Shown: positions 1 through 64,000, counted from the stretch's first letter. The stretch is 64,000 nucleotides of DNA from an uncultured Gemmatimonadales bacterium (GCA_963716255.1 OY970303.1:512001-576000), one strand, 5' to 3'. Notes: generated from the letters alone by a model not told the origin. Numbers and translations: made by a program.

Positions 1-44
1 ATTCTGGGGGAGGGCTTCCCGATCCTCGGTTCTCGTCGTCGTGC

Positions 45-162
45 CCCCCCTCTCCCCTTGTGGGAGAGGGGGCCGGGGGGTGAGGGGTAGACCGGCGGAT
101 GAAACTTGCCTCGCCGTGCCGATCTCCCCTCCCCCTTGCGGGGAGGGGCCGGGGGAGGGGGT
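45..162. repeat. Two copies of a GC-rich CCCCTC(T/C)CCC...GGGAG(A)GGGG palindromic repeat (REP/CIR-like)
   Basis: Hairpin followed by GGCCGGGGG(T/A)GAGGGG; related copies at ~1152-1188, ~57947-57990 and ~60350-60393. Confidence 0.7.
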
Positions 163-170
163 CGCCCGTC

Positions 171-1082
171 TCAGCCCCCGCCGCGCCCCCTCCCCTTCCC
201 CCTGCCCGGCTTGTTGTCCTTCTGCCCCCTGCCGCGGCCGTCGTCGCGCCCCCTCGCATCGTCCCGGCCGCGGGAGTCGTCGCGCCCCGCCGGCTCCTCC
301 CCCCTCACGCCGCCACCCGGGGCCGGCGCGGCGGCGGCCACCGCGGGCGGGGTCGCGTCCGGGCTCGCCGCTTCGCCACCCCCGGCTCCGCCCGATACCT
401 CGCCCGCCTCGCGGAGCGCCAGCGAGCGCGGCGCGACGATGCGGCCGGCGACCACGTAGGGTCCGTCGGTGCGCCCCTCCACCCGCACCGAGTCGCCCCG
501 CGCCAGTTCGCCGGCGGGCACCGGGTCGCCGTCCGGCGTCGTCGTTTCCGTGAGCGGCCCCACCACGACGCGCAGGTCGGGGAGCGATTCGTCGGCGGGG
601 CGCACCAGGAGCGCGTCCCCCGCGTCCGACGCCGCGAGCACCGTCCCGTCCGCCCGCACCTGCGCGGGGAGCGGGCGCGCGGCGTAGCGCAGCCCGTTCA
701 CCGTCACCGTCGCCGCGCCGTCCAGCCCGACCGACGCCGGAAAGGCGAGCCCGCCGTCCCCGTCCAGGCGGATGCCGCGAATCTCCAGCGACGCGCCTTC
801 CGGCAGCTCCCCCACCTCCATCCGCGCCACGGAATCGCCGCCACGCGCGAAGCGCAGCGTCGCCGGGCCGGGGCCCACGCCCGGCAGCACGAACGCGCCC
901 CGGAGCACCGGCACGCGCTCGGAGTCTCCCGCCACGCGGACGTACAGGGTGTCGCCGTCCGCGGAGAGCGGGTCCGCGCGCAGCGTGCCCCGCACCGTGG
1001 CGCCGCCCGCGCCGGGCGCGCCGCCGCCGCAGGCGGCGAGCAGCGCGAGCGCGGGGAGGTGGAGGAGGAGTCGGCGCGTCAT
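171..1082 (-). CDS. DUF5666-like lipoprotein
   Basis: ATG at 1082; lipobox LLAAC; DUF5666-like segment (TTTPDG...LARGDSVRVEG); low-complexity G/R/D tail. Confidence 0.55.
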   Translation of the reverse strand: MTRRLLLHLPALALLAACGGGAPGAGGATVRGTLRADPLSADGDTLYVRVAGDSERVPVLRGAFVLPGVGPGPATLRFARGGDSVARMEVGELPEGASLEIRGIRLDGDGGLAFPASVGLDGAATVTVNGLRYAARPLPAQVRADGTVLAASDAGDALLVRPADESLPDLRVVVGPLTETTTPDGDPVPAGELARGDSVRVEGRTDGPYVVAGRIVAPRSLALREAGEVSGGAGGGEAASPDATPPAVAAAAPAPGGGVRGEEPAGRDDSRGRDDARGRDDGRGRGQKDNKPGRGKGRGRGGG

Positions 1083-1243
1083 GGCGGCGAAGGGGGCAGG
1101 GATCGTGCCCGGGAGCCCCGCGAGGAGGGAGAAGGGAGAACTTCGACGGCGACTCCCTCCCCCGGCCCCTGCCCACAAGGGGGAGGGTGGCGAGCCTCAA
1201 GCGAGCCGGGCGGGGGCCCCAGCCGACGCCAGCGCGAGCCCCG

Positions 1244-1371
1244 CGTGAGGGATTTCGGCCCGAAGGGGCGAGACCCCGCGGCTGTTTGCGGGGGCTCGAC
1301 TCCGTTGCAAACGGTAGTATCGTTTGCTACGGAGCCGAAGCCCGACCCCGGCGCCAGCCGGGGACACGCCC
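1244..1371 (+). repeat. ~130 nt structured intergenic repeat / putative ncRNA, copy 1
   Basis: CGTGAGGGATTTCGGCCC...GCCGAAGCCCGACCCC...CACGCCC; near-identical to 60404-60530 and related to 57790-57920(-) and 62750-62877. Confidence 0.85.
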
Positions 1372-1395
1372 AACCCCGCAGCTCGTTCCGTACCC

Positions 1396-2121
1396 CTACT
1401 CCGGCGGAAGCGCCTCCAGCCGCTCCAGCATCTCCACCATGCGCCCCCGCACCCGCTCCATCAGCTGCTCGGAATTTTCCCCCGGGACCTCGCCAGGAGA
1501 AACCGGCGCCCCGAAGTGCACGTGGATGGTGCTGGGACGCACCCGCCAGTTGTCCGGCCGCATGATGTCGAAGCTCCCCACCACCACCGTGGGCACGATG
1601 GGCACCCCCGCCTCCACGGCCAGCGTGAACGCTCCCTTCTTGAACGGCTGGAGCCGCCCGGTGCGGGAGCGGGTCCCCTCGGGGAAGATGACCATGGCGC
1701 TGTTGCGGGCGCGGATCTCGGCCCCGGCGCGGCGCAGGCTCTCGATGGCCTTCTTGCGGTCGGAGCGGTCGATGGAGATGTGCCCCGCCGTCTTCCACGC
1801 CCGCCCGAAGAGCGGGATGGCCTCCAGCTCCTTCTTGGCGACGAAGTGGAAGGGGACGGGGATGACGCTGGCGATGGCGAAGATGTCGTACCACGAGACG
1901 TGGTTGGAGACCACCACCAGCGGGGTGCCGGGACGCACGTTCTCCGCCCCGTGCGCCACCACCGGCGAGGCGCTGGCGCGCAGGATGGCGCGCGCCCAGC
2001 CGCGGGTGAGCTCGATGTAGAACTCCACGCGCGACCGGAAGAGCGAGTCCACGATGGCGGTGCCGCCGTACCACACGGTGGCGGCGGTCATGGCCGCGAA
2101 CACCCACAGCGTGCGGATCAC
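1396..2121 (-). CDS. plsC: 1-acyl-sn-glycerol-3-phosphate acyltransferase
   Basis: NHVSWYD (HxxxxD) and FPEGTRS motifs; GTG start overlaps the thiL stop. Confidence 0.92.
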   Translation of the reverse strand: MIRTLWVFAAMTAATVWYGGTAIVDSLFRSRVEFYIELTRGWARAILRASASPVVAHGAENVRPGTPLVVVSNHVSWYDIFAIASVIPVPFHFVAKKELEAIPLFGRAWKTAGHISIDRSDRKKAIESLRRAGAEIRARNSAMVIFPEGTRSRTGRLQPFKKGAFTLAVEAGVPIVPTVVVGSFDIMRPDNWRVRPSTIHVHFGAPVSPGEVPGENSEQLMERVRGRMVEMLERLEALPPE

Positions 2122-3119
2122 GCGTCCTCCGAGAAGTGCTGGTACGCGTCGATCCCCAGCGCGGTGCGGCTCCCCTGCGCGTCCACCCACCACACGCCGT
2201 CGCCGCCGCCCACCCGCCCCACGCAGGTGAGGGGCACCCCCAGCTCCCGCTCGAAGTCGATGGTGTGCCCCAGCACCGCGCCCACCGGCGCGGTGAAGCA
2301 CAGCTCGTAGTCCTCGCCGCCGCCCACGGCCATGCGCAGCGCCGCCCCGTCGTCGGCCACCGCCAGGCGCACGGCGGGATGCACGGGAATCATCTCCGCG
2401 GAAAGGAGGATGGCCGCCCCGCTCGCTGCGGACAGGTGCGCGGCGTCGCCCGCCAGCCCGTCCGACAGGTCCACCAGCGAGTGCAGCAGCCCCCGCTCGG
2501 CGAGCCAGCGCGCCTCCCTGACCCGCGGCGCCGGCCGGGCGAAGCGCTCCCGCGCCCCCGGCGGCGGCTCCTCGCCGCGAAGCAGGCACGCCACCGCCGC
2601 CGCCGCCGCGCCCAGCTCCCCGGTCACCCACACGTCGTCGCCGTGCTGGGCGCCGGAGCGCAGCACGGGCCTGGCCGCCTCGCCCACCACCGTCACGTCC
2701 ACGGCGAGCGGCCCCGGCGAGCGAGTGACGTCGCCGCCCAGCACCGCGGCGCCCACGAGCTCCGCCGCCTCGCGCACCCCCTTCATCAGCTCCACCGCGG
2801 CGTCGCCGGCGTCCATGGGCGGGAGCGCCAGCGACACCAGCACGCCGATGGGACGGGCCGCCACCGCCGCCAGGTCGCTGAGCGCCGCCGCGGCCGCCCG
2901 GTAGCCGATCTCCCGCATGCTCAGCCAGTCGCGGCGAAAGTGCACGCCCTCCATGCTCATGTCGGTGGACAGGGCGATGCCGTGCCCCGACACCACCGCG
3001 CAGTCGTCGCCCACGCCCACGGGCACGTCGGCGCGCCGCGGCTCCGCCCGGGGAACGAAGCGCCGGATCAGGTCGAACTCGGCCCCGGGAGCGAGGGGGA
3101 GGGTGCGGGTGTCTGTCAC
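2118..3119 (-). CDS. thiL: thiamine-monophosphate kinase
   Basis: EFDLI, GDDCAV, LSDLAA, GGDV, DLSDGL and GGEDYEL motifs; GTG start at 3119 chosen. Confidence 0.93.
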   Translation of the reverse strand: MTDTRTLPLAPGAEFDLIRRFVPRAEPRRADVPVGVGDDCAVVSGHGIALSTDMSMEGVHFRRDWLSMREIGYRAAAAALSDLAAVAARPIGVLVSLALPPMDAGDAAVELMKGVREAAELVGAAVLGGDVTRSPGPLAVDVTVVGEAARPVLRSGAQHGDDVWVTGELGAAAAAVACLLRGEEPPPGARERFARPAPRVREARWLAERGLLHSLVDLSDGLAGDAAHLSAASGAAILLSAEMIPVHPAVRLAVADDGAALRMAVGGGEDYELCFTAPVGAVLGHTIDFERELGVPLTCVGRVGGGDGVWWVDAQGSRTALGIDAYQHFSEDA

Positions 3120-3249
3120 GGGGAGCGGGGGTGGGTGGGTGCCGGGGCGCGCAGAACGGCGGGTCCTCGATAATACGCGATGGATGCTGGGGATGCGAGG
3201 GGACCACGGGGGCGACAAAATTCTTGCCCGAATGTTCGCGCCGGAGTAC

Positions 3250-3270
3250 TGTACTAGTGTAGCTGGTACA
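3250..3270 (+). promoter_or_regulatory. YtrA-type GntR operator palindrome
   Basis: TGTACTAG-TGTAG-CTGGTACA inverted repeat ~20 nt upstream of the GntR start. Confidence 0.7.
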
Positions 3271-3290
3271 CCAGGGCAGATGACCCACTC

Positions 3291-3683
3291 ATGCTGATCC
3301 GGCTCGACCCGGCCGACGCGCGGCCCATCTACCAGCAGATCGTGGACGAGGTCCGGCGTGCCGTCGTCCTGGGGATGCTCGCGCCGGAGGATCCCCTCCC
3401 CTCGGTGCGCGCCCTCGCCTCGGAACTGCGGGTGAACCCCAACACCGTCCAGCAGGCGTACCGCGAGCTGGAGCGGGTGGAGGTCGCCTACTCGCGGCGT
3501 GGGCAGGGGACCTTCGTGGCCCGCACCGACGCCCCCGCCGAGCGCGAGTCGCTGGCCCGCGACGTGGCCGAGCGCGCCCTGCGCGACGCGCGGCGCTACG
3601 GGATCGAGCCGGACGAGCTGCTCGCCGCCATCGCGCGCGCCGCAGAGCTGGAAGCCCTTTCTCCCGACCGGAGCCATCCGTGA
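3291..3683 (+). CDS. GntR family (YtrA subfamily) transcriptional regulator
   Basis: PIYQQI, LPSVRALA, VNPNTV, GQGTFV; short C-terminus; precedes an ABC ATPase. Confidence 0.92.
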   Translation: MLIRLDPADARPIYQQIVDEVRRAVVLGMLAPEDPLPSVRALASELRVNPNTVQQAYRELERVEVAYSRRGQGTFVARTDAPAERESLARDVAERALRDARRYGIEPDELLAAIARAAELEALSPDRSHP

Positions 3684-4615
3684 GCGCTCCCTTCCTTCCA
3701 ATCCGCCTGGCCGACGTCGACCTGGCCCTGGAGACCCGAGGCGTCGAGAAGCGCTACGGTCCGGACGCGCCGGCGCTGACAGGGCTGGACCTGGAGGTCC
3801 CCGAGGGAGCGGTGTACGTGCTCGCCGGCCCCAACGGCGCCGGCAAGAGCACGGCCATCAAGGTCCTGCTGGACCTGGTGCGCGCCGACCGGGGCACGGC
3901 GCGGGTGCTGGGGATCGAAACCACGCGGCACCCCGCGCTGGTGCGCGCGCAGATCGGCTACGTCCCCGAGTCGGCGGAGACGGCATACGGCTGGCTCACG
4001 GTGGAGAAGTTTCTCCGCCACCGCGCCGCCTTCTTCGAGGCCTGGGACTGGGGCTACACGGAGCGGCTCTGCCGGCGCATGGGCGTCCCTCTCCGAGTGA
4101 AGATGCGCGGACTCTCCAAGGGCGTTTCGCGGAGCGTGGTGCTGGTGACGGCGCTGGCGCACCGCCCGCCCGTGCTCCTGCTGGACGAGCCCACGGACGG
4201 GCTGGATCCCCTGGCGCGCGAGGAACTGTCCGCACTGCTGGTGGAGCACATGACGGCCTCGCCCACCACGCTCCTCTGGTCCACGCACCACGTTCACGAG
4301 GTGGACCGCATGGCCGACTACGTGGGCGTGCTGCGGGAGGGGAAGCTCCTCCTCCAGGCCCCCCGCGACGAGCTGCGTCTGCGCCTGCGGCGCTACCAGG
4401 CGCAGGTGCCGGAGGGATGGGCGGGCGCCCCGGGCCTCAACGGCGAGGTGCTGCTGCGGGAGGCGACGCACGGCGAGATCGCCTGGACGGTGTGGGGCGA
4501 GGAGGACCGGGTGGCCGGGATGCTGGCCGCAGCGGGCGCCACGGTGCGCGAGGCGGCGCCGCTCTCGCTGGAGGACGCCACGCTGGCGCTGCTGCGCGCC
4601 GGGAGGAGGGCGTGA
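3680..4615 (+). CDS. ABC transporter ATP-binding protein
   Basis: Walker A GPNGAGKST, signature LSKG, Walker B LLLDEP, H-loop STHH. Confidence 0.93.
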   Translation: MSAPFLPIRLADVDLALETRGVEKRYGPDAPALTGLDLEVPEGAVYVLAGPNGAGKSTAIKVLLDLVRADRGTARVLGIETTRHPALVRAQIGYVPESAETAYGWLTVEKFLRHRAAFFEAWDWGYTERLCRRMGVPLRVKMRGLSKGVSRSVVLVTALAHRPPVLLLDEPTDGLDPLAREELSALLVEHMTASPTTLLWSTHHVHEVDRMADYVGVLREGKLLLQAPRDELRLRLRRYQAQVPEGWAGAPGLNGEVLLREATHGEIAWTVWGEEDRVAGMLAAAGATVREAAPLSLEDATLALLRAGRRA

Positions 4616-6183
4616 CCGCGGCCACGCTGCGGCAGCCCACGCGCACGGCCGTCGTCGCGCGCCACTACCTTGCTCTCCTCGGGCGGGAGACGGCGCTGTT
4701 GGGAGTCTGCCTGGCGGTGGCGATCTCCACCTCGACGACCGTGTTCACGATCGACGAGATGTTCAGCGATGCGGCGGCGTTCCTGACGTTCATGGCGTTC
4801 CTCCCGACGATTCAGTGGCGCGGCGGCAGGGGCGAGCTCGAGGCCGCGCTCCCCCTGGGCGGCGTCCGCCACGACCTGGTCCGCGTAGCGTGCGGGCTGG
4901 CGTGGGCCTCCGTCGCCCTGGTCCTGCCGGTAGCGCACTGGAGCCTGGGAGCGTGGCTGAGCTCGTATCCCTGGTGGTACCCGCTCTCTCTGCTCGCAGC
5001 GGGGCTCGCGTTCTACCTGCTCGGGTCGGCGGTATGGCTGCGCACCGCCCGTCCCGGACGGATCCTGCTTGCCCCGGTCTTCATCCTTGGGCTCACCCTC
5101 CATCGCGGCTCATTCCCGTGGACGGTGGCGTACGCGTCGCGGGAGGAGCTGCACGGCATGGAGACGGGGCAGTGGATCGCCGCGGCCGTCACGTGGCTAT
5201 GCGTCGGGTGGGCGGCCATCGTGCTGGCGGCGGTCGCCGGCCGCCCGACCCACCGCGGGGACCGGGGTGCGGCAGGAAAAGGCCGGACCGACGGGGGAAG
5301 TGAGAGGCGCCGCGCGATGCGACGCAGGGCGCGTGCGGTCACAGGGCTCCTGCCCCATCCCGCGTCCGCGTTCACGGTGCTGCGCGCGCAGGCGGCCCTG
5401 ATGGAGCACCGCGCCACGGGCTGGCCCGCCGCCGTAGCACTCGCCCTCATCTGGCCGCGCGTGCAATGGGAGCTCTGGCCTCCCGACTGGGCTCACGAGC
5501 CTCTCTTCTTCCGCGAACCCTTGTACTTCGTGGTACTGACCCTCTTTTCCTTCCTCTGGCCGCTCGTGGTCTGGATGGACGACCACGGGCCGGGGCGCGA
5601 GCACGAGGAGGCCCTCCCGGCGAGCGTCCTCACGCGGCGTCTCGCCCGGGTGACCGCGGGAGCCGTCGTGCTGCTGGCACTGTGCCTCGTCGTGGTGGCG
5701 GGGCCCGTGGCGGGTGCCTGGATCGGAGGGACGATTCCCTCGCCCGCCGCCGTCCCCGCGAAGTTCTGGGTCGAAATCCCTGCCGCAGTGCTGATGTTGT
5801 ACCTCGCGGGATCCATCCCCCTCCTTCTGGCCCCGGACCGCTCCCCCCGGCGCGCCCTGGTCTGGTACCTGGCCACGCCGCTCCTGGTGCTTCCCTACTA
5901 CCTGGGACCCGGTGTGGGCGACGCCCGGTTCTCGCCTACGGCGGTGTTCTCGGTGTTCACGACCCACCCGGTGCCCTGGGTGGACGCGGCACTGCTCTGG
6001 CTCGCCGTGCTCGCCGCCGCCACGGTTGCCGCCGCCGCCCTGGGCGCCCGGAGGGACCGTGGCGGGCCGTGGCTGCCGGCGGGGCTTCGCGCTCCGCGCC
6101 GGATCGCGCCGGGCCCGGAAGCGGCCCGGCCCGCCCGGCGGATTGGAAGCGGCCACACCGCCAGATCCATTTCGCAGCTCTGA
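4612..6183 (+). CDS. ABC transporter permease with two duplicated membrane halves
   Basis: GTGA overlap with the ATPase stop; many hydrophobic segments; internal repeat ALP...RV and YL(L/A)GS. Confidence 0.7.
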   Translation: MTAATLRQPTRTAVVARHYLALLGRETALLGVCLAVAISTSTTVFTIDEMFSDAAAFLTFMAFLPTIQWRGGRGELEAALPLGGVRHDLVRVACGLAWASVALVLPVAHWSLGAWLSSYPWWYPLSLLAAGLAFYLLGSAVWLRTARPGRILLAPVFILGLTLHRGSFPWTVAYASREELHGMETGQWIAAAVTWLCVGWAAIVLAAVAGRPTHRGDRGAAGKGRTDGGSERRRAMRRRARAVTGLLPHPASAFTVLRAQAALMEHRATGWPAAVALALIWPRVQWELWPPDWAHEPLFFREPLYFVVLTLFSFLWPLVVWMDDHGPGREHEEALPASVLTRRLARVTAGAVVLLALCLVVVAGPVAGAWIGGTIPSPAAVPAKFWVEIPAAVLMLYLAGSIPLLLAPDRSPRRALVWYLATPLLVLPYYLGPGVGDARFSPTAVFSVFTTHPVPWVDAALLWLAVLAAATVAAAALGARRDRGGPWLPAGLRAPRRIAPGPEAARPARRIGSGHTARSISQL

Positions 6184-6358
6184 AGCCCGCGTCCCGGTGC
6201 CGGATCCGGTTGCATCGCACACACACACACACGGACGGCGGGGGGAGGCTCCCCCGCCGGCGCGACTCCCCCGCTTAACGCCATCCAGCGGAGCCTCCCG
6301 CGACCATCCCCCTCCACCCCCCGTGCACCGGATCCGGCATCAGGCGAGCGGACGCAAG

Positions 6359-6391
6359 GAGACCCGCCGGGGCAGCTCCCCGGCGGGTCTC
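6359..6391. terminator. 14-bp hairpin between convergent permease and acnA
   Basis: GAGACCCGCCGGGG-cagct-CCCCGGCGGGTCTC. Confidence 0.65.
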
Positions 6392-6422
6392 TTCGCGATC
6401 CGACCAGACCCTCGGGCCAGGC

Positions 6423-9359
<2,937 letters not shown>

Positions 9360-9696
9360 CGGTCTCCTGTTCGTTCTCGGTCAGGCGGCCCCTCCGTACG
9401 CGGGTCCGCAGCTGGAAAACCGCTGCAAGCACGGGTCCAGCCGGTTCCGCGGGGGCGCGTCGCGAATCTACCAAGCTCCCCACCGCTCCGCCAGCACGGT
9501 GCCGGGCGCGGATCGGGCGCCGCGCGGGGATCGTCGGGGCATCCGGGCCAGCCGGTGCCCGAACGGACCGCGGCCCCGCTCTCCGGGCGGAGAGAGCGGG
9601 GCCGCGCGCCGTCGACGGTCCATGAACGATTCGGCCAGGCATCGAAATCGGCCCTTTTCCGGTTCGGTGGCACCAGCATCGTATCGCGCCTTCAGT

Positions 9697-10173
9697 TCAT
9701 CCCCCGTCGCGGCGCTTGGACCCACGCTTGGTGCCGGCGCGCCCCCGGTCCCGGATGCCTTTCGAGGTGGGCGGTCCGTCGACGTCCCGGCGGAAGGTGT
9801 GGCGTCGGCCGGCCGTGACGCAGTCGGCCTCCATCCGCGCCCAGGTGACGACCTCGCGGCCGCTCGCGGAGTCCTTTTTCACCTCCAGCTCCACCACGCG
9901 CTCCGCGGTGAGGAACGGGTGTGGGCCGCACGACACGTACGGCGCCCCGTTGATCTCTTCGACCTGGGCCCGGTAGGGGGTTTCCGCGGGGTCGGCCGCG
10001 TAGCCGACCAGCTCGCCCACCGTCGATGTCGACTGGGCATGCAGCAGCGTCACCACGTCGGCCACCCTGTCGACCGGCCAGTCCTCCGGCAGGACCGCCA
10101 CCACCTTGTCGACCATGGCCGCGGCGTCGTCCGCCCACTCCCAGGTCACCAGCCACGCACGGATTCCGCTCAC
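9697..10173 (-). CDS. hypothetical protein
   Basis: Protein-like composition from GTG 10173 (SGIRAWLVTWEW...), GGAGG upstream; start uncertain. Confidence 0.5.
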   Translation of the reverse strand: MSGIRAWLVTWEWADDAAAMVDKVVAVLPEDWPVDRVADVVTLLHAQSTSTVGELVGYAADPAETPYRAQVEEINGAPYVSCGPHPFLTAERVVELEVKKDSASGREVVTWARMEADCVTAGRRHTFRRDVDGPPTSKGIRDRGRAGTKRGSKRRDGG

Positions 10174-10496
10174 CCTCCACCCCCGTCGCCGCCCACTCCA
10201 TGGCTCCCGGAGCCTGCGCCCCCACCGGAGCGTCCCCCGCGGCTGAAAAGGTTCATTTACGGTTGGCCCTCGCAGGTAGGCTCGGACGTGCACCGGCGGC
10301 CCGGCTGGCGCATTCTCGTCCCCATGTTGCGGCTCGTCGTGGGGGCGTGTCAAGAAACCAGGGCAGAACGCCGGCAGCGTGTGGCGGCGAAGTCGAGACC
10401 CAGGGCACCGCCCGATGCGGATCGCAGCCCGCGCCGTTATCGTTAACGGTCTTCATCCACAACCAGCGCACAACCCCTGCATAGGGCGAGATTCCG

Positions 10497-10862
10497 ATGA
10501 GCCGGGAAGTCATCCTGATCGGCGACAAGGTGCTGATCAAGCCGGAAGAGAACGAGAAGACGCCCTCGGGGCTATACCTGCCGCAGAGCGTGGCCGAAAA
10601 GGAAAAGGTGGGCGGCGGCTACGTGGTGAACGTGGGCCCCGGCTACCCCACCTCCGAGCCCGCCGGCGACGGCACCGAGCCGTGGTCGCGCACCGCCTCC
10701 AAGACCGAGGTGCGCTACGTGCCGCTCCAGGCCGGCAAAAGCGACTACGCCATCTACCTGCGGCGCGAGGCCGTGGAGGTGGAGATCGACGGCAGCAAGT
10801 ACCTGATCGTTCCCCACGCGGCGATTCTCCTGTTGATCCGGGACCGCATCCCGCTGCCTTAG
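10497..10862 (+). CDS. co-chaperonin GroES family protein (orphan)
   Basis: GDKVLIKP, TPSGLYLP, VVNVGPG, EIDGSKYLIV; no groEL adjacent. Confidence 0.85.
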   Translation: MSREVILIGDKVLIKPEENEKTPSGLYLPQSVAEKEKVGGGYVVNVGPGYPTSEPAGDGTEPWSRTASKTEVRYVPLQAGKSDYAIYLRREAVEVEIDGSKYLIVPHAAILLLIRDRIPLP

Positions 10863-11145
10863 CATCGTGGCGTGGGGCCGCTCCGGAGCCGGACGATACG
10901 GCCGTCCGTCTCCTGCGCGGGTCGCGGAGCCACCGGGAACTGCCCCGGTGTCTCCGCTCCAGCTCCGTGAGCCTCGCGCAAACAGCCGCGCGAGTCTCCC
11001 TCCGCAACGGATTCGTGGGGTACTGCGGAACGACGAACAGCGCCCCCGCCCGGATCTCCCGGCGGCGGGGGCGCTGTTCCGTATTGCGTACTGCTGTCGC
11101 CGTTGCAGGCTATTCCCTGTGCCGCTGCACGCTACGCGTGCACCG

Positions 11146-11544
11146 TTACAACCCTGTTCCCTGTTCCCTGTCCGTCCCCCCGTCCAGCAGCCTGCGCACC
11201 TCCTCCACCACCCGCCTCGGCTCCACCGGCTTCGCCAGGTAGCTGTCGAAGCCCTCGGCGATCGCGCGGGCGCGGTCCTGCTGCAGGGCGTGGGCGGTCA
11301 GCGCCACGATGGGGATGCCGGCGATGTCGGGGTTCTCGCGGATCTGCCGCGCGGCCTCCCAGCCATCCAGCAGTGGCATCGAGATGTCCAGGAGGATCAG
11401 GTCGGGGCGCTCCTCCGCGGCCAGCCGCACCGCGGCCTCCCCGTCCTGCGCCTCCACCACCGTGTAGCCCGAGTGCTCCAGGATCGTGCGGTAGATGGTC
11501 CGGTTGTCCTCGTTGTCCTCCGCCAGCAGAATCCTCTGCGTCAC
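11146..11544 (-). CDS. single-domain response regulator (DivK/CheY-like)
   Basis: LAEDN, LLDISMP (phospho-Asp), ALTA, KP. Confidence 0.9.
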   Translation of the reverse strand: MTQRILLAEDNEDNRTIYRTILEHSGYTVVEAQDGEAAVRLAAEERPDLILLDISMPLLDGWEAARQIRENPDIAGIPIVALTAHALQQDRARAIAEGFDSYLAKPVEPRRVVEEVRRLLDGGTDREQGTGL

Positions 11545-11638
11545 TCCGCACCTCGCTCTCGTTGGTACTCGCTCCCCGTCGGGTCCGTCCCCGGGAGCGG
11601 CGGGGAAACATCCGCACGACGTGTGCCCCGCGCGCGCG

Positions 11639-12574
11639 TCAGGCGCACGCCTCGCAGCGGGCGCGGAACTCCGGGGTCTCCATCTGGATGGTCATGTGGT
11701 GAAGGCCGAAGCGCTCGTGCAGCAGGCCGTGCAGGTCGGCGAGCACCTCGCTGCTGCCGCGGCGCGCCAGGTCGCCGCCCACCACCACGTGGCCGCTCAT
11801 GGCCTCCATCCCGCTGGTGATGGTCCACACGTGCAGGTCGTGCACCTCCTCCACCCCCTCCACCTCCGCCATGGCCGCGCGCACCTCGGCCACGTCGATG
11901 TGCGGCGGCGTCCCCTCCAGCAGTACGCCCACGCTCTCGCGCACCAGGTGCCACGCCGACCAGATCACCAGCAGCCCGATGAGCACCGACACCAGCGGGT
12001 CCGCCCAGTACCACCCGAACGCCCACACCGCCGCGCCCCCCAGGATGGCGCCCACGCTCCCCAGGGCGTCGGTGAGCAGGTGGAGCCAGGCGCCGCGAAC
12101 GTTGAGGCTCTCGTCCTTGCCGCCGTGCAGCATCAGCAGCCCGGCCACGTTCACCAGCAGCCCGCCCACCGCGATCACCATCACCAGCCCGCCCGACACC
12201 GGCTGCGGCTCGGACAGGCGGTGGAACGCCTCCACGAAGATCAGCAGCGAGATGGCGATCAGCGTGGCGCCGTTCGCCAGCGCCGCGAGGATCTCGGTGC
12301 GGTAGTAGCCGTAGGTGCGCTGCGGCGTGGCCGGACGCTGCGCGATCCAGATGGCGAAGAGCGAGAGCGCCAGCGCCGCCACGTCCGACAGCATGTGCCC
12401 CGCGTCGGCGAGCAGCGCCAGCGAGTTCGCCATCCAGCCGCCCACCGCTTCCGCCACCAGGTAGGCGGCGGCCAGCCCCAGCGTGATCGCCAGGCGGCGG
12501 CGGTTGCGCGCGCCGGCGGTGCCGTGCCCGTGGTGGTGGTGCCCGTGACCGTGGTGGTGCTGTCCGGCTCCCAT
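11639..12574 (-). CDS. cation diffusion facilitator (CzcD/ZitB-like) transporter
   Basis: His-rich N-terminus, ADAGHMLSD, HLLTD, HDLHVW, HMTIQ. Confidence 0.93.
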   Translation of the reverse strand: MGAGQHHHGHGHHHHGHGTAGARNRRRLAITLGLAAAYLVAEAVGGWMANSLALLADAGHMLSDVAALALSLFAIWIAQRPATPQRTYGYYRTEILAALANGATLIAISLLIFVEAFHRLSEPQPVSGGLVMVIAVGGLLVNVAGLLMLHGGKDESLNVRGAWLHLLTDALGSVGAILGGAAVWAFGWYWADPLVSVLIGLLVIWSAWHLVRESVGVLLEGTPPHIDVAEVRAAMAEVEGVEEVHDLHVWTITSGMEAMSGHVVVGGDLARRGSSEVLADLHGLLHERFGLHHMTIQMETPEFRARCEACA

Positions 12575-12603
12575 TGCTCTCTCGTGCGCTTCGTCCAGTA
12601 CCG

Positions 12604-12654
12604 AAAAAAAGGACGCCCCCGCCCCCGGGCGCGGGGCTCGGACGGGCGGGGGCG
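12604..12654 (-). terminator. Rho-independent terminator after lgt
   Basis: CGCCCCCGCCC/GGGCGGGGGCG stem followed by a T7 run on the minus strand. Confidence 0.65.
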
Positions 12655-12689
12655 CTGCCGCGGCGGCGCCGCGAAGGTGCGGGGGCTCC

Positions 12690-13682
12690 TTACCCCGCCG
12701 CGCGGACCCGCGGGGCTTCCCGGGCCCGCCGCCAGCTCCACAGCAGGATCCCCAGCCCCCCCAGGATCATCAGCGCGCTGAGCGTCTGCCCCATGGTGAG
12801 CGGGCCCAGCACCGTCCCCACCGGGTCGTCCGGGCCGCGGAACTGCGCGTCCGGCTGGCGGAAAAGCTCCACGAAGCTGCGGAACAGCCCGTACCCCAGC
12901 AGGAAGAGCCCCCCGAAGGTCCCGTCCGGCAGGCGCACGCCGCGCCTGCGGGCGATGGCGTACACCGCCCACAGGACCAGGCCCAGCAGCAGCCCCTCGG
13001 TCAGCGCCTCGTAGAGCTGCGAGGGGTGGCGCAGCGGCACCTGCGCCTTGACCGCCTCCCACGCACCGGAGTCGTACGCCGCCTGCAGGGCGTTCTCGCG
13101 GTCGCGCATCCCCATCCCCTCCAGCCGCAGCGCGCGCAGCGCCGCCGGGTCGGTGGGAAAGCGCATGGCCCAGGGAACGTCCGGCGCCGCGGGTCGCCCG
13201 TACAGCTCGCCGTTGATGAAGTTGGCGACGCGCACGAAGAAGATCCCGAAGGGAACCGCCAGCGCCAGCCCGTCGCCCAGGTTGAAGAAGGGGATCCTGT
13301 GGCGCCGCGTGAACCACCAGGTGGCGACGATCACCCCCAGCAGCCCGCCGTGGAAGGAGAGCCCCCCTTCCCAGATGCGGATGATGCGCGCGGGGTTCGC
13401 GGCGAAGTCGGCGAAGTCGTAGAAGAGGATGTAGCCGATCCGCCCGCCCAGGATCACCCCCAGCACCAGCGCGGTGATCAGGTCGCCCGCGGCGTCCGGC
13501 TCCATGCGCAGGAACTTGCGCTCCGCCAGGCGCCGCAGGACCAGGTAGGCCACGAAGAAGCCGGCCAGGTAGCCCAGGCCGTACCACCGCACGTCCACGG
13601 GACCCGGGAAGTCCAGCGCCACCGGGTCCAGCCGCGGAAAGGGGATCTCGAACAGCACGGAGGCAAGCGCCGCGAGGGTCAA
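12690..13682 (-). CDS. lgt: prolipoprotein diacylglyceryl transferase
   Basis: VRWYG, GGRIGY, GGLSFHGG, RVANFINGELYGR, HPSQLYE. Confidence 0.96.
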   Translation of the reverse strand: MTLAALASVLFEIPFPRLDPVALDFPGPVDVRWYGLGYLAGFFVAYLVLRRLAERKFLRMEPDAAGDLITALVLGVILGGRIGYILFYDFADFAANPARIIRIWEGGLSFHGGLLGVIVATWWFTRRHRIPFFNLGDGLALAVPFGIFFVRVANFINGELYGRPAAPDVPWAMRFPTDPAALRALRLEGMGMRDRENALQAAYDSGAWEAVKAQVPLRHPSQLYEALTEGLLLGLVLWAVYAIARRRGVRLPDGTFGGLFLLGYGLFRSFVELFRQPDAQFRGPDDPVGTVLGPLTMGQTLSALMILGGLGILLWSWRRAREAPRVRAAG

Positions 13683-13722
13683 CGCGAGGCGGGGTGCGGG
13701 TGAGCGGGACCGGGCGCGCGGG

Positions 13723-14427
13723 CTACTTGGCCAGCGCGCGCCCCTCGGCCTCCGCGAGGCGCATCTCGTACAGCGAGCGCTCGAAGGAGCCCTCCTCCGT
13801 CATGTCGCGCAGCCGGCGGTACAGCTCCGCCGCGCCGGCGAAATCGCCGCCCTGCTGCCGCAGCGTCGCCGCCTCGGCGAGCGCCGCCTCCTGCTGGTAC
13901 TCCAGCTCCGCCGCGTCGGCGACGCGCAGGTAGCTGTCGATGGCGGCCTGGCGGTTGCCGGACTGGTTGTGGGCCGCGCCCAGGAGCATGGCGCCCTGCG
14001 CCCCCACCGGCGTCCCCGGGCCCTCGTCCACCCCTTGCAGGACGGTGACCGCCTCCTTGGCCCTGCCGGCGTCCAGGTGGACCTTGGCGAGCAGCAGGCG
14101 GGCCTGGTCGGCCTGCACCGTGCCGTCGAAGCGGCGGATGAAGTCCTGCAGGTCGCGCTGCGCGAGGGTGGCGTTGCCGGAGAGCGCCGTCTGCTCCACC
14201 GTCGCGAAGGCGATGGACGCCCTTTCCTCGCTCTGCCGCTTCTGGTACCCGTAGAACAGGTACGCCCCCACGGCCACGATCGCCAGCATGGCGATCCCCA
14301 CCACCACGCGGGCGTTCCTGCGCGCCCACTCGGAGAGCTGGATCGCGCGTGCCATCACCACGTCTTCGGAGTCGAGGGCGTGGGAGGTGTTCCGGGAGCG
14401 GGAGGAGGCGACGGACGGGGAAGCCAT
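13723..14427 (-). CDS. YfgM-like membrane-anchored TPR protein
   Basis: W-x-x-x-N before a single TM helix, then TPR-like helices; GAGG upstream of ATG 14427. Confidence 0.75.
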   Translation of the reverse strand: MASPSVASSRSRNTSHALDSEDVVMARAIQLSEWARRNARVVVGIAMLAIVAVGAYLFYGYQKRQSEERASIAFATVEQTALSGNATLAQRDLQDFIRRFDGTVQADQARLLLAKVHLDAGRAKEAVTVLQGVDEGPGTPVGAQGAMLLGAAHNQSGNRQAAIDSYLRVADAAELEYQQEAALAEAATLRQQGGDFAGAAELYRRLRDMTEEGSFERSLYEMRLAEAEGRALAK

Positions 14428-14781
14428 AGGACCTCGAGTATCGGTGGTTCGGCCGGGGCCCGTGGGGGCGCCGCAGCGGCCGGGGAAGACGTGGGCGATG
14501 GGGCGCCCGGCTGCGGGCGAGCCGGAGGCCGCGCGGTCCCGCCGGGTACACACCCGCGCGCCGGAAGGTCCGGGCGGCGATGTCTGCAGGAGCGGGGGGC
14601 AAACAGGAAAATTAGCCGTTCCCGGGGGGCGGTGTCAACCGCGAGCGGGCACCCGCCGCACGTCCCGGTGGAACGGGGGTTGCGCGTACGGCGGCACGGC
14701 GCCCGGGCTCCCGTGCGCGCACCCGTCCCCCGCGGCGCCCTCTCGCGGCGGACGTCCTCCACTTCCGCGCCCGCACCCCAC

Positions 14782-15738
14782 ATGGACTTCCTCTTCGGTC
14801 CCGAGCCCATCGCCGCGGTCCAGCGGATCTTCGGACCCGGGTGGGTGCCCTTGTTCAGGCTGGTGTCGCTGCTGGGCTCCAACTGGGGCGTGGTCCTGGG
14901 GCTGGGGATCGCCGTGTGGCTCGCCGGCCGGCGGACGGCGTACGCGCTGGCCGGCGCCCTCGCGGTGGAGGGCGTCGTCAACGTGGTGCTCAACCGGCTC
15001 GTCGAGGTCCCGCGGCCGAGCCATCCTTCCATCGTCGTCTACGAGCAGGTCCCGCTCAGCTCCTTCCCCAGCGGCCACGTCTTCACCGCCGCCGTGGTCT
15101 GGGGGGCGCTCTGGCTGTTCGGCAGGGTCCCGGCGGCGGCCGCCGCCCTCGCCGTGCTCGCGGTCGGCGTCGCCCGCCTGGGGCTGGGCGTGCACTTCCT
15201 GGGCGACGTGCTGGGCGGGCTCGCCTTCGCCGCGGTCCTCCTGCTGGGCTTCCGCCGGCTCTGGCCGCGGGTCCAGGGGTGGGCGGCGGAACGCTCCTTC
15301 GCCTTCTTCGCGGGGGCGGGCGCGCTCGCGGCCGCCGCCGCGCTGGCCTCCACCCGGGTGATCGGCGACAACGAGCACGAGTGGGGCGCCGTGGGCATCG
15401 CGGTGGGGATGATCACGGGGCTGCTCGCCGGGGCGCGCTGGCTCCGCTTCGACGGGGGACCGGGGTCCGCCGGACACCGGGCGGCGAGGCTGCTGCTGGG
15501 GAGCGCCGGGATCGCGGCGGCCTTCCTGGTCGCCCGGCGCGCGGGCTCCGATGCCCTGGGGGTGCAGGCGGCGGCCGCGGGGCTCGCCACGCTGTGGGCG
15601 ACGCTGCTGGCGCCGGCGGTCTTCGCCGCGACGGGGCTCGGCGCGCGCGAGGGAGATTCGGGGCAGCCGGCCACGGCACGGCCGGCTAGCGCAGGTGGCG
15701 GAGGTAGCGCTCCGGGTCCAGGAGGAAGTCGCGGGTGA
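14782..15738 (+). CDS. PAP2 family membrane phosphatase
   Basis: PRP, SFPSGH, RLGLGVHFLGDV motifs. Confidence 0.88.
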   Translation: MDFLFGPEPIAAVQRIFGPGWVPLFRLVSLLGSNWGVVLGLGIAVWLAGRRTAYALAGALAVEGVVNVVLNRLVEVPRPSHPSIVVYEQVPLSSFPSGHVFTAAVVWGALWLFGRVPAAAAALAVLAVGVARLGLGVHFLGDVLGGLAFAAVLLLGFRRLWPRVQGWAAERSFAFFAGAGALAAAAALASTRVIGDNEHEWGAVGIAVGMITGLLAGARWLRFDGGPGSAGHRAARLLLGSAGIAAAFLVARRAGSDALGVQAAAAGLATLWATLLAPAVFAATGLGAREGDSGQPATARPASAGGGGSAPGPGGSRG

Positions 15739-16495
15739 GGTTGACGTGCTCCAGGTCGCCGTACGCCACCTCCTGCACGGGCGCGGCGTCGAAGCTGTAG
15801 ATGCGGGCGCCGGGAAGCGCCAGCAGGATGGGCGAGTGCGTCGCCACCACGAACTGCGCCCCCTCCGCCACCGCGTCCGACAGGAGAGCCAGCAGCGCGA
15901 GCTGCCGCTGCGGCGACAGCGGCGCCTCGGGCTCGTCCAGCAGGTACAGCCCGGTGCCGTCGATGCGGCGGGTGAACAGCTCCAGGAAGCTTTCCCCGTG
16001 CGAGCGGGCGTCGTACTCGCCCATGAACTCCACGGCGGCGGCCTCGTCCGGATGCACGCCGGACTCCCAGTCGCTCGCCCGCTCGGGGGGTGGGGCGGCC
16101 AGCCCGGACTCGCGCGTCTCCCGGTGGATGCGCGCCCGGTCGCGCGCCCGTCGCTTGAGGTATCCGAAGAAATCCTCCGCGCGCAGGAAGAAGCCGTGCC
16201 GCGTCCGCTTCCGCCAGGTGAGCCGGAGCGTGGAGGCCAGCGCCCGCTGCGCCTCCAGCGACGGGTCGTACTCCACTTCGTCGCTCCCCAGCGTCGGCAG
16301 CTGGGCCGCGGCGGCGATCCCCTCCAGCAGCGTGGACTTGCCGGAGCCGTTCTCCCCCACGAAGAAGGTCACCGGCGCGGACAGGTCGAGCACGTCCAGC
16401 GAGCGGATGGCGGGCACGGAAAACGGGAAGCCGTCGCGCGACCGTTCCAGCGGCAGGCCGGGCTCCCTGCGGGATACGTGGAGAAGCTGGGGCAT
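15686..16495 (-). CDS. AAA/ABC-type ATPase, soluble
   Basis: GENGSGKST, SHGESF, LLDEPE, ATHSP. Confidence 0.88.
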   Translation of the reverse strand: MPQLLHVSRREPGLPLERSRDGFPFSVPAIRSLDVLDLSAPVTFFVGENGSGKSTLLEGIAAAAQLPTLGSDEVEYDPSLEAQRALASTLRLTWRKRTRHGFFLRAEDFFGYLKRRARDRARIHRETRESGLAAPPPERASDWESGVHPDEAAAVEFMGEYDARSHGESFLELFTRRIDGTGLYLLDEPEAPLSPQRQLALLALLSDAVAEGAQFVVATHSPILLALPGARIYSFDAAPVQEVAYGDLEHVNLTRDFLLDPERYLRHLR

Positions 16496-16625
16496 GCGGT
16501 GCGGGTCGGGTACCGTGAAACGGGGAAGAGTTCGCTGCCCCCCGGCCGGCGCAATCCGCAGGCCCAGCGCTCCTCGGAGAGCCGCCGGGCCGGCCGCCTG
16601 GTGGCGTCCGGCCCGGCGGTGTGGG

Positions 16626-16826
16626 CTACTCGATGAAGCAGATGCAGGGCCCGTCGATGCAGACCCCGCCCGAGTTCCCCTGCGAGATGCAGTCCTTGCG
16701 GCACCGCCCGGTGGCGCAGGCGAGCTCCGCGGACTCCCGGGGCTCCGCGAGCGCCTGCGTGGCTCCGAAGCCTAGGGCCGCCAGGGTGGCTAGGCCATAC
16801 AGGGTTGCGCCGAGCCTGCTTCTCAT
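16626..16826 (-). CDS. secreted defensin-like Cys-rich peptide (66 aa)
   Basis: Signal peptide ending ALA; C-x4-C-x3-C-x9-C-x4-C-x-C with GxC. Confidence 0.75.
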   Translation of the reverse strand: MRSRLGATLYGLATLAALGFGATQALAEPRESAELACATGRCRKDCISQGNSGGVCIDGPCICFIE

Positions 16827-17041
16827 GAGGGCGCGCGGCGCCCACTGGGCATGTCCCGCACAGGAATCTTGCAGGGGCTGGCCGACAGGAATAGTTGCAT
16901 AGATCCGGGTAGGACACTCCACGCACCTGGGGCCGTGCGCCGCTGTCGTGGCACCGGCCCCTCGTCAAAGGAGATAGAGGGATTTCCGGGATAGATCCAG
17001 CTCCGCTTCCGTCCATACCCACAGAATCCGAGGTTCACGGA

Positions 17042-18103
17042 ATGACAACGCAACGCCGCTTTCAGATCTTCGTCGCGTCGACCTCCTGGGATCTCATCGC
17101 CGAGCGGCAAACGGTGGTGAGCGCGATTCTGGGTGCCCATCACTTTCCCGCGGGAATGGAATATTTCGCTGCGGAGCACCGACTCCCGACCGATCTGAGC
17201 AGGCAGTGGATTGAGGAATCCGACCTCTTCTGCTTACTGCTCGGACCCCGGTACGGCTCGATCGACCCAGAGTCTGGAAAGAGCTTCACGGAATGCGAAT
17301 ACGATCTCGCAATGTCACTGGGGAAGCACGTATGCGCGCTCGTTCTGGACGAGGCCTGGATCGATCGCAAGATCCGCGAATCCGATCGCCTGAAAGAGGA
17401 CCTCAGCCAACAGGACACCGTTGCATATCAGGCGTTTCGGAGCAAGGTCAAAGGTTTGCATGTTCGACCCGTCGGCTCCCCGGATGGCATCACGGCGGAA
17501 ATTTCGGGATGGACCAAAGCAGTAGAGGCCAGGGATGACATGAAAGGGTGGGTGCGAGTGGACAGCCACGACCTGTTCGCCCCCGAGCATTTGTACCTGA
17601 ATGGACCCTGGGTCGACGCCGCCTATCTGTCGAAACATGATTTTCCGCCCGACGGACTCGTCTGCTTTGGCAGCCGGTGCATGGTCGAGTGGAAGAGGGC
17701 AAGGCTTCACACGAAGGGATTCAACTATGATTACAAGGGTCGCCAGTGGGGATTCTATCAATCTGACAGTTCCGTTGGAACACCGCTCGACGTGGACTAC
17801 ACGTTCCGTTGGAACACACCGTGGGACCGGGAGTCCTCCAAGCTGGGATGCGGGAGGCTGAAGGTCATCAAGCCGCTGGACCATGCTGGCAACCAGGACG
17901 CGACTTATCGTGGATACTTCTTCACCGAGTCGTCTCTCAGGTTCCAGTACAAGGGCAGGAAGCTCCTCGACAAGGAGCAGGGCCTCCCTCCCGAAAAGGT
18001 CGTGCCTCGGTGGATGGAGCACCTGTCGCGCGAACTCGGGTGTCCGATCGCTACGCAGGAGCAGGTGGCCAGCGTGCTAGGCGGCAAGGGCGCTGTGTGG
18101 TGA
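17042..18103 (+). CDS. DUF4062 domain protein with aromatic beta-rich C-terminal domain
   Basis: IFVASTSWDL..ER, GMEYF, RYGS, SFTECEY; visibly lower GC than the flanks. Confidence 0.8.
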   Translation: MTTQRRFQIFVASTSWDLIAERQTVVSAILGAHHFPAGMEYFAAEHRLPTDLSRQWIEESDLFCLLLGPRYGSIDPESGKSFTECEYDLAMSLGKHVCALVLDEAWIDRKIRESDRLKEDLSQQDTVAYQAFRSKVKGLHVRPVGSPDGITAEISGWTKAVEARDDMKGWVRVDSHDLFAPEHLYLNGPWVDAAYLSKHDFPPDGLVCFGSRCMVEWKRARLHTKGFNYDYKGRQWGFYQSDSSVGTPLDVDYTFRWNTPWDRESSKLGCGRLKVIKPLDHAGNQDATYRGYFFTESSLRFQYKGRKLLDKEQGLPPEKVVPRWMEHLSRELGCPIATQEQVASVLGGKGAVW

Positions 18104-18187
18104 GCCATACCCGCGCCGTGGAGATCTGCGCGTACGGCGGCGGTTGAGTCTTCCGCCACCGCCTCCGGCGTTGTAGATTTTGGGCGT

Positions 18188-18261
18188 GCCCTCGTAGCTC
18201 AGGTGGATAGAGCAAGACTTTCCTAAAGTCGAGGTCGCAGGTTCGAGTCCTGCCGAGGGCA
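18188..18261 (+). tRNA. tRNA-Arg(CCT)
   Basis: Acceptor GCCCTCG/CGAGGGC, D-arm GCTC/GAGC, anticodon loop TTCCTAA, T-arm GCAGG-TTCGAGT-CCTGC; full CCA not encoded. Confidence 0.93.
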
Positions 18262-18271
18262 CCTGAAGCCG

Positions 18272-18312
18272 AGCGGCCCCCTTCTCAACTGGGAGGGGGC
18301 CGCTTCTGTTTT
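18272..18312 (+). terminator. Rho-independent terminator after tRNA
   Basis: GCGGCCCCCT...AGGGGGCCGC stem plus TTCTGTTTT. Confidence 0.8.
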
Positions 18313-18692
18313 GCAGGATCTGAGATCCGGGCCGAAGCCACGCAGATCCGTCTATCCGATGCGCGGAGAGAGCTCCAGGCGCGCCGGGCGCGGGGCGACG
18401 CGGCGCGCACGCCCGACCTGTCGACGTTCTACACCCTCGTCCTACCCGAACGCGGTCGGCGGCGTGGCGGCCGACCTCCCGGGCGTGGAGGCGGCGTACC
18501 TGCAGGGCGCGGCGGCGACGGCCAGGAGGTCGGCTTCGCCGATCTTGAGCAGGGATGGACGCTGAATCACGAGGACCTGTTGGCGGCGGGCATCACGGTG
18601 ATCTCGGGGGTTCAACCACGCCTGCAAACCACACGGGACGGCGGTGCGGGGCGAGGGCTGGCCCGGAGCCCCGGTCGTCCCCCACGAGAAGC

Positions 18693-18721
18693 GCCCCGGC
18701 GGTCGCGACGACCGCCGGGGC
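18693..18721 (-). terminator. 13-bp hairpin downstream of the 14-gene operon
   Basis: GCCCCGGCGGTCG-cga-CGACCGCCGGGGC. Confidence 0.55.
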
Positions 18722-18773
18722 CTGCCTTTCGGAGATCCGCACCCACCGGGACGGCCCGGGCCCACGGTGCCGG

Positions 18774-21700
18774 TCAGCTCTGGCACCCGGTGTTCTTGAT
18801 CATCCCGAAGATCCTGTGTGCCGCGGGGTTGGCGATGCCACCGGAGGCGTTGAGGGGGATGCGGCCGTACCGGTTGAGGGTGACCGACCCGTTCTCGTTG
18901 CCGCCGACGGTCTCCGCGAATCGGCCACCCGCGTTTTCCACGATCCGCACGACCAGGGTGCAGTGGGAGCTGCCCGACGGCCGGACGTTCTGCCGGTCAT
19001 GCGTGCCGTCCTGCCAGAAGGCCCGGCGCAGGTTGCTGTAGCTGTGCGTGGTCAACCGCCCGTCCACCTCGCGGTTCATGCACAGCAGGTCGCCAGGCTG
19101 GACGGTGGTCTCGTTGACGATCTCGAGGGAGTCGAGGAGCCAGAACGGACGGCTGGTGTCGCTCCGCTCGCGGTTGCGGAGCGCGCCCACGATGTAGTGG
19201 ATGTGCGCCCCGGCGAACTCGAAGCCGTGCGTCCGCCGCACCCCTGCCTGGCTCATCACGTAGCAGATGAATGCGGCGCTCCACGGGAAGTTGCGGTCGT
19301 TGCGCGCCGAGGCCGCCGCGGCCACCGCGGCGTTGGCCCCTGGGACCGCTCCCCAGTAACGCTGGAGCGCGGGAAGTCGTCCGGGATCGTTCTCCGGGAT
19401 CGGCGCGCCGTTGCGCATCCAGTCCGCCAGCTCGCGGAGCGCGACGCCGGCGATGGTCTGGCCCAGCATGCACCAGTTGATCCCCGGCGCGGCCTGGAGT
19501 GGGGCCGCGCCGGCCACGGGGTGCGCGGCGCGATAGACGCGCAGGGCGCGCGCCGCGTGGCCTCTACGGGTGGTGAAGACGGCCTGCACCCTGGGATGGG
19601 TACGGGGGAGGAGGGCGCCGTTCTCCAGCAGGCTTCCCGGCACCTCGAAGCGGTAGACGACCTCGTCGGCCGAGTCGTTCACCGTGACGTTCGCCTGGGT
19701 CACGAGCCGATGGACGGCCGCGTAGCCGTTCCGGAGCTCGCTTACCAAGTAGTCGAGCTGGGCATCCATGTTGAACAGGATCGCGGAGCCCAGCGCCCGG
19801 CTCTGGTAGCCGTGCCGGAACAGCCCCGCGCGACGGGCGGAGGAGGTCCACTGCGCCAGGCCGATCCCCGGCAGGCGCGGCCCCTGCTGGGCGGCCGGGC
19901 TGCGGTTCATCACCTCGTCCGCCGTGAAGTCCCTGGTGCCGCCGGCGAAGGCGGGCGCCCGCATGGGCGTGGCCGCCGCGCTCCCCTCGATGCGGCTGGG
20001 GAGGACGCCGGACTCGGCCCACAGGTTCCCCACCAGCCCCGCCGCGCCGTTCACCGGGAAGGCGTGCTGGTTCACCAGGCACTCCATCACGTACAGGATG
20101 CGGTCGTCCGCGCTCACCCGCGGCCAGTCGGCGGTGGGGCCGCTGGCCGGCACCGCTGCGGCCTGGAGGGCGAACGCGCCGTCCTCGCGGACCAGCGGGA
20201 CCACGCCGGGAGAGACTCCCGGGTCCTCCAGCGCCGCGGCGGACGGGTAGCGCTCGAAGAGGCCGAGCGGCGCGCCGTACGCGTGGCCCGTGGCGCTTCG
20301 CCCCGTGGCTTCGAAGCGCGCCGGGAAGCCGGCCGGGTTGTACTCCCAGTGCCAGGGCTCGCGCCGGTACGGGAACCAGCCGTGCTCGCGCCCATGCAGC
20401 GCCATCCACTTGTAGACGGGTGAGCGGTACATGGCGACGATGTTGCTCATGGGCCGCGTGGTGATCTCGCGGACGCTCAGCCCCGGCACGCTCAGCAGCA
20501 GGTCGATCGCCAGGCCGTAGCAGTGCGCGGAGACGCGCTGCGCCACGGCGCTGGCGTTGGGATTCTTCGCCGCCAGCCCCTGCTGCGTGGCCAGGCTGCG
20601 CCACGCCGAGCCGATGCGCAGCGTCACGCCGTCGGCGCGGGCGGCGGCGCGCATGGCCACGTACGCGTCCTTCGCGTCCGGGTAGAGGCGGAAGCGCGTC
20701 TCGTCCGGCACCGCCTGGACGACCGAGTCCACGTCATGGTAGCGGATGGAGGTGACGCGCCGCTCGGGCACCCGGGCGGCGAGCGCGTCGAAGAGCGCGG
20801 TGGGCTCCACCGAGCGGTTCTGGTCGTTGCCGGGGAAATCTGTCCGCGACCAGTCCACCCCGGAGAGGAAGTGGCTGCGGCGCGCGGCGTCGGAGATCAG
20901 CTCGATCCCCGAGCGGCCGGTGTCGGCGATCCACGATGCGACGGCGGAAGCCAGCGGCGCGCGGGCGGCCGGGGCGGCGGCCAGCCAGGCGCGGACGTCG
21001 TCGTCCACGGCCAGCGCCTCCACGTAGCCGTATCCGCCGTGGACGCCGGCGTATCCTGCACCTTGGCCGGCGCTGGCCGGCTCGGCCTCCTCCGCCGGGT
21101 AGGCGTCATCGTCCAGGGCATGGCCGTGTGCGGCGGGCGCCAGACGCACGCTGGCGCGGACGTCCTGCAGCAGCGTGGGTCCGAAGGTGCCGGGGATCTC
21201 GTCGTGCCCGACCGTGGTCGCCTCGGCGCGGTAGGCGTCGCGGAGCGCGTCGCCGGCGCGGGGGAGGGAGCGGCCCACCATCTCGGACGCGGTGCGGGTG
21301 CCTCTTCCGTACAGGATGCGCAGCCCCCCGCCCCGCGCGCGCAGGTCGCCGGCCCCGAGCGCGCGGTCGGCGGCGATGCGGGCGAGCGCCCACCCCTCGG
21401 CGTTGGCGCCCGAGCCGTAGAGAGCGTCGAAGACGTGCACCTCGTGCGGGTTGCAGGCCGCGCGCGAGCTTCTCCACCCCAGCAGCTCGTTGAGCGGCGA
21501 GCCGCCGCCGGAGTGAGCGGTGAGGATCAGCCGCGACGTCCGCGGCGCGCCGGAGGGGCGGCGCAGCACCTCGCGCGCGAACCAGGCGAGCGAGTAGGCG
21601 ATCAGCGCCTCCAGCCCCGCCCCGCTCCCGGCCAGGAGCGCCGGGAAAGTGTAGGCGTCCGGGCGCGGCCGGGACTTGCCCTGGGGAGCGTGATTGTACG

Positions 21701-22706
21701 CGTTGAGCCGGGTCTGGTACTCCTGGCTGGTGATCTTCCGCCCGCGCGGGACGATGCCGAGCGTCGGACGCGCACGGCCGCCCAGCCTGAGGCCGCTCTT
21801 CTCGGCCTTGCGGCGGGTCAGCGCCGCGTCGGGCTCCATCGACTGGTAGCCGTGCAGGTGCACCACGACATCGATCTCGGCGCAGGCGTCGGGGACTTCG
21901 TTCCAGACGAGATACAGGTTCTCGCCGGTGCCGCCATGGCCGCGGAGCGGGTCCGACGCCCCCGCCGTGGCGGTGTTCACGTACCGCTCGCCGGCGGCGA
22001 TGACGCCGAGCGCGACCGCCGAGGGCGAGCCGAAGACGGACTCGTACTCCTCGTGGTGGTGGGCCCGGCGGCCGTTGCCGTTGTGAATCATGACGTCCTC
22101 GCGGGGGGTGTCGGTGAAGGGAGGGAGGGAGACGCGGGGGCGGCCGTCGCGGCTCTCCCGCACGCGTGACCGCGAAGAGCCGCGACGGCCGCCCGCGTGG
22201 AGCACGTGCGCCTGCACGCCGATCAGGTCGCTTGCGGCGCGGAAGTTGGCGGCCAGCGTCCGCCAGGGGAGCGTGTAGCGCTCGCCCCTGCCGACGGGCC
22301 AGGGATCGTTGATGCGCACCCAGGTGCCGTCTGGTGTGCCGTCGCCGTGCATCCCGGCGACCACGATGGAGTGCAGCCCGGGGCTGGCCTCGCCCAGCCA
22401 GACGGGGCCGTAGCGGGCCAGGACGCGGCGCAGCGCCTCCCCCGTCCAGCTGTCGCGCCGCTCCTGGGTGAGCCCCCAGGCGCGGGCCAGCGCGTCCACG
22501 TCGGCCGGGTGGAGGCCGGCGCGGTACGCCTCCCACGTCCCGGAGCCGGTGGCCACCTTCTGCGGATCGACGAAGATCGAGTCGCGCCAGCCGATGATCA
22601 TCGCCGCGGCGGCGGCCCAGCAGCTCATCCCGGTCAGCTGCGGGACGAGCGGGACCTCGTTCCACACGTCGAAGCGGCGGGCGACGCGCGTTTCGGTCTC
22701 AGGCAT
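18774..22706 (-). CDS. multi-enzyme polyprotein: papain-like protease, alpha/beta hydrolase, M15 DD-peptidase, phage-tail-type lysozyme, DUF2272/CHAP-like (operon gene 14)
   Basis: QLTGMSCWAA..LHSIV..NDP; HLHG..AHSGGG..FDALY; SAWRS..SAHCYGLAID..EPWHW; GLVGNLWAESG..GLAQWT; PWSAAFI..SHC..GGNE. Confidence 0.85.
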   Translation of the reverse strand: MPETETRVARRFDVWNEVPLVPQLTGMSCWAAAAAMIIGWRDSIFVDPQKVATGSGTWEAYRAGLHPADVDALARAWGLTQERRDSWTGEALRRVLARYGPVWLGEASPGLHSIVVAGMHGDGTPDGTWVRINDPWPVGRGERYTLPWRTLAANFRAASDLIGVQAHVLHAGGRRGSSRSRVRESRDGRPRVSLPPFTDTPREDVMIHNGNGRRAHHHEEYESVFGSPSAVALGVIAAGERYVNTATAGASDPLRGHGGTGENLYLVWNEVPDACAEIDVVVHLHGYQSMEPDAALTRRKAEKSGLRLGGRARPTLGIVPRGRKITSQEYQTRLNAYNHAPQGKSRPRPDAYTFPALLAGSGAGLEALIAYSLAWFAREVLRRPSGAPRTSRLILTAHSGGGSPLNELLGWRSSRAACNPHEVHVFDALYGSGANAEGWALARIAADRALGAGDLRARGGGLRILYGRGTRTASEMVGRSLPRAGDALRDAYRAEATTVGHDEIPGTFGPTLLQDVRASVRLAPAAHGHALDDDAYPAEEAEPASAGQGAGYAGVHGGYGYVEALAVDDDVRAWLAAAPAARAPLASAVASWIADTGRSGIELISDAARRSHFLSGVDWSRTDFPGNDQNRSVEPTALFDALAARVPERRVTSIRYHDVDSVVQAVPDETRFRLYPDAKDAYVAMRAAARADGVTLRIGSAWRSLATQQGLAAKNPNASAVAQRVSAHCYGLAIDLLLSVPGLSVREITTRPMSNIVAMYRSPVYKWMALHGREHGWFPYRREPWHWEYNPAGFPARFEATGRSATGHAYGAPLGLFERYPSAAALEDPGVSPGVVPLVREDGAFALQAAAVPASGPTADWPRVSADDRILYVMECLVNQHAFPVNGAAGLVGNLWAESGVLPSRIEGSAAATPMRAPAFAGGTRDFTADEVMNRSPAAQQGPRLPGIGLAQWTSSARRAGLFRHGYQSRALGSAILFNMDAQLDYLVSELRNGYAAVHRLVTQANVTVNDSADEVVYRFEVPGSLLENGALLPRTHPRVQAVFTTRRGHAARALRVYRAAHPVAGAAPLQAAPGINWCMLGQTIAGVALRELADWMRNGAPIPENDPGRLPALQRYWGAVPGANAAVAAAASARNDRNFPWSAAFICYVMSQAGVRRTHGFEFAGAHIHYIVGALRNRERSDTSRPFWLLDSLEIVNETTVQPGDLLCMNREVDGRLTTHSYSNLRRAFWQDGTHDRQNVRPSGSSHCTLVVRIVENAGGRFAETVGGNENGSVTLNRYGRIPLNASGGIANPAAHRIFGMIKNTGCQS

Positions 22707-25700
22707 GGCGGCCGTCCTCCGCAGGGACGGTGGAGCGGTCGTCCACCCGCCCGTCCGCGCCGATCGTCCGCGTGTCCCGAGCGGAGGAAGGCACGCTCTC
22801 GATGGCGGTCCCGCCGCCGATGGTGAGAACCACGGGGCCGCGGTAGTCGGCCGGCACCGTGGCGAGCGGTCCGGCCGTCGATCTGTCGCCGAAGGTCCAG
22901 GCAACTTCCACTTCGCCGGAGGAATCGAAGTCCGCCCAGAATCGGAAGCCTCCGGCGTGGCGCGCGGCGACGCGGCGCACGGGGATCACGGCGTGGATCG
23001 GTTCGCCGGGATCGTCCGGGGCGGTGTCGGCGTTCCAGCCGTCCGTCGCCGCCACGCGCACCCGGTCGAGCTCGCCGACCGTGAGCCGGCTGAACGGGAT
23101 CTCCGCGGAGTCCTGGCAGCCGCGCAGGCGGAGGACCGGACTCCATCCCCGTTCGCTTCCGACCTCGATCGTGGCGGAGGAGTGGGCGGAGCCGGAGTGG
23201 TCGTATCCGAAGGTGATCCGCTCCCCATCCATCTCCACCTCCGTGAGCTCCGGAGCGCCCGTCAGGCGGTCGACGCGGCGGACGGGCGGGACGGCGGACT
23301 CTTCGTCGTCGCAGAAGGCGTGGAAGCGCGGCGCGCCTTCGCGGCGCAGCTCCAGGGCGACCACGTCGTCGGAGACGGGGAGGAGGACGACGGCGCGCGC
23401 GGGGCGGTCGCCCGTCATCGCGCGCACCGGGGCGGAGGAGCGGACCCGGCCCGCGCGGTCGAGCCCGACGGCGCGGAGGTCGGTCGCGAACGGGGCGCCG
23501 GAGCCCGCGCCGCGCTCCTCGACGCGCAGCGGCTGGAGCCGCACGGAGCCGTCACCCTCCAGCGTCCCGACGATGCGGAGCCGGGTGGTGCGCGGCGCGG
23601 CAGAGGGCGGCTCGGCATCCAGCAGGTCACCGAGGGCGCCGGGGGTGGAGACGGCCACGGCGCGCGCGCCCTCCGCCGGCTCCATCCGGAAGAACTCCCT
23701 CGACGTCGGCGGGGTCGGGACGACGGCGACCCAGATCGACTCCTCGAAGCCGGGGCAGCGGGCGGCGAGCGCGTTCAGCCGTTCGAGGATCTCCAGCGTC
23801 ACCGGCACGTCGCGCCCCTCCGCCGCGCCGTCGAGCGACAGCTCCGCGTCGTCGATCCAGGCGGGCTCCGAAGCCTGCACGTCGATCCCCCGGTAGGAGC
23901 GCGCTTCCTCGACGGCCTCCACCACGTCGCCCGCGGACACGCGCCGCAGCTCGCGGCCGACCGCAGCAGGGCGCACGACCACCAGCGAGCGGGTGCGGAG
24001 CGGGGCGAAGCGGATGGGGCCGAAGTCCCGCCGGTCCTCGATCTCGCCGTCCGGGCCGCGATAGACCACGGTGCCGGTCAGCCCGTCCACGGCCAGCTTC
24101 CCGGGAAGGGCGGCGGTGGCGCAGCCGGCTTCGACCCGCATCCCGATCCTCGTTTCGCCGATGAGCAGGTCGGCGTGGCCGGGGGCGTCGGCAGCGGAGA
24201 GCAGGGCGGCGACCTGTGCCTCCACCCCTTCCACCAGCACGGGCCCGGAGACGCGGAGGTCGGCGCCGCGGACGTTGACCGCGCTCGGCGGCTGCGACCG
24301 GGCGGGGTTGCTTCCGCCGACGATCCTGAGCGGCACGGCGGGGACGCGGCCCGGCTGGGCGACGTCGACGCGGCGGATGCGGACGCGGACGCGCGCGGCC
24401 AGCTCCCGGCGCACCGGGCCGCCGCACGCGCCCTGGACCACCAGCACGAACGCCGCGCGCGAGTGGTCTTCCGGGGCCCTGATCTCCAGGTGCCCCTCCG
24501 CCTCCACCGCGCCCTGCTTCGGCTCGATGGAGACGGCGCGCGCGCCGGCCACGCGCCAGGAGAGCCGCAGCGCCCCGCCTGGGTCGACCACCCCGGGCGC
24601 CAGCGACGCCTCCAGGACCACGGGCGCGCCTCCGTCGAAGCGGGCCTGCGGCGAGCGCGGCGGCGTGGGCGGCCAGGGGAGGAGCGGGATGGATTCGACG
24701 GGGACGGGACCGCCGCGCAGCGCCGGCAGCGTGTCGTTCCGCTCGCTCCACGCCAGGCGCAGCGCCTCGCGCCCGCGGTTGCTGCGCTCCCGCAGCGCCG
24801 GGTCCGCGAAGCCGATCCACCCCGCGTGCGCGCCCTCGGGGACGATGACGCCGATGGTCCCGGCGGCGGCGTCCACCACCCCGGGGAGCTGCGAGACGGA
24901 CGGGTGCCCCTGCGCGGAGAACACCACCTCGGCCAGTTCCTCCTCCAGGAGCGGGAGGAAGTGGGCGGAGTCGAGAGCGCGCTCCGCGCTCGCGGGGACC
25001 TCACCGGCGGCGAGGAATAGGATCGGCCCGTCGCCGATCAGCGGCTCAACGCGGAGGGTGACGGGCGTGCCGGGGCAGGCGTCGCGCGGCTCCACCTCAA
25101 CGATGGAGCCGGTGCCGGCGGCGTCCCAGGTGGTCGCGATCACGTCCGAGACGACGTACTCGAACAGGAGCTCCAGGCACGCCCACCGCGCCCGCTCGCA
25201 GGGATCGGTGAGGAAGGAGGCGATGGAGGCAGAGAGGCGGCGGTCCTGCCCGTTGTCGCTCCTTCCGCCCAGCCCGGCAAGCAGCGCCTTCACCTGCGAC
25301 ACCGACATCCCGGCGGCCAGCGAGCGCGCGAGCGCCTCGGCCGGGCCGGCGGCGATCGCCAGCCCCAGCACGTTGTTGATCAGCGGCTCGGCGAGCCCGG
25401 CCGGCATCCCCACCCTCCCGGCGGCGAGCGCCACGATCACCAGCCCGCCCATGTCCACCACGCCGTCGTCGCACGGGACGGCTGGCACGCTGGCCGCGAA
25501 CAGGCTCGCGTTCCCGCCGTCGCCCATGACGGCGCGGATGGCCGCGAGCGGCGGCACCTGCGTGGCGGCGAGGGCCAGGAGGAGACGCAGGCGCTCGGCG
25601 GCCAGGACGTCGTCGCCCAGGGCGCCCCCGGCGTCCTTCGCCAGCGCCTCCAGGAGCGAGAGCGGCGCCAGGAGGAGGGCTCGCGCGCCGTCCAGCGCCG

Positions 25701-25815
25701 GGTCCTGGGCCACGGCCGCGTCCAGTGCCCCCAGCAGCGCCTCGTGGCGCCGCGGATCGAGCACCACCAGCCCCTCGGCAGCCGCGTTGCTCGCCATCAT
25801 CAGCGGATCAGACAT
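22699..25815 (-). CDS. 1038 aa protein with helical N-terminus and several Ig/IPT-like domains (gene 13)
   Basis: IVEVEPRDACPGTPVTL and PGGALRLSWRV Ig-like starts; 8-nt overlap with the next gene. Confidence 0.65.
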   Translation of the reverse strand: MSDPLMMASNAAAEGLVVLDPRRHEALLGALDAAVAQDPALDGARALLLAPLSLLEALAKDAGGALGDDVLAAERLRLLLALAATQVPPLAAIRAVMGDGGNASLFAASVPAVPCDDGVVDMGGLVIVALAAGRVGMPAGLAEPLINNVLGLAIAAGPAEALARSLAAGMSVSQVKALLAGLGGRSDNGQDRRLSASIASFLTDPCERARWACLELLFEYVVSDVIATTWDAAGTGSIVEVEPRDACPGTPVTLRVEPLIGDGPILFLAAGEVPASAERALDSAHFLPLLEEELAEVVFSAQGHPSVSQLPGVVDAAAGTIGVIVPEGAHAGWIGFADPALRERSNRGREALRLAWSERNDTLPALRGGPVPVESIPLLPWPPTPPRSPQARFDGGAPVVLEASLAPGVVDPGGALRLSWRVAGARAVSIEPKQGAVEAEGHLEIRAPEDHSRAAFVLVVQGACGGPVRRELAARVRVRIRRVDVAQPGRVPAVPLRIVGGSNPARSQPPSAVNVRGADLRVSGPVLVEGVEAQVAALLSAADAPGHADLLIGETRIGMRVEAGCATAALPGKLAVDGLTGTVVYRGPDGEIEDRRDFGPIRFAPLRTRSLVVVRPAAVGRELRRVSAGDVVEAVEEARSYRGIDVQASEPAWIDDAELSLDGAAEGRDVPVTLEILERLNALAARCPGFEESIWVAVVPTPPTSREFFRMEPAEGARAVAVSTPGALGDLLDAEPPSAAPRTTRLRIVGTLEGDGSVRLQPLRVEERGAGSGAPFATDLRAVGLDRAGRVRSSAPVRAMTGDRPARAVVLLPVSDDVVALELRREGAPRFHAFCDDEESAVPPVRRVDRLTGAPELTEVEMDGERITFGYDHSGSAHSSATIEVGSERGWSPVLRLRGCQDSAEIPFSRLTVGELDRVRVAATDGWNADTAPDDPGEPIHAVIPVRRVAARHAGGFRFWADFDSSGEVEVAWTFGDRSTAGPLATVPADYRGPVVLTIGGGTAIESVPSSARDTRTIGADGRVDDRSTVPAEDGRHA

Positions 25816-25930
25816 CGTCCGTGCGGTTGGGGGAGACTACAAAGTGCCTGGTGTCCAGTGCCAGGTGCTTCCCGTGCCGACCAGGATCGCGGCTGCCGTC
25901 GGGCAGACATCCTGAAGGCGCGCTCCGCTG

Positions 25931-27346
25931 TCAGTCGTGCGACTCCGGCGGATGCGCCTCCGCTTCCGGGGCCGGGGCCGGTGTCGGAGCCGGAGTCGCA
26001 GTCGGCGCGGGCTCGGAGCTCGGCGGTGTCGCTCCCGACGCCGTGTCGCCGCCGCCGCTCCCGCCGGCCGCGGAGAAGTCGCGGCGCTGGCGCAGGCTGC
26101 GCGCCTCGTCGGAGTCGGGGGCGGGGGGCGGCGTGGCGGGCAGCTCCGGGACTGCCTGGAAGTTGGCGGGCCGGGTGCGGCGCTCGCCGGTGTCGGCGGG
26201 GAGGAGGCTCTCCAGCTGGTGCTCCGCCACCGGGTTCATCGAGCGGTTGCGGATGTCGCGGACTGCACCCTCGCTCGTCATGCGGTTGAGCTGGATCGGC
26301 TCGGTGTGGAAGTTCACTTCCACGTCGGAGCGCAGCCCGGCCCTCACCGCGATCTCCTCGCGCGAGAACTGCTCGTCGGAGGTCACGTAGCCCACGGTGG
26401 CCTGCATGTTGGCGCTGGCCCCCCACATCCCGGTGCCGAAGGAAGCGCTCCCGCCGGTGGTGACGCGAGTGTCGGCGCGCTCGGCCTTGTTCTGCTCGGC
26501 GGTGCTCCGCGCATCCACCTGCAGGTTCATCGAGGCGTGGATCCGCCCCGCGTCCACCACGATGCGGTTCATCCCCATCAGCAGCATGGTGGAAAGCATC
26601 GCCTGGCGGTCGCGGGCCAGCTTGCGCTTCACCAGCGGGAGGAGCGTCTCCTCCAGCTCGTCCTCCTGGATGGTGGAGACCTCCTCCTCGGTGGCGTCGA
26701 GCGCGCTCTTCAGCTCGTCCTCCTCCGGCATATCCGCGCTCTCGCCCAGTTCCAGGATGGGCGGGGCCCCCTCGGCGGTGACCACGCGGAAGACCGGGAA
26801 GCGCTGCGCCGCCCAGTCCATCGCCCGGCCGGTGGTGATGCTGCTGGCGGCGAACTGGCCGGTGCTCATCCCCACCGCCCCCAGCAGGTCGGCGTACGCC
26901 GTGAGCTGCTGGATGGTGGATGTGTTCATCGCCTGGAAGACGCCCGTGATCAGCGAGGTGACGAAGCCGGGGAAGTCGATGGCGTTCCTGACGTTCTGCA
27001 GCACCCCCGCGGCCGAGTCCACCGCCGTGCGGCGATGGAAGTCGCCCGCCGCCTGCGCCCGGGCGAGCGCCGACTTCCCCGGGTCGGAAGCCGACATCCC
27101 GGCCGCGACCGCAGCCGGCTCCCCGGCGGGAGACGTGGAGAAGGCGGGGGAGGTGGACGACCTCCGGCGGCCGATCTGGTCCGTCAGCCGCCCGTCCACT
27201 TCCATCAGGTCGCAGGCGGTGGCGCAGACGCGCACCATGCTCTCGGCCAGGCGCCGCTGCAGCGCCGGGTCGCGGCGCAGCTCGGGCGTACGCTCGACGA
27301 CGGCGCGGACGGCGCGCCGGACGGTATCGAGCGTCCCACGGCTCAT
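25931..27346 (-). CDS. beta-hairpin paralog E (471 aa, gene 12)
   Basis: DFPGFVTSLITGVFQA, MLLMGMNRIVV and VEVNFHTE shared with four other genes. Confidence 0.85.
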   Translation of the reverse strand: MSRGTLDTVRRAVRAVVERTPELRRDPALQRRLAESMVRVCATACDLMEVDGRLTDQIGRRRSSTSPAFSTSPAGEPAAVAAGMSASDPGKSALARAQAAGDFHRRTAVDSAAGVLQNVRNAIDFPGFVTSLITGVFQAMNTSTIQQLTAYADLLGAVGMSTGQFAASSITTGRAMDWAAQRFPVFRVVTAEGAPPILELGESADMPEEDELKSALDATEEEVSTIQEDELEETLLPLVKRKLARDRQAMLSTMLLMGMNRIVVDAGRIHASMNLQVDARSTAEQNKAERADTRVTTGGSASFGTGMWGASANMQATVGYVTSDEQFSREEIAVRAGLRSDVEVNFHTEPIQLNRMTSEGAVRDIRNRSMNPVAEHQLESLLPADTGERRTRPANFQAVPELPATPPPAPDSDEARSLRQRRDFSAAGGSGGGDTASGATPPSSEPAPTATPAPTPAPAPEAEAHPPESHD

Positions 27347-28266
27347 CACGCCGCCCCGGCCGACGCGCCCCAGCTTTCCGCGTCGCGGATGACCGGGGCG
27401 CCCCGCGGGACGCGCACCGCGCCGGCGTCCAGGCGCGCCGCCTCGTCCGCGATCCAGCTGATGATCCGCATCCCCGACTGCGCCCGCGACAGGCGGCCCT
27501 GCACGTCCACCTGCCGCCCCAGGAGGCGGGGCGCGTGCCGGGACACGATCATCCACGGGCTCCCCCCGCCCATCGCCCTCACCACGTCCGCGTTGCGGAG
27601 GATGGAGAGCGCGGACCTCACCTGCGCCACGATGTCGCGCGCCGCGAAGGCCGCGATCCCGACGGCGCGGTTCGACAGCAGCGCTCCCAGTTCTTGCGCC
27701 TGCGCGGCGGCGCGGGCCTCCAGGCTCCCCGTCCCCAGGTCCTGCCTTGACCGGCCGATGGCCCTGAGCGTCTCCGCCAGCGCCTGGAGCTTCGGCTCCA
27801 CCGCGTCGCCCGGCTGCGGCTGCGCGGGGTCGCCCAGGAGGCGGGCGAAGAGGGCGCGCCGCTCGGCGCCGGTGAAGCGGTGGTCGCGCGACCTCCAGAA
27901 GCGGACCAGCTCGTGGACGGCCGCGCCCAGCGGCTCCATGATCGCCCCGGCCGCCACCCCCTGCGCCAGCGCCTCCACCAAGGGGAGGAGCCCGGCGGCC
28001 TCCAGCTCCGCCGCCCAGAAGAGCACCCCCGCAACGCGGAGCTGTGCGTCCACCAGGCGCCCGCCGCTCAGGGGCGGAAGGTCGATGACCCCCAGCGCGG
28101 CGGGACCGTACTGGCCGCGCACCGCCTCCATGTGCCGGGCCAGCAGCTCGTCGCAGTGGTCCAGCCCGGAGAGCTCCGGCGCCGCGTCGGCCACCGCGAG
28201 CGCGGCGGCCTGCGCGCTCCCGGGGACCGGGAAGATCGGGACCTGGGAAAGGAATCGGGAACTCAT
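27346..28266 (-). CDS. helical protein (306 aa), paralog of 33063-34688 (gene 11)
   Basis: RFTGAERRALFARLLG, GIAAFAA, AQSGMRIISWIAD align with the 541 aa protein; ATGA coupling. Confidence 0.8.
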   Translation of the reverse strand: MSSRFLSQVPIFPVPGSAQAAALAVADAAPELSGLDHCDELLARHMEAVRGQYGPAALGVIDLPPLSGGRLVDAQLRVAGVLFWAAELEAAGLLPLVEALAQGVAAGAIMEPLGAAVHELVRFWRSRDHRFTGAERRALFARLLGDPAQPQPGDAVEPKLQALAETLRAIGRSRQDLGTGSLEARAAAQAQELGALLSNRAVGIAAFAARDIVAQVRSALSILRNADVVRAMGGGSPWMIVSRHAPRLLGRQVDVQGRLSRAQSGMRIISWIADEAARLDAGAVRVPRGAPVIRDAESWGASAGAA

Positions 28267-29375
28267 TTCTGCGCCCGCTCGTTGACGGACTGGATCTGGA
28301 CGGACGAGGCCATCTTGTCGAGCGGGAAGGTCTCGCTCTTGAAGTTCACGCGGACCTCGCCGGTCAGGTTTGCCTTCATCTGCGCCTTGGACTCGCTGGT
28401 GTCGTCCACGCTCGACGTCACCACCGTCTTGTGCGTCTCCTGCGAGTCGTCGAAGCTGCTGCTGAACCACCCGCCGCCGTCGTGGGTCTGCCTGGCGGTG
28501 TCCTTCTGGTCGTAGAGCGAGGCGCGCGACTGGCGGTTGGCGTTGTCGTTGGCCTTCACGTCAAAGACCACCTTTGCGTTGATCAGCCCGTCGGTCACCA
28601 CGATGCGGTTGATCCCCAGAAGGACCATGGTGGCGAGCTGCTGCTGGCGCATCCTGGCCATCTCCAGCTGCGCCTGGCGCGTCAGCCGCGCCTCGCCCTC
28701 CTCTTCGTCCAGATCGAAGTCCTCCTTGATCCCCAGCGTGCTCTTCACGCCGGCCAGCGCCTTCTCCTCGTCGTCGACCCCGGGGCGCATCCGCAGCCGC
28801 GGCTTGCCGCCGTTCGTGTCGACGGTGAAAGTCTCGGGGAAGCGGTCGCTCAGGTAGTCGCGCGCCTGGTTCTGGGAGATGTGGTCCGAGGCGAACTGGT
28901 CGACGCTCTTGACCACCCCCTCCAGAAGCTTCCCGTACGCCTGCATCTGCCGGATGGAGGAGTCGACGATGGAGGTGAAGACGCCCTCGATCAGCCCCGA
29001 GACGAACTTGGGGAAGTCGACCGAGTCGACCAGCTCCTTGAAGGCTTTGGTCCCGGCCTCCATCGCGCCGGCCTTGAAGTCCCTCCCCACCACGTCCTGC
29101 TTGTTCGCCAGCCGGTCGCCCGTCTTCTCGGCGGCCGTCTTCTTCTCGGCCAGCGACTCGGCGAGCTCCGTCTCCGTCCCCATCGCCCCGGCGAGCTCGG
29201 GCTGCCCGGCCGCGGGGTCGGCCAAAAAGGCCACCACGTCCACCAGGCCCTGCGCAATCCGCCTGCGGTCGGGCTCGGGCATCCGTTTCCAGGCGTCGGA
29301 GCGCTCCAGGAGGCCCTTCACCTCGGAGCGGACCACGTCCTGCCGCTCGGGCGGGAGGTTCTTCAGCGCGGTCAT
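28263..29375 (-). CDS. beta-hairpin paralog D (370 aa, gene 10)
   Basis: DFPKFVSGLIEGVF, MVLLGINRIVVTDG, GEVRVNFKSET; ATGA overlap at 29372-29375. Confidence 0.88.
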   Translation of the reverse strand: MTALKNLPPERQDVVRSEVKGLLERSDAWKRMPEPDRRRIAQGLVDVVAFLADPAAGQPELAGAMGTETELAESLAEKKTAAEKTGDRLANKQDVVGRDFKAGAMEAGTKAFKELVDSVDFPKFVSGLIEGVFTSIVDSSIRQMQAYGKLLEGVVKSVDQFASDHISQNQARDYLSDRFPETFTVDTNGGKPRLRMRPGVDDEEKALAGVKSTLGIKEDFDLDEEEGEARLTRQAQLEMARMRQQQLATMVLLGINRIVVTDGLINAKVVFDVKANDNANRQSRASLYDQKDTARQTHDGGGWFSSSFDDSQETHKTVVTSSVDDTSESKAQMKANLTGEVRVNFKSETFPLDKMASSVQIQSVNERAQK

Positions 29376-30544
29376 GCGGTCCCCCGCTGGGCCGGGGCGG
29401 GCGCGGGAGCGCGGGCCGCCGCGGGAGCGCCGGCCGCGGGGGCCGCTCCCGGCTGCGAGAGGTAGTTCATCTGGTCCATCTGCAGCGCGTCCAGCATGCG
29501 CTCGGGCGGGAGGGTCTCGCTCTTGAAGTTCACGCGCACCTCGCCGGTGAGCTGCGCCTTCATCGCCGCCTTCGACTCGCTGGAGTCGTCGATGGAGCTG
29601 CGCACGGTGGTCTTGTGCTTCTGCTGGCTGTAGCCGCCCGCCGCCCCCCAGGGGAGCGCCGCAGTGGCGACGCCGCCCGTCTCGGACTGCGCCTGGTCGT
29701 CCAGGGAGGCCTTCGCATTCCGCCTGGCGTTGTCGCTGGCCTTGACGTCGAAGATCACCTTGGCGTTGATGCGGCCGTTGGTGACCACGATGCGGTTGAT
29801 CCCCAGCATCACCATCAGCGCCATCATCTTCTGGCGCTGGCGGGCCATCTCCAGCTTGGCGGCGGCGATGAACTTCTTCTCGCTTTCGGCGCTTGAAAGG
29901 TCGACCCGCTCCGTCGTCCGCGCGAACTGCTGGAGGCCGGCGGTGTCGCCGTCGCCGTCGTCGCTCGCCTGCATCAGGCGGGAGGTGCCGTCCTCGTCGC
30001 GGGAGATGCGCACGAGCGAGGGGAAGCGCTGCGCCACCTGCTCGCGCGCCTGGTCGTCGGAGATGTGGTCCTCGGCGAACTGGCCGACGGTCTTTGCGGT
30101 GGCGGCCAGGAGCTCGCCGTACGCCTCCATCTGCTGGATGGAGGCGTCGACGATGGCCTGGAAGACACCCTGGATCAGTCCGCTGACGAACGCCGGGAAG
30201 TCCACCGTCTGCACGAGGTTGCCAAACTCCTGCACGCCCTGCCTCATGGCGCCCGCCTCGAAGTCGGTCCCCACCTGGCCTGGCGCCTTGGCCAGGCGCT
30301 TCTTCAGGTCGTCCACCGGCCCCATGGCCTCGGCCATCCCCGCGCTCCCCGGCGGGTCGGCGGCGTCGAGCCACCCCGGGTCCCTGGCGAGGTACGCCGC
30401 CACCTTCACCATGTCCTGGGCGAAGGCCTTCCGGTCCGCGGGGCCCATGGTCTGCCACGCGGCCGACTGCGAAAGGACGTTGCCGACCTCCTGCCGGACC
30501 AGTCCGACGTCGTCCGGCGGGGCCGCGAGGGGCGTCGCGTCCAT
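29372..30544 (-). CDS. beta-hairpin paralog C (390 aa, gene 9)
   Basis: DFPAFVSGLIQGVF, MVMLGINRIVVTNG, GEVRVNFKSET. Confidence 0.88.
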   Translation of the reverse strand: MDATPLAAPPDDVGLVRQEVGNVLSQSAAWQTMGPADRKAFAQDMVKVAAYLARDPGWLDAADPPGSAGMAEAMGPVDDLKKRLAKAPGQVGTDFEAGAMRQGVQEFGNLVQTVDFPAFVSGLIQGVFQAIVDASIQQMEAYGELLAATAKTVGQFAEDHISDDQAREQVAQRFPSLVRISRDEDGTSRLMQASDDGDGDTAGLQQFARTTERVDLSSAESEKKFIAAAKLEMARQRQKMMALMVMLGINRIVVTNGRINAKVIFDVKASDNARRNAKASLDDQAQSETGGVATAALPWGAAGGYSQQKHKTTVRSSIDDSSESKAAMKAQLTGEVRVNFKSETLPPERMLDALQMDQMNYLSQPGAAPAAGAPAAARAPAPAPAQRGTA

Positions 30545-30547
30545 GGA

Positions 30548-31921
30548 TCAGGCCGCCGGCGCGGGGGCGACGGGCGTCTGCGCGGGGGCGGGGGCGGGCG
30601 GGGACGCCGCGGGAGCTCCGGCCGCTGCGGGGGCGCCCGGGGCCGGCGCGCCCCGGCCGGCGCTCTTCACGCGCTCCAGCTTGAAGATGTCGGCCTCGGC
30701 CACCAGCTTGTTGAGGTCCACCGTCTCCGACTTGAAGTTGAGCGACACCTCGCCGCGCAGCTGCCCCTCAGCCGAGACCTCGGCGTTGGTCGCCGTCTCG
30801 GTCATGTTGGACAGCGTGATCACCGGCGTGGTGGTGGTCTGGTCGACCCCGCGCGTCCACCGCGAGCTCTCGCCCGACTTGCTGGACCCGCGGTTCCACC
30901 ACCCGCGCGAGTTGCTCTCGTTGTAGTTCTCCCCGGTCTGCTCCGAGCTCTCGCGCTCCGACTGCGTGACCACGATGTTTCCCTGGTTCTCGTAGTCGAA
31001 GGTCTGCGCGTACGAGTTCATCGTGTCGCGGGCGCGGAAGTCGAAGCGCAGCTTCGCGTTGATCTTTCCGTCCGTGACCACGATCCGGTTGATCCCCATC
31101 AACAGCATGGTCGCCAACAGCGTCTGGCGGCTGCGCGCCAGGTCGTTGCGCGCGGCGGGGACCAGCTTCTCCTCGATGACCTCCTCGTCCAGGTCGTCGA
31201 CGTCCTCGTCCAGCCCCAGGTCGGCGCGGAAGTTGGGAAGCGTCATCCCGCCGGCGTTCGGCCGCGGCCCCACCTTGGGCTGGCCGTCCACGATGTTGAC
31301 CTGCATCAGCGTGGGATACTTGCCCACCAGGTGGTCGCGCGCCTGGTTCTCGGTGACGTTCTGGTCGCGGAAGTCGGAAAGCGACATCGCCACCGACTGC
31401 ACCATCTCGCCGTACGCTTTCATCTGCTGGACGGAGGCGTCGACCACGGCCTGGAAGACGCCCTGGATCAGCTCGGCGACGAAGTTGGGGAAGTTGACCT
31501 CGCGCAGCAGCTCGCCCGCCTGCTGCACCCCCATGGCGATCCCGCTCCCGAAGTCGCCGGCCTTCTTGGGCCCGATGTTGTCGGAACGCCGGGTGGTGGC
31601 GCCGCCGCTCCCCTTCAGGAAGGCGCCGCGGTCGGTGGTCGTCACCCCCGTCTGCCCCTGTCCGGGGCGGCCGGGGATCCCCCCGACGCCGGTCCTGTCG
31701 TCCATGGAGACGGCGAAGGGGTCGCCCCCGCCGCCGCCCTCCGCGGCCACCTGGCTGAGCCGGTTGGCGGCCAGCGTGGCGACGACCGCCTCGGTGTTCC
31801 GGCGGATGCTCTCCTGGTCGGCCGGGGGGAGCGCGTGGTACGACGCGCTCCGCCCCAGCATCTCGCCCACCTGCCGCCGGACCTCGTGGTCCTGTTCGGG
31901 CCGGCTCAACGTGCTCGTCAT
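30548..31921 (-). CDS. beta-hairpin paralog B (457 aa, gene 8)
   Basis: NFPNFVAELIQGVF, MLLMGINRIVVTDG, GEVSLNFKSET; GGGAGG RBS. Confidence 0.88.
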   Translation of the reverse strand: MTSTLSRPEQDHEVRRQVGEMLGRSASYHALPPADQESIRRNTEAVVATLAANRLSQVAAEGGGGGDPFAVSMDDRTGVGGIPGRPGQGQTGVTTTDRGAFLKGSGGATTRRSDNIGPKKAGDFGSGIAMGVQQAGELLREVNFPNFVAELIQGVFQAVVDASVQQMKAYGEMVQSVAMSLSDFRDQNVTENQARDHLVGKYPTLMQVNIVDGQPKVGPRPNAGGMTLPNFRADLGLDEDVDDLDEEVIEEKLVPAARNDLARSRQTLLATMLLMGINRIVVTDGKINAKLRFDFRARDTMNSYAQTFDYENQGNIVVTQSERESSEQTGENYNESNSRGWWNRGSSKSGESSRWTRGVDQTTTTPVITLSNMTETATNAEVSAEGQLRGEVSLNFKSETVDLNKLVAEADIFKLERVKSAGRGAPAPGAPAAAGAPAASPPAPAPAQTPVAPAPAA

Positions 31922-31957
31922 GGCTCAAGTCCTCCCGGCCGGGTCGACCGGCCGGCG

Positions 31958-33043
31958 TCAGGCGTGGTATGGGTCGGCGTACGCGGGCGCCGCGGCGTGG
32001 ACGCCGCCGGGCGAGGTGGACTGGCGCCCCTGCTGCGCGTAGCCGTTGGGGCGGATGTAGAGCGAGCAGCGCGTGCCGGCCACCTGAGGCTGGCTGCGGA
32101 AGCTCACCACGCTGATGGCTCCGGGCCCCTGTTCCCACTCGTCGTCCGGGGTCATGGCCTGCACCCACTTGCGCAGCTGCATCTGTGCCTGCGGCCGCTC
32201 GCCCATCGTCATCTTCAGCAGGTCGAACATCTGCCGCGGGGGGTCGGGGACGCCGGCCACCAGCACGTCCAGCTTCATCTCGATCCCCTTCTCCGTGTCG
32301 CGCAGCCCCAGGATGACCGAACCCTCAGGGAGGACGAAGCGCCCGCCCAGGACCACCCCGGCCGAGGCCAGGAGAGCGGGGAGCTGCGCGCCCACCCCCA
32401 GGCGGTGCATCAGCGGCTCCAGGTCCAGGAGCCGGAGGTCGCCCCGGTGGAAGAAGTAGAGGCGCTGCGCCCCCTTCTGCCGCCCGCAGGCGATGGAGGT
32501 GAAGATGGGGACGAGCCCGGGGAGGCACTGCACGGCCACGCGGGCCACGTGCTGCAGGTTGGGCGGGAGGCCGTCCACGTCGCCGGGGCGGAGCTCGTAG
32601 TAGACCTTCGACTCCTGTACCCCCGCGGGGTCGACGCCCAGGCCGAACCAGGCCCCGAAGCGGGCGCCGCCGTGCAGCGCGGCGCCGCGGAAGTGCTCGC
32701 TCCGCTCGTCGAACCAGCGCAGCGCCGCCGAGCCGAAGTTGCCGGAGACCACCCGGCGCATCTCGCGGCCGGCCTCCTGCTGCCGGGCGTGGGCGCCGGC
32801 CCCGGGGCCCAGCGGCTCGATGTCGAGCCGCAGGGCGTCGGATGCGACCTCCGAGAAGGAGTGCTCGATCGGCGTATAGCCGGGCGTCAGCTCATTCTGG
32901 CCGTAGCGCGGGTCCCCCACCGGGAGGTCGAGGCTGCGGTCCAGGAGCCCGCCGATGATCTCGCCCGGGTCCGGCGTCCCCAGCCGGCGCGAGGCGATCT
33001 GGAGGCGGCGCCGGGCCACCTCCGCGGCTCTTTGATTGGACAT
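31958..33043 (-). CDS. DMATS/ABBA aromatic prenyltransferase-like protein (gene 7)
   Basis: LTPGYTPIEHSF..LRLDIEP, KVYY, RLYF, SLYIRP resemble DMATS barrel motifs. Confidence 0.6.
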   Translation of the reverse strand: MSNQRAAEVARRRLQIASRRLGTPDPGEIIGGLLDRSLDLPVGDPRYGQNELTPGYTPIEHSFSEVASDALRLDIEPLGPGAGAHARQQEAGREMRRVVSGNFGSAALRWFDERSEHFRGAALHGGARFGAWFGLGVDPAGVQESKVYYELRPGDVDGLPPNLQHVARVAVQCLPGLVPIFTSIACGRQKGAQRLYFFHRGDLRLLDLEPLMHRLGVGAQLPALLASAGVVLGGRFVLPEGSVILGLRDTEKGIEMKLDVLVAGVPDPPRQMFDLLKMTMGERPQAQMQLRKWVQAMTPDDEWEQGPGAISVVSFRSQPQVAGTRCSLYIRPNGYAQQGRQSTSPGGVHAAAPAYADPYHA

Positions 33044-33062
33044 GGTTCAGATCCTCCCCGGC

Positions 33063-34688
33063 TCAGGAGAGCTGCGGGACGGCCGGGAGGCCGCCCAGCC
33101 CGGCCTGCTCCAGCGCGCCGCGCACGATCGCCGCCCGCGAGCCGTCGCCGTTGCCGTTCATCGGCGCGAACGCCGGGATGCTGGGCTGCGACTTGATGTC
33201 GACCGGGTCGGTGTACTTCTCCAGGCTCGCGTCCGGCGTGCCGGTAACCGCCAGCCAGCGCTCCACGTTGGCCACCAGGAAGGGGTCGGTGAAGTCGATG
33301 GCGTTGACCGCCGAGTTCCCGGCCAGCTGCGGCGCGCGGTCGGCCAGCCAGCGCATGATGGCGAAGCCGGTCTGCGCCATAGTGCGGTAGCGCACGGTGT
33401 TGATCGAGCCGCCCAGGTACATCGACGAGAGGCGGTCGACGAGCTGCAGGTAGTCGCGGACGCCGTATGCCGAGAGGACTTCGGACTGCTGCAGCATGTC
33501 GAGCACCTGCTGCACCAGCGCCTGTGTCTCCACCGCGGCGAAGTGCGCCACCCCGTAGCCGTGCAGCGACAGGTTGACGGCCAGGTCGCGTCCCGACTTC
33601 AGCGCCTGCTCGAAGGAGGTGCCGCGCGGCATCTGGCTGTTCTGCTCGCGCGACAGCACGCTGACGATGGAGCAGAAGCGCAGCCACAGGTCGCTGAACT
33701 CGCGGTTCAGCACCACCCCGCCCGCCGGCCCCTGGGCCAGCCCCAGGGCGCGGCCGTAGACGCCGCGGCGCTCCACCTCGGTGTAGCGGTTGGGGGCCTC
33801 GCGGATCCAGTTGTAGACCTTGTCGCCGGCCGGCCCGCGCGAGAGCGGGATCATCCCGATGGAGAAGTGCTCGGCGACCTTCTCGGCCACGGCGAAGAGC
33901 TTCATCTCCTCCAGCATCGCCGTGCGGTAGAGCCCCGCCACCGCCAGCACGTTGTCAGCGATGATGTCGACCGCCGTCCCCGCGTCCAGGTCGATGTCGC
34001 GGATGTCGATGTCCGACGCCGTCCCGTCCACGCGGCTGCTGAGCGCCTGCGTGAGCGCGGTGACGATCAGCCGGCGGATCTGCGGGTGGTCGGCCGGGAC
34101 GCGGTCGTCGATCATCCGCCCGGTTACCTCGGCCAGGAGGCGCGTGTGCAGCGTGGTCTCGAAGGCGGCGCCGTCGTCGGCGCGGCTGCTCCCCTCCTCC
34201 AAGAGGACGCGGAAGACCTCCCTGAAGAGCTCCTTGCTGGAGTTGTAGCGCTTGACGGCGTCGGTCACCGCCTCCACGAAGCGCTCGACGATCAGGATCT
34301 TCTCACCGTCCTGCTCGAAGGCGATGTCGTTGGGCCCGGCGGCCCCGGTGGCCAGGCGGCCGAGCGACGCGTCGGTGAAGTTGCGCGACAGGAGGATCCC
34401 GAAGATCGACGAGAAGAGGATCTTCTCCTCCTGCAGCAGCGCCTCGAGGATCTTGGGATCGGCCTTGGGGATCTTCCCGAAGCCGCCGGGGAAGTTCTCG
34501 GCCGAGGTGGTGGTGCTCCCGTCCGGGTCGAACGAGAAGTTCGAGCGGAGGAGGTGGCGGACTGCGAGGTACAGGCGCTTCCGCTGGCGGTTGCGCTCCA
34601 GGCGCCGCGTGGTCTCCGCGGGGGACTCGGCGGGGGTGGGGCGCTCGAAGAGGTCGGGGTAGTACTCTTTGCAGTTCGGGGCGACCAT
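33063..34688 (-). CDS. helical protein of unknown function (541 aa, gene 6)
   Basis: Coding-like composition; C-terminal half paralogous to 27346-28266. Confidence 0.8.
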   Translation of the reverse strand: MVAPNCKEYYPDLFERPTPAESPAETTRRLERNRQRKRLYLAVRHLLRSNFSFDPDGSTTTSAENFPGGFGKIPKADPKILEALLQEEKILFSSIFGILLSRNFTDASLGRLATGAAGPNDIAFEQDGEKILIVERFVEAVTDAVKRYNSSKELFREVFRVLLEEGSSRADDGAAFETTLHTRLLAEVTGRMIDDRVPADHPQIRRLIVTALTQALSSRVDGTASDIDIRDIDLDAGTAVDIIADNVLAVAGLYRTAMLEEMKLFAVAEKVAEHFSIGMIPLSRGPAGDKVYNWIREAPNRYTEVERRGVYGRALGLAQGPAGGVVLNREFSDLWLRFCSIVSVLSREQNSQMPRGTSFEQALKSGRDLAVNLSLHGYGVAHFAAVETQALVQQVLDMLQQSEVLSAYGVRDYLQLVDRLSSMYLGGSINTVRYRTMAQTGFAIMRWLADRAPQLAGNSAVNAIDFTDPFLVANVERWLAVTGTPDASLEKYTDPVDIKSQPSIPAFAPMNGNGDGSRAAIVRGALEQAGLGGLPAVPQLS

Positions 34689-34764
34689 GGCGGGTCATCT
34701 CCAGTCCGAAGTGATGGGGTCGTTGCGGCCGTGAATTGCTACTGTCCCGGGGAACGGCTTCGGG

Positions 34765-36237
34765 CTACGGCGATCTCGCCACCTCGAGCGTCTCCCGCAC
34801 CGGCTCGGCCCATCCGGGCGGCTCCTCGAGCTCCTCGCTCGCGAGCTCCCGCTCCAGGGCCCTCAGCGCAGCCGTGGCATCCAGGATCCCTGCGCCGCAG
34901 CCGGCCGTGTCCGCGCCCCGTGGGAAGGGGCGCGCCGTGCGCTTCAGAAGGTCGCGGACCCCCTCGCCGTCGATCGGCCGGCTGTAGCGCGCCGACCTGG
35001 CCACCAGGAGGGCGGCGATGCCGGCCGCGAACGGCGCGGCGAAGGAGGTGCCGGTGTTGAACTGGTATCCGCCCACCGCGGTCGACGGGATGCTCTCGCC
35101 GGGGGCGCAGAGGTCTACGTGGTCGCCGCGGGTGGTGAACGAGGCGGGCGTCTCGTCGGCCCCCACGGCGCCCACGGCGATCACGCCGTCCAGGCATGCC
35201 GGGTAGTAGCGGGCGCCGGTGCCGCTGTTGCCCGAGGCGGCGACGAGCACGCACCCGTGCCGGCGGGCGTAGTCGACCACCTCCTTGTGGGGGCGCGGGT
35301 CCTTTTCGCGCAGCGCGCTCTCGGGCGTGCCGAAGGAGAGGTTGAGCACCTTGGCCCCCAGGTCCACCGCGGTCTTCACCGCCAGATCGATGTCGATCAG
35401 GCTTCCCAGCGCCGTCGCGTCGCGGCGCCCCACCATCCGGGCCCCGGCCAGGGCGCGGCAGGCCATCACCCGCAGGTCTCCGCCGCACCCCTTCGGGAGC
35501 TTCTTCCCCCGCGCCGCGATGATCCCGGCGCAGGCGGTGCCGTGGCCCACGATGTCGTCGGGGACGCGGTCGGGGCGGGAATGGTCGCCCACCAGGCGCA
35601 TGGAGCGCGGCACCTGTTCGCCCGGGAGGTCCACCGTGTCGAAGCCGGGGCGGAGCGCGCCCTCCAGGTCGGGGTGGTGCAGGTCGATCCCGCTGTCCAC
35701 GATGGCCAGGATCAGCGCGCTGTCGCCCGGCTCCATCGCCAGCGCCTCGGCGGCGTGGATCATCCGGTGCCCGTACCAGGGGTCCTCCGGCCGCGCCCGC
35801 CTGGCGCCCTGCGCCCCGAACGGCGTCACCGAGAGGTAGACGGGGCTCACCGACTGGATGGTGGCGAGCGAGCCCACCTCCTCGATCAACGACACCAGGT
35901 CCGCGTCGGGGTCCACGTCGATGCGGAAGGTGCGCGAGAGGCCGGTCTCCTCTTCCAGGTCGCTCCAGCGGTCCTTCCGCTCGCCGGGCGAGCCGATGCG
36001 GTTCGCGGGCGAGAAGGTGCGGACGACGCGGAGCGCGGGGGAAAAGCGCTTGACCGCGCGGTCGACCTGGCCGCCGTCGAAAGAGAGCGGCGCCACGGCG
36101 AGGCCCGACGCCACGTCGGCGCGGTGGGGCACCCGGTCGGGCGCTTCGCCGGAGGCGACGCGGATCACCAGGCGGCCGCGGAGCGCGAGCCGGGTGCGCT
36201 CGGGCTCCCAGGGGCGGTCCGGCGCGGATTCAGTCAT
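34765..36237 (-). CDS. S8 subtilisin-like serine protease, no signal peptide (gene 5)
   Basis: Triad motifs VDSGID, HGTACAG, GTSFAAP; oxyanion ASGN; ~140 aa N-terminal prodomain. Confidence 0.93.
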   Translation of the reverse strand: MTESAPDRPWEPERTRLALRGRLVIRVASGEAPDRVPHRADVASGLAVAPLSFDGGQVDRAVKRFSPALRVVRTFSPANRIGSPGERKDRWSDLEEETGLSRTFRIDVDPDADLVSLIEEVGSLATIQSVSPVYLSVTPFGAQGARRARPEDPWYGHRMIHAAEALAMEPGDSALILAIVDSGIDLHHPDLEGALRPGFDTVDLPGEQVPRSMRLVGDHSRPDRVPDDIVGHGTACAGIIAARGKKLPKGCGGDLRVMACRALAGARMVGRRDATALGSLIDIDLAVKTAVDLGAKVLNLSFGTPESALREKDPRPHKEVVDYARRHGCVLVAASGNSGTGARYYPACLDGVIAVGAVGADETPASFTTRGDHVDLCAPGESIPSTAVGGYQFNTGTSFAAPFAAGIAALLVARSARYSRPIDGEGVRDLLKRTARPFPRGADTAGCGAGILDATAALRALERELASEELEEPPGWAEPVRETLEVARSP

Positions 36238-37102
36238 GGTCGGCTCCGTTCCCCGTGGGCGCCGCCAGCGGCACCGCCACCAGCTCCGTCGCCATCCGCG
36301 GGTCCCCCGCCTCGCGGACGGCCCGGCCCGGATCGCGGAGCTCCGCGGGGGCCACCAGGTCGGCGGGGAGGTCGTAGAAGCCCATCGCCCGCGTCCCGCC
36401 CACGCTCACCTCCACCTGCCCCTCGCGGTGGTGCGACATCGGGCGGACCAGGAGGGAGTTGGAAGTTGCCTCCAGCACCTCCACCGGCTCGCCGGAAAGG
36501 AGGACCTGGGGGATGCCTTCGGACGAGAGGTTGGCGCCGCGGACGCGCAGAAGGCTCCGCCCGCCGCGCCTGACCACCTCGGTGCTGCTGACCGCCGGCC
36601 GCGAGGCCTGCTGGAGGGCGGCCTGCAGGCGGAGCATCGGGATCCCGGCGTAGGTCTCCACCGAGCGCGGGTCGGTCTCCTGCGAAAGGCGCTTGAGCTG
36701 TCCCACGGTGCGCACGCCGATCATCTCCAGCCGCCTCCGGTCCTGGTCGCTGAAGGCATCCTCGCCGGGGAGGTCCTGCAGCCCGCGCGGGTCCTCGTCC
36801 ATCCCCACCGAGAAGGTGTTCTCCTCCACCATCTCCCTGGTAATGGTGGTGAAGTTCAGGTGCACGGTGCTGGCGCCGTCCTCGTTGGGCCCGGCGTGGC
36901 GCACCAGCACGCGCCCCGTGGGGTCCGACTCCCAGAAGACGCGCAGATCGATGCTGAGGTCCTTGATGGCGAAGGTCAGCGGCCTCCCGGTGCGCGCCTT
37001 GAGCGCCAGGCCGTCCTGTGCGCGGTCGAGCTGCGCCGAGAGCGCCTGCACGAACTCCTCTACCGGGAACGCCCGACCCTGGCGCTGCGCCTGTCCGTTC
37101 AC
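36230..37102 (-). CDS. 290 aa protein: Trypco-like N-terminus, HhH-like middle, IPT/TIG C-terminus (gene 4)
   Basis: VEEFVQALSAQLDRAQ..FAIKDLSIDLRV; LEMIGVRTVGQL; LRVRGANL..VLLSG. Confidence 0.6.
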   Translation of the reverse strand: MNGQAQRQGRAFPVEEFVQALSAQLDRAQDGLALKARTGRPLTFAIKDLSIDLRVFWESDPTGRVLVRHAGPNEDGASTVHLNFTTITREMVEENTFSVGMDEDPRGLQDLPGEDAFSDQDRRRLEMIGVRTVGQLKRLSQETDPRSVETYAGIPMLRLQAALQQASRPAVSSTEVVRRGGRSLLRVRGANLSSEGIPQVLLSGEPVEVLEATSNSLLVRPMSHHREGQVEVSVGGTRAMGFYDLPADLVAPAELRDPGRAVREAGDPRMATELVAVPLAAPTGNGADHD

Positions 37103-37332
37103 GATCCCTCCTCGGCCAGGCGCATGCGGAGGCGCCCGTGCGGAAGGCCGAAGCCGGTGGCCAGCATCCCGCGCGGAAGCGACATCTCCACCTCGCCGGC
37201 GCGAACGATGCGTGCCTCGATCGGGAGGTCGAGGGTGACCTCGGCGACGGAGAGGCCGAGCCCCGGCGCCTCGGGGGGAGCCACCGCGAAGGCGTCGGCC
37301 AGCTGGTCGATGAGCTGCTCGATGCGCGTCAT
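37099..37332 (-). CDS. 77 aa helix plus beta-hairpin protein (gene 3)
   Basis: MTRIEQLIDQLADA..LSVAEVTLDLPIE; 4-nt overlaps with both neighbours. Confidence 0.75.
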   Translation of the reverse strand: MTRIEQLIDQLADAFAVAPPEAPGLGLSVAEVTLDLPIEARIVRAGEVEMSLPRGMLATGFGLPHGRLRMRLAEEGS

Positions 37333-38462
37333 GACGGGCCTCCGGCCGGGGCCGGCGCGATCGCCGGCTTCTGCTCGGCGGGCTGCTCGGCGCCAGGACG
37401 CAGGCGGGAGTGGCGGTTGATCAGCTCGATGGCCTGCGAGTCGGCGAAGCGCTCCAGGTTGAAGGTCTCGCTCCGGAAGCGGATGGCGACCTCGCCGACG
37501 AGGTTCGCCTTGATTGCGACGTCGGCCTGTGCGTTGACGCTCACGGTGGAGACCTTGGTGGAAACCCCGCCGCTGGAGCCCGTGTCGCGGCTGGCGATCC
37601 CGCTCTGCACCGCGGCGGCGTTGTCGGTCAGGTCCACCTTCACCGCCTCGCGGGCGGTGGCGTGGAACTGCAGCCGGGCCTTGATCTGTCCGTCCTGGAT
37701 GACGATGCGGTTGACCCCCAGGAGCACCATGGTCGCCAGCGTCTGCATCCGCTCTTCGGCCATCCCCATCCGCCCGGCCTCGAGCAGCGCCCCCTCCGCC
37801 AGCTCCTCCGTCAGCTCCTGGCCGGCAAGCTTGTACTGCTCCAGCCACGCGGGCGAATCGGCGTCGTCCTTCCTGCGGGGCTTGAGCTTCGGCGAGCCGG
37901 TCGAGCCGGCGCTCGGGACGACGACGACCAGGTCCTGCGGATGGCGCTCGGCCAGGGCGAAGCGCACCTGGTTGGGCGAGACGTTTTCGCGTGCGAACTG
38001 GTCGACGGTCTGCGCGATGCTGGCCACCAGCTTGGCGTACTCGCGGATCTGCTGCGCCGTGGCGTCGACGATGGCCTGGAAGGTCCCGTTGATCAGCTCG
38101 GCGACGAACGACGGGAAGTCGACCGCCTCGAGCGCGGCGCGCGCCCGCTGGCCGATCACCTCGGTGCCGGCCGGCTTGGCGGCGGTCGCGCCCGGCGGCG
38201 GCTGCACTGGCTGCGGCTGCTGCTGCGAGGGAGGAAAGCCGGCACCGCCCTGCATCCGCTGCAGGTCGGCCGGGGTCTCGAACGCGACGGCGTACGGGTC
38301 GTACGCCGCGGCGGACGCGACCGCGGGCGGCGAGAGGGCGCCCTCGATGCGGCGGAGGTCGTCCTCCAGCGCCTGACGCTCGGCGTACGACAGGTTCTCG
38401 TAGCCGGACAACTGGCGGATGCTGCGCGTAGCCGCGAGGGCCGCGGCGGCCGGGTTGCTCAT
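37329..38462 (-). CDS. beta-hairpin paralog A (377 aa, gene 2)
   Basis: DFPSFVAELINGTFQA, MVLLGVNRIVIQDG, GEVAIRFRSET. Confidence 0.88.
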   Translation of the reverse strand: MSNPAAAALAATRSIRQLSGYENLSYAERQALEDDLRRIEGALSPPAVASAAAYDPYAVAFETPADLQRMQGGAGFPPSQQQPQPVQPPPGATAAKPAGTEVIGQRARAALEAVDFPSFVAELINGTFQAIVDATAQQIREYAKLVASIAQTVDQFARENVSPNQVRFALAERHPQDLVVVVPSAGSTGSPKLKPRRKDDADSPAWLEQYKLAGQELTEELAEGALLEAGRMGMAEERMQTLATMVLLGVNRIVIQDGQIKARLQFHATAREAVKVDLTDNAAAVQSGIASRDTGSSGGVSTKVSTVSVNAQADVAIKANLVGEVAIRFRSETFNLERFADSQAIELINRHSRLRPGAEQPAEQKPAIAPAPAGGPS

Positions 38463-38465
38463 CGC

Positions 38466-40505
38466 CTAGCCCAGCACGTAGGTCGTGGCGTCGTCGAAGT
38501 CTGTCCGGTTGCTGTGCAGTGCCGCCAGCCGGCCCGCGAAGCGCGACCCCCGCGCCTCGTCCACCAGCCGCTGCAGCAGCTGGTCGCGGCCGGGGACAGC
38601 CACCGGCGACCGCGAGCCGATGGCCCGCAGCGCGCCGACAAGCGCGGCGTGGGTGCGCGGGCCCCAGCGGCCGTCGGCTCCCAGGTAAGGGGCCTGGCTC
38701 TGCTGGAACGAGCGGATGTCGGCGTGGCCCAGCGCGGCGAGCGCGGCGCGTCGGTCCTCCTCGGTGCGGACGGGCCCGCAGGCGCGCATCACCCAGCTCA
38801 CCCCGCCGCCGCTCCCCATGTGGATGCAGCGATCCCACAGCATCGCCAGCGAGCGCGCGTTGTCGAAGCCCAACCAGAGGGCCACGCGGAGGTTGGGGTC
38901 CACGTAGTCGGTGACCGCCACCTCGTTCTGCGCGAAAGTCGCGTGCGGCACCTGGCCTGCGGCGCGGAAGCGATCCATCCACTCGCGGTCCCACAGCGGC
39001 TTCCCGCCGACGGGCGCCACGCGCGCCTCGGGGTCTTCCGCGGTGGTGACGTGAAGCAGCTCCTGCGCGTGCGGGCCGAAGAGGCGGTCGAACCGGTGCT
39101 CGGGCGCGAGCGCAGCGCCCAGTGACTGCTCACGGCGCTGGATGGCCTGGAGGACGCGGCCGAGCGCCCCGCTGCGCTGCGTGAACTGGATGAAGCCCCA
39201 GGAAAGGCCGATGTGGTACTTGTGGTAGGCCGGATGCCGGGGGTCGTTGTACTCGTTGTCGGGGTTCACCGCGGAGTAGCCGCCGTGCCCGCTCTCCGCC
39301 ACCGCGATCACGCGGAGGATGCGCACCTTCTCGGGAATGTCGAGTGCGACGACCGCCAGCGCCTGCGCGGCGCGGCCCACCGGGAGCGGGTCCTCCTCCG
39401 GCTCCTCCTCGCTGTAACCCGGGTCGCGCCCACCCAGCGCCTCGGCTTCCGCGGGCGCGCCGGGATACGCCCCGGCTTCCGCCGGCGCGTCGGCCACCTC
39501 CACGCCGCCGCCGTCCGACACCCTGTCGACGGGACCGTAGCCGCCGCCGTACGCGAGCTCTTCGCCGGGGCCGGTGTCGAGCGGCGGCTCCAGGTCGATC
39601 TCGCCGACCGCGCCGTAGAGCGAGGCGGCGTCCTCGTATCCGCCGTAGGCGCCCTCGCCCTCGTCCTCGTCGCCGTCGTCCGCATCGTCGTGGACGGAGC
39701 CGTAGCCGTCACCCACCCACTCCGGCGATTCGCCCGTGCCGTCGCCGTACTCGCCGAAGTCGGGAGCGGAGGCCGAGGCCTCCGAGTAGCTGCCGGCCCC
39801 CGACGAGTCGTAGGCGTTCGGGTCGCCGTTCTCGTATCCCATCCCTCCGGCGGGGGCGTAGTCGTCCTCCGCGTCGCGGCAGTCGGCGCCCAGCTCGTGG
39901 GCGTGGTCGCCAAGCCCCGCCTGCGCGGCCACTGGGTCGCCCCCTTCGTCCTGCCACAGCTCCTTCGGGTACCCGTCGTCGTACTCGCCGCTCTGCGGGG
40001 CGCTTGCCGCGCGGGAGGCGGCCAGCGCCTCGTCGCCGCCCCAGGTGAGCGAGCCGGCGCTCGCGGCGCCGTAGCTGTCGGGAGTCGAGGCGAGCCCGCC
40101 CAGGCGCGAGCGGTCCAGCCCGCGCCCGCTGAAGTCGCTGGAGACGAGGATGCTGGGAGCACGGTCCAGCGTCTGGGGCGAGATGGTGAACTCGGGGGCA
40201 CCGCCGTACCGGCTCTCGTAGGTGGCGAGCGCGTAGTAGATGCGCGGCGCGCCCACGAAGCGGCGCAGCTGTTCGGGCGGTATGAACCAGGCGGTCTGGC
40301 CGTCCGGCGCACGCATCAGCCCGTTGGAGCGGCTGGAGTAGAAGTTTTTCGGCGAGCGGTAGCGCTGCCAATCGGTGTGGAAGAGGCGAGGGTCCGTGGC
40401 GCACGCCACCTCGAAGAAGCGCGTGGGCGGCACGTTGACCGCGAACGAGGCCACGGGAAAGCGGTCCGAGATCTCGGCGCGACAGGGGACGATCTGCGTT
40501 TCCAT
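38466..40505 (-). CDS. 679 aa protein: N-terminal domain, acidic Tyr-rich linker, lysozyme-like domain, peptidoglycan-binding domain (gene 1)
   Basis: IAVAESG..GLSWGFIQFTQ lysozyme-superfamily motif; IRSFQ..LGADGRWGPRT PG-binding motif. Confidence 0.75.
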   Translation of the reverse strand: METQIVPCRAEISDRFPVASFAVNVPPTRFFEVACATDPRLFHTDWQRYRSPKNFYSSRSNGLMRAPDGQTAWFIPPEQLRRFVGAPRIYYALATYESRYGGAPEFTISPQTLDRAPSILVSSDFSGRGLDRSRLGGLASTPDSYGAASAGSLTWGGDEALAASRAASAPQSGEYDDGYPKELWQDEGGDPVAAQAGLGDHAHELGADCRDAEDDYAPAGGMGYENGDPNAYDSSGAGSYSEASASAPDFGEYGDGTGESPEWVGDGYGSVHDDADDGDEDEGEGAYGGYEDAASLYGAVGEIDLEPPLDTGPGEELAYGGGYGPVDRVSDGGGVEVADAPAEAGAYPGAPAEAEALGGRDPGYSEEEPEEDPLPVGRAAQALAVVALDIPEKVRILRVIAVAESGHGGYSAVNPDNEYNDPRHPAYHKYHIGLSWGFIQFTQRSGALGRVLQAIQRREQSLGAALAPEHRFDRLFGPHAQELLHVTTAEDPEARVAPVGGKPLWDREWMDRFRAAGQVPHATFAQNEVAVTDYVDPNLRVALWLGFDNARSLAMLWDRCIHMGSGGGVSWVMRACGPVRTEEDRRAALAALGHADIRSFQQSQAPYLGADGRWGPRTHAALVGALRAIGSRSPVAVPGRDQLLQRLVDEARGSRFAGRLAALHSNRTDFDDATTYVLG

Positions 40506-40565
40506 GGGAGCGCCCTGGCGGTGGACGGGGGAGTCCGGGGAAAGGGGTCCAGCGCGCCACTCAAA

Positions 40566-40581
40566 GGCAGGCAGCGTACCA
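40566..40581 (-). promoter_or_regulatory. sigma-54 (-24/-12) promoter of the 14-gene operon
   Basis: Minus strand TGGTACGCTGCCTGCC is GG-N10-GC, ~60 nt upstream of ATG 40505; bEBP gene adjacent. Confidence 0.75.
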
Positions 40582-40843
40582 CGGGTGGAGAGCAGTGGGA
40601 ACGGCCTGTCGTTTCGCGAAAAATGGGCATGCTACTCAGGTGTAAAAGATTGCATTGCAGTTTGATACAAGTATCTGTGCGGAGCATGAAATCGGAAAAC
40701 TCGCACGGAGTGGAGTCCGGCTCCCGGGCAGCGTTCCGTGCACGGACGGGCAGGAGGATGCCCCTTTCGTCGTGGCCGATCGTGCAGCCGCTCCCACGGA
40801 AAGCGTCCCCTGGAGGGGGCCAGGGTGCGCGGGGCCCGGACCG

Positions 40844-40898
40844 GGAAAGAACGGAGCCGGCGGAGGAAGTTGCTTCCTCCGCCGGCTCCGTTCTTTCC
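40844..40898. terminator. perfect 26-bp inverted repeat with 3-nt loop
   Basis: GGAAAGAACGGAGCCGGCGGAGGAAG-ttg-CTTCCTCCGCCGGCTCCGTTCTTTCC, ~45 nt after the bEBP stop. Confidence 0.6.
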
Positions 40899-40942
40899 GG
40901 CCTGGTCTGCGTCCCGCGCGGCCCGGCGCGTGGCTGGTGCGT

Positions 40943-41947
40943 TCACTCCCGCTGGAGCTTCTTGAAGATGGTGCGGACGTGGATGTTGAGGCGCTCGGCG
41001 GCGCGCGTGCGGTTTCCTTCCTCCGCGCGCAGCGCCGCGTCGATGATGGCGCGCTCGCAGTGCTCCACCGCCTCGGCCAGCGAGAGGCCGCTCTTGGCGA
41101 CCAGGTCCCACAGGTCGTCCGTCATCTCGCGCGACGCGGGCGCCGGCGCGGGACAGTCGTCCGTGGGGATGCCGAGGTCCTCCGCGTCGATCATCTCCTT
41201 CTCGGAGAGAAGCGCCGCCCGCTCTATGCAGTGCTTCAGTTCGCGCACGTTCCCCGGCCAGTCGTAGCGGTGCAGCGCCGCCAGCGCTCGCGGCGTGAAG
41301 CCGTGGCCGGGGCCCACCGTCTCATAGAGGAAGTGGCAGGCCAGCAGCTCGATGTCACCGCCGCGCAGGCGCAGGGGCGGGAGGGCGATGCGCATCACCT
41401 CCAAACGGTAGAGGAGGTCGGCCCGGAACTCGCCGCGCCGCACGCTCTCGGCGAGGTCGCGGTTGGATGCCGCGATCACCCACGTCCGGATCTGCTCCAC
41501 CCGGTCCGAGCCCACGCTGCGGAATTCGCCGCTCTCCAGGAAGCGTAGCAGGCTGGCCTGCACCTTCGGCGACAGCGAATCGACCTCGTCCAGGAACAGC
41601 GTCCCCCCGGAGGCCGTGCGCAGCAAGCCGTTGCGGGCGTCGCGCGCCCCGGTGAAAGCGCCGCGGGTGTGTCCGAACAGCTCGTCCTCGGCGAGCGTGT
41701 CTGGAAGCGCTCCGCAGTGCACCACCACGAACGGCACGTTCCCCGGCTGCCCGCGCAGGTGCAGGGCCTGGGCGATGATTTCCTTTCCCGTGCCGGTGGG
41801 GCCGGTGATCAGCGTGGTGCGGCGGACGCGCGCCACCGCGTCCAGGGATTTCACCACATCGCGGATCACCGGGGACTCCCCGACGAGGCCGAGTGGCCCG
41901 GTGCGGAGCACCCGCTGGGCGCGCACGCTTTCCATTGCGATGGTCAT
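40943..41947 (-). CDS. sigma-54 enhancer-binding protein without an N-terminal sensor domain
   Basis: GPTGTGKE, GAFTGA, LFLDEV, FRADLLYRL, WPGNVREL, Fis-type HTH; AAA+ domain begins ~20 aa from the start. Confidence 0.92.
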   Translation of the reverse strand: MTIAMESVRAQRVLRTGPLGLVGESPVIRDVVKSLDAVARVRRTTLITGPTGTGKEIIAQALHLRGQPGNVPFVVVHCGALPDTLAEDELFGHTRGAFTGARDARNGLLRTASGGTLFLDEVDSLSPKVQASLLRFLESGEFRSVGSDRVEQIRTWVIAASNRDLAESVRRGEFRADLLYRLEVMRIALPPLRLRGGDIELLACHFLYETVGPGHGFTPRALAALHRYDWPGNVRELKHCIERAALLSEKEMIDAEDLGIPTDDCPAPAPASREMTDDLWDLVAKSGLSLAEAVEHCERAIIDAALRAEEGNRTRAAERLNIHVRTIFKKLQRE

Positions 41948-42934
41948 TCGTCGCTGCGGATTCGGGTCTGGACAAGACCCCTGTCGGGGGGGATTCCGGG
42001 CGAGCCGCGGAGGGGCCGCGGCGCCGCCTACAGGAAAAACTGGGGCCAAACGGGCAGTACCGCCCGCCGGGGGTGAATGAGCCGCCACACCTCAAGGCCG
42101 CGTCTGGAGAAATCCGCTGCCGTCGCCTTTCCGTGCCCGGCGCCACTGTGCGTTCGGAGCGTGCCCGACAGGCCACGGGTGCACGAACCGCCATGCCGGG
42201 ACGGACATGTCCCCCCGCGGCGGCGTCCTGCCTTCGGGCGGTTGCGATCCACATCGCAGGGAGGCGGTGTCGGGGAAAGGCAGAGGACAGCTCCGAGTGT
42301 TGCATTGACATCGACGCTACAGATAGTGTCGCAAAGATATGGCCGTGCGCGATGCGTTTACGACTCGGGTGGAAGATCGTTGCGGGATGCGGTGTTGCTC
42401 GCCGGGTGACGCGGGGATGCGCTGGACCGACATGGCACCCGCGGGGAAAATCTTCTTCATCTCGCTGCTCTTCATGGCGCTGGTCCTGGGGCTTCCGTTG
42501 ATGATCGGCCGGCACATCACGCAGGGACACAGCTTCGGGCTAGTCAACGCTATCAGAGCGAAGGACCGTCAGGGCCGCCGGAACGGGTCGGCCGGCCTCC
42601 GGCCATGCACTCAAGCGTCGGCGGACGTGTGTTTACCACCGACGAATGAGGACCGGGCCGCTACGAGCGCTGAAGGAAGTGTCCGCGCTCACTTGGCTCG
42701 GGGTTCGTCATTGCGGAAGAGGCGCCTGCTGCAGCTGCAGCTGGAGTTGCTGAATTTCGGAGGTGAGGGTGTCGTACGTCGCTTGGTCCGCCGTCGACCC
42801 GCTCGTCTCCTCACCGATCTGGTCGTTGAGCGCGCGGATCTGCGATTGCAGATTATTGGCTTGGGCGTCAGCCTGGACCATCACATCGAATACGCTCGCC
42901 ACCTCACCCCGGAAATCGGCGCGAAGAAGAGCTA

Positions 42935-44127
42935 GTGGATCACCCCGGCTGAGGTGATGGGTATCGGGAGGAGAACTTCTCCCGAGCCTTGGCGGTTGTG
43001 AAACGCCACTGAATCGTGGCCTTGCTGCCGTTGCGGTCGCGGCACCAGACGGCGGTTTCACGCTGCACGACTTCCATGCTGGGCAGGCGCCGGTCCAAGC
43101 ATTGAGTGCCGAGCACGGAGAACTCCACCTCGGCCATGTTCAACCAGCTTGCATGCTTGGGCGTGTGGTGCAACTCCAGGCGCTTTGCGATCCGGCTTGC
43201 TTCCTCGGGCGCGAACGCCTGGTAGAGCGAGGCCGGCGTGTGCGTGTTCAGGTTGTCCAGCACCACGCGGACCTTCTCCGCCTCCGGAAAATGCACGTCC
43301 ACCAGATCCCGCATGCAGTGGGCGAAGTCGATCGCGGTGCGCCGCTGCGTGACCTTGACCTCTCGCCAGGCGGTGTCGGGGCTGAAGAAGAGGAAGAGGT
43401 TGCACGTGCCTTCGCGCCGGTACTCGTAGTCGAACCGCTCGGCCTGCCCCGGTCGCGCCGGCAGCGGCATGCGCACCTCGGACAGAAGTTGCAGAGGCAT
43501 CTCGTCAAAGGCCACACGCGGCCGCTTCGGGTCGTTCGGCTCTGCATACAGGTCGAGCACGTCCTCCATCCGCCAGACGAATTCGGCCGTGATCTCCGGG
43601 ATCAGCCACTGCTGGCGCTGCCACGGCTTCGTCTTGCTTTTTTGAGCGTGCGGCGCACCGTCTCATCCGAGATCGAGTCCACCGCCCCCAGTTCCACCAG
43701 CCGGTCCGCGAGCATCTGCATGCTCCAGCGGGCGCGCCCACCAGGCACGTCGCTGCAGGCCAGCGCCAGGAGCAGGGCCTCCGCTTTGCCTGTCAGCTTC
43801 GGCGGCATCGGCGGGCGGGGTTTCTCTGAGAGAGCCGCCTCCAGCCCTTCTTCCACGAAGCGCTTGCGGATGCGCTCCACCGTAGCGACCCCGACGCCCA
43901 CGCCCGCGACGATCTGCTCGTCCGTGGCACCCTCGTCGGAGCGCAGCACCACCAGAGCGCGTTTGATCCGCCGCGCGCTTGCCTTCCCCTTGCGCGTGAG
44001 CACAAGCAGATCGCTGCGCTCCTGCTCCGTCAGCTTCACCTTGTACCGCTTCGTCATCCTTCGGCTCCTGTACAACTGCGTACCCAAAGCCGAAGGATAC
44101 CCCATCAACTCACTCGTGGTGCCCCAC
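42935..44127 (-). mobile_element. IS630-family insertion sequence (1193 bp)
   Basis: TA duplication (42933-34, 44128-29) at a CTAG site; imperfect 27-bp TIRs (21/27); HTH orfA plus DDE orfB. Confidence 0.93.
42940..44057 (-). CDS. IS630 transposase (orfA 44057-43602 plus orfB, -1 frameshift)
   Basis: FDE, LDNL, HTPKHASWLNMAE motifs; slippery AAAAAAG at 43643-43637. Confidence 0.9.
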
Positions 44128-45254
44128 TAGCCCGCACAGGATGCCGACACCTGTCACGACGGCTTTTACGGTATCGGAGTACTGGTTGTCGTCGCTCAAC
44201 GCCATCCCGAGCGTCCCCATGCACGCAAGCGCAATTTTGTGATTCATCAGGTACGCGGCGACATCGTTGTTAAGCGTCGTCAGCTGGATCTCCAGATTCG
44301 AAGAGTCGCCGCGCAGCGATTCGATCCTCTGCTGATGGCCGGACAGGCTGGTAAAAGCTAGATCACGCTGCTGCTCGCGCAGGTGGATGTCGGACTGTAT
44401 TCCCACCCGCCTCGCGACTTCCGCCTGACGCGCGAGTTCTTCCGCAGCAGATGCCTGGAAGGATTCAGGTGAGGGTACCTTGGAGTCCGGCGCAGTGCAC
44501 CCACATAACGCAGAGAGAATGAGCAAGAGGCTGGTGATCTTCAGCATGTTGTATTCTCCTGAGCCTGTTAATAAAGACCGAAGTCGACCTTGATGAAAAA
44601 CATTGCGCGAAGTGAGTGCAGGATCAAGCAAACATCATTTCCTTTAGGTTTCCAAAAAGATCATTGGGATAATCTCCTGATCGGTTCCGCACCCACCCTT
44701 CCAAGAACGCCTGCTGTGGCCCCCGAGCGCCCAGCAGGCCTTTGTTCATTTACCCCAACCACCTTGCCAACCTGCTCGGTCTTGCGCGAGCACGCAGAAC
44801 GGATGTCGTCAAATTGTAGTATGTCCGTATGGGAGCACGTTCCAGGATAATGAACTTCCCCGGTTCGGTGGACACCGGGATAAGCCGCGTTCTTCTCGAA
44901 CTCGGCTGGGCCGTCTTGTTCGCCCAGCAGGTGGAGCAGACGGACGCTCTAGCCCGGCTCCTCGGGGAGGCACAGTACCAACGTCTTCTAGACCTGTACG
45001 ACCGGGAGAGCTCCCCCGCAGACACTGGTCTCCCCCAGGTTCATCCGTAAGCGGATACGGCCGGCTCCGCATTCACAGTGGCGCGGGTCATTGGCCCAGC
45101 ACGGTGAAATGGACAAAGGCGACACGTCGGACCCGGTCCGAGACAGATTTGAGGCTCCGCCTGGTGCGGATGCTCGAGGCAGAGGAAAAGGCTGGGCCCA
45201 TTCGACGCCTCTGGACGTGCGGCTGGGTCCGGTGGCCGCACCAGATGGGCCCCG

Positions 45255-45602
45255 CTAACCTTGCCGGCGCGTGGCGCCGCGCTCCAGGACGCTCAGAATC
45301 TCCTTCCGCACGCGATCACGCCGGCGGACGGGTATCCGCTGCAACAGTATTTCTAAAGCGTCTTCTTCAGTCAGCGAGGACGTGCCAGCTCGCCCCGGCG
45401 ACCGCCACACCCGGAGTTTCGTCAGGGTCCGGCGGTATGGCTGTCCACCCGCGAGCAGCTTGCTGAGACCGGTTGGACTCATCCCCACCGCACGGGCCAC
45501 GCTCCGCAGGCTTGACCGCTCCAGCGCAACATTCAATTCGGCACGGAGGCGGGCCAGCTCGGTACCGGCGTCCCCCGCTGGAACGATACCCCTTTGGGGC
45601 AT
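45255..45602 (-). CDS. HTH (Xre-like) DNA-binding protein
   Basis: SLRSVARAVGMSPTGLSKLL helix-turn-helix. Confidence 0.65.
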   Translation of the reverse strand: MPQRGIVPAGDAGTELARLRAELNVALERSSLRSVARAVGMSPTGLSKLLAGGQPYRRTLTKLRVWRSPGRAGTSSLTEEDALEILLQRIPVRRRDRVRKEILSVLERGATRRQG

Positions 45603-45624
45603 ACGGCCGTCCTTCCGGCGATAG

Positions 45625-46128
45625 GTGGACTCGGCTCCTCAACCGGCACCATATAGGTGCTGGTTGAGGAGCCGCAACGACGCGATTCGGCTTGGGCCGC
45701 GACGTCGCGCTCCCACCCGTGCCGCAGGTGGAGCGGGAAGGCGGGAGCTTTTCGAAACATCGGAGAAGAAAGCCCTGTCGCTGGTGACCCTACACCAGGA
45801 TTTCGCGCCTGGCGTCTACATGAGCCTGGGAGAAGGCGCACGGGCGCTCGGAGATTGGGACCAGGCGGAGTCGTACGCCGCCATGGCTCTGGAGGCAGCG
45901 AGGAAGCGGAAGCAACGGCTGGCAGAGCGAGATGCGGGATATCTGCTGGACGGGATCGCGGAGCGTGAACCAGCGCCTCGCGAGGAAGCGCCGCCGGACC
46001 CCGACCGGATCAGGCTGCTGACCCGCCGTTTTTTAGCCCGGCTCCGGAAATGGAAGGCTCCCGACCCGGGCAGGCCCGGGACGGACGCGTTGTCGAACCC
46101 CGAGGATTCTCCTAGAGCCGATCTTTAG
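45625..46128 (+). pseudogene. C-terminal fragment of a TPR protein
   Basis: TPR-like SLGEGARALGDWDQAESYAAMALEAA; N-terminal part looks non-coding. Confidence 0.5.
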
Positions 46129-46373
46129 CCGCCCGACCCGGCCGTGTAAGTCCCGCGGAGTGCGGGCGCTTCCCCGGTCGTCGTCTCCGTCGAGGAGGAA
46201 ACGACCGTCGTCGTGTCGGTGTGGATCGAACCTCCCGCGCGTCCCCCGGACCCGGCGGTGTAAACGCCGCCATCGTATCGTGGTGCCGCCGGGGCGACAG
46301 GGCTCGCGGCGTCGCCGCAAGCCGTGAGACCCGCCAGAGCACATGCTACCAAGAGGGGGCGGAGCTTCTTCAT
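46125..46373 (-). CDS. 82 aa lipoprotein/propeptide with duplicated YTAGSGG motif
   Basis: AAAGGA RBS; MKK..LTAC lipobox; GVYTAGSGG and terminal GTYTAGSGG. Confidence 0.8.
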   Translation of the reverse strand: MKKLRPLLVACALAGLTACGDAASPVAPAAPRYDGGVYTAGSGGRAGGSIHTDTTTVVSSSTETTTGEAPALRGTYTAGSGG

Positions 46374-47284
46374 GGTTGTGTCCTTTCACAGCTGAGGTGA
46401 GCCGGAATTGTCCGCGTGTTTACGTTAGTCGCACCGTACCCAATCCGCCACAGGGTGCAGCAGCGTAGCGACAGTCCCGCACCGGCGAGCCAATTCCAGG
46501 CGGAATCAACCAGACCGGCGATAAACCAGGAGCCGCCACGTGGGGTTGCTGCGTCTTTGGGGATCGGAATCGTACCATCCATGCAGCCGCTGGCAGCGGA
46601 GAGCGCTTTCGGCGTCATAATCTGACAGGCGTAAAGAACGTGGCGGTTCGCCGAGTCAACGACGGGTAGCGCAGGGGGCAGCAGCGGCTGGGCAAGACGG
46701 GAGCAGCATAGCTGCGGAAACCGCGGAATCGGGTTCTGCCAGGAGGCTCAGACGTAGCCGGGGGAGGGATTGGGGGAACGGCGGCGCTCCCGGCGGTTTG
46801 GGAGCGCTGCCATGGAGGCCGGGGAGCCGGCGCCGCAGGCGGGCGAGGGGCGGGGTGAAGGCTCCGTGCCCGGCACCGCCGGGAACGGTGCCTCTAAGCG
46901 GTTGGGAAAGTCGGCGCCGCAGGCGCGGACGCGGGCGGGGTGGGGACCGCGTGAGGGATACGCGCCCGGCAGCGCCGATACCCGGCGGCGGTTTGCCGGG
47001 TATCGGCGGAGTTGGGCACAGTCGTTTCGTGCCCTACTCCGCGCGCAGCCCGCCCCCCCGCCAGGGGGGACACGCCCAAGCCTTTGTGGGAGTAGGTACC
47101 CGACGGAAACGAGCCCCGGCTGGATCAGAATCGCCGGGGCTCGCCTGTTGTAGCTGATGCTACGGAATCCGTGTGAAATGAACGGACAGAAGAGTTCCGC
47201 GGAAGGAGCGCTTGGTCGATTGGCGCTCACGATGAGACTCCTTACCTGCCATCGGTGATGCACACGGCGTCCCGCGGCGCACTG

Positions 47285-48508
47285 TCAGGGGCGGGCCGGC
47301 TCCCGCCGCAGCGCGTACCGGCGCACCTGCTCCACGTCCATTTCGTCGCGGCCGACTCCCACTAGGGCGTCCGCACCGATGTCGAGCACCTCCAGGCCCG
47401 CCGGTGTCCTCACCGAGGCGATTGCGCGTCCGTCCGGGGCCAGCACGAGCCACTCTTGAGACTTCCCAGGCGCTTCCGAAGCCGTCCGGCGGACCCAGAG
47501 GAACCCGCCGCGGTCGAGCAGAAGCTGCGCATAGGGAGCCATCGACGCGGGAAACGGGAGCTTGTCCAGCCGCTTGCGCTCCGCGTCCGCCTGTTCGGGC
47601 GCGAGGCCGCGCAGCTGCTCCTGGTGGTGCGCGTCCCGGTCGGCAGAGGTCACCCGGGCGACGGGCCGCCGCTCACGCACCTGCATGACACGCTTTCCGG
47701 CCGGCGTGAGCGCCACGATCTCGCTCTGGTCGCCGGTTGCCAGGTACAGGCGCTCACCTCCAAGCGCAACACGCAGCCTGCGGCCGTAGGGGAGCGTACG
47801 CACGTTGAAGCCGGAGCTCGACACCAGCACGTGCTTCTCGTCGCCCGGATAGACGCCCAGCGTATCGGACAGGCGCCCGTCGGCGGCGTAGCGGAGGAGC
47901 GGCACGGTGTCGCGCCTGGTCCCAGTGCCGCCCGTGAGGAGGCCCGCCATGTCCATTCCTGGCCCCAGCACGAAAGAGCCATCCGCGAACAGTCCCCACA
48001 TTGGGTGGAAGGAGCCGGAAGGCGCCGGCTGCGGCGCGACGACGCGACCCAGCACCCCGTTCCGGGAAAACACCGAAAGCCGGCTGGCGCGAAAGTCCCA
48101 CACGGCCAGTGAGTCTCCCGCCTGGCGCCACACCGCCCCGATCTGGCGGAACTCGCCAGGCCCGTCTCCCTCGCGCCCGACCCGGGCCATGCTGTCGCCG
48201 GAGGCGGCGAAGAGACGGATCGCGTTATTCCCGGCGTCCGCCACGGCAATGGAGCCGTCGTCGAGAAGGGCGGCTCCCACGACATCGGCGAACTGCACGC
48301 CCTCTTCCTCGGAGCCGCCTCCGATCACCAGTGTCGGCGTCCCGCTCACCGTCCACACGGGAAGGTCCTCACCGGTCGGATGCTCCACCATGCGAATCCC
48401 GGCGCTGTCCGCGACGGCGGCAGCGCCAGCTCCGCTGCCCGACTCCGAGCAGGCGGCGAGTGCGAGGAGCATCACAACGATGGAGTGCAGGAAAATGCGC
48501 GGGCTCAT
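47285..48508 (-). CDS. 6-bladed beta-propeller lipoprotein
   Basis: LAAC lipobox; GREGDGPGEF motif; ATGA coupling with the upstream gene. Confidence 0.8.
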   Translation of the reverse strand: MSPRIFLHSIVVMLLALAACSESGSGAGAAAVADSAGIRMVEHPTGEDLPVWTVSGTPTLVIGGGSEEEGVQFADVVGAALLDDGSIAVADAGNNAIRLFAASGDSMARVGREGDGPGEFRQIGAVWRQAGDSLAVWDFRASRLSVFSRNGVLGRVVAPQPAPSGSFHPMWGLFADGSFVLGPGMDMAGLLTGGTGTRRDTVPLLRYAADGRLSDTLGVYPGDEKHVLVSSSGFNVRTLPYGRRLRVALGGERLYLATGDQSEIVALTPAGKRVMQVRERRPVARVTSADRDAHHQEQLRGLAPEQADAERKRLDKLPFPASMAPYAQLLLDRGGFLWVRRTASEAPGKSQEWLVLAPDGRAIASVRTPAGLEVLDIGADALVGVGRDEMDVEQVRRYALRREPARP

Positions 48509-49491
48509 GGGCTGGACGAGGGGGTGCGGCGTGGTGGGGCGAGACCGGCCACAGCGGTGGCGATCTGGCGGAAGTCCTCTCCCGCGGCGAGCCGCTCGCG
48601 CCAGGGGAGTCCTATGCGGTCGAAGAGAAGACCGAGCGCCGCTCCGGTCCCGTACACCCTTACGCGGATGTGCCAGGTCTCGCCGGTCGCAAAGGCGCCG
48701 AGCCGGACTGGCTCGCGAAGCGCGTCTGCCACGGCTCGGGCCGCATCCGCGGCAGGCTGGCCCCGGGCCAGCAGGGACGCCTGAAGACCCACGATTTGGG
48801 CGCTCCCTTCGATGCGCTCCAGACGATCCTCGTACCGGCGCAACGTTGCAGGAACGAGAGAGTCCCGGGCAGCGCGCATCCCCAGGTACTCGCGCAGAGC
48901 CGGGACGACGTCGCCCTGCTCGCCATACAGCGCGTCCGCAAGCCGGGCCCGCTCGGCGTCGGCCATGGCATGGACACGGTCGCGCGTGTCCGCGCCGAGC
49001 GAGTCGTCCACCTGCAGAACGTGAGGGTCGGTGAAGTCGGTCTCTTGATAGCCGTGGAAACCCTCGTGGAAGAGGAAATCCAGATTCGTCTCCAGGCTCC
49101 CACGTACCGAGATGGCCACGGCGGAGGTCCCCGCGACTGGAAAGCGAAGGTCGAAGAACCCCTGGCTCGCGCCAAGCCCCGGGAGCGCGCCCGGGGCGAC
49201 CCACGCGTCCCAGCACCCGAGCCCGGGGGCGCAGACCCGCTGGGCGGCGAAGGGGGGCCCGGGGTCGCGCGGAGCATGAAGCACGATGGCGAGCCCGGGC
49301 TCGACGACGAGGAAAGCGCGCGGGTCGCTCCAGTATCCTGGCCATACCGGATCGAGGCGGCTCGCCGCCGAGCGAACGGCTGCATACGTCTGGCTCACCT
49401 CGGCCGGTACGGAAACCGTGTCGCGCGCCGCGGCGTGCGCGGGAGCCGGCTGGAGGAGGACCGCCACCACGGCCAGCGCCCACGTCGTCAA
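48505..49491 (-). CDS. secreted HExxH metallopeptidase-like protein
   Basis: TTG start overlapping the upstream stop; signal peptide ending AHA; FHEGFHGYQ and a later EGSA. Confidence 0.7.
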   Translation of the reverse strand: MTTWALAVVAVLLQPAPAHAAARDTVSVPAEVSQTYAAVRSAASRLDPVWPGYWSDPRAFLVVEPGLAIVLHAPRDPGPPFAAQRVCAPGLGCWDAWVAPGALPGLGASQGFFDLRFPVAGTSAVAISVRGSLETNLDFLFHEGFHGYQETDFTDPHVLQVDDSLGADTRDRVHAMADAERARLADALYGEQGDVVPALREYLGMRAARDSLVPATLRRYEDRLERIEGSAQIVGLQASLLARGQPAADAARAVADALREPVRLGAFATGETWHIRVRVYGTGAALGLLFDRIGLPWRERLAAGEDFRQIATAVAGLAPPRRTPSSSP

Positions 49492-50012
49492 TCGGTCCTC
49501 ACGGCGTCGAGAGCGATCCCGGCGGCCGACAGTCCGGCGCCGGCGGCAAAGATCCGACACGATGAGCTGGCGACGACCACAGCTGGGACGGTGCTCACCC
49601 GCAGCTGTTTCAGCACGTCCGGCGGGAGCGCGGCGACATCGGCCGCCCCGCCAGCCCGCGCGGCGTCCGCGGCCGGAAGGCCGTCGAGGTGGACCTTGAC
49701 GAAAGCCACGTGGTTCCCGTTTGCCCGGGCAACGTCTTCCCACCGGGGGCGCAGCTTCTCGCAGAAGGGGCAGGTACGGGTCGAGAGGAAGAAGGCGACG
49801 GGGCGTCCGGCCGCGCAGTAGTCGCGCAGCTGGGCGACGCCGGAAGCGGACTGCACGGGAACCGCCGGTAGGTCCAGCCCCTGCACGAACGCGCGCGTGG
49901 TCCCCCGGAGTTCCACCCGCAGTCGTGCGGACTCGCGCTTGGCAAGGAGCAGGTTGGCGCTGAGCACCAGCACTAGGACAGCCGTGAGCGCGGGGAGAAT
50001 TCGAGACCGCAT
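49488..50012 (-). CDS. membrane-anchored thioredoxin-like protein
   Basis: N-terminal TM helix, CPFC motif, cis-Pro TVP. Confidence 0.75.
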   Translation of the reverse strand: MRSRILPALTAVLVLVLSANLLLAKRESARLRVELRGTTRAFVQGLDLPAVPVQSASGVAQLRDYCAAGRPVAFFLSTRTCPFCEKLRPRWEDVARANGNHVAFVKVHLDGLPAADAARAGGAADVAALPPDVLKQLRVSTVPAVVVASSSCRIFAAGAGLSAAGIALDAVRTD

Positions 50013-50074
50013 GAGAATCGTCGGAGTGGGAAGCATCGGCGGTCCCGGGCGAGCCGGGAGCCGCCGTCCGAATG

Positions 50075-50293
50075 TCACTGCGACGTGACGCACTCGAGGG
50101 TGCAGTTGCGGCACTCGCATTCGAGCAGCTCACCATTCTTGACGCAGCTGCAGAAGTCGCAATTGGGTACAACCTTGCACCCCTCCCCAGGATCGGAGGC
50201 GAGACTCACGGACGGGAATGCCATCGACCCGAGCGCTGCCAGTGCAACGAGGGCGTAGGCGAGTACTTGCGCCCGGATACGGATTCGGGGCAT
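50075..50293 (-). CDS. secreted Cys-rich peptide 2 (72 aa, 8 Cys)
   Basis: AAAGGAGG RBS; signal peptide ending PSVSLA; GCKVVPNCDFCSC..ECECRNCTLEC. Confidence 0.8.
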   Translation of the reverse strand: MPRIRIRAQVLAYALVALAALGSMAFPSVSLASDPGEGCKVVPNCDFCSCVKNGELLECECRNCTLECVTSQ

Positions 50294-50452
50294 GCGGCCT
50301 CCTTTGTAGGGGTAAACTTCGCCAGAGAGTGCGTTGCCGAAAACCATCGGTCGATTCGGGCGTCGGACCGTTTAGCGGAACGAAGCGTGCGATCTGATGC
50401 GCCGGCTGTGCGACAAGAGCAGGGAATATCGTCCGATCACTCGCTGAGATGC

Positions 50453-50659
50453 CTACTCAACGGTGACGGTGCACCCGGTGATCGTACAATCGGAGCACTC
50501 GGCTTGCCCGGTGCTCATGTTCACCTTGCACGTCTTACAATCTATCTTGCAGCCCGATTCATCGGTGGCCAGGGCGACGCTCGGAACGACCAGCGTGCCG
50601 AGGCCGCAGAGGACGGCTACAGTGAGCAAGAGGGTACCGGCGCGGTCCTTCAGTGACAT
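50453..50659 (-). CDS. secreted Cys-rich peptide 1 (68 aa, 6 Cys in mature part)
   Basis: AGGAGG RBS; signal peptide ending PSVALA; GCKIDCKTC..ECSDCTITGC. Confidence 0.8.
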   Translation of the reverse strand: MSLKDRAGTLLLTVAVLCGLGTLVVPSVALATDESGCKIDCKTCKVNMSTGQAECSDCTITGCTVTVE

Positions 50660-51024
50660 AGCGTCCTCCTAGAGAACTGGGTGGAGCGTGCGGTCGGGAC
50701 TCATCCGCTGAAACGGGCAACCCCACGTTAACTTGCAGGAAAAAGTTGTACAAGGAAAAAATCTTCTTCTCGTCTCGCCCTGATAAGCTCTATATCTGCG
50801 CCGATCGATAACCACCACGGGAACGCAACACGGGCGTAAACGGTTCTCTGATCGGCCTCCCACTGGAGAAAGAGCATGTGGCGCTGGTGAGGACACTTAG
50901 AACGGGGGAGCCCCCGACCGGGTAAGACCCGCCGGGCCTCGGGTTTCGTCGAGTGCATACTGCCGAGTGAAAGTGGAGCCACCGCAATTCTACTCGCGAG
51001 TCCGTTCTATCGAGCGGCCCTGTA

Positions 51025-51414
51025 TCAACCCTTTAAACGCCTGCATTGCACGCGCCGGAAGTTGCCTGTGGGGTGACGCGAGCCACTGCGCCAGTTCCCG
51101 GACCTGGTCCGGTGCCAGGCGGGTAACGGCCCGCTGCAACTCGACGGTGAGTTGCCGGTGCGGGGCTCCCCGCGCGACTGGTGGCGGTCGATCTCCAGTT
51201 TCTCGCGCACGGACGCGTGCGCCACGAGGTTGTCGCGGAGTTCGGCGTAGTCGCGCCCGGTCCCAATCCTGTCGGGGAGGTTGCAGAGCAGGATCCCGTG
51301 CTCCTCCTCCAGCACCGCCCGCTCCCGCGTGATGTACCCCACGTGCCGGGCCGACGCGCCGACGGTCCCCGCCCGGAAGCGGATGAATGTCCCACCCCGC
51401 GCCGCGGCGCTCAC
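51025..51414 (-). pseudogene. truncated relaxase
   Basis: Coupled to mobC; N-terminal RHVGYITR (catalytic-Tyr-like motif); sequence degenerates after GEPRT, no His-triad. Confidence 0.6.
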
Positions 51415-51803
51415 CTCAGCCGCTCACGGATCAGGTCCACCGTCTCCTCCACCGCCCGCGCCGCCTCCTGCAGCTCGGCGTCGGTGGGCGGGAGCGCCGA
51501 GCCACCCACGTCGGCGGAGTTCTCCCGGTGGGCGAGCTGATTGAGGTTCACCCCCACCTTGCGGAGCTGGAACATCAAACCTTCCAGCACCTCTACCTCC
51601 ACGGGGGAGGCGCGGTGCGGAATGCGCTCCGCAGCCCCTTCAGCGGCCCCCAGCTCAGCGAGGAAGCGGGTGTATGGCCTCCCGGCCCTCCGGGCGTTCT
51701 CGATGATTCTGGACGCCTCATCGTCGGTCGCGCGGACGAAGAACGGGACGGGATACCGCCCGGCCAACCGCCGCCCCTTCCGCTTCTCCAGTTCGTCGGA
51801 CAT
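51411..51803 (-). CDS. mobC: MobC relaxosome accessory protein
   Basis: RHH-like N-terminus; QLRKVGVNLNQLAH motif; GGAGG RBS. Confidence 0.85.
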   Translation of the reverse strand: MSDELEKRKGRRLAGRYPVPFFVRATDDEASRIIENARRAGRPYTRFLAELGAAEGAAERIPHRASPVEVEVLEGLMFQLRKVGVNLNQLAHRENSADVGGSALPPTDAELQEAARAVEETVDLIRERLR

Positions 51804-51893
51804 ACGCACCTCCGCGTGTCTGGGTCGGGGTGGTTCCCCTTGAGCGCGCAGCGCGAATGGGGCAGGACGGGCCGCCGCGAAGCGGCAGGACCG

Positions 51894-51922
51894 GCATCGT
51901 GCTAGCACGATGCGTATCCTGC
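51894..51922 (+). other. putative oriT with MOB-P-type nic site
   Basis: Perfect 20-bp palindrome GCATCGTGCTAGCACGATGC followed by G-TATCCTG-C, just upstream of mobC. Confidence 0.7.
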
Positions 51923-52213
51923 ACTCACGCCGCCCCATCCCAGATACCTCCGGAGCGCCTGGTGCGTTGTATCCCCGTCCGGACGCCAGACCGCTCCCGT
52001 CGACACGACGGGACGGCATCGCGCGGCCTCCCCCGCAGCGGCAGCTTCGCCGCGACGCTACCCGGGACCCACTCCCCTCAGCAGCGCAGCCCTGGAGGCC
52101 TGACGCGCCAGAGAGCATGCGCCAGCCCGTCGTATAACACATTCCTGAATCGCGAGGTACTACCGGGTAGACCCATGCAGGACGTGGTCGCGGGAACAAC
52201 TCGGGAGGCACCG

Positions 52214-52684
52214 ATGACCGCATACGAGCGACTGCTGCGCTTCGTGGAGGATGCGCCGCGGGGAACCCTGGTGCCGGTGGAAGAGCTTCGCGCCATCCTG
52301 GCCGACGGACAGGTTGGCGCCGCTGAGGCCAAAGGAGTGCGCGACCTAACTGCTGCGGAAGCCGCGGACTGGCTGCACCGGCACCTGGGCGGAAGAAAGC
52401 GCACGCCCGCCGCAGTTCGGAAGATGATGCGGACGGGACTGCGAGGTGTGGTGCTTCAGTCCTTTTCGTTCGGGCGAGAGCGCCGCACGACGGAGCAGGA
52501 TCTGGAACGCTTCCTCGGGGAGGTCCGGGGCAGGTGTCGCTCGGTCACGGGGTCTCCTCTGCCGCCCCGCGAGACTTCCGGAGCGCTCCCGCCTAAGCGA
52601 GACGTGGATCCCGCAGACGAAATCGCCGCAGCCAAAGCAAGCTTCGGGATCTTCCGGCCTGAGCAACGGGCCGCGGGTGCGTGA
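52214..52684 (+). CDS. excisionase-like HTH protein
   Basis: GGAGG RBS; LTAAEAADWL..PAAVRKMMRTG..GRERRTTEQDLERFL; next to the integrase. Confidence 0.65.
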   Translation: MTAYERLLRFVEDAPRGTLVPVEELRAILADGQVGAAEAKGVRDLTAAEAADWLHRHLGGRKRTPAAVRKMMRTGLRGVVLQSFSFGRERRTTEQDLERFLGEVRGRCRSVTGSPLPPRETSGALPPKRDVDPADEIAAAKASFGIFRPEQRAAGA

Positions 52685-52715
52685 CACATCGGTCACACAC
52701 CCGCGCTCTCCCTCC

Positions 52716-54314
52716 CTACGCTGCCTGATCTGTCCTCGCCCCCTGTGGCTGCCCGGCTGCTCCCTCCGCGCGGCGGAAGCGGGCGAACCGGCGCGTCCCA
52801 TCCTTCCACACCGCCCCGCTCTCCACCAGCCTGTCCCGGCAGTAGTAGAAGGTCCCGGCAGGCAGGCCGGACGCGTGCTCCCACTCCTTCGCCGTGAGGC
52901 CACGCGGAGGGAGAAGAGCGAGGACAGCTTTCAGCTTCGGCGTCAGTTCCCAGGGTGACCTGCGCTCCGGGTCCGCGCCGAGACGATGGGCGTACTGAGC
53001 GGCCCATTCGCTCCACCGAAATTCCAGGTGGGACCGCGACGCGCGCAGGCGCGTGTGCCTGAAGTACCGCCGGTCGATCATCTCCAGGGAGCCGTGCCCC
53101 ATCTCCGCCTGGAGCTTCATGGGCGTCATGGCCTGGCCGTGCTCGTCCAGCGTGTACGTCCGGTGCGTGCAGTACGTCACCCGGAAGCGGCGGGTGCGAA
53201 CTGAGCCCTCCACGAACCCACAGAAGCCGGCGATCCGGTCCAGGGACTTGCGCCAGTCACCGAGCGGGACCGTACCGTCGCTCCCTTCGGCGGGGAAGAG
53301 GAGCGGCCCGCGGGGGGCGTTGGGGCCGGCCAGGTACTCCGCCAGGATCTCGGCCAGTTGAGGGTGCAGGGGGATGACACGCTCCCGGTAGTCCGTCTTC
53401 AGCCGGTTCTGGTTGTCCTCCGCCCGTACGGTGGGATTCGTCCGGACGACGACCGCACCCCGCGGAAACTCGGGATCGCCAGGCAACCGCACGTCGGACA
53501 CACGCACGCCGGCCCTCTCCGACTCGATCACGCCGGTCAGCAGGTAGAACCCGAGCAGAGGATAAAGGGGGAGCCCAGGCCGGTCAGGCGGATACAGGAC
53601 CCGCGCGCCCTCCAGGAGCAGCGCCGCCTCCCCCACCTCCAGGTGCTCCGTGGGACTCGGGTCGACGGAGGGGAGATCCGTGCGCTCGGTCACCCAGTTC
53701 CGGTCGATCCGGCCCTCCGCGACCGCGGCTTGAAGCAGTTCCCCGAGCGTGTCCAGGTACCGCCGCTGCGTGGTGCAGGAGAGCTTGCCCCGCCGGCCGC
53801 CCGCGCGGTTTCCCTGACACTCGGGCGGCCGGGTGCGGAGTTCCTCCATGTAAGCGCGGATCTCCGCGGGCCCAAGCTCCGTCAGCCGCTCGCGTCCTCG
53901 CTGGGCGAAGAACCGCGCCGCGTGCACCAGCCGCTGCTCCTGGACCCTCAACCAGCCGCGGGTAACCTTCTTTCGACCGTGGCGGTTCTCCTTTTCAGCG
54001 AGATACCAGCCGGCGAAGGTCGCGATGCGGTCCAGCGGGTCCTCAGCCTCCAGTCGGGGCGCGATCCCGTCCGGGTGCGTCTTTCGCAGTTCGCGCATCT
54101 CCGCGAGCCGCTGCCCGTACAGGATCGCCGCCGTGACGGCGTCGGCCGTCGCGTACCTCTCACCCGGGGCGACCAGCGCCTCCTGCCTGCCGCCCCAAAG
54201 GTTCCACTCCCGCGCGTCGATATAGGCGCGCCCGCGCTTCCAGTAGAGCCGCGCGTGCGGCTCCTGCCCTGCGCCTGTCGCTTGTGCCGCTTCGCGGCCG
54301 ACGGACTTGCGCAT
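52716..54314 (-). CDS. tyrosine recombinase/integrase with atypical active site and C-terminal winged HTH
   Basis: LLTG..SE box I, LKT..RERVIPL, MGH..RRY box II; adjacent to the tRNA 3' end. Confidence 0.85.
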   Translation of the reverse strand: MRKSVGREAAQATGAGQEPHARLYWKRGRAYIDAREWNLWGGRQEALVAPGERYATADAVTAAILYGQRLAEMRELRKTHPDGIAPRLEAEDPLDRIATFAGWYLAEKENRHGRKKVTRGWLRVQEQRLVHAARFFAQRGRERLTELGPAEIRAYMEELRTRPPECQGNRAGGRRGKLSCTTQRRYLDTLGELLQAAVAEGRIDRNWVTERTDLPSVDPSPTEHLEVGEAALLLEGARVLYPPDRPGLPLYPLLGFYLLTGVIESERAGVRVSDVRLPGDPEFPRGAVVVRTNPTVRAEDNQNRLKTDYRERVIPLHPQLAEILAEYLAGPNAPRGPLLFPAEGSDGTVPLGDWRKSLDRIAGFCGFVEGSVRTRRFRVTYCTHRTYTLDEHGQAMTPMKLQAEMGHGSLEMIDRRYFRHTRLRASRSHLEFRWSEWAAQYAHRLGADPERRSPWELTPKLKAVLALLPPRGLTAKEWEHASGLPAGTFYYCRDRLVESGAVWKDGTRRFARFRRAEGAAGQPQGARTDQAA

Positions 54315-54447
54315 ACCTCGCTCCTAGCCCGGGCCAGGTTGAGCAATCGCGGCGAACCCCTCTCCGGAGAGGGATTACCACGTGAACGCGAGGTGCGTTG
54401 TATCCTGTGTTACCGGAGCTTGTTACCCGCAGCCCGATTCGAGCTAC

Positions 54448-54493
54448 AAAACAAACGCCCGCAGGTGGCTAAACAGCCATCCTACGGGCGTTT
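54448..54493 (-). terminator. terminator after tRNA-Arg copy 2
   Basis: AAACGCCCG..TGGCT/AGCCA..CGGGCGTTT stem followed by GTTTT on the minus strand. Confidence 0.7.
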
Positions 54494-54500
54494 GGGGACA

Positions 54501-54575
54501 TGCTCCCGGCAGGACTCGAACCTGCGACCTTTGGTTTAGGAAACCACTGCTCTATCCTGGCTGAGCTACGAGGGC
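54501..54575 (-). tRNA. tRNA-Arg(CCT), imperfect acceptor stem
   Basis: GCCCTCG..GCTC/GAGC..TTCCTAA..GCAGGTTCGAGTCCTGC-CGGGAGC-A; C3:A70 mismatch and U5:G68 wobble. Confidence 0.88.
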
Positions 54576-54664
54576 GCACCACACGGGACCAGGCCCCGCG
54601 AAGGCCGGAAATTTAGCTGTTTCCCGCCGGAGGGTCAATCGCCGCTCCGTCCGGTGCGCGGGGC

Positions 54665-56131
54665 TCACGAGGCCCCGCGGCGCCCCTGCGCGTAACCCAG
54701 CGCGAAGCCGGTGACCAGCAGCTCCAGTGGGTCCGTCCCCGCCCCGCCCGCCAGCACCTCACCCGGCTGCTCGCGCAGCCTGCGCGCGATCCCCTCCAGC
54801 CGCTCCGCCACTTCCGCCAGCGCGTCCGCCGTGCCCCCACCGAGCGCCGCCTCCCCGGCATCCCCCGCGAAGGGAGCGGCCTCCCCGGCAAAGGCCGACT
54901 CTCCGTACGCCGCGTCGAAGCCGCTCAGCGCCTCAGCCTCGGACTCCGCGTAGTCGGACGCGTACCCGGACCCGGCGGCGTAGTCCGCGTCGCCCGCGGG
55001 CGCGTAGAGCGCCTCCTCCGCGGCAGTGTTCTCCTCGGATGCGAAGTACTCCTCCATGGAGGAGGCGGGCTCCTCGGCGTCCGCCGCCATCTCCGATGCG
55101 CTCTCCTCCGCGTCCGCCGCCATCTCCTCCACCGCGGGCTCCAGCAACCAGGCCTCCGCCCCGGAGTCCTCCACCTCGCCGGCCGCGGGGGCCGATTCCC
55201 ACGGGCTCGCGGCCGCCTCGGGCGCCGCTTCCGCCTCGGAAACGTGCACGGGCGCGCCGGAGTCCCAGGGCGTGGGCTCCTCCGCGGCTGCGGGGAACGC
55301 GTCCGCCGCGTCCAGCGGCTCCACCGCGTCGGAGGCGTTCGGCGGCGCCTCCCCCTCGCTCGCCTCCGGCTCGGCGGCGAGCGACAAGGGCGCGTCCGCA
55401 CCGAACGCGGGAGGCTCGTGGGCCACCGCGTCGGAGGGCGCCGCCTCGTACGCCTGTGCGTCGAAGGGCGTGGCCTCGGGGGCGGGAGTCTCCAGGGGCG
55501 CGGCGTCGAACGACTCCACGTCGAACGAGTACGCCTCGCTCGCGGACGGCTCCGCCGCGGGCGCGTCCACCTCCACCTCCTCGCCGCCCCACGTCATCCA
55601 CGCCGGCTCCGCCGCCTCGGCCGGTTCCTGGAAGGCCGGTTCCTGGAAGGCCGGTTCCTGGAAGGCCGGCTCCTGGAGCGCCGGATCCTGGAGCGTGGGC
55701 TCCGCGTGCATCGCCGGCGCGGCGGTCAGCCAGGGCAGGTCCTCCGCGTCGTCCTCCGACGCGGGCGCACCGGCGAGGGGAGTGTCCGCTTCCACCGGCG
55801 CCTCCCAGGGCATCCACGCCTCGTCCTGCGCCCCGGTCGCCGCGGGGGTGAACGGGGCCGTCTCCTCCTCCACCGCCGACGGCGGCTCGGGGGCACGGGC
55901 ATACTCGTCCACCACGCTCCCGGCCTCCTCCGCAAAGGGAGCGGCCGGAGCGGGAGGAGCCACCGGTGCGGGCGCCGGCTGGGCGGCGCCGGGGCGCGCG
56001 AAGGGAGCGAACGGCGGCAGCGGCGCCCCGGCAGCCGGGGCCGCGTCCGGCGAGCCCGAGGGACGCGACAGGGCGGGAGCGAACGGCGGGAGCGGCCTGC
56101 GGTCCGCGGGATCTCCGGGGTGTGCGCTCAT
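54665..56131 (-). CDS. acidic Pro/Glu/Ala-rich disordered protein with helical C-terminus
   Basis: Consistent coding frame; PLPPFAP twice; amphipathic C-terminal helices. Confidence 0.7.
   Translation of the reverse strand: MSAHPGDPADRRPLPPFAPALSRPSGSPDAAPAAGAPLPPFAPFARPGAAQPAPAPVAPPAPAAPFAEEAGSVVDEYARAPEPPSAVEEETAPFTPAATGAQDEAWMPWEAPVEADTPLAGAPASEDDAEDLPWLTAAPAMHAEPTLQDPALQEPAFQEPAFQEPAFQEPAEAAEPAWMTWGGEEVEVDAPAAEPSASEAYSFDVESFDAAPLETPAPEATPFDAQAYEAAPSDAVAHEPPAFGADAPLSLAAEPEASEGEAPPNASDAVEPLDAADAFPAAAEEPTPWDSGAPVHVSEAEAAPEAAASPWESAPAAGEVEDSGAEAWLLEPAVEEMAADAEESASEMAADAEEPASSMEEYFASEENTAAEEALYAPAGDADYAAGSGYASDYAESEAEALSGFDAAYGESAFAGEAAPFAGDAGEAALGGGTADALAEVAERLEGIARRLREQPGEVLAGGAGTDPLELLVTGFALGYAQGRRGAS
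55621..55695. repeat. 15-bp tandem repeat x5 (QEPAF-like) inside the CDS
   Basis: CCGGTTCCTGGAAGG x3 plus two degenerate units. Confidence 0.85.
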
Positions 56132-56327
56132 CGGGAGTGCCGGGAGGAGAGTGGACGAAGAGATGCGAAGGGAGCCGCGCGGGGCGGCGCCGGGAAGACG
56201 CGCGCGTGGGCGGACGGCGCGCCGGCCGGGAGGCGGGCGCACGGGGTCCGCGGGTGCTCGGTTCCGGGTGTGAGGCGCAAGCTACCGCGGCGCGGGGGGC
56301 GCTGTCAACGAATTTGGCGCGGGCGGC

Positions 56328-56996
56328 TCAGCCGCCGCGACCCGGCTCCGCGCGCTCGGCCCAGCCGAAGCGGCCCAGGAGCGGCACGAAAGTGACGTCC
56401 AGCACCTCCTCCATGGTCACCCCCTCCGGGGCGTTCCGCACCATCACCAGGCGCTGCGTGTCGCGCGCGCCCACCGGCACCAGCATCCGCCCGCCGGGGG
56501 CCAGCTGCTCCACCAGCGGCGCCGGGACCTCGGGGCTCCCGGCCGCCACCAGGATGGCGTCGTAGGGTGCGTAGCGGCTCCAGCCGATGGTCCCGTCCCC
56601 CACCAGCAGCGCCACGTTGGAGACGCGCAGCCGGTCCAGCACGTCGCGCGCCCGCATCGAGAGCTCGCGGATGCGCTCCACCGAGTGCACACGGTCCACC
56701 AGCGAGGCCAGCACCGCCGTCTGGTGCCCCGACCCCGTCCCGATCTCCAGCACCCGGTCGGTGGACTGCAGCTGCAGCGCCTGCATGTAATACGCCTGGA
56801 GCGAGGGCTGCGACGCCGTCTGCCCGAAGCCGATGGGCACCGGGGCGTCCTCGTAGGCGCGGCCCCACACCGCCTCCGGCAGGAACTCGTGGCGCGGGAC
56901 GCGCTCGAAGGCGCGCAGCACCTCCAGGTCGCGGATGCCGCGCTCCTGCATGCGGCCCACCAGCGCGCGGCGCTGCGCCAGGAAGCGGTCGCTCAC
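56328..56996 (-). CDS. pcm: protein-L-isoaspartate O-methyltransferase
   Basis: VPRHEF, GQTASQP, VLEIGTGSG, APYDAI, FVPL. Confidence 0.95.
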   Translation of the reverse strand: MSDRFLAQRRALVGRMQERGIRDLEVLRAFERVPRHEFLPEAVWGRAYEDAPVPIGFGQTASQPSLQAYYMQALQLQSTDRVLEIGTGSGHQTAVLASLVDRVHSVERIRELSMRARDVLDRLRVSNVALLVGDGTIGWSRYAPYDAILVAAGSPEVPAPLVEQLAPGGRMLVPVGARDTQRLVMVRNAPEGVTMEEVLDVTFVPLLGRFGWAERAEPGRGG

Positions 56997-57739
56997 AGCG
57001 ACAGCCCCCACCCCGCCACGTCGGCGAGGAGCGCGTGGTTGGTGAGGTCCAGGTGCAGCGGCGTCACCGACACGTAGCCCGCCTTCACCGCGTGGAAGTC
57101 GGTCCCCTCCGGCGCGTCCCACTCCGCCCCGCCGCCGCCGATCCAGAAGTACTCGCGCCCCATCGGGTCCTTGCCGCGGAAGATGGAGTCGTTGTACACG
57201 CGGCGCGCCAGGCGCGTCACCTGCACGCCCCTGACCTCCGCCGGGTCGATGCCCGGGAGGTTGACGTTGAGCAGCGTCTCCGGGGGAAAGCCGCCGCGCA
57301 GCAATTGCGGCAGCAGCCGTTCCAGCAGCGGCCCGAAGGCGCCGATGGCCTCCGGGTCGCGCCCCACGTACGACACCGCCACCGAGGGGATCCCCAGGAT
57401 GGTGGCCTCCATCGCCCCCGCCACGGTCCCCGAGTAGAGCACGTCCTCGCCCATGTTGGGCCCGTGGTTCACCCCCGAGAGCACGCAGTCCGGGCGGCCC
57501 TCCAGGAGGGCGCCCATCGCCAGGGCCACGCAGTCCGTGGGAGTGCCGTCCACGTGGTGCACACCCTCGCGCACGCGGCGGGCGCGGAGCGGGTGGTGCA
57601 TGGTGAGCGAGTGGCTGGTGGCGCTCTGCTCGCGGTCGGGCGCGACGATCTCCACGGTGCCCAGGGTCTTCGCGGCCGTGGCCAGGACGTCCAGCCCAAG
57701 GGCCAGGTAGCCGTCGTCGTTTGTGCAGAGGATCAGCAT
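56993..57739 (-). CDS. surE: 5'/3'-nucleotidase SurE
   Basis: TNDDG, GTPTDCV, SGVNHGPN, YSGTVAGA, SVTPL. Confidence 0.96.
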   Translation of the reverse strand: MLILCTNDDGYLALGLDVLATAAKTLGTVEIVAPDREQSATSHSLTMHHPLRARRVREGVHHVDGTPTDCVALAMGALLEGRPDCVLSGVNHGPNMGEDVLYSGTVAGAMEATILGIPSVAVSYVGRDPEAIGAFGPLLERLLPQLLRGGFPPETLLNVNLPGIDPAEVRGVQVTRLARRVYNDSIFRGKDPMGREYFWIGGGGAEWDAPEGTDFHAVKAGYVSVTPLHLDLTNHALLADVAGWGLSL

Positions 57740-57789
57740 CTGGTCGCTCGAATTGTGTCGGGACGGCAACGACTCTGAACGACGGGTTC

Positions 57790-57920
57790 GGGCGTGCCCC
57801 CGGCTGCGCCGGGGTCGGGCTTCGGCTCCGTAGGCGAGCAAACAACGCTCGCCAACGGAGTCGAGCCCCCGCGGAAACTGCCCCGCGGGGTCTCGCCCCT
57901 CCGGGCCGAAATCCCTCACG
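57790..57920 (-). repeat. ~130 nt structured repeat, copy 2
   Basis: Reverse complement of the copy 1 scaffold with different but still paired stems. Confidence 0.85.
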
Positions 57921-58209
57921 CGGGCATTGCGCTGGCGTCCGCTGGGGCCCCCTCCCCCCGGCCCCCTCCCCCGCAAGCGGGAGAGGGGGAGAACGACACG
58001 GCTGTTGCCGTTGCGATCTGCGCCGGGAGGTCGGGGGAGGGTCCGCAGGCGGCGCGTTTGTTCGAAGCCAGCGTGATCCTGCCCTCGCGCGGAGGGTGGG
58101 CGAGTGCTCTCGAGAGTCCCTTCGGGTGTCGCACCGCCGGAGGAGCCTTCCCCGGCCGACCCCATACCCGGAACCCGCCGGAGCGAGCCGTCGCACTCCC
58201 GCACTGCCG

Positions 58210-58554
58210 TCAGAGCAGCTCCAGGATCTCCTCGAGCTCCGCGCGCAGCGAGCGCACGAACGACTCCTCCAGGGCGCGGCGCGAGCGGTCGGCCATGTCG
58301 CCGGAGGCGCGCAGCTCCTCGATCCTGCGGCGCGCGCCGTCTATGGTGAAGCCTTCGTCGTGCACCAGGCGGCGGATGAGCGCGATCAGCTCCAGGTCGC
58401 GGGCGCGGTAGACGCGGTTGCCCTGCCGGTTCTTGGCGGGGGCGAACGCGTCGAACTGCGTCTCCCAGTAGCGCAGCACGTGCGCCTTCAGCCCCAGCAG
58501 CTCGCACACCTCGCCGATGGAGTAGAACTCCCGCTGCGGCGCGCCGCGCTTCAC
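58210..58554 (-). CDS. MerR family transcriptional regulator
   Basis: YSIGEV, HVLRYWE, GNRVY, GFTIDGA. Confidence 0.9.
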   Translation of the reverse strand: MKRGAPQREFYSIGEVCELLGLKAHVLRYWETQFDAFAPAKNRQGNRVYRARDLELIALIRRLVHDEGFTIDGARRRIEELRASGDMADRSRRALEESFVRSLRAELEEILELL

Positions 58555-59561
58555 CCCCAGTGCTCCGCCTTGGGCTCGCGCAGCATCAGGCGCTCCACCG
58601 CGGCTCGCGGGGGAAGCTCCTCGAAGAGCACCGCGTGCACCGCGTGCACGATGGGCATCTCGATGCCGCGGCGCAGCGCCAGGTCGTGCGCCGACTTGGC
58701 CGTGCGCACCCCCTCCGCCACCTGCGTCATCCCGCCCAGGATGTCCCCCAGGCCGCGCCCCGCCCCCAGCTCAAGCCCCACCGAGCGGTTGCGGGACAGG
58801 GCGCCGGTGCAGGTGAGGATCAGGTCGCCCATCCCGGCCAGCCCGGCGAAGGTCAGCGGGTTCGCGCCCAGGTCCACCCCCAGCCGGGTGATCTCCGCCA
58901 GACCGCGGGTGATGAGCGCCGCCCGGGTGTTGTTGCCGAAGCCCAGCCCCTCCACCACCCCCGCCGCGATGGCGATCACGTTCTTGAGCGCCCCGCCCAG
59001 CTCCACCCCCGCCACGTCGCTGCTGGTGTAGACGCGGAAGTACTCCGTCTGGAAGAGCTCCTGCGCGCGCTCCGCCGCGCGCGCCGAGCGCGACGCGATG
59101 GTCACCGCCGTGGGCTGCCCCAGCCCCACCTCCAGCGCGAAGCTGGGCCCGGACAGGTAGGTGGCGCCGAGCGCCGCCTCGCGCGGCAGCACGTCCTCCA
59201 GCACCCCGTCCATGGTCTCCAGGGTGTCGGTCTCGATCCCCTTGGAAGCGCTCACCACCAGCGCGTCGGGGCGCATGGAGCGCGCGGCCAGCGACATCAC
59301 CGGCCGCACCACGTGCGACGGCGACACCGAGACCACGACCTCCGCCCCCTCCACCGCCTCCGCCATGTCCGCGGTGGCCCGCAGCCGCGGGTCCAGCTCC
59401 ACCTCGGCGAGGTAGCGCGGGTTGCGGTGCTCCCGCTCGATGCCCTCGGCCACGTCCGCCTCGTGCGACCACAGGGTCACCGGGACGCCCTTGCGGGCCA
59501 GCAGGTTGGCGAGCGCCGTCCCCCAGCTCCCCGCCCCGACGACCGCGACGCGCGCGCTCAC
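58551..59561 (-). CDS. gpsA: NAD(P)H-dependent glycerol-3-phosphate dehydrogenase
   Basis: GAGSWGTA, SKGIE, SGPSFA, GGALKNV, GMGDLILTC, SRNR. Confidence 0.96.
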   Translation of the reverse strand: MSARVAVVGAGSWGTALANLLARKGVPVTLWSHEADVAEGIEREHRNPRYLAEVELDPRLRATADMAEAVEGAEVVVSVSPSHVVRPVMSLAARSMRPDALVVSASKGIETDTLETMDGVLEDVLPREAALGATYLSGPSFALEVGLGQPTAVTIASRSARAAERAQELFQTEYFRVYTSSDVAGVELGGALKNVIAIAAGVVEGLGFGNNTRAALITRGLAEITRLGVDLGANPLTFAGLAGMGDLILTCTGALSRNRSVGLELGAGRGLGDILGGMTQVAEGVRTAKSAHDLALRRGIEMPIVHAVHAVLFEELPPRAAVERLMLREPKAEHWG

Positions 59562-60223
59562 CGCACGTCCTCCGCCTCGGCGGCCACGGCCGCGCCCGCG
59601 ACGACCGCCTCGCCGGGGTGCGCCTCCACCGCCTTCTTGCCGAAGCGGTGCTCCTCGCCGCGCAGGATGCGCCCCACGTTGGCGCGGTGCGAGAACACCA
59701 CGAACGCGGCGATCGCCCCGCCCAGCGCCCGCACCTCCCACCGGTCCGACGTGAGCCAGAGGAGGGGAAGCATGGTGAGCGCCGCCAGGATGGAGGCCAG
59801 CGACACCATGCGGCCGAGCCGCAGCGTCGCCAGCCACACCAGGAACGCGCCCCCCACCGCCGCCGGCGCCAGCGCCAGGAACACCCCGGCCCCGGTCGCC
59901 ACGCCCTTGCCGCCCCGGAAGCGCATGTACAGCGAGAACACGTGCCCCACGATGGCCGCCGCCCCGTACGCCAGCGCCCACCGCCAGTCCGGCGAGCTGT
60001 CCCACAGCGGAAAGTACCACGCGGGAACGAACCCCTTGAGCACGTCGAAAAGCATCACCGGCGCCGCCACCTTGGCCCCCAGCACGCGAAAGGTGTTGGT
60101 GGCCCCCAGGTTGCCGCTCCCGTGCTCCCGCAGGTCGATGCCGCGCACCAGCCGCCCCGCGACGTAGCTCGCGGGAACGGAGCCCAGCAGGTAGCCGGCG
60201 ACGACCAGAAGCCAGGGATTCAC
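59558..60223 (-). CDS. plsY: glycerol-3-phosphate acyltransferase
   Basis: GSGNLGATN, FDVLKG, GH, GGKGVAT, HRAN. Confidence 0.95.
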   Translation of the reverse strand: MNPWLLVVAGYLLGSVPASYVAGRLVRGIDLREHGSGNLGATNTFRVLGAKVAAPVMLFDVLKGFVPAWYFPLWDSSPDWRWALAYGAAAIVGHVFSLYMRFRGGKGVATGAGVFLALAPAAVGGAFLVWLATLRLGRMVSLASILAALTMLPLLWLTSDRWEVRALGGAIAAFVVFSHRANVGRILRGEEHRFGKKAVEAHPGEAVVAGAAVAAEAEDVR

Positions 60224-60403
60224 GGCAGGGAACAGGGAACAGGGTTCATCGGTTCACGCGTAGCGTGAAGCGTCACAGGGAACAGCCTGCAACGGCCCCT
60301 ACCCGGCCGCTTGAAGCCCGCGGCCGGACTTCCGCGCCGTCGTGCAGTGCTCCCCCTCTCCCGCTTGCGGGGGAGGGGGCCGGGGGAAGGGGGCCTGCCG
60401 TCG

Positions 60404-60530
60404 CGTGAGGGATTTCGGCCCGAAGGGGCGAGACCCGGCGGCTGTTTGCCGGGGCTCGACTCCGTTGCAAACGGTAGTATCGTTTGCTACGGAGCCGAAG
60501 CCCGACCCCGGCGCAGCCGGGGGCACGCCC
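60404..60530 (+). repeat. ~130 nt structured repeat, copy 3
   Basis: Near-identical to 1244-1371; preceded by the GC palindrome at 60350-60393. Confidence 0.88.
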
Positions 60531-60580
60531 GAACCGGCTGTCAAAAGTCGTTGCCGTTCCGCACGCCGCGCGCCCCAAGC

Positions 60581-61906
60581 TCAATCCTCCTCGCCGCGCC
60601 GCCGGAGCGTGATGCGCAGCGGGACCCCAGAGAACCCCCACGCCGCCCGGAACCCGTTCATCAGGTAGCGCTGGTAGCTCTCGGCCACACCCTCGGGCGT
60701 GTTGCAGAACAGCACGAAGTTGGGGGGCCGGGTCGCCACCTGCGTGGCGTACAGGAACTTGATGGGGTGCCCGTGATGCGCCGGCGGACGGGCGCGCGCC
60801 ACCAGCTCGCGCAGCACCTCGTTGACCTCGTGCGTGGCGATGCGGCGGTTGCGCTGCTCTTCCACCTCCAGGACCATGGGGAGCACGCGCTGCACCCGCT
60901 GCCCGGTGAGCGTGCTGGTGAACACGATGGGCACCCACTGGAGGAAGGGCGCGCGGTTCCGCACCTCCTTCTCGAAGTGGGGCGCCGTCATGGTCTCCTT
61001 TTCCACCAGGTCCCACTTGTTGGCCACGATGATCAGCCCGCAGCCGGCCTCCCACGCCTTCTCGGCGATCTTGAGGTCCTGCACGGCGATCCCCTCGGTG
61101 GCGTCGATCAGCAGCAGGCACACGTCGGCGCGCTCGATCGCCCGCTCCGTGCGGATGGTGCTGTAGAACTCCACCCCGTCGTCGATGCGCGACTGCCGCC
61201 GCAGCCCGGCGGTGTCCACGAACACCAGCGTCTGCCCGTGGAACTGCATGGGCGTGTCGATGGCGTCGCGGGTGGTCCCCGCCACGTCGGACACCACCAG
61301 CCGCTCCTCGCCCAGCAGGCGGTTGACGAAGCTGGACTTGCCCACGTTGGGCTTGCCGATCACGGCCACGCGCAGGACGTCCTCCTCGTCGCCTTCGCCG
61401 GCGTCGGGGAGGAGCGCGACCACGGCGTCCAGGATGTCGCCGCTCCCCTTGCCGCTCAGGCTGCTCACGGGGAGCGGCTCGCCCAGCCCCACGTCCCAGA
61501 ACTCGTGGTGCGCGAGCGCGTTTGGGGCGCCCAGGTTGTCCACCTTGTTGACCACCAGCAGGGCGGGGCGCTGGGTGCGGCGCAGGTACTCGGCGACCTC
61601 GTAGTCCAGCGGGTGGGGGCCGGCCTTGCCGTCCACCAGCTGCACCACCACGTTGGCCTCGTCGATGGCGGTGAGCACCTGCTCGCGGATGAGCCGGTCC
61701 ATGGGCTCGTCCGAGTTCTCCACCATCCCGCCCGTGTCCACCAGGTAGAACTGGCGGCCGTTCCACTCGGTGCGCGCGAAGTTGCGGTCGCGCGTCACGC
61801 CGGGAAAGTCCTCGACGATGGCGATGCGCTGCCCGAGGATGCGGTTGAAGAAGGTGGACTTGCCGACGTTGGGCCGGCCGACGACGGCGACTACGGGGAG
61901 CTTCAA
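60581..61906 (-). CDS. der: ribosome biogenesis GTPase Der
   Basis: Two G-domains (GRPNVGKS/DTGG/NKVD and GKPNVGKS/DTAG/NKWD) plus KH-like C-terminus. Confidence 0.97.
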   Translation of the reverse strand: MKLPVVAVVGRPNVGKSTFFNRILGQRIAIVEDFPGVTRDRNFARTEWNGRQFYLVDTGGMVENSDEPMDRLIREQVLTAIDEANVVVQLVDGKAGPHPLDYEVAEYLRRTQRPALLVVNKVDNLGAPNALAHHEFWDVGLGEPLPVSSLSGKGSGDILDAVVALLPDAGEGDEEDVLRVAVIGKPNVGKSSFVNRLLGEERLVVSDVAGTTRDAIDTPMQFHGQTLVFVDTAGLRRQSRIDDGVEFYSTIRTERAIERADVCLLLIDATEGIAVQDLKIAEKAWEAGCGLIIVANKWDLVEKETMTAPHFEKEVRNRAPFLQWVPIVFTSTLTGQRVQRVLPMVLEVEEQRNRRIATHEVNEVLRELVARARPPAHHGHPIKFLYATQVATRPPNFVLFCNTPEGVAESYQRYLMNGFRAAWGFSGVPLRITLRRRGEED

Positions 61907-62006
61907 GGACGGTTCGGGGTCGGGAGGAACGGGACCTCGCGCCGGAACCCCCGGACGCGCGGGCGAATATGGCCGCGCGCCCGGACGGCGTCAACCGCGC
62001 CGGGGC

Positions 62007-62606
62007 TCAGGCCAGCGGGGCGCCGCACGACGCGCACGTCTCGGCGCCGGGCTCGTACGCTTCGCCGCAGGACGGGCAGGCGAACACCACCTCGCCCTCG
62101 GTGTCCATGTGGCCGCGGATGGTGTCCAGCGCGGCGCCGTACTCCCACACCGGCACCATCACCCGGACGATGCTCAGCTCGCCCAGGTCCACGGGGTAGA
62201 TGTGGTCCTTCTGCGAGAAGATCTGCGAGTCGATCCCCTCGGCCCGCAGGTTCTCCTGCACCAGCTGCGCTTCGATCTCGCCGTGCGTGCTGTACACCTG
62301 CGCCCACCCCTGGATCATGCGCACGCCGCGGTGCTCCTCGCACAGGAAGGCGTCGCCGCCGCCGGAGCTGCACCGGTCGCACAGGGCGCGCCCGCAGATC
62401 ACGCAGCGCCCCCTGGCCTCGCGGTCGGGGTGGGTCTCGCACGCGGCCTCCACGCGCAGGGTGCCGCACGCGGGGCAGGCGTCGGCGCCCTCGTACTCGG
62501 TCTCGCAGCGGGCGCAGCGGAAGCCTTCGCCGGGAGCCTCGGGGCTCTCGCCGGCGACGGGAAGGATCTGGGTACGGTCGTCGGCCGGGGTCGGGATCTC
62601 GGGCAT
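62007..62606 (-). CDS. multi-zinc-finger protein (CxxC pairs, B-box-like, DUF2007-like, zinc ribbon)
   Basis: CARC..CPAC; CETHP..CVICGRALCDRC..CEEH; EAQLVQENLRAEGI; CPSC..CASC. Confidence 0.7.
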   Translation of the reverse strand: MPEIPTPADDRTQILPVAGESPEAPGEGFRCARCETEYEGADACPACGTLRVEAACETHPDREARGRCVICGRALCDRCSSGGGDAFLCEEHRGVRMIQGWAQVYSTHGEIEAQLVQENLRAEGIDSQIFSQKDHIYPVDLGELSIVRVMVPVWEYGAALDTIRGHMDTEGEVVFACPSCGEAYEPGAETCASCGAPLA

Positions 62607-62749
62607 GAGGTGTCTGTCTCGGGTTCGCGTCGGTGCCATCGCGCGGCGTTTTCGCAAGAAGCGTGCGCCCCTCCGCACGCGAAAACGGGAGGCGGCCCTC
62701 GCGAGCCGCCCCCCGTGACCCTCCGACATCGACGTAACACCGACACCTG

Positions 62750-62877
62750 CGTGAGGGATTTCGGCCCGAAGGGGCGAGACCCGGCGGCAGTTTGCCGGGG
62801 CTCGACTCCGTTACGCACGGTTGTTTCGTGCGTTACGGAGCCGAAGCCCGACCCCCGCGCCAGCGGGGGTCACGTCC
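62750..62877 (+). repeat. ~130 nt structured repeat, copy 4
   Basis: Same scaffold with compensatory changes in three stems. Confidence 0.85.
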
Positions 62878-62887
62878 AGACCTGCTC

Positions 62888-64000
62888 TTAACGGAAGGTG
62901 TAGCTGAAGCTGGTGACCGTCTGCCCGGCCGGGAGCGGCACCTGGAAGCTGGCGCTCTGCCCCTTGGCCGGCGCCGCGACCGTGGTGCTCTGCGTCCCCG
63001 CCTGCCCGGCGGGACCGTAGAAGGTGAAGGTGAGCGTCACCTGCGTCCCGGCGTTGGCCTTGTTGCCGATCACCTTGCCGGTGAGCATGGGCTGGCCGCC
63101 GTCGGGGGTCTCGAAGCGGATCTCGTCCACGTGCACCGGCAGCGCCTCGACGTCTTCCAGCACCTTGAGGGCCTGGTTCTGCAGGGCGCGCTGGCCGGCG
63201 GTGTTCTGCCCGGAAGCCTCGGCCTGCCCCTTGTAGGAGTTGAAGAGGATGATGCGCGCGTTCTCGTTGAGCGGGTCGATCTGCACCACCCGCTGCGCGA
63301 TCGGCGTCAGGTCCGCCCAGCGCTCCTGCTTGTACAGGGCCAGCGCGTAGTTGTACCAGGCGTCGCGGTTGTTCTGGTCGATCGTGGTCAGCTGGCGGAA
63401 GACCTCGATGGCGGGCCCGTACTGCTCGGCCTGGAACTGCCGCGCGCCCACGCTCAGCAGCCCGGCGAGCGAGTTCTGGCGGGTCTCGGCGCGCGACGTC
63501 ATCTCGGCGGAGGAGGTGTCCGCGGCCATCCGGTCGAGCACGGTGAGGGCCTCGCGGTACGCGGCCGTGGCCTGGGTCAGGTCGCCGCGCTGCGAGTACA
63601 CCACGCCCAGGTTGTAGTAGGCGTCCGGCCGCCCGCCATAGATGGAGTTGGCGCGCTGCCAGCTCGCCATGGCGGTGGCGGTGTCGTTCTGCGTGTACGC
63701 GTCGAGGCCGGCCTGGAAGGCGGTGGCCCAGCCGCGCTCGCGCTCGGGGGCGATCTCGGCCTCGAAGGCGGGGCAGAGCTCCACCGCGCGGTCCCAGGCG
63801 CGGTCGGCCTCCTCGAAGTTGCCGGCGGCGATGGCCGCCTGGCCCAGGAGGAACTGGTTCTGCGGGTTCCCCGGCTCGGCCGTGGCCGCCGCCTGCGCCC
63901 CGGTGAGCGCCTCCGCGGAGCGGCCCAGCAGCAGCGCGCGCTGGGCGACGACCGCCCCGGCACTCGCCGTCGTCGGCACGCCCGCGGCGCAGCTCACGGT
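62888..64000 (-). CDS. TPR protein with C-terminal Ig-like domain (5' end probably outside the window)
   Basis: TPR motifs DAYYNLG and DAWYNYA; frame is open to the window edge. Confidence 0.8.
   Translation of the reverse strand, partial: TVSCAAGVPTTASAGAVVAQRALLLGRSAEALTGAQAAATAEPGNPQNQFLLGQAAIAAGNFEEADRAWDRAVELCPAFEAEIAPERERGWATAFQAGLDAYTQNDTATAMASWQRANSIYGGRPDAYYNLGVVYSQRGDLTQATAAYREALTVLDRMAADTSSAEMTSRAETRQNSLAGLLSVGARQFQAEQYGPAIEVFRQLTTIDQNNRDAWYNYALALYKQERWADLTPIAQRVVQIDPLNENARIILFNSYKGQAEASGQNTAGQRALQNQALKVLEDVEALPVHVDEIRFETPDGGQPMLTGKVIGNKANAGTQVTLTFTFYGPAGQAGTQSTTVAAPAKGQSASFQVPLPAGQTVTSFSYTFR

Follow-up and report, generated by a model that had tools for sequence, protein, structure and literature searches.

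Beta-pore formers such as anthrax PA, CDTb, aerolysin and lysenin are activated by proteases, and MACPF proteins have two hairpins per subunit, which come from a bent four-stranded sheet. Pepco proteins, about 117 aa long, are protease-activated beta-barrel pores which assemble as homo-9/10-mers and are coupled to phage sensors (bioRxiv 10.1101/2025.11.14.688446).

The locus compared with them here lies in a window of 64,000 nt, the whole stretch of DNA that was analysed, from an uncultured Gemmatimonadales bacterium (GCA_963716255.1 OY970303.1:512001-576000). Five paralogous open reading frames, A to E, all on the minus strand within 25931-38462 and with 30-48% identity to C, encode hairpin proteins in an operon that is conserved and apparently undescribed. 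No description of it was found in a literature search that left most subscription journals outside.

Table. Positions in the window of the hairpin genes, their inserts and tip residues, and the genes and sites around them.
Feature	Position	Strand	Remarks
Multidomain protein, ~1310 aa from likely start	18774..22706	-	papain-like C70, VanY/M15 peptidase, phage-tail lysozyme, DUF2272
1038-aa protein	22699..25815	-	in 16/50 long loci
Hairpin protein E	25931..27346	-	471 aa; insert 64 aa at 26330-26521
E tip Trp308	26423-26425	-	insert position 33; alternating hydrophobic/polar flanks
Short helical paralogue, 306 aa	27346..28266	-	directly upstream of E
Hairpin protein D	28263..29375	-	370 aa; insert 67 aa at 28362-28562
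D tip Trp303	28467-28469	-	insert position 32; polar stem
Hairpin protein C	29372..30544	-	390 aa; insert 68 aa at 29546-29749
C tip Trp299	29648-29650	-	insert position 34
Hairpin protein B	30548..31921	-	457 aa; insert 96 aa at 30755-31042
B WW pair	30896-30901	-	insert positions 48/49; not conserved
DMATS/ABBA aromatic-prenyltransferase-like protein, 361 aa	31958..33043	-	directly upstream of B
All-helical protein, 541 aa	33063..34688	-	paralogue of 306-aa protein
S8 subtilase, 490 aa	34765..36237	-	catalytic motifs D181, H232, S398; signal peptide not seen
290-aa protein	36230..37102	-	N-terminal Trypco2/Pepco-like domain + TIG domain
Small protein, ~77 aa	37099..37332	-	weak Trypco2 match, E 0.083
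Hairpin protein A	37329..38462	-	377 aa; insert 56 aa at 37497-37664; no Trp
679-aa first gene	38466..40505	-	no Pfam hit; 2/14 homologues with sub-threshold GH46 or PG-binding
Candidate sigma54 promoter	40567..40581	-	~60-75 bases upstream of first gene; 2 mismatches, chance-level alone
Sigma54 enhancer-binding protein	40943..41956	-	N-terminal sensor domain not detected

The hairpin and its tip

The original prediction was that these proteins carry a Ser/Thr-rich insert of variable length between two conserved strand motifs, with Trp at its midpoint, like a membrane-inserting beta-hairpin. Re-measured between both motifs, the five insert lengths in the table proved exact, the Trp positions were as claimed, with none in A, and B has a further Trp at position 62. 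The enrichment was likewise confirmed, Ser and Thr making up 20-27% of the five inserts vs 11-16% of the whole proteins.

The AF2 model of C (pLDDT 80) has strands at residues 250-289 and 306-344, about 40 residues each. Its core consists of helices and one long beta-hairpin, with one short surface hairpin besides and no central sheet, and the distal hairpin (residues ~294-322) has pLDDT <50. In a coevolution alignment of 598 sequences (Meff 295), 14 of the top 20 coevolving pairs fall on i+j = 595 or 597, two anti-diagonals with z 2.5 and 1.9, and a fully polar face coevolves (N256/R258/N260/K262 with N339/R337/E335/T333). A single twisted hairpin could also yield two anti-diagonals. Insert length changes symmetrically about the Trp in C/D, and the core strand register is common to the paralogues. 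Model and coevolution both agree with the antiparallel pairing that had been proposed, and the insert is predicted to be the outer portion of a single long antiparallel beta-hairpin. The modelled layout of each protein starts with a small helical domain at the N-terminus; a low-complexity linker, a head of helices and the long hairpin follow. The stem is another matter: the 100-160 Å first proposed becomes, once corrected for tilt, about 74-127 Å if shear equals strand number, or 87-148 Å if it is half of that.

Foldseek found no match for the C core in the PDB at E<=0.001, the best rows having E 0.0085 and above, TM ~0.1-0.2 and covering the hairpin only, and the best VIA result was Z 4.6, to unrelated helices; kinship with aerolysin, PA or MACPF did not emerge from either search. 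The weak PDB rows (all E>0.001) were mostly long hairpins of oligomeric barrels, with phage lower collar and FliF at the top and PA, CDTb and lysenin also among them, and in BFVD Foldseek returned a lower collar protein (E 6.1e-4, TM 0.16). The lack of a Foldseek or VIA match does not make the folds of C or of the 541-aa protein new. For the five proteins, sequence searches of Pfam, NCBIfam, PADLOC and the PDB brought no useful hit, and the PDB sequence search with the hairpin family had no match at E<=10.

The Trp was followed through the unique homologous inserts of 80 genome loci, for which 307 of 331 hits were parsed; the other 24 include the window's own E, and one C-like row was filed under B. 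Of the C/D-class inserts 93/103, and of the E-class inserts 59/60, have a Trp no more than 3 residues from the centre, where about 10% would be expected for one randomly placed Trp, though the homologues share kinship and so are not independent events. The central Trp in the C/D and E classes is more than chance. In C/D its position tracks insert length (position 30 in 63 aa, 36 in 72, 40 in 82; slope 0.58, r 0.92, n=98, taking the Trp nearest the centre). Across homologues the central Trp is kept in C/D and E, and the rule that it is central regardless of length fails for B (10/73, most without any Trp) and A (Trp present in 31/51, near the centre in 4/51).

The classes differ in other ways. 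Class A inserts are 51-59 aa long, class B inserts are the longest and most variable (62-117 aa) and polar, and class E inserts are 64 aa in 59/60 homologues, with an amphipathic tip in which hydrophobic and polar residues alternate. The D and B stems are polar right to the tip, with no alternating transmembrane pattern, and from their residues do not resemble the usual transmembrane hairpin; E is the best candidate for a membrane-spanning subunit. D is an extra C-like copy found in some operons only. Class A forms a single clade (support 100/99), the paralogues group by class rather than by host (4 changes, the minimum), and A, B, C and E are retained together in fixed order across phyla.

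The family comprises 1,987 clusters at 50% identity, scattered over many phyla, and is patchily carried (2/201, 11/301 and 2/301 genomes in three sets), with many carriers among myxobacteria and Lysobacterales. One-gene operons were found in two further lineages, so the family does not depend on hetero-assembly, and the proposed MAC-like hetero-assembly is plausible for the multi-paralogue type only. One-gene versions have a central Trp in 2/71 and mostly an aliphatic tip instead (aliphatic/Phe 3.9 of the central 11 residues vs 1.4-2.0). An obligatory dependence on T6SS was rejected: no more than 18 of 31 carrier genomes showed the sheath gene, and a complete carrier genome did not.

Operon partners and control

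A Pepco/Trypco2-like protein, an S8 subtilase, two helical proteins and a DMATS-like prenyltransferase form the conserved set, each found in 48-50 of the 50 long loci and the subtilase in all 50. The Pepco-like 290-aa family is the sole partner found with all three operon types; 17 of 42 members match Trypco2 weakly, and one homologue scores above Pfam's cut-off. Trypco2 (PF19631) itself was absent from the hits of the five hairpin proteins and from the listed hits of 150 hairpin cores, and the profile of the hairpin core had no detectable match to that of the operon's Trypco2-bearing protein. The 541-aa helical protein, for which Foldseek and VIA gave no significant match (best VIA Z 5.2), is a candidate chaperone or scaffold. 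Cell-wall enzyme or PG-binding domains occur in 12/33 papain-domain neighbours, many of them clipped by the locus edge, and the window's own papain-domain protein carries wall-enzyme domains too; the papain domain is constant and the wall-cutting domains vary between operons. Sheath, tube, baseplate, other phage-structure and small-molecule pathway genes were absent from the conserved neighbours, as were secretion genes from the conserved set.

The linkers of the hairpin proteins share an A-x-A-L/M/Q-like motif, present in 108/167 of one set (shuffled 43, max 59) and 30/47 of a second (shuffled 7.5, max 16), counts to be read with the motif having been picked after viewing the linkers and the linker rows being related. 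No subtilase gene was present in the stretches read for two-gene modules. We lean slightly towards cleavage of the linker by the subtilase. Over the whole window the sigma54 pattern is at chance level (39 found vs 56 expected), and among one-gene loci an upstream sigma54 site is present in 6/7 with an activator and 0/20 without. No sigma70 site or terminator was seen in 40400-41000. One root metatranscriptome held only contigs of relatives (7% of words), which cannot show expression of the window's operon.

The 361-aa protein is, judged by alignment, a remote DMATS/ABBA relative over its whole domain, and its enzyme activity is putative. E60, R72, K146, Y148, R194 and Y329 are invariant in 45/45 members and align to conserved DMATS positions, which we take to be the indole-binding Glu and the basic/Tyr diphosphate-binding residues; position 196 varies Y/T. 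Trp_DMAT was matched by 18/45 members (best E 1.3e-4), below Pfam's cut-off, and the Atlas neighbours are Trp_DMAT and PTase_Orf2 (0.94). A 308-column alignment (E 3.8e-4, hhalign probability 36%) connects it to proteins whose matches to solved bacterial DMATS have E 1e-53 to 1e-78, and its own profile gave no direct PDB match. The gene is present in 4/4 multi-paralogue genomes, 0/10 single-match genomes and 0/80 one-gene loci.

A proposed pore and the alternatives

In the reading that we prefer, though we find the case for it evenly balanced, the hairpin proteins are subunits of a beta-barrel-forming family that makes a sigma54-induced, protease-licensed pore or conduit on bacterial envelopes. 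That the subunits form an oligomer is highly probable, insertion of the hairpin tips into a membrane is fairly probable, and a mixed ring of several hairpin classes could go either way. In such a system sigma54 and its activator would turn the operon on, and the cytoplasmic subtilase would cut the linker motif and remove the N-terminal domain. The subunits would then form a ring whose hairpins make a single barrel, polar inside, collared by helices and with a stem ~75-130 Å long. The tips of C, D and E, which lie 32-37 residues from the base, would come to about one level and insert into a bacterial membrane, with class E supplying the real amphipathic span. Prenylation of the tip Trp by the DMATS-like enzyme may anchor the otherwise polar tips, and the pore and co-encoded peptidoglycan hydrolases would together breach the envelope. 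The full combination, a multi-subunit barrel with prenylated tip Trp, freed by the subtilase and delivering interchangeable peptidoglycan hydrolases across a bacterial envelope, is distinctly unlikely.

In favour of a pore are the protease in the operon and, beside it, a relative of Trypco2/Pepco, a known beta-barrel pore domain; against it, no significant structural homologue was found, weak matches of the same quality are to tubes that are not pores (phage collar, FliF), and an export route is not evident. Two readings are sub-cases of the pore that differ in target. The barrel could open the producer's own inner membrane and free the hydrolases, much as holin and endolysin do, in programmed lysis or a Pepco-like abortive defence; the Pepco precedent, the incomplete occurrence of T6SS and a simple hydropathy scan (not a dedicated predictor), which saw no signal peptide or clear transmembrane segment in any component, agree with this. 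No phage-sensor domain was found in the operon, however, PADLOC gave generic subtilase models only, sigma54 control points to induced expression and the interchangeable cell-wall enzymes resemble an arms race with foreign walls; self-directed lysis seems somewhat unlikely. Also on the unlikely side is a weapon released by a lysing subpopulation, which would insert in other bacteria and deliver hydrolases through or beside the barrel in the manner of a binary-toxin translocase. It would fit the long polar stem and hydrophobic tip, like the PA and CDTb stems in the weak rows, the constant papain domain joined to variable wall-cutting domains, the patchy spread, and the many carriers among myxobacteria and Lysobacterales, but no receptor-binding domain or immunity gene was identified, the conserved set has no secretion genes, and a 75-130 Å stem would be too short for the whole periplasm, which is about 200 Å wide. 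A structural tube or collar like that of podophages or FliF, membrane-tethered or part of a larger particle and forming no pore, would account for the top weak PDB rows and the BFVD match, for B and D stems polar throughout, and for one-gene tips that resemble a short amphipathic loop rather than a two-strand span; the missing phage-structure genes, an E tip of fixed length with strictly alternating residues and the Pepco-type partner speak against it, and we consider it quite improbable.

Within the pore reading, each paralogue might instead build its own ring, separate or stacked and with different jobs, and one-gene operons and the very unequal hairpin lengths, hard to fit in one closed barrel, argue for this. 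The retention of A, B, C and E together in fixed order across phyla, the grouping by class and the common register argue against, and we rather doubt it. Prenylation of the tip Trp can be held only tentatively. It is fairly likely that the prenyltransferase-like protein spares the hairpin Trp and either has a small molecule or a different operon protein as its substrate or serves as a binding scaffold, and that the Trp does no more than anchor the tip at the interface or form the turn. Known DMATS substrates are free Trp or small indoles (the solved matches are so named), the match is remote, position 196 varies, and Trp-tipped members occur without the enzyme: in basal one-gene members (L169) it lies close to the tip, and in two-gene modules (L209, L210) it is at the turn, with no such enzyme in the genome. 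Against this stand the invariant positions presumed to bind indole and diphosphate, the lack of small-molecule pathway genes nearby, and the occurrence of the family once per genome, inside the operon. The association of prenyltransferase and Trp is a single evolutionary contrast (one branch).

If the pore is real, it would found a new family of beta-barrel pores, whose natural versions have one, two or several subunit types and whose stem length can be tuned, DUF2589 would gain a mechanism, and the Pepco module would extend to a large envelope-breaching machine. With prenylation it would be a new class of pore or translocase together with a new protein modification, a DMATS-type enzyme on a folded protein, and could be the first such enzyme lipidating a protein for membrane anchoring. 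Carriers that are cultured and non-pathogenic exist, among them Chitiniphilus shinanonensis and Pseudoxanthomonas suwonensis, so each proposed step is open to testing.

Comparison with known systems

The hairpin family is probably a remote relative of DUF2589 (PF11655), as profile alignments suggest. Class E aligns with it end to end over 177 columns (E 7e-5, probability 35%) with a score of 25.8, above 30 nulls (shuffled maximum 11.7), while 4 other alignments were not above null in global mode and the other classes match the first helix only. First comparisons with 7 sequences were not significant, DUF2589 did not rise above the Pfam cut-off, with no Pfam hit among the 150 members listed, and the Atlas lead is 0.77. 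Both share the order N-terminal helix, strand, Ser/Thr-rich hairpin with a Gly/aromatic tip, strand and short helix, and DUF2589 also has 2-3 adjacent paralogues; the hairpin family adds an N-terminal domain, a helical insert and a longer hairpin.

As in anthrax PA, CDTb, aerolysin and lysenin, some of which appear in the weak Foldseek rows, each subunit of the hairpin family has a single long Ser/Thr-rich hairpin that ends in a hydrophobic tip. E has the amphipathic tip, C the long hairpin, and D and B lack the alternating tip; the head is helical rather than a beta-sandwich, no hydrophobic N-terminal stretch that could be a secretion signal peptide was seen in the simple hydropathy scan, and the operon's cargo suggests bacterial walls as the target rather than animal cells. 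As in the complement MAC, several paralogous subunits may build one long-stranded barrel; kinship with MACPF is not supported by the AF2 model of C, which has one long hairpin and no central four-stranded sheet. The bacterial tryptophan DMATS (PriB, CymD, 6ZRX and kin) resemble the 361-aa protein remotely from end to end and at conserved active-site positions, but belong to metabolite clusters, whereas it sits in a protein-machine operon. Pepco (Trypco1/Trypco2) shares the cytoplasmic helix-plus-hairpin subunit, the serine protease partner and the low-complexity Pro-rich tail, and a Trypco2-family domain is itself encoded in the hairpin operon, in the 290-aa protein. Where Pepco has ~117 aa, however, the hairpin proteins have 370-470 aa, 40-residue strands and 4-6 paralogues, and their operon adds a subtilase, a prenyltransferase-like gene and wall hydrolases.

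The hairpin and its tip

The insert lengths of the original prediction for the five paralogous hairpin proteins A-E (56, 96, 68, 67 and 64 residues) proved exact when the open reading frames were re-measured, and Trp was found where it had been placed: at insert positions 48/49 in B, 34 in C, 32 in D and 33 in E, with none in A. The claim that Trp is central whatever the length stands for some groups of homologues and not for others. In class C/D its position shifts with length (slope 0.58), so the insert lengthens evenly on either side of the tip, and in class E it is also central, but the long, polar class B inserts mostly have no central Trp (10 of 73 do). The class E insert is 64 residues in 59 of 60 cases and alternates strictly on both sides of the turn, the class D tip bears Trp-Phe alone on a polar stem, and the class A insert is short.

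AlphaFold2 was used to model the core of C from 150 sequences. The model (mean pLDDT 80) is helical at first and then runs into two strands, C 250-289 and C 306-344, each about 40 residues long, with the distal hairpin, about 294-322, under pLDDT 50. Coevolution across 598 sequences places 14 of the top 20 pairs at i+j = 595 or 597, and together with the modelled strands this confirms the proposed antiparallel hairpin. A two-residue offset between adjacent subunits would account for the second diagonal, which can also come from within a single hairpin. One face of the hairpin base is hydrophobic and the opposite face is polar and charged, as would match a barrel lumen. The stem, put earlier at roughly 100-160 Å, comes to 74-127 Å or 87-148 Å once strand tilt is included. 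Fold searches with the C core gave no significant match; their weak rows are mostly hairpins from barrel-forming oligomers, some of which are pores (PA, CDTb, lysenin) and others not (phage lower collar, FliF).

Operon content, spread and control

A-E are the sole family members in the 8.4-Mb source genome, and Pfam, NCBIfam, PADLOC and PDB sequence searches returned no assignment for them. In a protein search the closest named relatives are from Longimicrobium sp. (79% to C). The family is a large one, amounting to 1,493 matches among 8,000 scored candidates, and to 1,987 clusters at 50% identity. With genomes taken one per species, 406 of 429 pattern matches were confirmed, and 80 loci of these were kept. 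Carriers include myxobacteria, Ramlibacter, Burkholderia, Sphingomonas, Lysobacterales, Acidobacteriota, Planctomycetota and cyanobacteria, and occurrence is patchy (2/201 genomes of the window's phylum, 11/301 and 2/301 in two other phyla).

The conserved order is A, a small gene, a 290-aa gene, an S8 subtilase, a 541-aa helical protein, a 361-aa protein, B, C, (D), a 306-aa paralogue of the helical protein, and E, with 4-6 hairpin paralogues per complete operon. Of the 50 loci that exceed 19 kb, all have the 290-aa, subtilase, helical and 361-aa genes, 48 have the 306-aa gene and 41 a papain-like domain. In a tree of 84 sampled cores the paralogues group by class with 4 changes, the minimum possible, so the classes are old and have been kept as a set. 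The operon is a real, conserved system and apparently an undescribed one: no description was found in the literature searched, most subscription papers being outside its reach.

A second type of operon has one hairpin gene with the subtilase, the helical protein and the 290-aa gene, and its tip is usually aliphatic and Trp-free. Its papain-domain proteins carry PG-binding/OmpA or lysozyme domains, and it is the simplest system for experiments. In the third, two-gene type, a SBP_bac_5 solute-binding domain is added in two cases, and neither subtilase nor prenyltransferase was seen in its three loci. In the window, a DUF4062 protein (E 4.7e-22), not found in the 80 related loci, converges on the operon end, and two ORFs just upstream of the sigma54 activator resemble, by eye, a split IS630-type transposase.

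Coordinates of related operon types and of features in the window (L numbers are loci from other genomes, with positions inside the locus)
Feature	Location	Content
Second (one-gene) type	L127:4893-17899 (complete carrier genome G444); L128-L206	sigma54 activator, subtilase, helical protein, aliphatic-tip hairpin gene, Trypco2-like gene, papain-domain protein
Third (two-gene) type	L208:4282-7561; L209:9808-13099; L210:9350-11715	hairpin protein, Trypco2-TIG protein
Minimal pair	L211:9832-11784	hairpin protein without N-terminal domain beside hairpin-less paralogue, then small gene
DMATS fusions	L119:1309-2997; L118:1267-3135; L120:1369-3171	unrelated fusions in carrier genomes
Multidomain proteins	window 18774-22706; 38466-40505	apparent interdomain A-x-A-L-like motif
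DUF4062 protein	window 17042-18103	
Transposase-like ORFs	window 42940-44108	209 aa and 168 aa

The 290-aa family starts with a Trypco2 domain (weak match in 17 of 42 members, one member above the cut-off). The name Trypco comes from PMC7159879, the available part of which does not describe the A-E operon. Trypco1/2 are the Pepco proteins, which, in the available text of a preprint, form 9-10-mer beta-barrels that are lethal after protease cleavage (bioRxiv 10.1101/2025.11.14.688446).

An A-x-A-L/M/Q-like motif occurs in the variable linker that precedes the core in 108 of 167 and 30 of 47 cases, far above shuffled expectation, the motif having been chosen after the linkers were inspected. It agrees with subtilase preference and is a candidate cleavage site. 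By eye, a similar motif apparently recurs between the domains of two multidomain proteins in the window, which suggests that the subtilase may process them as polyproteins. One-gene loci have an upstream sigma54 site in 6 of 7 cases with an activator and 0 of 20 without, and multi-gene loci having upstream sequence in 2 of 10; the window has a candidate site too. A hydropathy scan found no signal peptide in any operon component, and 13 of 31 carrier genomes gave no match to a T6SS sheath.

Possible functions and known systems

In the flanking multidomain proteins the C70 papain-like domain is constant and its companion domains vary, being of amidase, lysozyme, M15-type or PG-binding kind (found in 12 of the 33 scanned and in the window copy), which points to the bacterial wall as the target. 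The most likely reading, at about even chances, is a beta-barrel whose expression is induced, which a protease licenses and which works with wall hydrolases to breach bacterial envelopes, its target being self or neighbour. The MAC-like assembly of the original prediction is plausible for the multi-gene type only, as the one-gene type has a single hairpin gene.

Whether the 361-aa protein prenylates the tip Trp is more doubtful. Matches to Trp_DMAT are weak but recur across its family (18 of 45 members, best E 1.3e-4); the protein itself has an NCBIfam match at E 0.008 and an Atlas score of 0.94, with low recognition. Against three genomic DMATS proteins, whose profile matches solved bacterial DMATS, the family aligns over 308 columns (E 3.8e-4, probability 36%), and six likely active-site positions are invariant in it. 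Genome-wide, the family occurs in 4/4 multi-paralogue genomes and 0/10 single-match genomes (three of the 10 being fragments), and in none of the 80 one-gene loci, 24 of which span subtilase to 290-aa gene. Against tip prenylation, this association of enzyme and Trp is one phylogenetic contrast, 5 of 71 one-gene inserts have Trp within 5 residues of the centre, and the two-gene type, in which no enzyme was found, carries Trp at the turn or close to it. A 2026 review (PMC13290415) covers, in its available part, eukaryotic protein prenyltransferases and two bacterial peptide-modifying families; DMATS does not occur in its main text. Carrier genomes also hold unrelated DMATS fusions, of which, by eye, one has a C-terminal region resembling isopentenyl-diphosphate isomerase and two have a helical C-terminal domain.

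The hairpin family would act like a beta-pore former, but it differs from MACPF proteins, which have two hairpins, and from secreted aerolysin/PA toxins in showing no signal peptide by hydropathy. It is probably a remote relative of DUF2589 (Atlas 0.77): class E aligns end to end with DUF2589 at E 7e-5 and outscores 30 nulls, which none of the other four alignments does. DUF2589 genes (L086-L117) sit next to one another in groups of 2-3 paralogues, in which one copy has a long insert with a Gly/aromatic tip and one is short, an arrangement that echoes the hairpin-plus-partner layout of the hairpin operons.
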